The notes: generated by a model not told the origin, from the sequence alone. Shown: positions 1 to 64,000, counted from the stretch's first letter. The stretch is 64,000 nt of DNA from Eledone cirrhosa (GCA_964016885.1 OZ024743.1:219418001-219482000), one strand, 5' to 3'. Numbers and translations are program-made.

Positions 1-270
1 ATTTTAATGCTTTAATATTTTTAAACTGTGGCCCAATAAAACAAATTACGGCGATATCCAAAAATACCTCCCCCATGCCTAGGGTTAAATAACTTCGCTG
101 TTCGCTGCTGATATGAGGCTAAATAACTTCGCTGCTGGCTGCTGGCTGCTGAAATGAGGCTATTCCAACAAATTTACATTCCCTTTTTTTTAGTCGTTAA
201 AAGAAATATAGATTTATTTATTGTAAGTATGTATGTATACGTACATACATATATGTATACAGTAGCATGC

Positions 271-301
<31 letters not shown>

Positions 302-450
302 CAGGTACACATATATATATGTACGTATCAGTTTAGCGAACGTTTATTATAACGCTCGCTTTGTCCGTTTGTAAACAAGCGAACAGCCTAATTTATGCCA
401 TACGGTGTTAAGGCAACCACGTCACCTTTTTGTTCAACACTGACACAGGA

Positions 451-493
451 ACGATGTACTAGTTTCAAGCTTGTTAGCTATCATCAGCACCGT
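451..493 (-). ncRNA. Minimal type I hammerhead ribozyme motif (inverted copy)
   Basis: Exact reverse complement of 1177-1219. Confidence 0.85.
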
Positions 494-819
494 ATACCCT
501 TCTGCCAGATAGTTGAACGTTCGAAAGTATATACTTTCCTTATGAAAATTAACGGCTGAGCAGCCTAATTTGCATATCGAGTGAGTTCAGTCGGCCAGGC
601 GTATCGAAAACGATAAGTTGTAATATAATTGTTTCTACTTTAGGCACAAGGCCAGCAAATACCCAGTGCATTACTGGTACTTTATTTTATCGACCCCGTA
701 AGGATAAGTTGTAATATAATGAAACGAAATTTCATTTCTCACTCTTAGTACGGCACTTACTTAAATGTAAGTATGTATGTATACGTACATACATATATGT
801 ATACAGACGTACAGTAGCA

Positions 820-913
<94 letters not shown>

Positions 914-1176
914 CAGGTACACATATATATATGTACGTGTCAGTTTAGCGAACGTTTATTATAACGCTCGCTTTGTCCGTTTGTAAACAAGCGAACAGCC
1001 TGATTTATGCCATACGGTGTTAAGGCAACCACGCCACCTTTTTGTTCAACACTGACACAGGAACGATGTACTAGGCCGACTGAACTCACTCGATATGCAA
1101 ATTAGGCTGCTCAGCCGTTAATTTTCATAAGGAAAGTATATACTTTCGAACGTTCAACTATCTGGCAGAAGGGTAT

Positions 1177-1219
1177 ACGGTGCTGATGATAGCTAACAAG
1201 CTTGAAACTAGTACATCGT
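1177..1219 (+). ncRNA. Minimal type I hammerhead ribozyme motif
   Basis: acggtg CTGATGA t-agct-aaca-agct-t GAAA ctag TA catcgt: stem I acggtg/catcgt, intact core, palindromic loop III (ACTAGT). Confidence 0.85.
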
Positions 1220-1370
1220 TCCTGTGTCAGTGTTGAACAAAAAGGTGACGTGGTTGCCTTAACACCGTATGGCATAAATCAGGCTGTTCGCTTGTTTACA
1301 AACGGACAAAGCGAGCGTTATAATAAACGTTCGCTAAACTGATACGTACATATATATATATGTGTACCTG

Positions 1371-1424
<54 letters not shown>

Positions 1425-3150
1425 TGCTACTGTACGTCTGTATACATATATGTATGTACGTATACATACATACTTACATTTAAGTAAGTGCCGTACTAAG
1501 AGTGAGAAATGCAATTTCGTTTCATTATATTACGATTTATTTATTTGAAACGTTTTTGTTAGTTTCTTTGTTTTGTTTTTTTGGCGATATTTTTGTTAGT
1601 TTCTTGTTTTTTTTGGGGGGCGTTTTTTGCCGGTTTTTTTTTTATAGATTTATTCATTTATTTTTAACGTTTTTGTTAGTTTTTAAGTCACAAACATTGC
1701 TCCCCGACGCTCTACCGATAATAGTAAGTATTAGTGGTTGTAATAAAAATGCAATCAAAACGTAATAAATACCTTCACTGATTTCTTTCCTTATATTATC
1801 AACAGAAGTTGGTATGTCACCCAAAGTTTCTAATTCCTTCTCCACAGTAAGACAAATATCCATGTGTAGTTGAAGAGGATAAGTATGAAAGAACAGTCTT
1901 TGGTACAGTGTTCTATGAATGTTTTCGAACGAATAAATAATTTCAGTTTAAAATCAATTTCACTTTAACTTGTTTGGGTATTTTCCACGAATTGGCATAA
2001 CTAGCTCCCTGATAAAGGTGAAATAACATAGTTCTGTTATCTTATAATTGATTTGTATATAAGTTAAAGTGAAATTGATTTTAAACTGAAATTATTTATT
2101 CGTTCAAAAACATTCATAGAACACTTTACCAATGACTGTTCTTTCATACTTATCCTCTTCAACTACACATGGATATTTGTCTTACTGTGGAGAAGGAATT
2201 AGAAACTTTGGGTGACATACCAACTTCTGTTGATAATATAAGGAAAGAAATCAGTGAAGGTATTTATTACGTTTTGATTGCATTTTTATTACAACCACTA
2301 ATACTTACTATTATCGGTAGAGCGTCGGAGAGCAATGTTTGTGACATAAAAACAAAACAAAAACTAACAAAAACGTTAAAAATAAATAAATAAATCTATA
2401 AAAAAAAACCTGGCAAAAAACGCCAAAAAAAAGAAACTAAAAAAAAAAAAGAAACTAACAAAAATATCGCCCAAAAAACAAAACAATGAAACTAACAAAA
2501 ACGTTTCAAATAAATAAATAAATAAATCTATATTTCTTTTAACGGCTAAAAAAAAGGGAATGTAAATTTGTTGGAATAGCCTCATTTCAGCAGCCAGCAG
2601 CCAGCAGCGAAGTTATTTTGTCCTAGGCATGGGGGAGGTATTTTTGGATATCGCCCAAATTACAATTTTTTTTTTTTGCAAGCACCCAGTCGGCATTTGC
2701 CACCTGTTTGTTAAATCCGCCATTGTAAAGGACACTCCCAAAGAAATCAGCTTTATTTCAAGATTCTGCTTGGTTTAAATGCCTCAGATGCCCCCGTTTC
2801 CAACAACTTCACGAGGATTTAGGGGCTAAACAACAAACAACTAGACAAATATTTATATAATCTTTATTAAGCATAGAAATGAAAATGTAGTAACTATATT
2901 TATTCGATATGAATATCTCAAATATTTATCAGCACAAAGAAATAACCTAGAAAAAATGTTTTTTTACAAACAAAGATTGGTACAACAAAAGAATATTTTT
3001 CAGCTGATAGACAAGGTGCACAACACTTTGGACTGATATTTCGTTGAAGAAGGTAGGACTACTTAGTTTTAGGCAAACAATTTGCATTTTTTAAAATCTT
3101 TTACTCAACTTTTACTGCAATATTTGAGAAATTCAAGAAAATTATAGATA

Positions 3151-3349
3151 ATGAATTGTGAAAAGTTAAAGACAGAAATAGAAAATTCCCGCTCAATGAT
3201 ATACGACAGGGATGGTAACGGTTTTATTGTTTATTATTATAAAAAAATTCCCATTCCAGACGTTCCAACCATTCCATCAGTGGTATCAAACATTCAATCA
3301 TTTCCTCTGAGACATGATGACATTTTTATTTGTGCATATCCTACTGCTG
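3151..3349 (+). CDS. SULT exon 1 (start codon to 5'-PSB loop YPTAG)
   Basis: ATG at 3151; [14 protein letters not shown]; donor G|gtaagt after 3349. Confidence 0.88.
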
Positions 3350-6300
3350 GTAAGTTATATATATCTTATTTTTACATCGTGCTCTATAGTAAGTAATATA
3401 TGAGGAGAAACACACCTTTGTCTTTTACTTTATGCAACATCATTATTATAATGAAGCTATTGTAGTGACCTACATTCCGCGGGCTCACATACATTCTCTG
3501 TGCGTGATTTGGCTCAGTTCAGCCAATCAGCGCCAGTAGAAGAGGATGTATCCCTACGCGCCCTGAGGAAGAAATTCCCCGCGAAGATTTGAAGAATCTC
3601 TCTCTTGTACCAGAAACTTCGAGCCAGCAACACGCATAATGTAACAGTGAGATATTGCACCCCTAGCCTTGCCGGCTTAACGGCGCAATGGCACATTCCC
3701 TTTTGTAACCTCTTTTTATCTGTAACTTCAACCATATAAATAAACATACATTTCATCTCTAATTACTGCTGTTGAAATCATTATTATGTTACTCGTGTCT
3801 CAATAACATCTTTAATCCATGCTGCTGGAATTGGCGACCTGACGAAAGGAATATTGTAAATAGATGGTAAATAGATCGAGGGACCTTCCCTCACGTCTAT
3901 GTCAACAAGATAATCCAACGAGGATACTATCACTTACCACACTGGCAACTAACGATCATCAATCATCTACCCTGTTAAAGTAACGACCACTGATTCTATC
4001 ACCCTGCTAAAGTGGCGACTGCTCTATAACCAATACTGCTAAACTATTGTACGTATATCTGTATATGTAACCAAAACACTGCCAGCATTCCTCCCAACTT
4101 CTTATAACCCCCCCCCCCCCCAGTAACTCATATCTCACATTGCCCCTTACACAAACTTTCTCTCTGAATTAGTAGAAATAACTAATACATCATACCCCTT
4201 CTCACATCTTGCTCTCTAGTAATATATGAGAAACACAACACAACAAAAACTACTACTATCCTTCTGTCCCTTTGTGTTCTGAAGTGAATCCTTACTGAGT
4301 TCAACTTTTCCTTTATCTGTACCAATATTAAAAACTATTATTTGTTTCACTGTTTAAACAATAGAGAAGGGAACTGACTATGACTCCTTTCAGGGCCTTT
4401 GAGCACGGGTGAATTAAGCTTGCATGAGATCCCTGATTAACTATTTCATTGGGGCCCTTACATTTTATTTATGGTGGAAAAAAATTAATTAAAATAATGT
4501 GGGATGTTTTAGATATTGTCAGATCCTTTAAATATTGTGAGATCCTTTAGATATTGTAAAGTCCTTTAAGTATTGTAAGATCCTTTAGATATTGTGAGGT
4601 CCTTTAGATATTGTGAGGTTCTTTAGCTATTGTAAGGTCCTTTAAATACTGTGGGACCCTTACTTCGAAGACTGTTGAAAGGGAAGGAGGAAGGCATTTC
4701 AAATCAAAGATTTGGTCCATAAGCTTGTAACAGAGTGGAATCCACTAAAGGTATATAAGGACCAGTGGTAGTGTTAACCCTTTAGCATCCAAACCGGCTG
4801 TAACTGGCCACTCATACTGATGTTAAGGTATTGTTCTCAAAATAAATATCAAAATCTCATAGATTCTATATTATGTGAGATAATTATGTAAGATAAAGCC
4901 TTTACCGTGAACATACAATAACATATATAGAGTAATGTAAATGCTAAAGGGTTAGATTAGGAAATAGGTTACTATTAACACTGGATTAGTTGGTGATGAA
5001 ACTGATGTTAAGGTATTGTTCTCAAAATAAATACTTTCAAAAACTTATAGATTTGATATTATGTGAGATAAAGCATTTACCATGAAAATATAATAGTATA
5101 TATAGAGTAATGTGAATGCTAAAGGGTTAATTAACATATTTCTAATATGAAATACATTGCATTTCAATTAAATAATGAAAAATTTGGAAGGATTTATTTA
5201 AATTAATTACTACTTCATTATTAAGATGGCATTTATAACATAACTTAACAAACGGTTCTTATGACAAACTATGTTGGAAGATTTAAATTTAAATAGGAAT
5301 TCTTTTAAACAGTAGTGTTTTACCCCTAGAAAGAGAGGCAGTAGTTTTATAAGTCTGTTCTGTCACTTGGTGTTACAAGGTGCAATCTACTTCGCTACCT
5401 ACAGCTTAGTATGTGGTTTATCTGGCCATTTACAGTTCAATATGCAATCTACTTTAATTTCAAAAATGTTATACTGTAAGATGATAATAGAAGTTGATTA
5501 ATGTTAAATAATGATTTATTATTAATGACATTTAATTATCAAAATCATAATAATCATAATCATCACAAAATGATAAATAGTATATCAAAAACACGTTAGC
5601 TGAGGTCATGAAACACAGATCAAGTCATTACATTTCATATAGGTCATTCACATTCTAGACTATAGATGCTATAGTTGACTGGATACTAAGTTTGTTCCAT
5701 TTAATGTGTGCATTTACTTATTTGTGTGCAATGTCTGTATTATTGCTACTTAATAAAACAGTGACTATCTCTTATATAAAACCATTCACAACAAAGTATA
5801 TATTTTCTTTGTTTGATTATTACAGGTACACATTGGATATGGGAAGTGACTAGCATGATTGTCAAAGGGAAAGCTGAGAGGATCCCAAGTATCAAAGAGG
5901 AATATATGGTGGATTTTGTAGAGTTTGAAAATTTTGAATCATTGGAATCACCACGAGTGCTGAATTCTCATTTTCACCCAAGCATTCTCCCTGAGAAATT
6001 ACTAAAGGACAACAAAATTATCTTCATTGCACGCAACCCTAAGGCTGTGGTTGTATCTTATTACAGACATACATTTGGTATAACAGAAATTAACTACAAT
6101 GGAAATTTCCCAAGCTTTTTTGAGCTGTTTATGAAGGGTGAAGGTAAATATTGGCTTTTGTTTCGATAAGCTAGAAAGTTACTTTCCCAAACTCATAATT
6201 TGAAGCTTACAAAATAGCATTATTGATGTTTGGCCTCTGTTCAACTGTATTCAAGTTGATCTATGATCAAAGGCATTAAAGCTGTCACCATTCAATCTTT

Positions 6301-9017
6301 CTAAACTGAGTAGATTTTGTGGTATCTAATGATACTGTGATACTCTTTAACATGCATGATGGTGATGTTGAAAATAATGCAATGAATGTGTGTATGATTC
6401 AAGAAATGTCATGTTGCAAGTTCATGCCCATTGATAAAGCAAAATTGTGAAATACAAAATGTGTGTGTATGTAGGTGTTTGCATGAAAAAGAGACAGATA
6501 GGCTAATGATGTGAGTGAAGGGTTTCCAGAGAGTAAAATATGATAGACATGACAGGCTGTCAGTCAATTGCTATTGAAGTCTGCAACTGAATAAGAGGAC
6601 TGGAGCTAGAAGTACTAACCTTTATATCAGAAGGGGATGTCATGCTGTGGTTGGTAAATTTCACAGGTTTTGCACAAAAATTAATGCATATAGTATGAAA
6701 ATTACTGTAGTTTCATACTATAACAACTTAGCTAATGTATGATTTCGCTACAGGTATATTTCTAAAGGATAAAGGCTGACTTGTTTATCAAATGCTAGTG
6801 AATATAACATATTTATTTTCTCTTCCATTCTACAGTTGCTGCGGGTGATTATTTTGAATATTCCAGACAGTGGTGGCCAGTGCTAAAAGATAACCCAAAT
6901 GCTTTGATAGTAACATATGAGGAGGCTTCAGAGGTAAATGATACAAATATATACTTCATATCGATTTCATCTTCATTATAATATTGACATTATAGTGGTG
7001 CATAGTAGTGACATGTGGAGGTGTGTGGTCTAGTGGTAAGGGTGTTGGATCTATGATCATAATGTCATGGGTTCAATTCCTGGACTAGGTTGTGTGTTGT
7101 GTTCTTGAGCAAAACACTTCATTTTACATTTCTCCAGTATACTCAACTTAAAATAAGTACCAGCAGCAATAGCTAGGGGTTTAACCCTACAATGGATTGG
7201 TGTCCTGTCCAGGAGGAAGACTTGTACTTTCAGTCGCTTCAAGCCATGAAAACTGGGATAAGCCCCAACCTGATGGGCCCCTAGGTTTGTGACAGACTTT
7301 AGATAGTAGTGGCATAGATGATTCACTGAATTGCTGATGATACATAAATCATTTGAAACCTTGTTACTGTATCCCCCACCCCAAGGCAAGGTACATCTCC
7401 TCTGCCTAAGTATATGCACTTAACATAACATATACAACCCCTGTATGGCTGGTGGCTGGGTATTTAGCATCCTAAGTTAGCCCTTTAGCGAACTCACCCT
7501 TCTTCCATGAGAACAATCTATTCTTCCAAATATAATATTTTTAACTTACAGTTTGGCAAGCTGACAAATCTAATTTTTGACACTTTTTCCTCTGAGTACA
7601 CTAACATAAATTATTAAGCCTGTATTTTCTACTACACAATCCACGCGCACTCATGCCAAACCATATTACAGGTCATAAGATCTTATGGCCCTCTCCATCA
7701 CTTTGGATATTTCCACAATTTTTTTACATGGCATAGATGTTTTAGTGATTTATTTATTGATTGCAAGAAATTGTACTGGGGTCAGTACAATTAATATTCC
7801 CCTCTCTTAACTTGCTGGCCTTTTGCCTATATTAGAAACCGTTATATACTATTAGTTAAATGACTATAAAAGAAAACTGATGAGTCAACTTACATTGTCA
7901 ATGGAGTTTCTTCATTGTATCGAGACTATGTATATCCCTAACTTATATTTCAATTCCATAATTCCCTGTATAAACTTTAATGTTTCCCTTATATTTGCAA
8001 TCACTTCTGTTTTCAAGAATCTACAAAAGATGGTCTTAACAATCGCAAAATTTCTTGGTAAGGAAATTTCAAATGAATTTGCTTTGGAAATTGCGAATAT
8101 GTGTTCGTTTGATAAAATGAAAAAAGAAAAGAAAGTAAAAAAGGAAAACTTCCTTAAAGTCACATTCAAGGAAAATTATAGCTTTTATCGTTCAGGTAAG
8201 CTCACAAATTTAGTTTCTTCTTGTGATCTTTCATCCAATCTCTTCATCATAAGCTTTTTTTTTTTTACTACAATGAGTTACCATTTTTATTACAAGTTGT
8301 TACTATCTGTTGGTTCCAATTCCTAACAGAAGGAAATGAGGTTTTGAAGTAAGAATGTACAGGGCCAGATCAAATACTGTAAAACATTCCGCCAATCCAC
8401 TACCCCCAGGACTGGTGGTATTTCATTTACTGATGCCAAAAGGACGTAAAAGCAGAGTTGACTTTTTGGTTCTTCTATACTTTCAAATACATTCTTTCTT
8501 AGTACTGTCACATATTTGTTGTCAGTACTATTGTATGTGAAAGTGAGTAATAATTGATACTTCAAGATAAAACTATTAAAGTGAAATATAATAATTTTTT
8601 TAACCCTTTAGTATTTACATTACTCTATATATATACTATTGTATTTTTATGGTAAAGGGTTTGTTTATCTTATATAATTATCTCACATAATATTGAATCT
8701 ATGAGATTTTGGTGTTATTTATTTTGAATACAATACCTTAACATCAGTGTGAGTGGTCAGTTATGGCCAGTTTGAACAGAAAGAGATGAGAGAATTCTGG
8801 CCAGATATAGCCAGTTTAAAGTCTCCCTTCTTAGACTGCTTGGCCATCCTGACAGCTCAATGCAAGCATGGAAAAACAGACATAAAAACAATAATGATGA
8901 TAATATAAACAATAAATATAAAATTGAAAATAAGACATTTTCATGTTAAAAGTGAGCGATTGTTATGAGGACTTTGTATAAGATGTGTCTATATTTATGT
9001 CTCCAAACGTTTTTGGT

Positions 9018-9057
<40 letters not shown>

Positions 9058-10510
9058 AGATTTGTATATACACGGGTTGGACAAAATAATGGAAACACCT
9101 TAAAATTTAAAACAAATTTATTTTAATATGGGGTAGGACCGCCTTTGGCAGTAATTACAGCTTGAATCCTACGAGGTATGGACTCGTACAAAGTTTGAAT
9201 TGTTTCCAAAGGAATTTTCGTCCATTCTTCAGCTAAAAGAGTCTCCAGTTCTTGTAGTGATGTTGGTGGTGGATATCGACTCCTTACTTGTTTTTCTAAA
9301 ATGCACCATAAATGTTCAATAATATTGAGATCTGGGGTCTGTGGTGGCCAGATAAGATGTTCAACTTCACTAGAATGTTCCTCGTGCCATTCAGTAACAA
9401 CTTTAGCTGTGTGAATTGGTGCATTATTATCCTGAAAGATTGCGTTTCCCTCTGGAAACAGTTCCGCAACCATAGGATGAATTTGATCGGATAAAATGCT
9501 TAAATAGTCTTGACTATTAATTTTGCCATGAAGGGAAACCATTCGGCCGGTGGATTTCCAAGATATAGCCCCACAGATCCTCCTCCATGTTTAACAGTTG
9601 GAAGAAGGCAGTCTGGGTCAAATGCTTCTTTTGGCTGTCTCCACATGTATACTCGGCCGGTGGTCGGAAATAAGGTAAAGGATGACTCGTCTGAGAAAAT
9701 AACATTCTTCCACTGCTCTAGGGACCAATTCTGTAGGTTTTACTCCACTCTAAACGCTCTGCAACGTTTGTTTTTGAAAGTAGTGGTTTTCTGATTGCAG
9801 CCCTTCCGTGAAATCCGGCTTTGTGCAGCTCCCGGCGAACAGTTTTTGTGGAAACTGGGTTCTCGAGATGGTCATTAAGCTCTGCAGTAATTTTGGGAGC
9901 TGTACTTTTGTGATCCTTTCTAACAATTCGCGTAACAGTCCGACGGTCCCTATCTGAAAGTTTTGGTTTTCTTCCGGAGTTTTGTTTCGACAAGGAGGTT
10001 TTTCCCTCTTTCTTAAAGGCTGTCATTACTTTCGAGACAGTACTTCTTGATACACCAAACATTTCGGCTGTTTTCGTTACGCTAGCGCCTGCCATACGAG
10101 CACCAACAATTTGACCTCTTTGAAAGTTCGATAGATCTGTCATTTTAATGAATTTTAATTACCTTTTTCTGATGATATCTAAAAATAAACAGCAATTTTA
10201 ACAAAACATATTAAGCAACACTAATAATAAATAAAAAAACATAAAAATAAACAAGCTTTTGACGGTTTTATAGATATTTCAAAATTATGATGCTATGATG
10301 CTAGGTGTTTCCATTATTTTGTCCAACTCCTGTTTATGTATGTATGAGATTTGTATATATCTGTTAGAACACGAAAAGTGTGAAACAACAGAATGTTCAC
10401 TTTTCGTGTTCTAACATATATGCCTAACTTCTTCATAAATTTTCCCGGGATAGCCGTGGTGGTGGTGATCGTATGTCATTGGCTAATTTTCAACCAATCA
10501 GAGTAAGTGT

Positions 10511-10556
<46 letters not shown>

Positions 10557-11858
10557 TATTCCCCCTCTCTCTATATATATCTTACGCTTTCGCTTTACAC
10601 TCCTCCCCTTCAATAACACATTTCCCCCTCTCTATATATCTCTTCCACTGTTACTTACGCCTGTTTCTCTCTATCTGTTCCGTCTCTATATATATCTCTC
10701 TTACTCTTTCGCTTTGCACTCCTCCCCTTCAATACCATCTCCCCCCCTCTCTATATATTTGTTACTCTATCGCTGCACGCTCCTCTCCTTCAATATATCA
10801 ACACCGCTTTACACTCCTTTATCCCCAGCGCCCCTATATATACCCCCCCCCCTTCCCGCATCTATATTTTAATGTTCCGTTGCACCGTGAATATATGTGT
10901 CTATATATATATACATATATATTGTATATACACATTCATGTATGTGTATACACACTCATGTATGTATATACACTGGTTTTATGTGTGTATTGTAAATTTG
11001 TACTGTTAAAACACGAAACTAACATTCGATTGACACTTTGATTACCTGTACAGGCAATAGTTATTAGAATGCTGTTGAAGTGTGTATATATTTTTGGGGG
11101 ACATCCTGTATATACACACATTATATATAATACAATAAACAGATAAATACACACATATATATATGACCTTATTTAATTATAAATATTGTGAATTTTTAAC
11201 TCAGTTCAATTATATATATAAATGGCTTCTACAGGACTAGAACTGTTTCATTCGAAAGAAATCATCATAATATTGAGAGGGGGGACTAGATAAAATATTT
11301 CAAATCAAATGTGTATAAGTTATAAGTTAAAATGTATAAATAGAGACGATAGTGGAGGTATATCTGTTTAGTAGAACAGTAGACGATAGAATTAAATACA
11401 GACGAGAATCTCCCTTTAATGAAACAGCAGACGATAGAATTAAGGCAATTTAAATTTTAAGCATTTGCATTTCATCGCTACGGGGTCGATAAAATAAAGT
11501 ACCAGTAATACACTGTCACTATAAGTAGACGACTTTCAAATTGAATTGTTGGTTCCATTTCTTTAGTATTTTCAATTGTAGTTATCTACTTAAAAAGCGT
11601 TACACGGTTAGAGACATAATTGGTAAGTTATATCTTCCCTATTAAACCATTGCATTATTTCGCCTACAATAGAACAAAAATGAAATGTTCTTTAAAGAAA
11701 CAGGAATATAACTTTATAAAAAAAAAAGTTGCATCCGCTTCTTTTATCATTGATAATTTTTTCGTTTTAATATTAATTGTTTTTTGTAGTTGTTTATATT
11801 AAAAATCTTACTGTAATATTTACTTAAACGAAGGCAGACATCTAAACTTATAAATAAA

Positions 11859-11898
<40 letters not shown>

Positions 11899-14800
11899 AT
11901 ATATATATATAATATATATATATATATATAAACGAAGAATGATAACATTTCAAGCAAAGAGTTTAATTAGGTAATGACTTACAAATTTGTTTCAGTATAT
12001 ATTTAATATAATATTAATATATTTTGTAATATTATTAACTAATTATTATAATTAGCGCTTCAGGCTTTGTCTATATACTGAAACAAATTTGTAAGTCATT
12101 ACCTAATTAAACTCTTTGCTTGAAATTTTATCACTCTTCGTTTTGAATTTCTCCTAAGTATTCAATACTCTGTTGAGAAATACATTTTACATAAACAGTC
12201 TTTGTACCATTTATACGGTATTAATTACTTATATTTATATATATATATATAGCGTATGATTAGAACTGTGTTTATTATTAATATTTTAATGGATTTAATG
12301 AAAAATTTTAGGTGTTCATATATATATTCTAAAAATGCGCGAAATCGTGAATCCGCGATAGTTGAACCGCCAAGTAGCGAGGTATCACTGTATATATGTT
12401 TAAATATATAGTGTAGCTGTGATGTATCTCGCGAGTGAATCGAGACCTGTCACTGATTTTGGTGTCCCCACTGCCGATGTGAATGAGCAACGCTGCACTT
12501 GTGAATTGGGTCTTGATGTTGCAGGCAGTTCATATACTTACAATGATGCGGTTCCACAAGCTTGTTCACATTCCTGTGCTAATAATCTAGATGGGCGTAT
12601 TAAATTGGATGTGAAAGCAGCTTACCGGATGCGGAATCGGGAGAAGTTGAAACAAAAACAGGCCGATTATAGAGCTGTGAATTTTGCTAAATTAACACAA
12701 AAACAGGCCAAGTATAGATGTTCAAAACGGTATGAGTTGGCAAACAAGCAGGCCAAGTATAGATCTGCAAATTCAGCTATTATATCTCAAAAGCAAGCCG
12801 AGCGTAGAGCTTCTAAACGTACCGAGTTGGCTAAAGAGCAGACCAAGTACAGATCTGCAAATATCTTATTGCACAAACAATAATTCTGCACAAATGTTGC
12901 TCCATTATTAGATCTAATGTTGCAACGATACAGTTAAATGTTGTCTGTGTATTTTAAAAAAGATTTGCTTATAATCTTTTCAAATTTCATTACGCCAATG
13001 ATTCAAGCTCAAATTGACATTATCTAAAAAATTGTACAAACAGCGGTGGATTAGCAGTAGTGAACAGATAAATCAGTCAATTTATTAAGATTGACTTGGC
13101 ATCAATCAGCAAGACCTTCATTAGCTGCTCGCCAGCCATCTATTTAAAGCTGTATACATCTATGGTACGAATACACTTGGAGTTCGCGTCATCAGTCTGG
13201 AACCTCTATCTTGCTCAGAACATTGACCTCCTGGAAACTGTTCAGAGACATGCAACCAAGCGCATACCCTCCATCAGACACCTACCATACCCTGAATATT
13301 TTGCTTCCCTCTGGCAATGGACTTGGTAAACACCCACAAAGTTATTAACCATCCGACCAACAACAACCCCGAACACCTTTTTGATCTCCATGTGTCTAAC
13401 ACGTGGACATGCCTACAAAGTCAGAAAACAACACAGCTCCCATGACTTTAGGAAATATTTCTTCATGCTCAGAGTTGCTGAAGGATGGAACAAACTTCCT
13501 GCATCAGTTGTTAGCTGATGACACACTGCATCCTTTAAAACCATCATACATTCCGAAATACACCAAAACTACACCTGATGTCCCCCTTCCATACACATGC
13601 ACATATGTGTATATCATGACTCATGCACTGTTCTTTTTTCATGACGTTTTTATATTACCCTATGTATTATATATGCACTTTTGATGAGTTGTAGTGCACC
13701 TCAGCATTGTACACAATATTTTCATTATTATTATCATTATTATTATTACACTCATTGATCCATTTTGCACTAACTCTGCATCAAGCACCCTCACCTAAAT
13801 ATTAACCAATCAAGGATCCAACACAGCTATCTGTTGGATGAGTATTGTATAGTGCCAAAAACGAAACCAATCAGTTTAGCAGAAAGTTTCCAGACAAGAA
13901 ACACGCATATTTTGCTATCCTCAAACACGTTTACACATGGCATGAAATATAACTAATCCGAGATGGCTAGGTTTCATCTTCTAACTGGATATACGAAATC
14001 CATTATGTCTTGACAACAACATGAGGTAACATTATGTTATTCACAGACACACTTTGTACACTGTTCCATATCAGAATGTATTTCCTTCGTCACATTCACA
14101 AACAGTATTGAAAATATGTTCTTCGGCAAATAAAAATGTTTTGTTCATAATATTTCAACTAGCGATTGCTCTACTCCACGCACGACCACCATAAATTAAT
14201 GACCAGCTCAACACAAGTATTGGTAGAGCGTCAGACACCATGCTTTGCAGTATTGTTATGGTCCTTTGCATTCTAAGTTCAAATCCTGCCGAGGTTAACT
14301 TCGACTTTCATACTTACTAATTCGATAAAATAAAGTACCAGTAATGGACTGCCGTAATGGATTTGTGCCGAAAAATAGAAACACTATTAATGTGCAATAA
14401 GAGCAAAATATAACGACATTGCTCAATTATTTTATCTAATGTTGTAATAACACAAGGAAATGTTGTTTGTGTATTTTTTTTTATATTTGCTCATAGGCTT
14501 TTACAATTTCGCTCAGCCAACAACTATTAAAAAGTGAGTTGCTTAAGATAACAATTTAATCACAAATTGTTGCTATCTTTTAATACACTCCAACAAGTCA
14601 TCAAATTATGTACAATAAAAACAAATCTTATTAATTTGCTCAGGGAATATAAAGAAAATGTATATACACTGATAATTGCAATTGTATGTAAATATTTTGT
14701 TTTTGTATTGTTTATTTTATGTTTTCTATTATGTATAATATATTGATTTAATATTGATTGTTTTTTGTAGTTGTTTATATTAAAAGTCTGAAAATATTTT

Positions 14801-16166
14801 TATACATCTTACACTAATATTTATAAGATAATTTATAATAACAATTACATAATCTAATTACATTACAACGATAATTTATTATTAATATATATCCTGTTTA
14901 ACTAGAGTTATTACAAGCGTTGCCTTAAAAAAATATTAAACTAGACATGAAAAATGCGCAAGCTCAAAAGTGCCACAGAATGTTATAATAAACCTTCAAA
15001 AGTGTGGGACTAGAGTTGTTGCTAAAAAATATTGTAATCATAGTAATCATTATATATCGTACATTCTGTGGCATCCTTTATAAAAATAGCTTAAACCAAC
15101 GAAGCCTTTATTTTTACGCTATTTCACTTAGTTAATTCTTAGAGTGTAACATATAAAAATAAATACATCTATGTTTAATGTAATAACAGCTATAAATAAT
15201 TACGTAATATTATTATCATATACTCATAGTAACAAAATAATTGTGTTGAAAATTAATATGATGCTTATATGAACGATCAAATCTATAATGATAATTTCTT
15301 AAATATACTAATAGTAAAATAATTTAGTTATCTATTGTTACATTTTCATAGAACTATAATATTAACAATCGTATTGCATTATCAAATTTTTATCACTACA
15401 AACTTTCATATTGGAATTACCTTAAGCCACTTATTATTACTTCGCTTTCGTACTTTTACAGCTGTAGATATTGCGCTGTATCTTATATCTAATATCAATA
15501 TCTCATGGTAATTTGCATGCAGTGTAAAATAGGTTTATTAATAACTTTAATATGAAATGTATTATACAGGGCTGCGGAGTCGGCCAAAAATTGACTGGCT
15601 CCAACTCAGGATCCGATACTCCATTATTTCCTAAATTTCAGCTCCGCAGCTCTGTTATTATATTAATTAATTTATTTTATAGTTGTAAATCATATTTTTA
15701 TATGTTACACTCTAAGAATTAACTAAGTGAAATAGCGTAAAAATAAAGGCTTCGTTGGTTTAAGCTATTTTTATAAAGGATGCCACAGAATGTACGATAT
15801 ATAATGATTACAATATTTTTTAGCAACAACTCTAGTCCCACACTTTTGAAGGTTTATTATAACATTCTGTGGCACTTTTGAGCTTGCGCATTTTTCATGT
15901 CTAGTATATATATATGTATGAGATTTGTATATATTTATATGTATGAGATTTGTATATATATATATATATGAGATTTGTATGTGATATAAACTGTGTTTGC
16001 ATATAAATATGTATGTATACGCCATTTTCGTTCTCACAAAAATTCCGTTAGTTCAGCATGTGCTAACTAAATGCTGTGATTTTCTATATATGTTAAAAGA
16101 GAGCGATTGTTATGAGGACTTTGTATAAGATAAGTGTTTATATTTATGTCTCCAAACTTTTTTGGT

Positions 16167-16219
<53 letters not shown>

Positions 16220-19200
16220 TATATATATATATATATATGAGATATATATATATATATATATGAGATATATATATATATATATATGAGATATATATATATA
16301 TATATATGAGATATATATATATATATATATGAGATATATATATATATATATATGAGATATGTATATATATATATATATGAGATATGTATATATATATATA
16401 TATGAGATATGTATATATATATATATATGAGATATGTGTATATATATATGTATGAGATTTGTATATATATATGTATGAGATTTGTATATATATTTCTGTA
16501 TGAGATTTGTATATATATATGTATGAGATTTGTATATATATATATATATGTATGAGATTTGTATGTGATAAAAACTGTGTTGAATGTGTTTGCATATAAA
16601 TATGTATGTATACGCCATTTCCGTTCTCACCTCCAACCCACCCACCCCACCTCCAGCACATTCAGTATACATGGCTGATGCTGTATGCTAACCACTCCCT
16701 CGTGTATATATATCATAGAATAGACAAGGGGCGGATGGAGGCTCCGGTAGCCGTAGTGTAGGCAACCCGTCTAGGAGAGCTACCACTCCAAATAAATTGG
16801 TGCGGGGTAGAGAAGTCTCCTAAATCCAGTAAGACAACTTCCCTAGTGCTGGTGGCACGAATAAAAGCACCCAGTCCATGCTGTAAAGTGGTGCTGGTGT
16901 TAGGAAGGGCATCCAACCATACTACTGCCAAAAACTGAGCACAACAAATGAGAATTGCAACAATTGCGTAAACAGCAATAACACTACCCATGTTAGGGCT
17001 GCGCACGGTAGTGGGGTGGCTGGTGCGCCATGTGCGAGAACCCCACCGACCATCATCAAGCAATCGCACAACAGGAGCAAGAACAAGAATATGATGACGT
17101 CGCATCTCAGACTTGCCACACTTAATGTTGGCACTCTAACAGGTAGATCTGGTGAGATAGTGGAGATGCTGGAGAGAAGGCATGTGGATGTGTGCTGCGT
17201 GCAAGAGGTGAGATGGAGAGGTGCCTCTGCAAGACTAATCGCAGGCAAACTCTTAGTTATAAGCTTTTCTGAGTGGGTAATGATGATGGGTTAGGCATTT
17301 TACTGGCTGAGAGATGGATCGATAAGACAATAGAGGCAGTTAGAGTTAGTAATAGAATAATTAAGCTTAGATTAGTTGTAGGCAAGAGACTACTGACAAT
17401 CACCTGCTTATGCTCCCCAGGCAGGCCTAGGTGAAGAAGAGAAAGACTGCTTTTATGAGCAACTTTTACAAACAGCCACAATGACAGAGGATGGAGACAT
17501 CGTTATGCTAGCAGGGGGCTTCAATGGTCATGTTGGACAGCTCCAGGATGGATACACTGGGGTACATGGTAGGCACGGTTATGGCTCAAGAAATGAAGGA
17601 GTGCGGCTTCTTGAATTTTGTGATGTAAGTGCACTAACCATTTGCAACACTAACTTCAAGAAACCTGCCAACCACCTAATAACCTACAAATCAGGCAAGC
17701 ACATAAGCCAGATTGACATCTTGCTAGTTAGACAGTGAGACAGACAGATGGTGTCAAATACTAAGGCATACCCCAGAGAAGAATGTACCCCACAGCATAG
17801 GTTAGTCGTTAGTGACATCTCAGTAAGCAAGAGATGGAATGAGACATACAGGAAGGTGTGGAAAAGAAAGGTCTGGAAGCTAAAAGATCTTTCACTAAAA
17901 TATAAATTTAGGAAAGCCCGTCAAGATATGTATGACGAAAAAGAAGACGATTTAGAGTCATATGACATAGATGATAACTGGAATTTCTTACGTGACAACT
18001 TACTGCAGGCTGCTGAAGAAACTTGGGGCTGGAGCAGAGCTCCAACCAGCCACATGGTGGTGGAACAGCACAGTAGATAGGGCCATAGAGACAAAAGACT
18101 AGCATGGAATGCTTGGAAAAATGGTGGGAGTAGAGAACGATACACAGCCGCTAAGAGAGAAGCTAGATGTCAGGTGTACTTAGTACGCAGGGAGGCTGAG
18201 AGTAGGAGGTTTGCCAATGTTCTGCGACGGGAAGATCAGAGACGTGTAGTGTTCTGCATTGCAAGGCAGTATGTCAATGCAAATCAGGATGTTGTTGGAG
18301 ATAAGTGTCCCTGGAATGATGCCGGTGTACTTGGTGTCACGAATGATCAAAGAAAGGAGGCCTGGAAATTTCATTATGAGAGACTGATGAATGTGGAGAA
18401 CGAATGGGAGAGAGAGAAATTACTCTCAGTAGATCCGACAGAGGGACCAGTTATTGAGATTGACGAATATAGAGTCCAAGAGGCAATTAAGGAAATGAAA
18501 AATGGTAAGGCCGCTGGACCATCGGGGAATAGTTGCTGAGATGCTGAAGGCATCAGGGGACGTAGGCACTAAACTGGTTGCACGCATCATCAATTAGGCT
18601 ATATATGGCGGTGTCATACCCAAAAACTGGTGCAGCAGTATTCTCATAAATTGCTACAAAGGTAAAGGGATGCTCTGGACAGGAGCAATTATAGGGGTAT
18701 AAAACTGATGGATCAGGTTATGAAAATGGCAGAAAGGATATTAGCGCAACTAATTAGAGAAAGGGTCAAACTAGATGAGATGCAGTTTGGTTTTGTGTCT
18801 GGGAAGAGTACAACAGATGCCCTCTTCTTGGTGAGACAACTACAAGAGAGGTTTTTAGAGAAGAATAAGCCACTATACTTAGCTTTTGTTGACCTAGAGA
18901 AGGCCTTTGATAGGGTACCCCGATCTGTCATCTGGTGGTCCCTATGGAAACTAGGTGTTGAGGAATGGCTTGTGAGGACAATGCAAGCTTTATACAAAGG
19001 TGCTGTCAGTAAAGTGAGGCTAAGAATGGAGTTTAGTGAGGAATTCCAGATACAAGTAGGAGTACATCAGGGTTCGGTCCTCAGCCCGCTCTTGTTCATT
19101 ATAGTCCTCCAAGCCATAACAGAGGATTTTAAGACTGGCTGCCCATGGGAACTTCTCTATGCTGACGATCTGGTTCTTATAGCAGAATCAGTAGAGGAGC

Positions 19201-20643
19201 TAGGGAATAAATTCTGGCTATGGAAACAGCAGTTGGAATTAAGAGGACTGAGAGTGAACCTAGCCAAGACAAAAGTGTTGATAAGTAGAAAAGAGGACAA
19301 AACTCTGATTCCATCAGGGAAATGGCCATGTTTGATATGTAGAAAAGGAACTGGCATAAATTCTATAAAATGTACACAATGCAGATCTTGGGTATACAAG
19401 AGATGTAGTGGGATAGCAGGCAAACTAACAAGGTAGGGAAAAATATGTATGCAGTAGATGTACAGGGAAATTTGACAGTAGAAGTTGCATTGATAGACAC
19501 ATTTTTCAAATGCAGGTAGGTTCTATAGAAGTGGTGGATAGCTTCCGGTACCTAGGTGATCAGAAAACATGGGAGGGGAGGTGTGTGTTCCGAGGCCATA
19601 GTATCTAGAATAAGGACGGGTTGGAAGAAGTTTAGGGAACTGCTTCCTCTGCTGACAAAGAAGGGTTTCTCCCTGCATACAAAAGGCCGGTTATATGATG
19701 CCTGTGTGAGATGCACGATGCTGCATGGTAGTGAGACATGGGCAGCAACTGCAGAGGATATGCAATGGCTGGAGAGAAATGAAGCAACCATGCTCCATAG
19801 GATGTGCAATGTCAATGTATGTGAACAACTGAGCATGGATGTGTTGAGAGAGAAACTGTGTTTAAGAGGGATAAGTTGTAGGGTGCGATGGTATGGACAT
19901 GTGATGTACATGGAGGATGACTGCTGGGTAAAGAAGTGGCAAGAAATGCCAGTAGAAGGAAGGCACAGTAGAGGAAGATCACAAAAAACATGGGCGGAGG
20001 TGGTGAGAGCAGACCTCAGATTGCTGAAGCTCACGGGAGAGGTGACAAAGGACCGTGACAAGTGGAGAGATGCTGTGCTGAATAGGACCCGTCCCACCCT
20101 TGCAAGCAGGAAAAAGAGGACGTAAAATGATGATGATGATGACAATATTTTGTAAACTAACCAAATGTTTACACTTCTAGCTTGATGCTTAACCCTTTAG
20201 CATTTACATTACTTTATATTTACTATTATATTTCCATGGTAAAGTCTTTACTTCACATAATTATCTCACATCAGTATGAGTTACAGCCAGTTTGAACAGA
20301 AAGAGGTGAGAGTATTGTGGTCGGATACGGCTGGTTTAAATGCTAAAGGGTTAAACAACCTCTAAAAAGATGGTAATTGGCAAACAGATGGTTCAATACA
20401 CTTACCTGGCTTATGAAAGATTTGTGGTTTGATTTCCACAAGCATCTCTGTCCACTTTTTTCACTGAACAGGGTATTTCACTGGACAGGATATTTCACTG
20501 GACAGAATATTTCACTGGACTTATTCAACTAGTTTTTATAGTTATAAACTATTACTTATAGTTGGTCACATTGTGGCTAACAAATTCCCCTCAATGTTTC
20601 ATAAATTAACCACAAAATGATTGATTAAATAGATAATTGAATA

Positions 20644-20700
<57 letters not shown>

Positions 20701-20761
20701 ATGTGTGTTTGTATATATATATATATAATGTGTGTGTGTGTATATATATATATATAATGTA

Positions 20762-20801
<40 letters not shown>

Positions 20802-21175
20802 GTGTGTGTGTATATATATATATGTATATATAATGTGTGTGTGTGTATATCTATATATATAATTCCCGTTCTGTGTGTGTGTGTAAAAGAGTTTCACTTG
20901 GAAAATATTCCATCCATCTCTGTCAAATTAAACACATAGCCAAAATAGGCTACGGTTTGTAACATAAAGAAAAAATTATTTCATAATGATTAATTTCGAA
21001 GTCACAAACTTCGATTTTATAATCTTATAGGCTTTTGCACTAACAAATTCCATGATGGCCATTAAAGAGAGAGAGCGTTCCTTTTACACACTTCTTAACT
21101 ATCCCCCTTCCACAACACGACGTTATGGGATTGTATGTGTATGTGCGTGTGTATATGTGTGTGTATGTGTGCGTG

Positions 21176-21221
<46 letters not shown>

Positions 21222-24200
21222 TTCCATAACGGCCAGAGAGAGAAGGATGTGTGAGAAGGAGATAGAAAGAGAGGAGTGAGAGAGAGAGAGTAAAATAAAG
21301 AAAGAGAGGAGTGTGTGTGACTTAACTCTCCCCCTTCCACAACGTCACGTCTTGGGATTGTGTGCGTATGTGTGTGTATGTGTGTGTATGTGTGTGTGTG
21401 TGTATGTGTGTGTATGTGTTTGTGTGTGTGTGTGTACGTGCGTATGTGTGTGCGTGTGTGCATGTGTGTGTGTATGTGTATAAATGTGTTAATTGTAAGA
21501 AATAACAGACGATACTTTAGCGATAAATACAGTGTTTATAATTTTAACTTATTTATTACACTTAACTCTCCCCCTTCCACAACGTCACGTCTTGGGATTG
21601 TGTGTGTATGTGTGTGTGTTTGTGTGTATGTTTGTGTGTGTATGTGTTTGTGTGTGTATGTGTTTGTGTGTGTGTGTACGTGCGTATGTGCGTGCGTGTG
21701 TGCATGTGTGTGTATAAATGTGTTAATTGTAAGAAATAACAGACGATACTTTTTATTCAAAAAATTAAACTCTAAAGCAGTTTTGATGTCATAAATCATA
21801 TTTTCAAAGTGAAAATAGTAATTTCTTTAATACTTATTCAGAGGTTGAAATATATTTACTGTTTGTCTATTGGTTTTTAATCAAATATTTACACATTGCT
21901 CAACCGACACTGCTAAACACGATATTAGCAAAATTATTTTGTAAGTATGAAAATCTAATATATAATTCCCGTGTAGAAAAAGCAGATGATAAAATATACT
22001 TTTTCATCTTGCTTATTATTACAAAAATTTACACATTGTACACAACTATATATTTCTTTTAATTGATTTGTATCAGCTTTATTCAATTACATATTTTCGG
22101 TAGAATGCCTCGAAAAAGAAAGAGTAACATTGGAAAAAAACAATAAATGCTTTTGCGTTGCGTTCTTTGCGCGCAAGCGAAACAGAAGAACAATGTGTGC
22201 TACGGCGTGCTCGCAATGCTGCTTCTACCTCGATCGCCAGAGCATTACAAACAACTGAACAAGCAGAACTCCAGCGTGCCCACAATGCTGCCTCTACTTT
22301 GAACATCAGAGCAACAAGGCTTGCGGCTGATTCTCAACGGAAAATGCGTACTTATGTCTTTCCGAGGGATTCTTCCTGTTACTGGTCTAAGAAAGGTTTT
22401 CAATACAAGCCCCAAGAGGACTACGCATCCCATCCACATATCATCATTGGTAGTATGTCAACTGTTTGCGTCCATTGTAATGCAATGAGGTGGCCAGCGG
22501 AATCTACCGGTATATGTTGCTCCAATGGAACGGTTACATTGCCTTATTTACAAGTCGGTGCCGAACCTTTGAATTCTTTGCTGCTTGGAGACCACCCTGA
22601 TTCTAAACACTTTTTCAGAAATATAAGAGCCTACAATTCGGCTTTCCAAATGACAAGCTTTGGTCATACACCAATAAAAGATGGGAATTATATGCCCACA
22701 TTTAAAGTGCAAGGCCAAATTTACCATCAAATAGGATCACTTATTCCACAAGATGGCAAAGAACACAGTTTTCTCCAGATCTACTTTATGGGCAACGGAC
22801 CTGAAGAAATTGCACGAAGGGCTTCAGTTGCTAAAGGAACGACACCTTCTCTTCTGCAGCCCCTTCAATATATGCTTCATTCCATAAACCCGTACATCAC
22901 CATTTTCAAAACTGCTTTACAACGTAGAGATGCTAACAACAATCAATACAAGGTTGTCATTCGAAATGACCGCGCTCCACCAGGGCAGCATCAGGATTGC
23001 TTTAATAGACCCCAAACCGATGAAGTTGCGGTGATTATAACACGTCCTAATCAGAGCGCTTCAAACCGTGATATTATTGAATGGCAGGACTCGCATCTTC
23101 AAAAAATAAATGAACTTCATCCCGCATATGATGCTCTCCAGTATCCATTGCTGTTCCCCTTTGGCGACGATGGCTACCGCATTGATTTGCAAAAGTGTAA
23201 TCCTGTAAGTTTAATGCAACTTACACCAGGGAAAACCATTTCACAAATGGAATTTTATGCATTTAGACTTATGTTTCGCAAAAACGACGTCAACATTCTG
23301 CATAGAACACGGATGCTCCTCAATCAATACTGTGTAGACATATTTGCTAAGATTGACACTGAACGCCTCCAATGGATAAGACATCATCAAAAGGAACTGC
23401 GTTCAGAAGAATACGGCAATCTACGTGACGAAGTAAACCGAAATGATCAGGCTAATGCTTCGGATGTTGGGCTTTCTGTCATTCTCCCATCATCATACAC
23501 TGGAGGCCTCCGTTACATGCATGAAAAAATGCAGGATGCTCTGACCTATGTCCGCCATTGTGGCCGTCCTGATCTTTTTATCACCTTTACATGCAATCCA
23601 AAATGGTTTGACATCCAGTCTCATTTACTGTTTGTCTTTCGGTTATTAATAAAAAAAAATTACACCTTGTTCAACCGACACGGCTAACGATACATTTCTC
23701 TATGTTCATATTTTAATGACACATATCTGTAAATAAAACTTGCTCTTTTTGAATACCGGCTCATTTTGTTTTATTGAAAGAGTTTTTAGCGAAAGTACTG
23801 GGTCACCAATATAGCGAGAATACTGGGTTGTATGAATGTAACAAGGAATACATTGTTTGTTTGTATAATATTTAATTAACAATGGTAGATAGTATAGTTG
23901 ACATGTCAAAGATGAGGATGATAGAATGAAGCAAAGTTAGTAGTTACCGTTTTGATTGCCAGGCAAATGCGGCTGGCAGAGGACGCCTGGCTAAGGCCAG
24001 GCGCCTGTTGGCCAAATGAATGGCAGAGCCAAATGAGAGGCTCTTGGCCTGGTGCCGAAAAGGCAATGAGAGAGTGAGAACTCAAAGTTGTTAGTTTTAT
24101 AGGGTTCTGACCGGAAGTTGCAGAAAGGGTTCTACTTCCCGTCTAGATCCAAACAAGGGAGACAACCGCTACAAGTTGATCAGGTAAAATTATCCTCCAA

Positions 24201-24306
24201 GTTAAACATACAACACGGAAATTGACCATTAACATTGCAGCCCTACCAAGAACTGACACCGTCCAATGGACGGGGGTCATTTGCTAGTATATATATATAT
24301 ATATAA

Positions 24307-24347
<41 letters not shown>

Positions 24348-24460
24348 AATGTGTGTGTGTGTATATATATATATATATGTATATATAATGTGTGTGTGTG
24401 TATATATATATATATATGTATATATTATGTGTGTGTGTGTATATATATATGTATATATAA

Positions 24461-24519
<59 letters not shown>

Positions 24520-24849
24520 TCATCATCGTTTAACGTCCATATTCCACGCTTGCATGGGTTTGGACGGGAGTTTTCCCACTTGAGGCAAGAGTGGTTGTCT
24601 TGCTCGCATAGGACTGTCTGGCGGGTTTTCTACGGCTGGATGCCCTTCCTAACACCAACCACATTTACAGTGTGGAACTGGGAGGTTTTTACCGTGTTAC
24701 CTACACGGCCACATTACAGCGTGGACTGTGTGTTTTTTTGTCGTGACACCCACATGACCTCATTTGTTTCGGCCTGGATGTTGTGGTACCAACATAACTT
24801 TACATTGAAAGGGGCGGTGTGGATGGGGTGGGGGTAGTGCGACGGGGTG

Positions 24850-24902
<53 letters not shown>

Positions 24903-26201
24903 CGACTGAATACGCATGTGTACTTTTTTCTCCCCAATTTATTTTCTCATTTTCCCCATTCCTTCCTCTCATCACTCTTTACTTTCTATTTATCTTCTAT
25001 TTCTAACTCTATTTTCTGATGAAGGACTAATGTCCAAAACGTTAAGATTCTCTTCCTGCTATTTCAAGCATTAAACTAATATATTTCTTCTATGTACTGT
25101 GTCATTTGTTTTGTTATTTTTGTTATTACTTCTACACACACATACACACACACACACATATATATATATATACACACATATATAAAGATAAATAAATACT
25201 TAACTAAATATAATTTAAAAGGAAAAAAATATCAATAAATAAAATAATATAGCTAAATAAAATTAAGAAGAAAGGAACTGTGCAAATATTTGTGTATGTT
25301 GCATTGGTGTTACCTTATTCATGTTTACAGTTGTAACTTGGTTTGTACTCTTGTATGTACACTGTCTCAGTAACTTGACTTAATATTGTGTGGTTGTGTG
25401 GATATATCTAACAGTCTTTTTATTGAGACATTGTGGTTGTCTAGTGTATACTGGTAAAACAAAACAGCTGAAGTAAGTCTTTTCAACATAGCAGTTCCAG
25501 TACTCCCTGAATCCTTCACTAATAGACTAGCATGGTAAGTCAGACACATCCCTCAATATGTCAGACACCATCCACTTGCTTTAAGACCACCTCCATGACT
25601 TAACCTTCCTCCCCAGCAGTGCAGTGTCAGTCCCACAGACCCAACCCCTGCCAATGCCTCACCAGCAAGACAAAGGACACTGAGCCCCCTACTGGTGTAA
25701 TGAGGTAGTGATGGTTATGAAAAAAAGCACCCAGTCCACCATGTAAAATGGTAGTGATAGAGTCATGATAAAATGCTCCAAGTACACACTGTAAAGTGGT
25801 TGGTTTTAGGAAGGAATCCAGCCATAGAAATCATGCTCCCAGCACACATTGTAAAGCAGTTGGCATTAGGAAAAGCATCCAGTCATAGAAAGAAAGCCAA
25901 AACAAAGTGTACAAGTAGGACATTGTCACCTGACCAGTTTCGCTTCAGCACGTGACAGCCATTTAAGCCATGCATGCATGAAAAATAAACATTAAACAGT
26001 GATGACGATGATGTGTTTTCTATGTCGTAGAATTTATGAATTTAACTGAATAGTATATTAAATCTTTTAACTTCAATATATTTATTGTTTGCAGGAAAAG
26101 TTTCTACCTGGATGGAATGGTTGACTGTGGCACAAAGTGAAAGACTGGATGCAAGGATACAGTCTGAACTCATTGATCAAAGAATTACATTTAATATTTA
26201 G
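3151..26201 (+). CDS. Cytosolic sulfotransferase (Sulfotransfer_1 family)-like gene, 5 coding exons, 299 aa
   Basis: Manually spliced exons 3151-3349, 5826-6143, 6836-6933, 8018-8195 and 26095-26201 total 900 nt, with GT-AG introns and consistent phases (1,1,0,1). SULT motifs occur in order: [66 protein letters not shown]...TVAQSE. Confidence 0.92.
3461..4043 (+). mobile_element. Probable solo LTR in SULT intron 1
   Basis: Starts TGTAG, ends CTAAA, flanked by 4-bp direct repeat CTAT; internal AATAAA near 3740; higher GC than flanks. Confidence 0.55.
4510..4660. repeat. ~21-bp minisatellite (gatcctttagatattgtga variants)
   Basis: About 7 visible tandem units. Confidence 0.8.
4778..4951. mobile_element. 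piggyBac-like MITE; family copies also at ~5000-5130, ~8600-8820, ~50560-50724
   Basis: TTAA-CCCTTTAGCAT...ATGCTAAAGGG-TTAG termini; internal sequence shared among copies. Confidence 0.65.
5826..6143 (+). CDS. SULT exon 2
   Basis: Acceptor tttacag|GT; encodes THWIWEV...PRVLNSHF...[11 protein letters not shown]...FMKGE; donor G|gtaaat. Confidence 0.93.
6836..6933 (+). CDS. SULT exon 3 (not in ORF track)
   Basis: Polypyrimidine tract then ctacag|TT; encodes [33 protein letters not shown]; donor gtaaat. Confidence 0.9.
7016..7300 (+). mobile_element. tRNA-derived SINE (family with TTGAGCAARACACT core)
   Basis: A-box TGGTCTAGTGG, B-box GGTTCAATTCC; core shared with 36062-36200 and 38082-38172. 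Confidence 0.7.
8018..8195 (+). CDS. SULT exon 4
   Basis: Acceptor ttttcaag|AAT; encodes [16 protein letters not shown]...CSFDKMKK...SFYRS; donor G|gtaagc. Confidence 0.9.
9071..10332 (-). mobile_element. Tc1/mariner transposon, full length, frameshifted transposase with DD36E-like spacing
   Basis: 30-bp TIRs (ca(c/g)g(g/a)gttggacaaaataatggaaacacct), TA on the left side; transposase pieces 9718-10143 (HTH, SGRKPKL), [10 protein letters not shown] near 9690, and 9123-9542 (QDNNAPIH...[10 protein letters not shown]...[12 protein letters not shown]). Confidence 0.95.
10362..10416. repeat. Short perfect hairpin (19-bp arms)
   Basis: tgttagaacacgaaaagtg ... cacttttcgtgttctaaca. Confidence 0.8.
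11930..12143. repeat. Inverted repeat, ~72-bp arms with 70-bp AT-rich spacer
   Basis: 11930-12001 is a near-exact reverse complement of 12072-12143. Confidence 0.85.
12200..12390. mobile_element. Pogo/Tigger-like DNA transposon end
   Basis: Ends ...gcgaggtatcactg-TA (reverse complement CAGTGATACCTCGC...GCGGTTCAACTATCGCGGATTC), a Tigger-style TIR; partner end not found. Confidence 0.5.
13095..13748 (+). mobile_element. CR1/L2-type LINE 3' fragment
   Basis: [17 protein letters not shown]...[13 protein letters not shown] (post-RT region), decayed; (TTA)n tail. Confidence 0.8.
14940..15905. repeat. Long inverted repeat (~220-bp arms, ~530-bp spacer)
   Basis: 14940-15161 is the reverse complement of 15693-15905 (one short indel). 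Confidence 0.9.
15567..15654. mobile_element. hAT-like micro-MITE
   Basis: TIRs CAGGGCTGCGGAG / CTCCGCAGCTCTG; 8-bp flanks gtattata / ttattata (7/8 match). Confidence 0.6.
16150..16560. repeat. (TA)n-TGAGA compound microsatellite within a dispersed repeat also seen at 8945-9070
   Basis: Visible periodicity; flanking sequence tgttaaaag(a/t)gagcgattgttatgaggac shared. Confidence 0.85.
16700..20141 (+). mobile_element. RTE-clade LINE, near full length, disrupted (APE + RT + Cys/His finger insert)
   Basis: [14 protein letters not shown]...CVQEVRW (APE); [34 protein letters not shown] (RT); (TGA)n tail; multiple stops and frameshifts. Confidence 0.93.
20193..20350. mobile_element. piggyBac-like MITE
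   Basis: TTAA TSD on both sides; TIR CCCTTTAGCATTTA. Confidence 0.75.
22105..23687 (+). pseudogene. Helitron RepHel N-terminal portion, truncated after Rep motif I, no helicase
   Basis: MPRKRKSN start frameshifted in an A-run into the 22158 ORF; CxxC...[62 protein letters not shown]. Confidence 0.9.
23800..24173 (-). mobile_element. LTR plus PBS stub inside the Helitron, same family as 58933-60791
   Basis: Reverse complement reads TGTAGCGGTTGTCTCCCTTG...CTAGACGGGAAGTAGAACCC...CAACCCAGTATTCTCGCTATA-T-TGGTGACCC. Confidence 0.85.
24517..24850 (-). mobile_element. RTE 3'-UTR fragment (family of 51689-55016)
   Basis: Near-identical to 36681-37015 and reverse complement of 54555-55016; (TGA)n tail. 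Confidence 0.85.
25011..25047 (+). ncRNA. Degenerate minimal hammerhead motif (GAAA to AAAA)
   Basis: CTGATGA aggac-taat-gtcc AAAA cg TTA; palindromic AACGTT; stem I weak. Confidence 0.45.
25720..26012 (+). mobile_element. Old RTE/SINE 3'-tail fragments
   Basis: Repeated ctgtaaagtggttgg..ttaggaagg..atccagc module and a gatgacgatgatg tail. Confidence 0.65.
26095..26201 (+). CDS. SULT terminal exon 5 (this frame not in ORF track)
   Basis: Acceptor gtttgcag|GA; encodes [35 protein letters not shown], matching the SULT C-terminal GxxGDWKxxFTVAQxE segment; AATAAA near 26260. Confidence 0.85.
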
Positions 26202-26429
26202 GATCACTCAGCCACGTAATAATAATATAAATAATAATAATAATAATATTATTAATAATAATAAAATAATAACAATAACAACATTAATGATAACAAAAAC
26301 AATAATTTCCTTTGTTTGCCTTTTGTAAGGTTTCTCTAGCAATCAGTTGCTATGTGTAGCATGTTAACTGGACTCAGATCAGTCCTTGATCTCAGATGCT
26401 TAATATATCCAATAATAATAATAATAATA

Positions 26430-27260
26430 ATGGTTTCTGATTTAAAAGCACAAGGCTAACAATTTTTGGGGAAAGGGAAAGTCAATTAAATCGATCTCAG
26501 TGCATTACTGCTACTTTATTTTATCGACCCTGTAAGGATGAAACGCAAATCTAACCTCGGTGGGATTTAAACTCAGAATATAAGGGCGATAACTCTATGC
26601 TGCAAATCATGTGGACTGACGCTCTAGCGATACCAGCAACAATAATTGTTTCTACTTTTGGCACAAGGCCAGCAATTATTCCAGTGTATTACTGGTACTT
26701 TTTATCGACCCCGTAAGGATGAAAGGCAAAGTTAACCTCGGCGGGATTTGAACTCAGACCATAAAGGGCCGTAACTCAGCAATAATAATAATTGTTTCTA
26801 CTTTTGGCACAAGGCCAGCAATTACACAGTTCATTCCTGGTACTTTATTTTATCGACCCAGTAAGGATGAAAGGCCAAGTTAACCTCGACGGGATTTGAA
26901 CTCAAACCGTAAAGGGACGTAACTATGCTGGAAAGCATGGCGTCCGACCCTCTACCGATACTGCTAATTCACCGCCCAATAATAATTGTTTCTACTTTAG
27001 GCACAAGGCCAGCAATTACCCAGTACATTACTGGTACTTTATTTTATCGACCCCGTAAGGATGAAAGACAAAGTTAACCTCGGCGGGATTTGAACTCAGA
27101 CTGTAAAGGGACGCAACTATGCTAGAAAGCATGGCGTCCAAACTTCTACCGATACTGCCAATTCACCAATAATAATTGTTTCTACGTTAGGCACAAGGCC
27201 AGCAATTATCCCAGTGCATTACTGGTACTTTATTTTTATCGATTCACCAATAATAATAAT
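26430..27260 (-). mobile_element. Head-to-tail array of ~5 tRNA-derived SINE copies
   Basis: Repeated tttctactt(t/a)ggcacaaggccagcaatt...actggtactttattttatcgaccccgtaaggatgaa...aacctcggcgggatttgaactc units separated by (AAT)n. Confidence 0.85.
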
Positions 27261-27267
27261 AGATTGT

Positions 27268-28346
27268 GGCACTACAACGCTATTAGCTGTCAGTCGTGAA
27301 AGCAGGCGAAGGTGACGTCATTCGTCATCGTTTATTTCCGTATTACTACCACCACGCGTAAGTGGAGTTTTCACGCGTTTTTATTATTTTTATTAAAGCA
27401 TATCGATGTAAGTGGAGTTACTTAAATCACAATATAGGTGGCCCTTAAAAGGGCCAAATTAGAAAACAAATTTAAGTTAATTAGAAAACAAGTCATGGTT
27501 ATCAAATAAATTGGATTTAATCATTTATATTTTCATAGTCATGGTTGTCAATGCAGAAAACAAGGCATTTTCACCAACAGTGGAGTTACTTCTGACAGCT
27601 AATTCCATGAACTATATTTTCATAGTCATGGTTATTAATGTAGAAAACAAGTCATTTTCACCAACAGTGGAGTTAACTTAAATGAAAATATAGGTAGCCC
27701 TTAAAAGAGCCAAATTAGAAAACAAATTTATGGTTATCAAATTTTTTTCACCAACCATTTATGAAGAAATGTTTAGAAAACAAATTTTTTTCACCAACCT
27801 TATTCAAAAGCATGGATACAGTCCCTATGGAGATTGATGGTATCTGCTGTAGTAGCAGTAGCGATGGAAAGATCGTGATGGTTAATTCCATTAACAATTT
27901 GGCCCTGAATTAACTGAATTAAAATTATGGCACTACAATGCTATTAGCTGTCAGTCCAGTGGAAAACAGGCGAAGGTGACGTCGCTCGTCAACATCGTTT
28001 ATTTCCGTATTACTACCACGCGTAAGTGGAGTTTTCACGCGTTTTTTTGAGAGAGAGAGAGAGGGAAGAGGAGAGATAGGGAAGAGAGAGAGAGGGAAGA
28101 CATAAAAGGGCCAAATTAGAAAACAAATAGAAAACAAGTCATGGTTATAAAGCATATCGATGTAAGTGGAGTTACTTAAATGAAAATATAGGTGGCCCTT
28201 TAAAGGGCCAAATTAGAAAACAAATTTAAGTTAATTAGAAAACAAGTCATGGTTATCAATGTAGTAAACAAGTCATTCATAAATTTAAGTTTTATAATCA
28301 AATTTTTTTCACCAACAAATATGACAGCTAATAGCGTTGTAGTGCC
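27268..28346. mobile_element. MITE/fold-back-type DNA element with 25-bp TIRs and internal duplications; partial copy at 58552-58761
   Basis: ggcactacaacgctattagctgtca at 27268 and its reverse complement at 28322-28346; a second left end at 27929. Confidence 0.75.
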
Positions 28347-28381
28347 CGCAATTCTGTATCTTTACGTATACTGCGCATAGA

Positions 28382-28680
28382 TACGAGGGTTGACAAAGAT
28401 ACTCTCATGGAATGTGACCAAATGAGGTTTATTTTTCAACATAGTCTCCCTTGCGTTCCACACACTTCTTCCATCGGTGTTGCAGTACTGAGATCAATGT
28501 TTTCCTCGGTAGTGGCAGTTGTAGGACGTCCAGACATTGGGTCATCTTCAAGAATCCCCTATCCTTTCCTAAATTCGGCTGCCCACTTTTGCACAAAGGA
28601 AAATTATGGTACAATATTGTAAGGTCTGCTTATAGCATTATCCATCTTTCAAAAATGAAGGTCCACATTTCGTCGACTTC
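28382..28680 (-). mobile_element. Mariner remnant with internal deletion
   Basis: TA-CGAGGG end; C-terminal LQHRWKKCVERKGDYVEK joined to an EDDP.SGRPTTAT linker in another frame. Confidence 0.75.
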
Positions 28681-29374
28681 AATACATTTTATTACATTTT
28701 ATTGTATTGTAAACATTAACTTTTATGGACATTTTATTAAAAAATTTCAATTTAGTTCGATTTTTTGGAATTTATTTAACAAACATGGAAAAATAAGAAA
28801 AAGAATAAAATAAAAAATAATTTGATTGCCTTTAATAAAGAAGATAAATAGAGTGGAACTGATTTCCAGGTCATACTAATGAAACAAGGTTTTTTCTATT
28901 ACTGATATTATCTGTCTGCCGCAAGTCCTGGTAGAAGATGCTACACAAACTAAAGTATTTTACTGAAGGACGCAACATGCTGCAGGATCGAAGAAACGAG
29001 CCCATGACTTTATAATGGTTAGTCCAGTACCGTAACCCCTAAGGCATGTGCCTTCACAGAGGAAAGGTAAATCATATTATAACAGATTAGATGGGTACTA
29101 TGTTAGATATTACTATGTGTCATATTATACCAAAGAGGAAGTGTGCTGTATAATAAACATTGATATCAGGTTGATTCAATAACTACCCGGTCCCAAATAT
29201 GAACCTATGAACTTATGGTCGTCAGTCAAACACTTTAACCATTGTATGTATGTATGTATGTATGTATGTATGTATACACGTATGGATGGATGTATGTGTG
29301 TATACATGTATATATGGATGGATGTATGCATGTATGTATACATGTATATATATAAGTATGTATGCGTGTATGAG

Positions 29375-31650
29375 AACAACTGAAAGGACTTCAGGAGCTC
29401 GGTCTATGAGGCTTCAGCAGAGGTCCTTGGCTTTGTCACAAGAAAACAAGGACTGGTTTGATGAGAATGACCAGGAGGTCAAGGCTCTGCTAGACAGAAA
29501 ACAAAAGGCACTTGATGCAGTTCTTAAAGGTGGTAGCTCGGTTGGTGACAATTATGAGCGTTACAGACAGGTAAAGAAGGAAGTGCAAGTGAAACTCAGG
29601 GCTATGCAAAATACCTGGTGGAGCAACAAAGCAGATGAAGTTCAAGTGGCATCTGATGGCAACAATGTGAAACTGCCGCACTTTCTACTCAGAGGTGTAT
29701 GGCCCTTTCAGCTCTCCAGTGGCCCCTTTGAGATCGAAAGATGGCAAGCAATTACTGCGCGACCCAAAAGACACTCGACAGATAGAGAGATCACTTTGAT
29801 GAGCTCTTAAACCAGCCATCCCAGGTTGATGATGATTTCATTTGTTCCATTCCTATTGAACCAGTGAAGCATATGAGATGGCTAATGTATCTTCTCTTGC
29901 AGAGGGGACTTCTGTTGTGCATAAGCTGAACTGTGGTAAGTCTCCTGGTATGGATGGTCTGAGTGGACCGGATTTGAAGTGTGGTGGTAAAAACTTCACG
30001 CAGCGCCTGACTGACCTCATGAAAATGGTGTGGGAAGATGAGAATGTCCCACAAGAAGGATGCGCTCATGGTGATTCTCCATAAAGGAAAGGACGGCAAG
30101 GACAAATGTGGCAATTATCATGTCATATCCCTTCTTTCAGTAGTTGGTAAAGTCGTGTCGAATATTGATGGATAGATTGATCCCAAGAGTTGCTCTGAAT
30201 GTGTTGCCTGAGTCGCAGTGTGGGTTCAGAAACGTAAGAGGAACAGTGGATATGATCGTTTCTGCTCGGCAGCTGCAAGAAAAGTATATAGAACAATGTA
30301 TGGACCTTTACCAGGTCTTTGTTGACTTGACAAGGGCCTTTGACACTGTCAATCGAACTGCGTTGTGGGAAAAAAATCCAAGGTAGGGTAGAAGATTCTG
30401 CATCTTTTCCATGATGACATGAAGGCTTTGATCAGTATTGGTGGTAGCATCTCTAAACCAATATCAGTTGAAAATGGAGTGAAGCAGGGGGACATTCCGG
30501 CTCCAATTCTGTTTTCCTTATAATTTACGATAGAGTTTCTCATGGCATTCAAATATTGTTCTCATGGGGTTTACATCAGGTATCGCACTTCAGAAAGGTT
30601 ATTCAACACCAGGCGCTTTGGTACAAGCACAAAGGTATTAACATCTATAATCCGAGAGTTTTTGTATGCAGACGACTGCGATCTTTTTGCACACTCACAA
30701 AGTGACATGCAGCATATTATGAACTCTTTTTTTGCAGCTTGCAGCACTTTGGGCGTCACAATAAGCTTGGAAAAGACTGTTGTGATGTATCAGCCAGTAC
30801 CTGGAAACGAGTACACTGCACCAAGTGTGTACGTGTACGGAAAGAGGCTAAAAGTTGCTGACAAGTTTGTTTACCTTGGTAGTACGTTGAACACTTCATG
30901 CACACATGATAATGAAATATCCTTAAGAATCAAGAAAGCCAGTGATGCTTTTGGACGGCTGCATCAATGTTTATGGTCCAGACGAGGTATCACTATCGAA
31001 ACCAAGGTGAAAGTGTATCTGACTTGTGTCGTCTCCTCTTTACTTTATGTTTGTGAAACGTGGGTCACATACAGAAAGCACCGCAAGGATCTGGAGAGAT
31101 TTCACCAACAATCTCTTCATAAGTTACTTGGGGTGTGGTGGAAAATGTTCGCCAGTGATTTGGAAGTTCTAGAACGGAGCAGGTGCGTGACTATAGAGAG
31201 CATAATCTTTCGGTATCGGTTGAGGTGGTGCAGTCACGTGGTCCGGATATCTGATGATCGTATTCCAAAGCAACTTCTCTATGGAGAACTGTGTGAAGGA
31301 AGGCGACCACCACATAAACCAAAAAGACGGTACCGGGACTGTATCAGGGGCACCTTGGCTTGTGCTGGAATTTCATCTGACGAATGGGAGAAAATGGCTG
31401 ACGAGCGTGTGAAGTGGAGACGTTTGATCAAGTCAGGTGGTGAACACTTTGAAACTCGTCGGAGAGAACACCTAACATTGAAAAGGAAGGTGAGGATTGA
31501 GACTGTTCTGAACTGCCTGCTGTTGAACATCATCTGGTTTGCCAGCACTGTGGTCGAGTCAGCCTGAGCAAAGCTGGTTTGATTAGACATGAACAAAGTC
31601 ATATCAGTAGACCTCGTGTAGATTATGATCTGAAAAGGTGTAAGAAATGT
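29375..31650 (+). mobile_element. RTE (BovB-like) LINE, 5'-truncated, disrupted
   Basis: DWFDEND, ESQCGFR..RGTVDMI..RQLQEK, FVDLTRAFDTV, FLYADDC, FVYLGS, RIPKQLLYGEL. Confidence 0.9.
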
Positions 31651-32699
31651 ACAAGCATGGGAACATACAGCCATAACAAAGCAATGGAAGGTTTTGGGGG
31701 AGCCTAAAGTTGCCATGTGTGTGCCAGAGGGTGCAAGTATTTGGCTGGTTTAAAGAGTCACATTTGTGCTTCACATTTTTGAACATTTTATCGGGCGATG
31801 GCAATACTTGAACACGAGTTTGCAGCCATCATGTAGTATGTATGTATGTATGTATGTATGTATGTATGTATGTATGTATGTATGTATGTATGTATGTATG
31901 CATGTATGTATGTCGGGTCACTCTTGAGTGCTATTGGTAACATGTAACCCAGTACAACCTGTCGCATGGTCGGGTCGTCGGCGACTAAACCGGCAACGCC
32001 ACCAAGTTTACTTGGTGAGGAGGGTGATTTTGGACACCCTGCAGGACAAAAAACAAAACCTGACAAAGGGCGGAAGATGTCTTAAGAGTCAACGGCCATC
32101 CAAAAGTGTGTAAATATGCATATACACATGTACATATGTATGTATATGTATATGCGTATATACATGGGTGCATGTGTATGTACATGCGCGGGGACATAGA
32201 AATAATCGGAGTGGACACCCGATTGCGCGGTTAAACCACTGGGAGTGAAGGACCCCTAGCCTTTGTCAGGGCATTCTTCTAGGAGAAGGCAACTCAGGAA
32301 ACTGGGATAACTCCGATATAAAACCAGAGAGTGGGATTGGCTCAGTGCACAGTCTTTCCTCATTTAAAAAAATATCTTCATGCAGAGGCATTGCACGATA
32401 GAATTAATTAATAATTATTAATAATGGTATATCGTGCAATGGTCATACTCGATAACGAGGGGGCAGCCATCATGTATGCATGCATGTGTGTATGTATGTA
32501 TGTGTATATATATGTGTGTGTGTGTGCGTACGTGTATATATATATGTGCATGTGGGTATGTATATATATATCTCCATATACATATTTATTCAGCTGATAT
32601 AGGCTGGATTGGTTGGAATATTCTGACGCGTATTCTTTCTGCTCTGTTAAATCGAAACAAATCTTGAATTTTTATTTGAGGTTTTCTATATAAGAGACC

Positions 32700-33335
32700 G
32701 GGAGACCATGTTGATACTATGAAGGCCATTTGTCCTAAGCCGCCTGGACTATTGCTCCCAGCTGTGGTCACCCCATAGTATCAAACTAACCACGGAACTT
32801 GAGACAATCCAACGAAGCTACACCAAGAGGATTGCACGATGAAGGAGATGAGCTACTGGGAGAGGCTAAAAGAACTGAAACTCTACTCCTTGGAACGAAG
32901 ACGGGAGAGATATGCAGTGATATACATATGGAAAATCCTGGAGGGACTAGCGCCAAACTTTGGTATTGAGAGCGGGACCAACCCCCGAACAGGACGTCAC
33001 TGTGTGGTGACAAAGGTCCCGTCTTCCACATCTAGAACAAGAAGCAGATATTGCAATAGACTGGGGTTCAAAGGCCCTCAACTCTTCAACAAACTGCTGA
33101 GGGATTTGAGAGATCTACATGGTGTGGCCGTGGATATTTTCAAGAAACTTCTCGACACCCTGTTATCCAGGATCCCGGATGAGCCCACATCACGGTACGA
33201 AGGTAACCTAAAGGCAGCAGCAACGAACTCCCTCTTACATGAATGGCCAGCCAACACAGGCTGGAGATAGAATGTGTAGCAACAAGGGCAGTGCCCAATC
33301 ATGGTCTCAGCCGGATGGCTGGAACAGCTAAAAGA
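32700..33335 (+). mobile_element. CR1-type LINE 3' fragment; inverted piece also at ~36520-36680
   Basis: SYWERLKELKLYSLERRRERY.VIYIWKILEG; homologous to the 3' end of ORF 48959-50020. Confidence 0.85.
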
Positions 33336-33564
33336 GTATATATATATATTTAATATAGAAATGGCTTCAACAGGACTAGAACCGTTTCATTCATCAAAAA
33401 AGCCAACTGTCAATGTAATATGGTGGTAGGGGAGGGTAGTAAATTGATGCTAAGTAGACAAACACATACACACTGACAGGTACTCCTAATTTTCAAGATT
33501 CATTTATTCCAAACAAAGGGTTTTCATTGAGTAGCAATATTAAAATGCTCTGCTAAAAGATATA

Positions 33565-33630
33565 AATATGTGTGTGTGTTTGTGTATGTGTGTGTGTGTT
33601 TGTGTATGTATATATATGTGTGTGTGTGTT

Positions 33631-33691
<61 letters not shown>

Positions 33692-33730
33692 TTGTGTATA
33701 TATATATATATATATGTGTGTGTTTGTGTG

Positions 33731-33765
<35 letters not shown>

Positions 33766-33804
33766 TTGTGTATATATATATATATATGTGTGTGTGTTTG
33801 TGTG

Positions 33805-33841
<37 letters not shown>

Positions 33842-33846
33842 TTGTG

Positions 33847-33881
<35 letters not shown>

Positions 33882-33882
33882 T

Positions 33883-33943
<61 letters not shown>

Positions 33944-34022
33944 TTGTGTATATATATATATATATATGTGTGTGTTTGTGTATATATATATATATATATA
34001 TGTGTGTGTGCGTGTGTGTGTT

Positions 34023-34067
<45 letters not shown>

Positions 34068-34110
34068 TTGTGTGTATATATATATATATATATATGTGTG
34101 TATGTGTGCA
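33565..34110. repeat. Compound (TA)n/(TG)n microsatellite
   Basis: Directly visible. Confidence 0.95.
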
Positions 34111-34259
34111 AATTTCAATAATATTAAGACACCCTATAGTGAAAAGTTTGGCCAATAAATGGAACAAGATTTTACGAACTCCTCCTATGGTTTTGGAGAT
34201 AGATCCCCCATAACCATATATATTCTGAAACTACATTGCCCAGGGTACTTGTATAAGTA

Positions 34260-34840
34260 TATTTCATTTTAATCAAGGGGTTCATCGGGGGCACAAAACC
34301 GCCGCTGAAACTTTACCTTCGATTTATATGCAATGTAAACCATAGGTAAATGACAAGATATGATGCCTATTCACAAAATTTCAGCAAATTTCAATAAAAT
34401 TAAAATACCCTAATGGGGGTTAAACCCCCTATTAGGGTTCACCGGTGGCACAAACCCCTGCTGAAAATCTTTTCAGTTCGATTTATATGCAATTTAAATC
34501 ATAGGTAAACGACAAGATATGATGCCTATTCACATCATTTCAGCAAATTTCAATAAAATTACAATACCTTAATGGGGGTTAAACCTCCTATTAGGGTTCA
34601 CCAGGGGGCACAAAATCCCCGCTGAAAATCTTTTCGGTTCGATTTATATGCAATTTAAACCATAGATAAATGAAGAGATATGATGCCTATTCACAAAATT
34701 TCAATACTATGACACCTTAATGGTGGTTAAACCCCCTATTAGGGTTCCCCGCGGGTACAAACCCCCGCTGAAAACTTTTCCCTTTCGATTTATATGAAAC
34801 TTAAACCATAAATGACAAGATATGATGCCTATTCACAAAA
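34260..34840. repeat. Tandem repeat, ~150-160-bp unit, about 4 copies
   Basis: ttcgatttatatg and gatatgatgcctattcac recur near 34318, 34477, 34638 and 34785. Confidence 0.85.
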
Positions 34841-35084
34841 GTTTTCAATTGATATTTAAAAAAAAATTATTTACAAGAAACAAAATAAGAATAAGATTTA
34901 ATAATGCAATTTTGATTTGATATATTACAAAAAATGATGTTTTCCAATTTTTCATGCATTATATTTTACATTGAGCAATATTGAGTTTTTCTCCATAAAT
35001 TATATCACTGATTTAAAATCAATCAATCATCAAGGCGCTGGTAATTCGGCTAGTATATATATATGTGAGTGTGTGTATATATAT

Positions 35085-36050
35085 GTGTGTGAGAGGTGTA
35101 GGTAGAAACTCCATCCTCTGCCCCATATGCAAACTATGGGTACACAAGAGATGTAGTGGGATCTCAGGAAGTTTAGTTAAGAATGTAGGCTTTACATGTA
35201 GCAGTTGCACCAGGACAGTAAGCAGCAAACAATCACTGAAAACAAGTGACATCAAAGTCTGGGAGGACTTGGTAAAAACAATACCGAATTAGCAGAGGAG
35301 GGGGGGGGGGTGTTCTGAAAGAACGGGATGGAAGAAGTTGATGGAGCTACTGCCACAGCTGGATACAAAAAGGCTTTTCCCTCATAATAAAAGGTAGACT
35401 GTATGATGTGTGCATATGAACGGCAATGTTGCATGGTAGTGAGAGCTGGGCGCTGTGTGTAGAAGACTTGCGTAGATTAGAAAGGAATGAAGCTTGTATG
35501 TTCCGATGGATGTGTAATAGTAATATACGCGAACAGTAAAGCATAAACAAACTGAAAGAGAAACTAGGCATAAGATGAATTAAATGTTGTGTGCAGGAGA
35601 GGAGATTATGTTGGTATGGACATGTGATTCATATGAAGGATGACAGCTACATAAAGTCCCAGAAAGACTTGAGATGAAGTGATAAAAGCCGACCTTGCCC
35701 AATTGCACCTCTGAAAGGCAATGCCACAGGACCAAGATCTCTGGCATTATGAGGTAATACAGAAACCCCAACTTCCCACGGGCCCAGGCCAAGGCTGAAA
35801 CATACATACAGTATGCACCACTCCATCCCACCCGCCAATATATCTTTCATGAGAACAGGCCGAAACACTGTAAAGTGGTCGTGATGGTGACACGGTAAAA
35901 AACACCCAGTCCACACTGTAAAGTAGTCGTGGAGGAATCACAACAAAAAACACCCAGTACTCACTGTAAATGAGCTTGGAATTAGGAAGGGCATCCAGCT
36001 GTAGAAACCAAGCCAAAATCAGTTCTTTATGAGCAAGACATGGTCACCTG
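35085..36050 (+). mobile_element. Old RTE LINE 3' portion with Cys/His finger
   Basis: GVGRNSILCPICKLWVHKRCSG; decayed post-RT region and 3'-UTR modules. Confidence 0.8.
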
Positions 36051-36061
36051 ACCTAACAATA

Positions 36062-36447
36062 GAAGGCACATGGCTCAGTGGTTAGAGCATTGGGCTTGCA
36101 ATTGAAAGGTTGTCAGTTTAATTCTCGGACCGGGTGATGTGTTGTTTCCTTGAGCAAGACACTTTATTTCACATTGCTCCAGTTTACTCAGCTGTAGAAA
36201 TGAGATGATAGGACTGGGGTCCCTATCATTCCACTGCAAAGTGGTCGTGGAGGTGCCACGGCAAAAAAACCCCAAAAAAACACCCAGCACTCACTGTAAA
36301 TGAGGTTGGTGTTAGGAAGGGCATCCAGCTGTAGAAATCAAGACAGAATCAGTTCCCGTATGAGCAAGAAAAAGTCAGCCGACCGGACACTGCCCACAAC
36401 AGGACAACCCATGCTAGTGTAGAAGAACTGACATAAAATGATGATGA
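36062..36447 (+). mobile_element. tRNA-derived SINE with RTE-type 3' tail
   Basis: TGGCTCAGTGGTTAGAGC head, CCTTGAGCAAGACACT core, ttaggaagggcatccagctgtagaaa module, (TGA)n end. Confidence 0.75.
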
Positions 36448-36680
36448 AATATAACAGAGTTTTATAGATTGCTTGAAGCATTGATGAATAGGAAACACAA
36501 ATTTAAATTTTGAAAACCAAGTTGAGGGCCTTTGAACCCCAGGCTATTGCAATAGCTGCTCCTGATTCTAGATGTGGAAGACGCGACTTTTGGTACCACA
36601 CAGTGACGTCCTGTTCGAGAATTGGTCCAGCTCTCAATGCGAAAGTTTGGTCTTAGTCCCCCCAGGATTTTCCATATGTA

Positions 36681-38081
36681 TCATCATCATCATCATCGTT
36701 TAACGTCCATATTCCACGCTCGCATGGGTTTGGACGGGAGTTTTCCCACTTGAGGCAAGAGTGGTTGTCTTGCTCGCATAGGACTGTCTGGCAGGTTTTC
36801 TACGGCTGGATGCCCTTCCTCACACCAACCACGTTTACAGTGTGGACTGGGAGGTTTTTACCGTGTTACCTACACGGCCACATTACAGTGTGGACTTTGT
36901 GTTTTTTTGTCATGACACCTACACGACCTCATTTGTTTCGGACTGGATGTTGTGGTACCAACATAACTTTACATTGAAAGGGGTGGTGTGGATGGGGTGG
37001 GGGTAGTGGGACGGGGTATATTTTTGTTAGAGGTGCCTACTGACTGTAGTAGGTTTCACTTTGAACTTAGGTAAGGCGGGTCTTCTGTATTACTGTGTAG
37101 CGCCAAAGATCTCGGTCCAGTGACATTGTCTTGGAGAGGTGTAAGTGTGTGAGGTCGGAATTTATCAAGTCGTCCCAGGTTTTTCTAGGTCTGCCTACTC
37201 CGTGGCTACCGTCTATTTTTATTGCCCTGCACTTTTTTATACAGCTGTCGTCTTTCATGCTCATCACGTGACCATACCAATGTAGTCTTCTCTCGAGTAA
37301 ACAACATCTGATCCCTCTTATTTCTAATTTTTCCCTTAGTTTGTTTATGCTTTGCCGTTCACATATATTACTATTACACATCCAGCGGAGCATGCAAGCT
37401 TCGTTCCTCTCCAGTCTGCGCATATCCTCTGCACACAATGCCCAGGTCTCACTGCCATGTAACATTGCTGTTCGCATGCAGGCATCATACAGCCTGCCTT
37501 TCATTTTTAGAGAGAACCCTTTAGCGGCTAATAGTGGTATAAGCTCTCTGAACTTTTTCCATCCAGTTCTGACTCTAGCTACTGTACTTTCAGAGCACCC
37601 TCCACCACTGCTGATTTTGTCACCCAAGTAACGGAAGGTGTCCACTATTTCTATAGAACCATTTGTGCAATGGAATGAGCTAGTATTCTGTGGGCACTTG
37701 CTGCTACTTATTGCACCAGAGCACCGGCCACATATAAAATCTATATTCTTAGTTAGCTTACCTGTGATCCCACTACATCTTTTATGCACCCATACTTTGC
37801 ATTTGGGACATAAAATGGAGTTTCTACCTATTCCTTTCCTACACACTGAGCATGGCCATTTCCCGGATGGGACCGGTGCCCTATTTTCCTTCCTACAAAC
37901 TAGAACTTTAGTCTTAGACAGGTTAATTTTAAGGCCTTTTGATTCTAGGCCATGCTTGGAATTTCTTCTCTAGTTCAGCCATTAGCGTTAGATCATCTGT
38001 GTATAGGAGTTCCCATGGGCAGCCGGTCTTGAACTCCACTGTTATAGCCTGAAGGGCAATAATAAATAGTAGGGGGCTAAG
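36681..38081 (-). mobile_element. RTE LINE, 5'-truncated (same family as 51689-55016)
   Basis: ORF 37067-37846 is nearly identical to the 53730-54500 region; 3' UTR and (TGA)n tail present. Confidence 0.92.
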
Positions 38082-38176
38082 CAATGTGAAGTAAAGTGTC
38101 TTGCGCAAGGAAACAACACATCACCCGGTGTGAGAATTGAACTCACAACCTTTCGATTGCAAGGCCAAAGCTCTCA

Positions 38177-38220
<44 letters not shown>

Positions 38221-38299
38221 TAGTGTGTGCGTGCGCGTGTGTGCGCGCGTGCGTGTGTGTGCGCGTGCGTGTGGGTGTGTGTGTACGTGTGTGTACGTG

Positions 38300-38333
<34 letters not shown>

Positions 38334-38335
38334 GT

Positions 38336-38932
38336 AATAATAATAATACATATGAAGACTAAAATCCAAAGAGGGCTCGATAAGGATAAATATATATCAA
38401 ATATATAAGAACCGTAGAGCAAATATTTATTAAAATAACAGATTAAAGTTTAAGCAAAGAATCGGCTGGTTTCACCCTTAATGGGATCTTCTGAAACTAA
38501 AAAAAAAAAAAAAAAAAAAAAATCAATCTGTGAATGCAGAAGTAAATATTTCGAAAAACGTTGCAACCAAAGGAAGACAAGAAGGTAATACTTTGGTTCG
38601 TGGAGACGTAGTTTTAGGTATTTCTTCCTGCTTGGTACGGGTATGTTCTTTGTAGAAATATTCAGATGTTATTTCTGCATGATGAATATAAGTCAATAGA
38701 GTACTCAATCAAGGGAACCAAATAGGAATAATAATAAATTTGAAGACTAACATCCAAAGAGGGCTCGATAAGGATAAATATATATCAAATATATAAGAAC
38801 CGTAGAGCAAATATTTATTAAAATAACAGATTAAAGTTTAAGCAATGAATCGGCTGCTTTCACCCTTAATGGGATCATCTGAAACTAAAAAAAAAAAAAA
38901 AATCAATCTGTGAACGCAGCAGTAAATATTTC
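38336..38932 (-). repeat. Direct repeat pair (~210 bp, 388-bp period), each copy carrying a hammerhead-like motif
   Basis: 38336-38552 matches 38727-38932; minus strand at 38835-38886 reads agttt CAGATGA t-ccc-attaa-ggg-t GAAA gca-N10-tgc TT aaact, with a similar motif at 38447-38498; AATAAA downstream. Confidence 0.75.
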
Positions 38933-39289
38933 TAAGCCGACCTTTCCCAATTGCACCTCTCAAGGGCAATGACACACGACCATGACATCACACAGTAATA
39001 CAGAAGACCCGACTTTCCACAGGAACATATAGACAATATTTGTTTTCCTTTGTTTTTTTATGTCCTATCAAATAATCCGACCTCCAAAATGCTTGCAATT
39101 GACTATTTTTTTAGCATATTAACAACAAATATGATTTCCATTGCAATTAAAAATGACTAGCTTTGTGAATGGTTTTTCCACCCACTTTCTGCCTTCATTT
39201 TTCTACAAAGCTAATCATTGACAATAGGTTTCAAATTTATATTCATTCATAATATGTGAAAAAATTAGTCAACTGCAAGCATTGGTGTG

Positions 39290-39709
39290 ATATAAATGGT
39301 AGGAGTAGGTGTTCTGTAATAAATTTACCATATGGTGAAGTATGGTTATGGTGAAGTATATGGTGTGGATTGGGGTAGATTAATGTGCTGTGGTGTGCTT
39401 TGTTATAAGTGAGGATTTAAATTTCCACTTTGATTTATGTTAGAAAAAAAATTTTTCCTTCATTTTTGCATGTGCTATCAACTTCCAAGATGCTCGCAGT
39501 GGACTATGCTTTTAGCATATTAACAAAAAATATGACTTCTGCTGCAATAAAAAATGACTAGCTTTGTAAATGGTATTTCCACCCACATCCTCCCTCTTTT
39601 TTCTACAATGCTAGTCATTTTCATCAGGTTTCCATGTCATAACAATTGATAATATGTGCATAAAATAGTAATTTGCGAGCACCATTTATGTCAAATTGAG
39701 TGGTAAGCA

Positions 39710-39748
<39 letters not shown>

Positions 39749-42255
39749 CCGGCTGAAAATTTGTCACACCAAAATCAATATCATGGTGTGATGTAGTATA
39801 GTCATTTTCGACAGGCTTCCATGTCATAATTATTGATAAGTGGGAAAAAAATAGTCAATTGGGAGCACCTTTAATGTCAGATTGAGTGGTAAGCACACAC
39901 AGAAAAAAAAAAAAAAAAACGAAACGGGAAGAAAATGTTTCACACCAAGATCAATAGCTTGGTGTGATGTAGTATGGTGTAACTTGATATGGTGTGGTTT
40001 GGTGAAGTTATGAAATGGAAACCAATTGTAAACGATAGATTCCATGTCATATTCATTGATAATGTGTGGGGAAAATAGTCATTTGCAAGCACCTTTGATG
40101 TTAGTTTGAGGTGGTAACCACAAAAAAAAAAAAAAAAAAGCAGGTAGCAAATTTGTCACATTGATGTCCTTACCATGTTCTGATGTAAATGGTAGGAGTA
40201 AGTGATCTGTAATAAATTTACCATATAGTGAAGTATGGTTATGGTGAATTTATTGTGTGGATTGGGGTAGATTAATGTGCTGTGGTGTGCTTTGTTATAA
40301 GTGAGGATTTAAATTTCCACTTTGATTTATGTTAGAAAAAAAATGTTTCCTTCATTTTTGTATGTGCTATCAACTTCCAAGATGCTCGCAGTGGACTATG
40401 CTTTTAGCATATTAACAAAAAATATGACTTCCGCTGCAATAAAAAATGACTAGCTTTGTAAATGGTATTTCCACCCACATCCTCCCTCTTTTTTCTACAA
40501 TGCTAGTCATTTTCATCAGGTTTCCATGTCATAACAATTGATAATATGTGCATAAAATAGTAATTTGCGAGCACCATTTATGTCAAATTGGGCGGTAAGC
40601 ACGAAAAAAAAAAAAAAAAAAAAATTGCCGGCTGAAAATTTGTCACACCAAAATCAATATCTTTGTGTGATGTAGTATAGTCATTTTCGACAGGCTTCCA
40701 TGTCATAATTATTGATAAGTGGAAAAAAAATAGTCAATTGGGAGCACCTTTAATGTCAGATTGGGTGGTAAGCACACACACACAAAAAAAAAAAAAGGAA
40801 ACAGGAAGAAAATGTTTCACACCAAGATCAATAGCTTGGTGTGATGTAGTATGGTGTAACTTGATATGGTGTGGTTTGGTGAAGTTATGAAATGGAAACC
40901 AATTGTAAACGATAGATTCCATGTCATATTCATTGATAATGTGTGGGGAAAATAGTCATTTGCAAGCACCTTTGATGTTAGTTTGAGGTGGTAACCACGA
41001 AAAAAAAAAAAAAGTAGCAGGTAGCAAATTTGTCACATTGATGTCCATACCATGTTGTGATGTAAATGGTAGGAGTAAGTGTTCTGTAATAAATTTACCA
41101 TATAGTGAAGTATGGTTATGGTGAATTTATGGTGTGGATTGGGGTAGATTAATGTGCTGTGGTGTGCTTTGTTATAAGTGAGGATTTAAATTTCCACTTT
41201 GATTTATGTTAGAAAAAAAATGTTTCCTTCATTTTTGTATGTGCTATCAACTTCCAAGATGCTCGCAGTGGACTATGCTTTTAGCATATTAACAAAAAAT
41301 ATGACTTCTGCTGCAATAAAAAATGACTAGCTTTGTAAATGGTATTTCCACCCACATCCTCCCTCTTTTTTCTACAATGCTAGTCATTTTCATCAGGTTT
41401 CCATGTCATAACAATTGATAATATGTGCATAAAATAGTAATTTGCGAGCACCATTTATGTCAAATTGAGTGGTAAGCACAAAAAAAAAAAAAAAAAAAAA
41501 ATTGCCGGCTGAAAATTTGTCACACCAAAATCAATATCATGGTGTGATGTAGTATAGTCATTTTCGACAGGCTTCCATGTCATAATTATTGATAAGTGGG
41601 AAAAAAATAGTCAATTGGGAGCACCTTTAATGTCAGATTGGGTGGTAAGCACACACACACAAAAAAAAAAAAAGGAAACAGGAAGAAAATGTTTCACACC
41701 AAGATCAATAGCTTGGTGTGATGTAGTATGGTGTAACTTGATATGGTGTGGTTTGGTGAAGTTATGAAATGGAAACCAATTGTAAACGATAGATTCCATG
41801 TCATATTCATTGATAATGTGTGGGGAAAATAGTCATTTGCAAGCACCTTTGATGTTAGTTTGAGGTGGTAACCACAAAAAAAAAAAAAAAAAGCAGGTAG
41901 CAAATTTGTCACATTGATGTCCTTACCATGTTCTTATGTAAATGGTAGGAGTAAGTGATCTGTAATAAATTTACCATATAGTGAAGTATGGTTATGGTGA
42001 ATTTATTGTGTGGATTGGGGTAGATTAATGTGCTGTGGTGTGCTTTGTTATAAGTGAGGATTTAAATTTCCACTTTGATTTATGTTAGAAAAAAAATGTT
42101 TCCTTCATTTTTGTATGTGCTATCAACTAATACAACTTCCAAGATGCTCGCAGTGGACTATGCTTTTAGCATATTAACAAAAAATATGACTTCCGCTGCA
42201 ATAAAAAATGACTAGCTTTGTAAATGGTATTTCCACCCACATCCTCCCTCTTTTG
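39290..42255. repeat. Tandem array, ~877-893-bp unit, about 3.3 copies
   Basis: aaatggtaggagta recurs near 39294, 40187, 41064 and 41940; the ORF track shows the same peptides repeated. Confidence 0.92.
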
Positions 42256-42484
42256 ATGAGAAGGGGGAAACAGTGTTTAACTAATTTTAACATTACATGT
42301 AGCATCCATCTACAGGTGATTAAGTTAAGACTGAAGTGTAATCATATGAAAAGGTCAATTTAAAACTACACTGAGATTCTGCTTAAAATGATGGTCAATG
42401 AAGTGTTTACTTACTCAGATCCTTTGAAATAACTTTCTCTTACTGTAACTGGACAAACCTCCGAAATAGAAAACAGTCGAATAG

Positions 42485-43290
42485 ACAGTGGTGTGGTGTA
42501 GTATAGTGTGGTGTGGTGTAGTGTAGTGTGGTGTAGTGGAGTGTGGTTTAGTGTAGTGGAGTGTGGTTTAGTGTAGTGGACAGTGGTGTGGTGTAGTGTA
42601 GTGGAGTGGAGTGTGGTTTAGTGTAGTGGAGAGTGGTGTGGTGTAGTGTAGTGTAGTGTAGTGGAGTGGAGTGTGGTTTAGTGTAGTGGACAGTGGTGTG
42701 GTGTAGTGGAGTGTGGTTCAATGTAGGGTGGGGGATATGGTGTAGTGGAGTGTGGTGGGATGTAGCGTTGTAGCATGTGGTGTGATGGCATGTGATATGA
42801 TGTGATGAAATGTGATGTGATGAAATGTGGTGTGGTGTGGTGAAATGAGGCGAGGCGAGGTGAAATGAGGCGAGGCGAGGCGAGGCGTGGTAAGGCGAGG
42901 CATGGCTTTGCGAGGCAAGGCAAGGCGAGGGTTTGCGAGGCTTTGCGAGGTGAGGCGAGGTGAGGCTTTGCGAGGCGTGACGTGGCGAGGCGAGGCTTTG
43001 TGAGGCGAGGCGAGGCTTTGCAAGGCGTGGCGAGGCGAGGAGAGGCTTTGCGAGGCCAGGCATTGTGAGGCTTTGCGAGGCTTAGCGTGGCGAGGCGAGG
43101 TGAGGCTTTGCGAGGCGTAGTGAGGCGAGGCGTGGGGAGGCTTTGCGAGGCGAGGCGAGGCGAGGCTTTGCGATGCGAGGCTTTGCAAGGCGTGGCGAGG
43201 TGAGGCGAGGCTTTGCGAGGCAAGGCTTTGCGAGGCGAGGTGAGGCGAGGCTTTGCGAGGCGAGGCGAGGCGAGATGAGATGAGATGAGC
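42485..43290. repeat. Pentanucleotide compound satellite (GTGTR changing to GAGGC/GCTTT)
   Basis: Directly visible. Confidence 0.92.
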
Positions 43291-43659
43291 TATCAACTAA
43301 TCCAATCTCCAAGATGCTTGAAACTGACTTTTTTCCCCCCAGGAAAACGGTGGGGTGAGGTGGTTCCCCCTTCACCCGGATAACCCCTGCTTACTCGGAA
43401 TTTTCTCTTTGATTCTATTTTCATGCGTTATCAGTGAATATGACTTCCAAACCAGTCAAAAACAACTAGCTTTAGAGAAAGAGGAGAGGAAGAGGGGAAG
43501 AGCTTTGCAGATCTACACCCCACTCACATGTTGTGGGACTTTTCATTTTCGGTATATTTCCTGTGCTATTTCCTATGCTATTTCCTATGCTATTTCCTGT
43601 GCTATTTCCTGTGCTATTAATTAATCTGACCTCCTAGATGCTTCCAATCAACTTATTTC

Positions 43660-43995
43660 CCTGGGTTAGGTTTAGGGTTTAGTTTTAGGGTTGGGGTAAA
43701 GTTTAGGGTTTAGTTTTAGGGTTGGGGTAATGTTTAGGGTCTTGTTTTAGGGTTGGGGTAAAGTTTAGGGTTTAGTTTTAAGTTTAGGGTTTAGTTTTAG
43801 GTTTGGGGTAATGTTTAGGGTTTAGTTTTAGGGTTGGGGTAATGTTTAGGGTTTAGTTTTATGGTTGGGGTATAGTTTAGGGTATAGTTTAAGGGTTGGG
43901 GTAATGTTTATATTTAGATTTAGCTTTGTTTGGTTTAGATTTAGAGTTTAGGGTTGGGGCTAGATTTAATTTTATGTTTAATTTAGTTTTAGTTT
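43660..43995. repeat. Degenerate TTAGGG-like interstitial repeat with ~30-bp higher-order unit
   Basis: gtttagggtttagttttagggttggggtaa(a/t) repeated. Confidence 0.85.
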
Positions 43996-44334
43996 CCAAA
44001 TCCCAGGAAAAAAAAATTGATTCAGAGCAACTAAAAGGTCAGATTAGTTGATATCACTCAAAAAAAGACCGAAGAAAATTCATTAGGGTATATATCTACA
44101 AAACGACAATGGTTTTTCCACCTGCTTTATCCCTCCTTTTTTCAAGAACAACTAATCATTTCCAACTGGTTTGGAGGTCATATTCGTTGATAACATACGA
44201 AAAATCTTAGAGAAAACTCTGGGGTTAAATGAGAGATGTGCATCCACCTAAGTTTTCCATGAAGAGAGAGTCAATAACAAACATCTTCGAGATCAGATTA
44301 GTTGATAACACATGAAAAAAAGATGAGGAAAAAA

Positions 44335-44835
44335 TGTTGGGTGTTATGTGGTGTGGAGTAGTGTGGTGTGATGTAGTGAGGTGTGGTGTGTTGTGGTGTT
44401 ATGTGGTGTGGAGTAGTGTGGTGTGTTGTAGTGATGAGTGGTGTGTTGTGTTGTGGTGTGGAGTGTGTGGAGTGGTGTGTTGTGTTGTGTTGTGTTGTGT
44501 TGTGTTGTGTTGTGTTGTGTTGTGTTGTGTTGTGTTGTGTTGTGGAGTGGTGTGTTGTGGTGTGTTGTGGTGTGTTGTGGTGTGTTGTGGTGTGTTGTGG
44601 TGTGTTGTGGTGTGTTGTGGTGTGTTGTGGTGTGTTGTGTTGTGGTGTGGAGTGTTGTGGTGTGGTGTGGTGTGGAGTGGTGTGGTGTGGAGTGGTGTGG
44701 TGTGGAGTGGTGTGTTGTGTTGTGGTGTGGAGTAGTGTGGTGTAGTGTTGTATGTTTTTATGTGGTGTGGTGAAGTGTGGTGTGATGTGGTGCGGTGCAC
44801 TGCGATGTGGTGTGGTGCAGTGTGGTGTTGTGCAG
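44335..44835. repeat. (TGTGT/TGTGG)n pentanucleotide microsatellite
   Basis: Directly visible. Confidence 0.92.
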
Positions 44836-45030
44836 TGAGGTTCTTCATCTTTATCTTTCTCTTCTTCATCTTTGTATTCATCTTCTTTGTTTTGTCTTCC
44901 ATCTAAACAAAAAAAAATATATAAAACATATATGTAGCCAATCTCTCAGACTTTTACGAAGCTCCGGGGAGATAAATTTAATATAAGTGGTGTGTTCCTG
45001 AACAGAGATACTACAAAATAGCTTAAAAGC

Positions 45031-45062
<32 letters not shown>

Positions 45063-45221
45063 AATAAATATACACGGGTGTGTATGATTGTGTATAGAAG
45101 ACTATATTAATAAAAGGAATTCCAACTTTGTCTGATTTACTCGTTTTATTTACAATCCTTTAAAATTATAATGGTATTAGAATGAAATAGTATGGTAGAA
45201 TATTAAGTGTTAAGTGTTAAT

Positions 45222-45260
45222 TGAACAAGTAATTTCATGCTTTCGCAATCTTCAGGTTCA
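45222..45260 (-). ncRNA. Minimal hammerhead motif, inverted copy (loop III gtac to ttac)
   Basis: Part of inverted repeat 45187-45262 / 45567-45643. Confidence 0.75.
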
Positions 45261-45568
45261 TAGCTAAATGAACAATAATAATTCTTAGGGGTATAAAAAC
45301 CCTAGAAAATGTTATTTACATCATTTCTAAAAATAGCAAAACAATTGATGCTTTGGATAGAGCCAAATAGAAGTCGTTAGACATGCTCAACCAACCATGA
45401 CGCCTAAACCAATCAGCTTCAGTAATCCAGTGAAACTACACACCAATTGGTCGAAATACAGTTTGCAAAATTTAGCATTCTGTAGCCACTTTTCACTGTA
45501 TATAAGGCACAAAATTTACCCATCTCATTACAGTTGAAAATTGCAAACTTGACTGTCACCACAGAATA

Positions 45569-45607
45569 TGAACCTGAAGATTGCGAAAGCATGAAAGTAC
45601 TTGTTCA
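45569..45607 (+). ncRNA. Minimal type I hammerhead ribozyme motif
   Basis: tgaac CTGAAGA t-tgc-gaaa-gca-t GAAA gtac TT gttca; palindromic AAGTACTT in stem/loop III. Confidence 0.85.
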
Positions 45608-46394
45608 ATTAACATTTAACACTTAATATTCTACCATACTATTCAGATTACATCTATAAAATTCAGATTACATCTATATATATATACACATACATATATA
45701 TATACATTCATATATATACATACATACACACATATACATATATACAAATACACATATACATGCATATATATATACACATATACATATATATACATGCATA
45801 TATATACATATACAATATGTATAGGATTCCTTTCCCTTTGAGCACATAATTTACAGGGAATAACGCGACTATGGCTCCGTTAATTTATCTTCATATATAT
45901 ATATCCATACACACACAATATATACATACACACATATATATATATACATACACACACACACATATGCATACACACACATATATGCATACACACACATATA
46001 TATACATACACACATATATATACATACACACACATATATATACATACACACATATATATACATACACACATATATATACATACACACATATATATACATA
46101 CACACACATATATACATACACACACATATATATATAGATATACATACATATATATATATATACATATATAGAGATTCATACATACACACACACATATATA
46201 TATGTATAAAGTACTTGACGATGAGCATTCTAGTTGTTCAATAAACTGATTGAATAATACAAACGATGTTTTAATATACAGATTCATTATTTGTGTATAT
46301 ATAATATATACAAAGCAAATAAATTTACAGTAGACTAACATAGCAAATATGTTTTAAATATATACATAACATTATAAATTGCTCGCGATTCTTT

Positions 46395-49300
46395 CAGAAG
46401 GATATATTCCTTTAATGTTGCAATACGCTCAAATGAAGAAAGGCCAGTATGTATCCATTACAGGAGCAACAAGTGCAAACATGGTCTTTCAGGTAAAGGG
46501 TGCACGTACAGTCACCCCAAACCATGCAAACCATATATCAACTTCGGTACTGATCGAAAAAAAGGATGCCAAAATGGCCGAAAATGTGAACTCTTTCACC
46601 CAAAGATGTGCCGCAATTCGCTGAGAATTGCAAATTTATGCACCGGAAGGGTATAATTCGCATAAAAACTACTGAACCCACACCACCAGGACCAAGCTCA
46701 GCAGGGTATGAAAACCATTTCCCAAAAATGCAGAAACCAGGACATGGCTCAACAGTGAATGAAAATCATGCTACTCAATTGCACACATCAGCTGTAACAA
46801 ACCCAAACTCGCAGAAATTCGATACAGTAATGAATGAAAGCAGTTTTTTAGGCATAATCTACCAACTACAACAACAGCTGTACTCCATACAGATGACTCA
46901 GCAAAACCAGGCAACATTGATACAAAGGCTGACACCTGGACTTACAGGGCACATACAACAAATACAGACAGCCCAGCAGACCGAATATCCAGTCAGCACA
47001 GTCCCAGCAACTACAACAGTCTTGCCAACAATAGGGCAGATGTATCCGGTACAACAAGCATAATAACAGCAAATATCCAGGGTCTTTATCCGAAAACAAA
47101 ACAGTGTAAAGTCCCTTTCTTGGAAGACTTAGCAACAGAAAACAACTCCAAAATAATTGGAATTACTGAAAGTCATCTCAACGAAAACATCCGCAACAGC
47201 GAAATCTCAATCAATGGATTCAACATCAGATGTGATAGACAAGGCAGATCCCATGGGGGCGTTATCATGTATATCCATGATACCTATGCATGCATAGAAC
47301 TTGTCAATGAATCAAATGCCTACTGCAACCTGCTGTGCATATAAATCATCCAACTTAATACAGTTGTAACAATAATGTACAGACCGCCAAACAGCCCAAC
47401 ATTATCCTTCACTGAGCCACTGACAAAGCTCCAACAAATTCTGGGAAACATGGCGAGTCCAATGCCAGACATTATCCTCCTTGGTGACTTCAACTTCCCT
47501 AACATCTTCTGGCCACATGGACACATACTAACACTGGGGACAAAAGCTGAACAAATACAGGCAGCCAAACTGTTGGAAGTCACAGAGAAATTATACCTCA
47601 AACAAATGGTGACAGAAGCAACTAGAAATAATAATACGATCGACTTGGTTTTCACCAACAACGAGGACACACTATTTGACCTTCACTCAACCCCAACAAT
47701 CCTTTCAGACCACAATATTATTGAAATGCATTTACACATTGGTAATGAGCCCAATGCCACAACTCTTAAACAAAAGGACATGCCAAAGCTATGCAGGTAT
47801 GATTATCACCAGGCAAATTGGGAAACTATTAACAACCAGTTACAAATCATTGACTGGGATCTCTACCTTACTGGACCAGATAAACACAAGAAATTCTTAA
47901 ACAAGATCGAAGAAATATGTGCAAAAAATATTCCTCTTAAGAAAACCAAATCCACAAAAAAACCTGTACCACGGGAGCGAAAGATCCTGATGCGCAAAAG
48001 GTCAAGACTAAGAAACAAAACATCTAAGCTGACATCAAAACATGAACTACAGAAAGTCCTTGACCAAATATACAGATTAGAAGACAATCTAAAACAACAC
48101 TATGATGAAGAACGTAACAATGCAGAAAAGAGAGCCATAGAAAACATCAAGAAAAATCCAAAATGTTTCTACAGTTTTGCAAAGAAATACTCGAATACCA
48201 AGTCAACAATAGGACCTCTCCAGAGACAAAATGGGGATGTAGTGAATAACCCTATTGAAATGGCATAAATGTTGGGTCAACAGTATGAAAGTGTCTTCAG
48301 TGAGCCATCTAAAACCATGAAGATCCATGACCCAGGAGAATTCTTCAAGGATATCGACCATACTAAACCGACTCTATCCGACATTGATTTCAACCCAGAA
48401 GACATAGAAAGAGCCATAGACAAGCTCTCCATGCACTCGGCTGCGGGACCTGATGGTTTCAATGCCATGATACTTAAAAACTGCAAGGTACAATTGTTGA
48501 AACCCCTTTACATGATATGGAAGGAATCTATGGAGAATGGCAAAATACCAAATACATATAAAGAAGCACACATAACTCCAATACATAAAGGGGACAGCAA
48601 ATCAAAACCAAAGAACTACCGACCAATCTCACTGACATCACACATTATCAAGGTCTTCGAAAGAATAGTTCGTGGAAAACTGGTTGAGTTCCTGGAATCC
48701 AACAATCTGATGAATTGCAATCAGCATGGATTCAGGTTAGGTTGATCATGTCTTTCCCAACTACTGGCACACCATGACCAAATCCCAGAAAATCTAGAGA
48801 ATGGATACAACACAGATGTTATTTACCTCGACTTTGCCAAGGCATTTGACAAGGTAGATCATGGCATCCTAGGACACAAACTTCGAAAGCTAGGAGTAGG
48901 AGGAAAAGTTGGTACATGGATACATGAGTTCCTTACAAATAGAACTCAAACAGTCACTGTGAATGGAACCCATTCAACACCATCACCTGTGACCAGCAGT
49001 GTTCCTCAGGGTACAGTACTCGGCCCGATCCTGTTTCTCATCCTCATCTCTGACATAGATGAAGATACAACCAGCAACGTCTCATCCTTTGCTGATGACA
49101 CCAGGGTCATGAGACAAATCAAAGACGAGGTGGATACAGAGGCCTTACAAAAGGACCTAACCACCATATACAAATGGCAGGAAACAAACAACATGTTGTT
49201 CAATGATAAGAAGTTTGAACTAATTCGCTACGGAACAGATCAAGATCTGAAAAATACAACAAACTACAGAAACCCATCAGGACAACAAATAATGGAAAAA

Positions 49301-50060
49301 CAGTGTGTGAAAGATTTAGGCATCCACATGGGAACCAGCCTAAAATTCAGAGAACACCTTGACTCAGTCTGTCTTACTGCAAGAAAGTACAGCGGGTGGA
49401 TCTTGCGCACCTTCAAATCAAGAGATACCTCAACAATTAAAACCCTCTGGAACAGTATGGTACTTCCGAGGATTGACTACTGTTCTCAGTTGTGGTCACC
49501 AACAACAAAGGGCCAACTATCTAAGATGGAATCGCTCCAAAGAAATTTTACCTCATACTTCTCAGAAACGAGGGACCTGGACGATTGGCAAAGACTCAAA
49601 ACCTTGAAGATGTACTCAATAGAAAGAAGATTTGAGCGATACCGAATTATATACATTTGGAAAATGATAGAGCAAAAGGTGCCAAACTTTGGTATCAAAA
49701 CCTACCACTCACTGCACCACGGAAGACGCTGCCAGCTACCACCAATCAACAAAAGGGCTGGCCGGGCAGCAAAAACCCTGCGAGAGTCAAGTCTGTTGGT
49801 TTTAGGGGCACAACTATTCAACTCCATTCCGGTACATGTCAGAAATCTATCAGGATGCAGTGTGGAATCATTCAAATTGCAGCTGGATAGATACTTAAGC
49901 ACCATTAGAGATGAACCCCATCTCCCAGGATATACACAGCGAGCACAAACTGACTCAAACTCGCTCCTACACATGTCAAAATTAAACAGAGAATCCAACC
50001 TGGCAACCACACCAGACTGAGGGTGGAGTCTTCGACTTGGCCTGAGAATGGACTCAAACT
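46395..50060 (+). mobile_element. CR1-type LINE: partial ORF1 with CCCH fingers and near-complete but disrupted APE-RT ORF2
   Basis: ORF1 frame from 46444 reads PVCIHYRSNKCKHGLSGKGCTYSHPKPCKPY...GCQNGRKCELFHPK; ORF2 has ITESHL, YRPP, LGDFNFP, SDH, NYRPISLTS, QHGFR, VPQGTVLGP, FADD; several in-frame stops. Confidence 0.92.
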
Positions 50061-50222
50061 CAAATGAAATATTAAAGAAAATATACGTATATATATACAT
50101 ACATATATTTATGCAACTAAGGAAAGTTCTACTTTGGCACAAGCCAGCAATTACTCAGTGTATTACTGGTACTTTATTTTATTGACCCCATAAGGATGAA
50201 AGGCAAAGTTAACCTCGGCGGG

Positions 50223-50479
50223 TTATAATAATAAACAAGAAAGACGGTATCATTTGCCCATCCCTATTTATTTTATTATGCGTGTTTCATTTGTATAACA
50301 TCTGCCCTACGTGTTCTCATATCAACGGATATCAACGGATATTTACATCTTGCATGGATTTTTGTCGGAAGAAAACACGTAGGGCAGATATTATACAAAT
50401 GATATATGTCTTCGAAATAAGTATAATAAAATAAATAGGGATCAACAAGTGATACCGTCTTTCTTCTTTATTATTATAT

Positions 50480-50480
<1 letters not shown>
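50223..50480. repeat. Palindromic ~250-bp element; second copy at 56725-56958
   Basis: Nested arms aagaaagacggtatca / tgataccgtctttctt and atttgtataa(c/t)atctgccctacgtgtt / aacacgtagggcagatattatacaaat. Confidence 0.85.
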
Positions 50481-50511
<31 letters not shown>

Positions 50512-51026
50512 GTGAAATATATATATATATATATATAATATGTTGAAAAGGTAACACACTAAAGGCTTTATCTCACATAATATCGAGTCTAAGATATTTT
50601 GATATTATTTATTTTGAGAACAATACCTTAACATCAGTATGAGTAGCTAGTTATGGTCGGTCTGAACAGAAAGAGCTGAGAGAATTCTGGCCGGATACAG
50701 CCAGTTTAAATGCTAAAGGGTTAAATTATATTCCAAACACCAGCTTAATTATGAAAAAGTTAGTTAAATCACTCCAAATTCTTGATTATTTATAAAGATT
50801 ATTTGAAACATAAACAGTGTCTTTCATTAGAAATATGGAAACAAAAGGGTTTATCTACCTAAAAATCTTCCACCATATTTTAAGAATCTTCGTTAAGTTA
50901 TGTTCCAAATACCAGTTTAATTATGAGAAAGTTAGTTATATTACTAAAACACTCAAAAGTCTTCATAAATTTCGAAATTATTTGAAACTCATAAGCAGTA
51001 ACTCTCCTGGTAATGAAAGGATTTAA

Positions 51027-51619
51027 CCTTTAGCATTTACATTACTCTATATATACTCTTGTATTTTTATCTAACATTATATCAAATCTATGAGATTTTG
51101 ATATTTATTTTGAGAACAATACCTGAGCATAAATACAAGTGGCCAGTTACAGCTGGTTTGAACAGAAAGAGGTGAGAGAATTCTGGCCAGATACGGCCAG
51201 TTTAAATGCTACATTTACATTACTCTATATTTACTATTATATGTTCATGGTAAAGGCTTTACCTCACATAATTATCTCACATAATATCGAATCTGAGATT
51301 TTGATATTATTTATGTTGAGAATAGGCGGTGGATTGGCAGTATCGGTAGAGGGTCGGACGCCATGCTTTCCAGCATAGTTACGTCCCTTTACGATCAGAG
51401 TTCAAATCCCGCCGTGGTTGACTTTGCCTTTCATCCTTACGGGGTCGATAAAATAAAGTACCAGTAATGCACTGGGTAATTGCTGGCCTTGTGCCTAAAG
51501 TAGAAACAATTATTTATGTTGAGAATAATACCTTAACATCAGTATGAGCAGCCGGCTACAGCCGGTTTGAACAGAAAAAGATGAGCTGGTCAGATACAGC
51601 TGGTTTATATGCTAAAGGG
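51027..51619. mobile_element. piggyBac-like MITE composite containing a SINE insertion
   Basis: TTAA-CCTTTAGCATTTA ... TGCTAAAGGG-TTAA. Confidence 0.65.
51325..51508 (+). mobile_element. Full-length tRNA-derived SINE with target-site duplication; relatives at ~625-705, 14220-14345, 50120-50222, 63060-63270
   Basis: TGGCAGTATCGGTAG A-box, GAGTTCAAATCCC B-box; tatttatgttgagaata duplicated on both sides. Confidence 0.88.
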
Positions 51620-51688
51620 TTAAGTAAACTGTATTCCTCAATGTTTTATCAATAAAAAATGGAAGTATATTCGGTACTAAATATAATT

Positions 51689-54600
51689 AGAGCAGAAAAA
51701 TGGGTGGATAAGATAATAGATGTAAATAGAGTAAACGACAGAATAATTAAAATAAGACTTGTTCTAAATAGAACTACTGTGACGATAATATCTGCGTACG
51801 CGCCCCAATCCGGACTGCCTGGCGCTATAAAAGACACTTTCTATGAGACACTGATGCTCACTACCTCCCAAATAACCGACAGTGACTATATAATTATTGC
51901 TGGCGACCTAAATGGTCACGTTGGACAACATTGTGACGGCTATGATGAAATCCATGGAGGCTATGGGTTTGGTACTAGAAATGAGGAAGGCTCCAGAATC
52001 CTGGAATTCTGTGACGCAAATAACCTAACAATCTGTAACACTAACTTCAAAAAACGAGACAATCACTTGATCACCTACAGATCAGGGGAACATACCAGCC
52101 AGGTAGATTATATCCTTACCAGAAGACGTGACAGAGTGACTGTTGTAAACACTAAATCCCTCCCCCATGAAGAATGCACCTCCCAACATAGACTGATAAT
52201 TAGCGACCTCATAGTCAGGACGAGACGTACTCGACAGCAGAAGAGGACTATCCTCAAGAGAAAAATATGGAAGCTAAAGGACCCCACAGCCAGAAATAAA
52301 TTTCAAAGCATATTATTTGATGCTTTCGACAGTAAGGAAGAGCATTTAGAGTCGGACAATATAGAGGGACAGTGGGAATTCCTGAAAGCAAACCTGCTGA
52401 TGGCGGCAGACGAAGTCTGTGGCCGGAGCAGGCCTATAGGCAGGAGGAGAGTAACATGGTGGTGGAACAGTAAGGTGGAGGAGTCGATTAAGGCCAAAAA
52501 GCAGGCTTGGAAAATATGGCGGGATGGGGGAAGTAGAGAAGACTATCAAGTGGCCAGGAGGGAAGCTAGGAGACAAGTGTACTTTGCAAGAAGGGAAGCA
52601 GAGGAAAGAAAGTTCAAGCATGTTCTACAACGCGAGGACCAAAAACGTGAGGTGTTCAGGATTGCTAGGCAATGTGTCAAGGAAAACCGTGATATTGTTG
52701 GGGAGAAGTGTGTACTAAATGATGATGGCGTACTCGCCATCACTGACGCTGATAAGAAGGTCGCTTGGAAGTGTCACTATGAGAGGCTACTAAATGAGGA
52801 GAATAAATGGGAGAAGGATAGTCTCCCCCAGATCGATCCAATAGAGGGACCAGCAGTGTTAGTTGAAGGTAGTATAATAAGTAAGGCAATCAAAGATATG
52901 AAGACGGGTAAGGCGGCTGGGCCTTCGGAAATAGTTGCTGAGATGCTGAAGGCCTCTGGAACGGTGGGACACACCATGGTCACCCGGATAGTAAACCAAG
53001 TCATATAGAATGGGGTTGTTCCGAAGGACTGGCATAGCAGCAGCATCATTAACTGTTACAAAGGTAAAGGAGATGCCCTAGATAGGTGTAACTATAGAGG
53101 CATTAAATTAATCGACCAGGTCATGAAGGTCACGGAAAAAGTAATAGCGCAACTAATCAGAGAGAGAATTGATCTAGATGAAATGCAGTTCGGGTTTGTG
53201 TCAGGCAAAAGTACCACAGACGCTCTTTTCATTGTACGACAACTACAGGAGAAGTACCTAGCTAAAAGTAAACCCCGATAGCCTTTGTCGACTTGGAGAA
53301 AGCCTTCGACAGAGTCCCCCGTTCCATTATCTGGTGGGCTCTTAGAAAACTAGGTGTTGACGAATGGCTTGTGAGAGCTATACAAGCCATTTATAAAGAA
53401 ACAGTGAGCAAGGTTAGAATTAACAACGAATATAGTGAAGAGTTTAGCGTAAAAGTTGGTGTCCATCAGGGCTCTGTTCTTAGCCCCCTACTATTCATTA
53501 TTGCTCTTCAGGCTATAACAGAGGAGTTCAAGACCGGCTGCCCATGGGAACTCCTATACGCAGATGACCTAACGCTCATAGCTGAATCAATGGCCGAGCT
53601 AGAGAAGAAATTCCAAACATGGAAGCACGGCCTAGAATCAAAAGGCCTTAAAATTAACATGGCTAAGACTAAAGTTCTAGTTTGTAGGAAAGAAAATAAG
53701 GCGCCGGTCCCTTCCGGGAAATGGCCATGCTCAGTGTGTAGGAAAGGCGTAGGTAGAAACTCCATTTTATGTCCCAAATGCAAAGTATGGGTGCATAAAA
53801 GATGTAGTGGAATCACAGGTAAGCTAACTAAGAACAGATTTTACATGTGGCCGGTGCTCTGGTGCAATAAGTAGCAGCAAGTGCCCACAAAATACTAGCT
53901 CTTTCAACTGCGCAGAGGGTTCTATAGAAATAGTGGACAGCTTCCGTTACCTGGGTGACAAAATCAGCAGTGGGGGAGGGTGCTCCGAAAGTACAGTAGC
54001 TAGAGTCAGAACTGGATGGAAAAAGTTCAGAGAGCTTATACCACTATTAGCCGCTAAAGGGTTCTCCCTAAAAATGAAAGGCAGGTTGTATGATGCCTGC
54101 ATACGAACAGCAATGTTGCATGGCAGTGAGACCTGGGCATTGTGTGCAGAGGATATACGCAGACTAGAGAGGAACGAAGCTTGCATGCTCCGCTGGATGT
54201 GTAATAGTAATATACGCGAACGGCAAAGCATAAACGAACTAAGGAAAAAATTAGAAATAAGAGGGATCAGATGTTTACTCGAGAGAAGGCTACGTTGGTA
54301 TGGTCACGTGATGCGCATGAAAGACGACAGCTGTATAACAAAGTGCAGGACAATAAAGATAGACGGTAGCCACGGAGTAGGCAGACCCAGAATAACCTGG
54401 GACGAGCTGATAAATTCCGACCTCACACACTTACACCTCTCCAAGACAATGTAACTGGACCGAGAGCTTTGGCGGTACTCAGTAATAGAGAAGACCCGCG
54501 TTACCTAAATACAAAGTAAAATCTACTACAGTCAGTAGGCATCTCTAACAAAATACACCCCCGTCCCACCACCCCCACCCCATCCACACCGCCCCTTTCA

Positions 54601-55016
54601 ATGTAAAGTTATGTTGGTGCCACAAAATCCAGGCCGAAACAAATGAGATCGTGTAGGTGTCACGACAAAAAAAAACACATAGTCCACGCTGTAATGTGAC
54701 CGTGTAGGCAACACGGTAAAAACGTCCCAGTCCCAACTGTAAATGTGGTTGGTGTTAGGAAGGGCATCCAGCTGTAGAAAACCTGCCAGACAGTCCACGC
54801 TGTAAATGTGGCCGTGTAGGCAACACAGTAAAAACCTCCCAGCCCCACACTGTAAATGTGGTTGGTGTTAGGAAGGGCATCCAACTGTAGAAAACCCGCC
54901 AAACAGTCCTATGCGAGCAAGTCAACCACTCTTGCCTCAAGTGAGAAAACTCCCGTCCAAACCCATGCAAGCATGGAACACGGACGTTAAACGATGATGA
55001 TGATGATGATGATGAT
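51689..55016 (+). mobile_element. RTE LINE, slightly 5'-truncated, few disruptions (APE, RT, PHD-like finger)
   Basis: SAYAPQ, GDLNGHVG, SQHRL; [25 protein letters not shown]; 3' UTR with tandem modules and (TGA)n tail. Confidence 0.95.
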
Positions 55017-55444
55017 GTGACTTTATTTCTGGAGAATTTATTTACAAATATTCAAGTTTCAAGGAATGGAATCTTGCCTAATTAGAACAAATACATGAAA
55101 CCTTTTTTTTCTTTTTTTTTCAGATCTTTCAATTTTTCCAAATATAACATGTTTTGACATAGTTTTGGTATGATTTTACTGGCTTGATAAATGTTTGTAT
55201 TGAATCATAACAATATAATGTATGTTGAGCTAGATACCCTTTCTAATACCAATCAAAGTAGTTGGTACTAGAAAGAGTATCTAGCTGTAGAAACCATGCC
55301 AAAACTGACAGGAATGTATATGAAATGTGTCCCCAGTTCCATCTTAGAAAACAGTTGCTCTAATTAAGTATTTTTAACAGAGATAATTGGATGTAATATT
55401 ATGGTTATGCCCTTCTTATCACCAACAGAAGTTTGGTGAAAAGA

Positions 55445-56112
55445 GATACAAATGATCTGGGAAAACTAGAGAAGCTTGTCATGGGGTCTGTAAAATCTAA
55501 CCACTGCTTTAATAAGGATGATACAAATGATCTGGAAAAACTAGAGAAGCTTGTCATGGGGTCTGTAAATTCTAACCACTGCTTTAATAAGGATGATACA
55601 AATGATCTGGGAAAACTAGAGAAGCTTGTCATGGGGTCCGTAAAGCTAACTGCTGCTTTAATAAGGATGATACAAATGATCTTGGAAAACTAGAGAAGCT
55701 TGTCATGGGGTCTGTAAATTCTAACCACTGCTTTAATAAGGATGATACAAATGATCTGGGAAAACTAGAGAAGCTTGTCATGGGGTCTGTAAAATCTAAC
55801 CACTGCTTTAATAAGGATGATACAAATGATCTGGGAAAACTAGAGAAGCTTGTCATGGGGTCCGTAAAGCTAACTGCTGCTTTAATAAGGATGATACAAA
55901 TGATCTGGGAAAATTAGAGAAGCTTGTCATGGGGTCCGTAAAGCTAACTGCTGCTTTAATAAGGATGATACAGATGATCTTGGAAAACTAGAGAAGCTTG
56001 TCATGGGGTCCGTAAAGCTAACCATTGCTTTAATAAGGATGATACAGATGATCTTGGAAAACTAGAGAAGCTTGTCATGGGGTCAACAAAGCTAACCACT
56101 GCTTTAATAAGG
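55445..56112. repeat. 74-75-bp minisatellite, about 9 copies
   Basis: gatacaaatgatctgggaaaactagagaagcttgtcatggggtc...ctttaataaggat repeated. Confidence 0.95.
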
Positions 56113-56233
56113 ACGATGTGCAATGAACCAGTGGCCTCTGAGGGACGAGCTGCTAGAAAGGGCAGCCCAAAACCACTCAGAGGGATAGGAAAGACTGTTA
56201 TAAGGAGCGAAAGATGGTTAAAAGAGTTCCATG

Positions 56234-56304
56234 TATTTTATTATGCGCATTTCAAAAACAAATATCATCATGAGATGACATTTGCGTTTTCGTCAGATAA
56301 AATA
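56234..56304 (-). ncRNA. Type I hammerhead ribozyme motif with extended stem II
   Basis: Minus strand: tattttat CTGACGA aaac-gcaaatgtcatc-tcat-gatgatatttgt-tttt GAAA tgcgca TA ataaaata; 8-bp stem I, 12-bp stem II, palindromic loop III. Confidence 0.85.
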
Positions 56305-57666
56305 GGGATACATGATATGAAGGTTAAAAAACACTTGTGAATTGTGCAGTTTTAAATCAACATATGAAAAGTAATTTAAGATTGATGTGTGATATTGGGG
56401 AAAACAATGAGGGGGTGGGTAGAAAGGATGAAAAAGAGGAGGAGATGAAAGTAAAGAATGGTGGGGGAGGAGTATAATAAGGAAGGATGAGATAGGAGGA
56501 GAGATGGGTGATAGAAAGCGAGAGATAGCCTTTATAACTGAGAACAAATATATATTGTTTCACAGAGAGAGGTTAAAAAGCCGTTGGAAGATAATATATA
56601 ATTTAAAAGAATTTGAAAATTGATGAAGAGAAAAAATTAAGAATAATATTAAATTAAGGTTTGTATATTGAAGGGTTTAATAATATGTGCGATGAAAAGA
56701 AATTGTTAATATGTATATGTATATTATATAATAATAAACAAGAAAGACGGTATCATTTATTTTATTATGCGTGTTTCATTTGTATAACATCTGCCCTACG
56801 TGTTCTCATATCAACGGATATTTACATCTTGCATGGATTTTTGTCGGAAGAAAACACGTAGGGCAGATATTATACAAATGACATATGTTTCGAAATAAGT
56901 ATAATAAAATAAATAGGGATGAACAAGTGATACCGTCTTTCTTCTTTATTATTATATATACACACATATATATATACGTGGGAGAGAGAAGTCACAGCGT
57001 GTTAAAGGGCAGTGAACCAGTGGCCTCGGAGGGTCGAGCTGCTAGAAAGGGCAGCCCCAAACCACTCAGAGAAGTGTGCTCAACCAAACAGAGGGATAGG
57101 AAAGACTGTTATAAGGAGCGAAATATCTCGATAAATTAACGGAGCCATAGACCCTCGCCATTCCCTGTAAATAATGTGCTCAAAGGAGAAGAAATCCTGA
57201 GCTCTTTAAAATACAATATGTTGAAAAGGTAACACACTAGAGAGAGATATACAGTGCCCTATCAATAAAACAGGGAAAAAACCACCAGTGTATGGAATCT
57301 ATAACCTATGAAAGGCAGACTAAAGACACGATAATTAAAAATATAAATTAAAGCGTAAATAAATACCTCTATAACTATATAACACACGTACAAATCCAAA
57401 GAGATCTGTTTCTCCAGTAAGTTGTTGACAGAAATGGAATAACCCCGGTTCCTCAGCTTCAGACAACACTAAGAGAATTTTGGCGCTAAACTTTTCCTTT
57501 TGAAAGAAAAATGGCGCCAAACTTTTCTTTTTGAAAGAATAATGTGATTTGTCACGTGATTGTGTTCACGTGATATTACCTCTAAATATGTGAATACGTA
57601 CACAGCATTTTTCCCACGAAGGGCGAGAGTGGCGATCGCATACATATACACACAAACACATACACA

Positions 57667-57727
<61 letters not shown>

Positions 57728-57873
57728 TATATATATATATATATACATATACATACACGCAGAAACACACACATATAATAACGACCAGTACTACGATTCT
57801 GGAGGAGCCAATGATGGAGAAGATGAAGCTCTCTGCCGCAGAATAAATGGTATTTAATTTTAATAATAATACT

Positions 57874-57909
<36 letters not shown>

Positions 57910-58349
57910 CTTAATTGAATTGATTATCATTATCGTTTTTATGGCAAAAGATAGACAGAGAGGGAAAGATGTTGACATATATATATATATATATATGATA
58001 GAAAGAAGAGAAAAAAACGAGACCCTTAGAAACGAATAAGAGTCATCAAAGCGATCATATGTATTGCTTTAAACTGTAATGCGAAGGGATACGCTAGTAT
58101 TTGAGGTACCATCATTTGGGATTTTAACCCTCGGACTTTTCCCTCCCGGTTTTGAAATTTAGGGAAAATTTAGGGGTCACTGGGAATATTACATAATGTA
58201 GGGATTTTCTTTTCCTTTTCTATCATTTCTTATTTATGTATTTATATATTTATTTATCTACTCTCGTGATTGATATACCGACAAATGTTAGGTGTGTATT
58301 TTGGTTTTTTATTATGTCAGGTATAGCATCCCAAAATTTCTCCCTTACC

Positions 58350-58405
<56 letters not shown>

Positions 58406-58932
58406 CGAACACAGTGTCCCAAAAAATGTATACACACTTCAACAGCAAAGTAATCAAAGTTTGTATATATTTTGGAGGGGACACCGTGTGTATATATATA
58501 TGTGTGTGTGAATGTGTAACTAGTAAAACTGTAAAAACGCAGCGGTATATTCTAATTTGGCCCTTTTAAGGGCCACCTATATTTTCATTTAAGTAACTCC
58601 ACTTACATCTATATGCTTTAATAAAAATAAATAAAAAACGCGTGAAAAGAAAAAAAAATTTCATTTAAGTAACTCCACTTACGCGTGGTAGTAATACGGA
58701 AATAAACGATGTTTTGCTTTCATCGGCTGCTTCGACTGACAGCTAATAGCGTTGTAGTGCCTAGATCGTAACTAAGCTGTAAACGACTACTATTCACAAT
58801 AAAAAGAATAAAAGAATATATATGATCAATGTTTGAATATATTTTGTACTACGAATTACTCTATTAATTTGTAAAATATATTGTGTTGCTATTACATATG
58901 AATTTAAGTTATAAACATTTTCACTTTTAGAT

Positions 58933-60791
58933 TGTAGCGGTTGTCTCCCTTGTTGTGACTCACAACCCCAATAGATTAACAACATCTAGACGGGAAGTAG
59001 AACCCTTTCTGTAACTTCCGGCAGAGCCCTATAAAACGAATAGCCTTCGGCTCTCTCCCTCTCATTTGCCCTTCCGGCGCCTGGCCTTCGCCAGGCGTCT
59101 CGCGTTTGCCTGACAATCAAAACGGTAACTACTAACTTTGCTTCATTCTTTCGTTTATTCATTGACATGTTAACTATACTGTTAAATACTTGATTAAATA
59201 TTATACACACAAACCAGGTCTCCTTGTTACATTCATACAACCCAGTATCTTCACTATATTGGTAACCCTGACGTGATACGAACACGCAGCCGTTCATCGC
59301 TATAAGTGGTCACCCTGAAAAAAGAAAAAAATAGCAGATTCTGGAGTTGTGTGAGTAACATTACGAATACACAGCAAATTTATTGACAAACTATGAAAAT
59401 ACTCAGTAAAAGAAACGAACACACCACGCACATGTGAAATTTTCGCACAGACAGACTTTTTCTCTCACGCATCAACTAACTGTCGCATTTCACGATATAT
59501 ATATGTTTCTCGTTTCTTACAACGAACACTTTCAAAACAAAAAAAAAAACAAAAAAAGAAATTTGATATTCTTTAAAAAACATTTCAACAGGAACATTTA
59601 TTTTCGATGAACCATTACCTTTTTTTCATCGTTTTCTTCATCGTTCAAGTTTTTTTTTTTTTTTTTTTAAAAGTTCACACCAATAATTATGCTAAGTGAA
59701 GCCTTTCTTTTTCATCATTGTCACTTTCACACTTGTACTATCATTTTCTCGCGCGTTAGAAATATTATTTTTTCAATCTAGCTTAACCTTATGTTGGCAC
59801 GTGTGGGCAGCACAAATTCTCGACTCACAGAGATAGCCGCACGCCAGAGATAACGTTTCTCGCCAAGGATTCTTCAGCCTTAAGCTATATTCTCCTATTT
59901 GCCGGTTTAAAAATTTACCACGTAAATTTGCCGTTGAAAACTGCGCATTTATTCAGAATGCTTATTTCTTTGGTCGCTGGCCTCTTGACCCTTCCAGGTC
60001 AACGCATTCTCAACATCGACCATCAACTTCGGCTGTTATTTCTAGCACTTTGTGCAACTCATTTTTTCTGAAAAACTTTTTTTTACTGTGAATTTAAACA
60101 CCGAATAGGCTCACTCCGCGAGACAACATCAACAGCAACACAGCTTCACCAACAACCAAAACCAGCAGAACAAGCCAGAGAATTTATTTTTGCAGCACTC
60201 TTCCTGTGAGAAAATCCATTCGGAGGTTGGAAATTTCACGATATACCACAGAACAGAAACCACCTGCATTCATTCTCTGGAACACACTTTCTTTCCTGCT
60301 GTCATGTGATTGCACACCTGTGAACTATATTTTGTACATTTGAACTTTGAGCTCTTTTACGTTATTACATTGTATCTTTGGGTGATAGATAGATGTCCAG
60401 TCGTTCTCTGGCCAAGAGCGGTTGGCTACCTTGATATTTATCATTGATTTTTGCAAACATTCTTTTGTCGTAATTTTCATGCCTGTTACAACATTCTCGC
60501 CAACTTGCTACATATTTCATTAGATTTTTATATTCTAAAATTCTGGCGGGAGGTTATGTAGTGGTTGTCTCCCTTGTTGTGACTCACAACCCCAATAGAT
60601 TAACAACATCTAGACGGGAAGTAGAACCCTTTCTGTAACTTCCGGCAGAGCCCTATAAAACGAATAGCCTTCGGCTCTCTCCCTCTCATTTGCCCTTCCG
60701 GCGCCTGGCCTTCGTTAAATACTTGATTAAATATTATACACACAAACCAGGTCTCCTTGTTACATTCATACAACCCAGTATCTTCACTATA
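58933..60791 (+). mobile_element. Complete non-autonomous LTR retrotransposon (TRIM-like)
   Basis: LTRs 58933-59258 and 60557-60791 (TGTAG...CTATA); AGAT TSD; PBS TGGTAACCCTGACGTGAT (59260-59277) resembling the complement of the tRNA-Trp 3' end; purine tract GGCGGGAGG before the 3' LTR; no internal ORF in the track. Confidence 0.9.
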
Positions 60792-62198
60792 AGATAAATA
60801 ATTTTAGTTCCATATGATCCTTATTCTATTACTTATCCTGCTGCGGAGTGTAGTTATCCCCTACCCCGAAAAAGTAACACCAAACAAATTCCAAACAGTC
60901 TTTCATATTAGTGATTTTTTTTTTTATAGTGGATTTAATTTTTGTAGCTTTGTACAGCCACCGGAAATAACATCTGTGAAATATACAGCCCCATCTACCT
61001 GTTAGCTAGCTACCTCAATGTGAAACAAAAGAATCCTTAAAACCTACCAGACTAAACGCCTACACAGCGGCTAAACATCAAACGATATATCTGTATAAAT
61101 AGAGTGGTTCCAAACACTTCGCCAGTCGACTTTTGGCAGAGTCAACTCGCGCATTGTTGTTCCTCGCCTCTGCCATGCTTTGTCACTCACATACGCCTTG
61201 TACATCGTATTGCCGCTTCATGTGAAAATAAATAGCTGATCGAATTTACATCTCGCCTTGCTTCGTCCTTTCAACTTATGATTTCGTCTGTCCATCCTCA
61301 ACAGTTCTTTTAAGGGCTATATGCAATTACAGTTCTTTTAAGGGCTATCTCCAGATCTGATCAGATCGTATGCGATAACAGTCCTTCTAAGGGCTATTCT
61401 CGGATCTGATCAGAAGTAGTGACCAGACTGACTAACCACGTCGCTACAGCTTCATTCACCTGTCCAACCCTTGCAAACAGGGAAAGCGAACATTAAAACA
61501 ACAACGACGACGACAACTCCAGTTTGAGAAGCTACATTAAGGAGTGAGAGTTTCATGACTAAACGGTAAAAAATGAAAACCGATAAAAGAAACCTGACTA
61601 TTGGTCCAGTTTTACTGCAGGAGTTATTGTTTAACCCTACAGCAGCACTGATCGATCAACTTATGATCACATATATTCCATCCTGATGTCCTTAAGGACA
61701 GTCACTGGTCTGTTGGAGACACAGGACATGGCAGCGATAATGAGGGACAGAGACTGCTGGAGAGAACTCGTCCATGGATCTCGGGAATTTTACCCACCCT
61801 AGATAGATAGATAGATATTCCATCCCACTGTATAAGTTTTGGGGTGAAGGCATATTATTATATCTGGAACTACATTATCTAATGTTCTTTCTTTTTTAAT
61901 ATAGTAAGGTGTAATATGAGTACAATATGGCTACTTATTCTAGTAGGCTGAACAATCACAAACAGAAAAGGATAAAAAAACAGGAGATAGAGAAAGACTG
62001 AAGTTACTGCTGTTGTTATTGGTGGTAGTGTTTCTGTTGTTGGTGTTAGTGGTGGTGTTGCTGCAGTTGCAGGTACTGCTCTCACTATTGCTGATGCTAC
62101 CAGGGTTGGTGCCACTGTTGTTGTTTGCTGTTAAAAAGCACTGAAATGCCTGCAAACTGTTTGATTCTTGTGTTGTGCTGTCTGTTGGGCATTATCTC

Positions 62199-62664
62199 TG
62201 TAGCGCTCTCTAGACAAAGGGAAGTAGCCAAAGTTACTTCCCGTAGAATTTCTAGAATACCCCTTGAACTTCCGTTTCAGAGATTATAAAAGAAGGAGCA
62301 AAGGACAATCTACCTCTTTTCCACCTCTTGGCCTTAAGGCCAGGCATGGTTACGCCAAAGGTATACACTCTCTTTCACCAACGGCTCTAGAACTGACCAC
62401 ACCAAGCACAGATGCTAAACTTTTCTAATCCTATCCTATACCTCAGGATTACATCACATCATGGCACGAGGTACGTTTCACTACCAAAATTGTAACAAGC
62501 TACTTCAATAAATGCAAATTGTTACTGATCCACTTTTCCGAAGTATTCGTCATGTTTCAATTACTACATCGTCATTTCTTTTACATCTTCTAAACAAATT
62601 AAATTAGTGGTTGGCATGTAGTGGTATTTACTGGAGTGGATAACCCTATGGCCAATTCACTAAA
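62199..62664 (+). mobile_element. Solo LTR
   Basis: TGTAGCG...TTCACTAAA flanked by TCTC; internal TATAAAA and AATAAA; start and end resemble the 58933 LTR. Confidence 0.7.
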
Positions 62665-63544
62665 TCTCCTTCAGTGCTTTTTCTATTTCAGTGTGAGTTG
62701 CTGGCTCCAGCCATCCCGTGTTTGTAGGCATGCCTTTGTATACCGATATCAATGCTTTTTCTCTGTTGCTGCCAACACCTTGGAGAAGGGGGCTACATAA
62801 GCCCATACTTTTTGTAGTTTAATTAGTTTGGCTACTTGGAGTAAATATGTGTCATTTTCTGAAATGAACATGCTGAAAATTTGCTTTGCTTTTGTAGCCA
62901 TTGCTGCAAATGTATTATTTTCTGTATTACTAATATTTTTGTGGGTACTACTACTACTACTACCACCACCATTTTAAATGAGAACATAAAAGGCCGTAAC
63001 TCCATGCTGCGAAACATTTTGTCTGATGCTTACTGCTACTGTCAAATAAAAATTATAATAATGGTTTCTTATATAGGCACAAGGCCAGTAATTTTGGGGG
63101 AGGGGAAAGTCGATTAAATCGACCCCAGTGCGTGACTGGTACTTTAATTTATCGACCCCCGTAAGGATGAAAGGCAAAGTTAACCTCGGCAGGATATGAA
63201 CTCAGATCATAAAGGGTCGTAACTCTATGCTGCAAAGCATGGTGTCTGATCCTCTATGAATATTACCACTTCAAATAATAATAATAATAATTACAAGAGA
63301 AAGCACGATAACATTGCCAGATTGGTTCATTGGAAGATCTGTCATAAGTATACCATGAGCAAAAGTGAGAAATAAGTGAACAAGTGAGAACACCAACCGG
63401 AAAGGCTGACTGAAAATGAACAGTATAAGATCTTGTAGGACATGACCATCCATAATAACGATAGTGATTTCTACTATAGACACAAGGCCAGCAATTTGGT
63501 GGGAGGGGAAAGCCAAATAAATCAACCCCAGTGCATTACTGGTG

Positions 63545-63835
63545 TGCCAAAGACTGGATTGTGACTTTGTTGCCACGCCGCGCCTCCACCACCTGGGCCC
63601 ATTGAATGGCTTTCGTCCCCTCATGTCTTAATTCACATGCCCTAGCTCTGACAATACAGCCTTCATGCTTAGTGTTGAAGAATTGGTTGAGGGCCAATCT
63701 CATCACTTGCATGTCAGTCGCGATGCTTTTTCTAAGCTCCTCATCTAGTTTTCTAACTAGTTCTCCCTTTTGTCTATAGGCCCATCTGTCCTTGATGCAG
63801 AAATTACTAACAAGCAAGGACTAGCCCATTCTGTG
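63545..63835 (-). mobile_element. L1/Tx1-type LINE ORF2 fragment
   Basis: EGCIVRARACELRHEGTK resembles the GxxxRxR...EGE linker between APE and RT. Confidence 0.55.
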
Positions 63836-64000
63836 GAGACAGAGGAAAGTGTAATCACATCATATCTGAGTGTAAAAACCTAGCCCAAACTCATTATAAA
63901 GGATGGAGGCATGATATCATAGGGAAAGTGATTCACTGACATTTATGCAAACTGAACAAATTACCTCATTCTGAGAAATAGTATGAGCATAAGCCAGAGT

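Follow-up and report, generated by a model that had tools for sequence, protein, structure and literature searches.

The window, a 64,000-nucleotide stretch of the Eledone cirrhosa genome (OZ024743.1:219418001-219482000), carries an intact, spliced sulfotransferase gene in which Thr stands in place of the catalytic Lys of cytosolic sulfotransferases (SULTs). By homology the product is a cytosolic SULT, and sequence comparison places it in a coleoid clade in which every member seen lacks this residue. We consider it about an even chance (probability ~0.5) that the protein is a pseudo-sulfotransferase, one that transfers little sulfuryl, if any, and serves to bind ligands or to pair with other enzymes. 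The earlier note on this DNA had described an altered gene; what it missed is that a whole coleoid family is apparently involved, that loss of the Lys probably came first, since RNPKD and RKGQVGDWK are intact in basal members, and that Ser204 stands in place of a Lys of the PAP-pocket helix.

The gene (3151-26201, +) consists of five exons (Table 1) that join into an open frame of 299 aa, with a TAG stop ending at 26201. All four introns are GT-AG, with phases 1, 1, 0 and 1, and both this structure and the motifs YPTAGTHW, RNPKAVVVS, NSHF and RSGKVSTWM are as the earlier note gave them. The first and last motifs span splice junctions, the latter as YRSG/KVSTWM. Run X1 has a 729-nt contig, at depth 25.5 and free of mismatches, that joins exons 2-3 and 3-4 at GT..AG sites; exon 5 is reached by a contig of this length and depth, whose loose end matches the end of exon 4. 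The RNA junctions proposed for checking were thus seen in X1 for the exon 2-3, 3-4 and 4-5 joins, but runs X2 and X3 show read-through of introns and no such splice joints; all four runs come from one study, none of the matching runs is registered as RNA, and X1 is taken as RNA solely from its spliced contig, so that its lack of reads over exon 1 carries no weight. Exons 2-5 are spliced, and the exon 1-2 joint is backed by the 5'-PSB loop of the Octopus and Argonauta orthologues, which is identical (YPTAGTHW). A sequencing error at Thr65 is unlikely, the orthologues carrying the same Thr. Between the end of exon 4 and position 40000 we listed nine candidate phase-1 acceptors whose reading starts G..W; a SULT C-terminus is read from 26095 only, and no alternative last exon was found in intron 4.

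Table 1. Exons of the sulfotransferase gene and other features of the window (positions counted from the first nucleotide of the window).
Feature	Position	Strand	Content
Exon 1	3151-3349	+	Start ATG and N-terminal helix; 5'-PSB loop through YPTA(G), with Thr65 (codon ACT) where the catalytic Lys is expected; same motif in orthologues; outside run X1 coverage
Exon 2	5826-6143	+	(G)THW, Lys90, catalytic His115 (NSHF), 3'-PB RNPKAVVVS with Arg136 and Ser144; in spliced contig; PF00685 match
Exon 3	6836-6933	+	Tyr200 (adenine site), Ser204 (Lys in 50/68 Lys-keeping relatives); in spliced contig
Exon 4	8018-8195	+	Cys234, Phe236, cap loop, YRS(G) with Arg263; in spliced contig
Exon 5	26095-26201	+	(G)KVSTWM, dimer motif M271xxxTVxxxE, stop; joined to exon 4 in run X1
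Intron 4	8196-26094	+	17.9 kb; transposon remains and simple repeats
Open frame	22128-23687	+	519 aa, inside intron 4
Transposon remains	9123-9590	-	
Transposon remains	18081-20125		
Transposon remains	30524-31567		
Transposon remains	37067-37969		
Transposon remains	46838-50020		Near-continuous single frame, interrupted by single stops
Transposon remains	51656-54454		

The transposon remains comprise what we take to be part of one Tc1-like transposase and several pieces of LINE endonuclease/reverse transcriptase, and the open frame inside intron 4 presumably represents a Helitron Rep/helicase fragment. Elsewhere in the window (~40000-41900), one short translated stretch is found three times, at 40074, 40951 and 41828, a spacing that points to a tandem repeat with a unit of ~877 bp.

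Cytosolic SULTs carry the motifs YPKSGT, RNPKDxxVS and RKGxxGDWK, together with the dimer motif KxxxTVxxxE. In the window protein, Thr65 occupies the position in the 5'-PSB loop where a catalytic Lys or Arg is expected, whereas His115, Arg136 and Ser144 align with H108, R130 and S138 of SULT1A1, in agreement with the earlier claim that the catalytic His and the 3'-PB Arg/Ser are retained. The C-terminal RKGxxGxxK loop keeps Arg263, Gly265 and its spacing, with K>S, G>S, D>T and K>M changes, and the dimer motif keeps T275, V276 and E280. Against PF00685 (cut-off 22 bits), exon 2 alone scores 64 bits and the Octopus orthologue P0001 189 bits. P0001 is predicted to have the SULT alpha/beta fold (model pLDDT 93.8, pTM 0.92), and its top Foldseek matches are all cytosolic SULTs, with TM ~0.8 to SULT1E1 and SULT1A1.

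The earlier note had also seen a clustered loss at the cofactor site. The loss of Lys65 stands, but the clustering was overstated when PAP contacts are taken from the AtSOT18 list (PMC5482895) and placed on the window protein by motif. Ten contacts are kept (Arg136, Ser144, Arg263, Gly67, Thr68, Trp70, Tyr200, Cys234, Phe236 and Gly265), and Lys65 is the only strictly conserved contact lost. At position 264, where the window protein has Ser, the equivalent AtSOT18 Lys makes a main-chain contact; D>A, G>S and D>T involve residues that do not appear in that contact list (PMC5482895). Among the six changes noted, only Lys271Met is private to the window gene: the orthologues have Lys there, as do 37 of the 39 clade rows. 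The Lys lost at Ser204 is less conserved, and the second Thr of the PAP contacts is His, as in most molluscan SULTs.

In PAPS-dependent sulfotransferases, the PSB Lys or Arg is regarded as the residue that defines catalysis (PMC11625862; PMC3866684), and the Lys helps to release the sulfuryl group (PMC3866684). In AtSOT18, Lys>Ala makes activity undetectable (PMC5482895). The same change in mouse SULT2A8 (K44A) leaves no detectable activity at pH 7.5, and PAP no longer gives a thermal shift; 10-30% of activity is left at pH 5.5 and is abolished only once His48Thr is added (PMC8134075).

The nearest proteins to the window gene come from Octopus and Argonauta. P0001, P0002 and P0003 (80, 77 and 73% identity) group with it at SH-aLRT 94 and have YPTAGTHW, RNPKA and RSGK in common with it, and orthologues occur in Argonauta and three Octopus species. 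A tree of 107 rows, built by quick search, gathers every row that lacks Lys/Arg at the PSB position, 39 in all, on a single branch (SH-aLRT 95). Three motif blocks were dropped from a second tree of 52 of the 107 rows, which removes the circularity of grouping by motif, and the Lys-less clade is recovered at SH-aLRT 99 (LG+G4, quick search; supports are SH-aLRT only). No clade member has Lys/Arg in the loop, and the named members are Octopus, Argonauta and the cuttlefish Acanthosepion (Sepia) pharaonis only. No Nautilus appeared among the named matches in the protein searches, and 'coleoid' here stands for the Octopus, Argonauta and cuttlefish members. Cuttlefish sequences fall at two depths among octopod ones, which places the Lys loss before the octopus-cuttlefish split.

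A wider survey aligned 388 SULT domains from 353 proteins, of which 41 had no loop coverage and 347 were scored at the PSB position: 285 have Lys, 14 Arg and 48 neither. The last group comprises 46 domains of the Lys-less clade, one intron read-through and one unrelated two-domain protein. Outside the clade, Lys/Arg is present in 299/300 scored domains (excluding the read-through), in a sample skewed toward close relatives by the use of clade members as queries. By these sequence counts, the absence of Lys in the clade is not chance. The possibility raised earlier, that the same substitutions are common in active relatives, was checked: the Lys loss is absent from the nearest relatives outside the clade. 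The two-domain SULT, P0241 (530 aa), has a first domain independently without the PSB Lys and the RKG loop and a canonical second domain, a pseudo-domain fused to an intact one. The protein atlas returned generic SULT clusters only.

The cofactor site appears to erode stepwise through the clade. In the earliest-branching lineage only the Lys is missing, and RNPKD and RKG(Q/H)VGDWKN are retained. The Lys goes first, the C-terminal loop next and then Asp134, and the youngest 18 rows add Arg257>His, an order that depends on rooting among vertebrate SULTs. The Arg257 equivalent is thus His in 18/39 clade rows versus Arg in 68/68 others. Position 65 itself is G, T, A, S, C, Y or N (entropy at the 81st percentile), small (G, A, S, T, C) in 36/39 rows and basic in none, with Tyr in two members. 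This drift among seven non-basic residues indicates that no single residue took the place of Lys. We found no clade-specific compensating basic residue at known catalytic positions; Arg85, Arg/Lys147 and Lys266 are enriched in the alignment. Invariant in 39/39 rows are His115, His69, Lys90, Arg136, Trp70, Phe236, Gly265 and the dimer T-V-E; the R-x-G spacing is kept in all rows, and position 144 is kept as Ser/Thr.

Fourteen paralogue models were attempted in this genome and all 14 assembled intact, 10 Lys-less and 4 Lys-keeping, which with the window gene makes 11 Lys-less members among 15 models. Two Lys-less neighbours flank the window gene (C4:219.37 and 219.49 Mb), and a basal single-copy Lys-less SULT that keeps every other motif lies at C5:32.92-32.97 Mb (L034, L035, L047), with XP_029658400.1 as its Octopus counterpart. 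The Lys-keeping copies are four near-identical tandem genes at C3:145.60-145.71 Mb (L039-L041, L048-L052), sister to the Watasenia scintillans sulfotransferase BBB86724.1. Beyond the assembled models there are four further Lys/Arg loci: exons 1-3 were found for one, the frame of another is broken in exon 2, a third is an intronless copy with a frameshift, and the fourth is an Arg-type gene. The intronless copy (L038, C5:17.42 Mb) and the copy with the exon 2 break (L053, C3:159.88 Mb), both of Lys-keeping type, are likely pseudogenes. PF00685 also matches many loci on C1, C3, C4, C7 and C21 (including L081) that we take to be heparan-sulfate 3-O-sulfotransferase-like; all five loops read have Lys, and an expansion is possible.

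The window gene is maintained under purifying selection. Nei-Gojobori dN/dS against its nearest paralogue is 0.39 (bootstrap 0.29-0.54), and against the other eight Lys-less paralogues tested 0.14-0.32, with dS near saturation. The earlier note had called for dN/dS across orthologues; the ratio is well below 1, but it comes from paralogue pairs rather than orthologue DNA, most of them near-saturated in dS. For the branch leading to the gene itself, parsimony gives 31 nonsynonymous against 19 synonymous changes, an uncorrected ratio of ~0.44. Because a Lys-keeping paralogue pair gives an equal value (0.36), dN/dS does not tell pseudoenzyme from enzyme. Selection, the spliced exons and the changes held in common with orthologues bear out the view that this is a maintained protein rather than random decay.

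So, does the protein still transfer sulfuryl groups? In the pseudo-sulfotransferase reading, the leaving PAP would not be stabilised in the absence of Lys65, and at the pH of the cytosol one would expect very slow transfer. The retained His115 pocket could still hold a phenol or steroid, and the Arg/Ser/Trp/Phe site may hold PAP or PAPS weakly, so that the protein might buffer, carry or sense such small molecules. Or it might tune Lys-keeping SULTs through the T-V-E dimer motif. We favour this reading because transfer would be very slow, no new catalytic residue is evident at the site and the cofactor loop erodes in the younger branches; the fixed acceptor His, adenine site and dimer motif fit a protein that binds ligands or partners. 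Separate Lys/Arg SULTs are retained in the same genome and could perform sulfation.

A dimer of the basal Lys-less protein and a Lys-keeping one, modelled without alignments, forms through the dimer motif with a score of 0.72, against 0.01 for the best control; at least 65% of contacts recur between runs, and partner pLDDT is at least 86. In calibration, the score mark was reached by 51/78 solved and 2/108 mismatched microbial pairs, and by 71/105 solved and 2/126 unrelated eukaryotic pairs. The interface is the textbook SULT one and the pair does not include the window gene, so the model offers a likeness to solved SULT dimers, and Lys-less/Lys-keeping heterodimers may be possible.

Several points weigh against the pseudo-sulfotransferase reading. 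The 39/39 invariance of seven residues (His115 to Gly265, above) seems to exceed the needs of a long-dead enzyme. By analogy, the residual pH 5.5 activity of the SULT2A8 Lys>Ala mutant, which has a His at the loop position equivalent to His69, may indicate that Lys loss need not be fatal (PMC8134075). The reported activity of Wscd1/2 (below) counts on the same side. Finally, the dimer-motif Lys of the window gene itself is Met.

The first two points lead to the strongest rival, that the clade consists of true PAPS-dependent sulfotransferases with a rewired site, in which His69 and Lys90 would replace the lost Lys, activity would be slow or narrow on cephalopod-specific acceptors, and the octopod expansion would diversify substrates. 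The invariant residues, together with the kept Ser/Thr144, would suit an enzyme, as would the basal single-copy lineage, which retains all motifs but this one and is better conserved than any other member (84-88% identity among octopods, versus 78% for a Lys-keeping pair). A Lys-less enzyme might also have a precedent in Wscd1/2, which we take to have no basic residue at the PSB position. These proteins are reported active, and the loop residues mutated include no Lys (PMC9304399). Pattern matching, a WSC-domain search and a look at 20 stretches turned up no Wscd-like domain in this genome. However, His69 and Lys90 occur in 57/68 and 56/68 Lys-keeping relatives; they are thus not clade innovations, and in most Lys-keeping molluscan SULTs they sit beside Lys65 and have not made it dispensable there. 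Moreover, Lys>Ala was inactive at pH 7.5-8 in both published cases (PMC5482895; PMC8134075), and the Arg257>His change affects nearly half of the rows. The SULT2A8 activity retained at pH 5.5 until His48Thr is added (PMC8134075) is in its favour; on balance we regard a rewired enzyme as a less likely but serious alternative.

A changed chemistry on the SULT fold is a good deal less probable. CoA binds SULTs, and removal of the Lys could free space by the 5'-phosphate for this or another 3'-phosphoadenosine cofactor, or for the desulfating direction, with His115 still catalytic. The prevalence of small residues at the Lys position and the invariant adenine site, 3'-phosphate site and His115 are compatible with this, and retinol dehydratase offers an example of other chemistry on the fold (PDB matches; PMC11625862). 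Against it, there is no positive sign of another cofactor or reaction, and the two members with Tyr at the Lys position do not fit. Very improbable is an ordinary sulfotransferase that tolerates the substitutions, as the SULT1-like database annotation of the orthologues and the PF00685 score of P0001 would have it, in view of the Lys/Arg count outside the clade, or a young pseudogene, which is ruled out by the open frame, the spliced contig, dN/dS well below 1 and the orthologues in three Octopus species and Argonauta.

A broader reading, which we put forward tentatively, is that coleoids gave a cytosolic sulfotransferase family a new job. The Lys would have been dropped before the octopus-cuttlefish split, the His and nucleotide site kept under selection, and the family expanded in octopods beyond the canonical enzymes, for Lys-independent or non-sulfate chemistry or as a steroid/phenol carrier-regulator system. 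Literature searches outside subscription journals turned up no account of a cephalopod SULT family without the Lys. An old, selected, multi-copy family without the PSB Lys represents either a large animal pseudoenzyme family or natural catalysis that bypasses this residue. Many octopus genes labelled 'sulfotransferase 1A/1C/1E-like' may sulfate nothing, given that 11/15 assembled models are Lys-less. This may bear on the reading of an optic-gland 'sulfotransferase 1C2' in octopus steroid signalling (10.1101/340984). A squid 'Sulfotransferase 1C4' is down-regulated on knockout of a conserved regulatory intron (PMC13652810).

The window protein has 31-37% identity to cytosolic SULTs (PF00685; human SULT1A1/1E1/1C2; molluscan 'SULT1B1-like'), and resembles them in fold, catalytic His, 3'-PB Arg/Ser, adenine Trp/Tyr/Phe and dimer T-V-E. 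Unlike them, it has no PSB Lys/Arg, RNPKD has become RNPKA and RKGxxGDWK has become RSGKVSTWM, and most members of the Lys-less clade have an extra N-terminal helix. Mouse SULT2A8 is similar in the His four residues past the PSB Lys position (the equivalent of His69) but is otherwise the reverse, since it keeps and needs Lys44 and has no usual catalytic His (PMC8134075). The Lys-keeping cephalopod SULT clade (Watasenia scintillans BBB86724.1, Octopus vulgaris P0033 and the C3 tandem array) shares the five-exon plan and intron phases, but keeps the Lys, the Asp and RKGxxGDWK, forms a separate branch in the tree and has 35% identity to the window protein. Vertebrate SULT4A1, which presumably retains its PSB Lys, is single-copy, whereas the family of the window protein is multi-copy and has lost the Lys; the origins are independent. 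SULT4A1 is a conserved protein that shows no activity in assays yet binds catecholamines, a likeness to the window protein if the pseudoenzyme reading holds (PMC1847840). In SULT4A1 the adenine Trp is gone and the C-terminal PAP loop is shorter (PMC1847840), whereas Trp70 and the loop length and R-x-G spacing are kept throughout the Lys-less clade (39/39). SULT4A1 is thus a working precedent for a pseudo-SULT reached by another route, a comparison of function rather than of membership.
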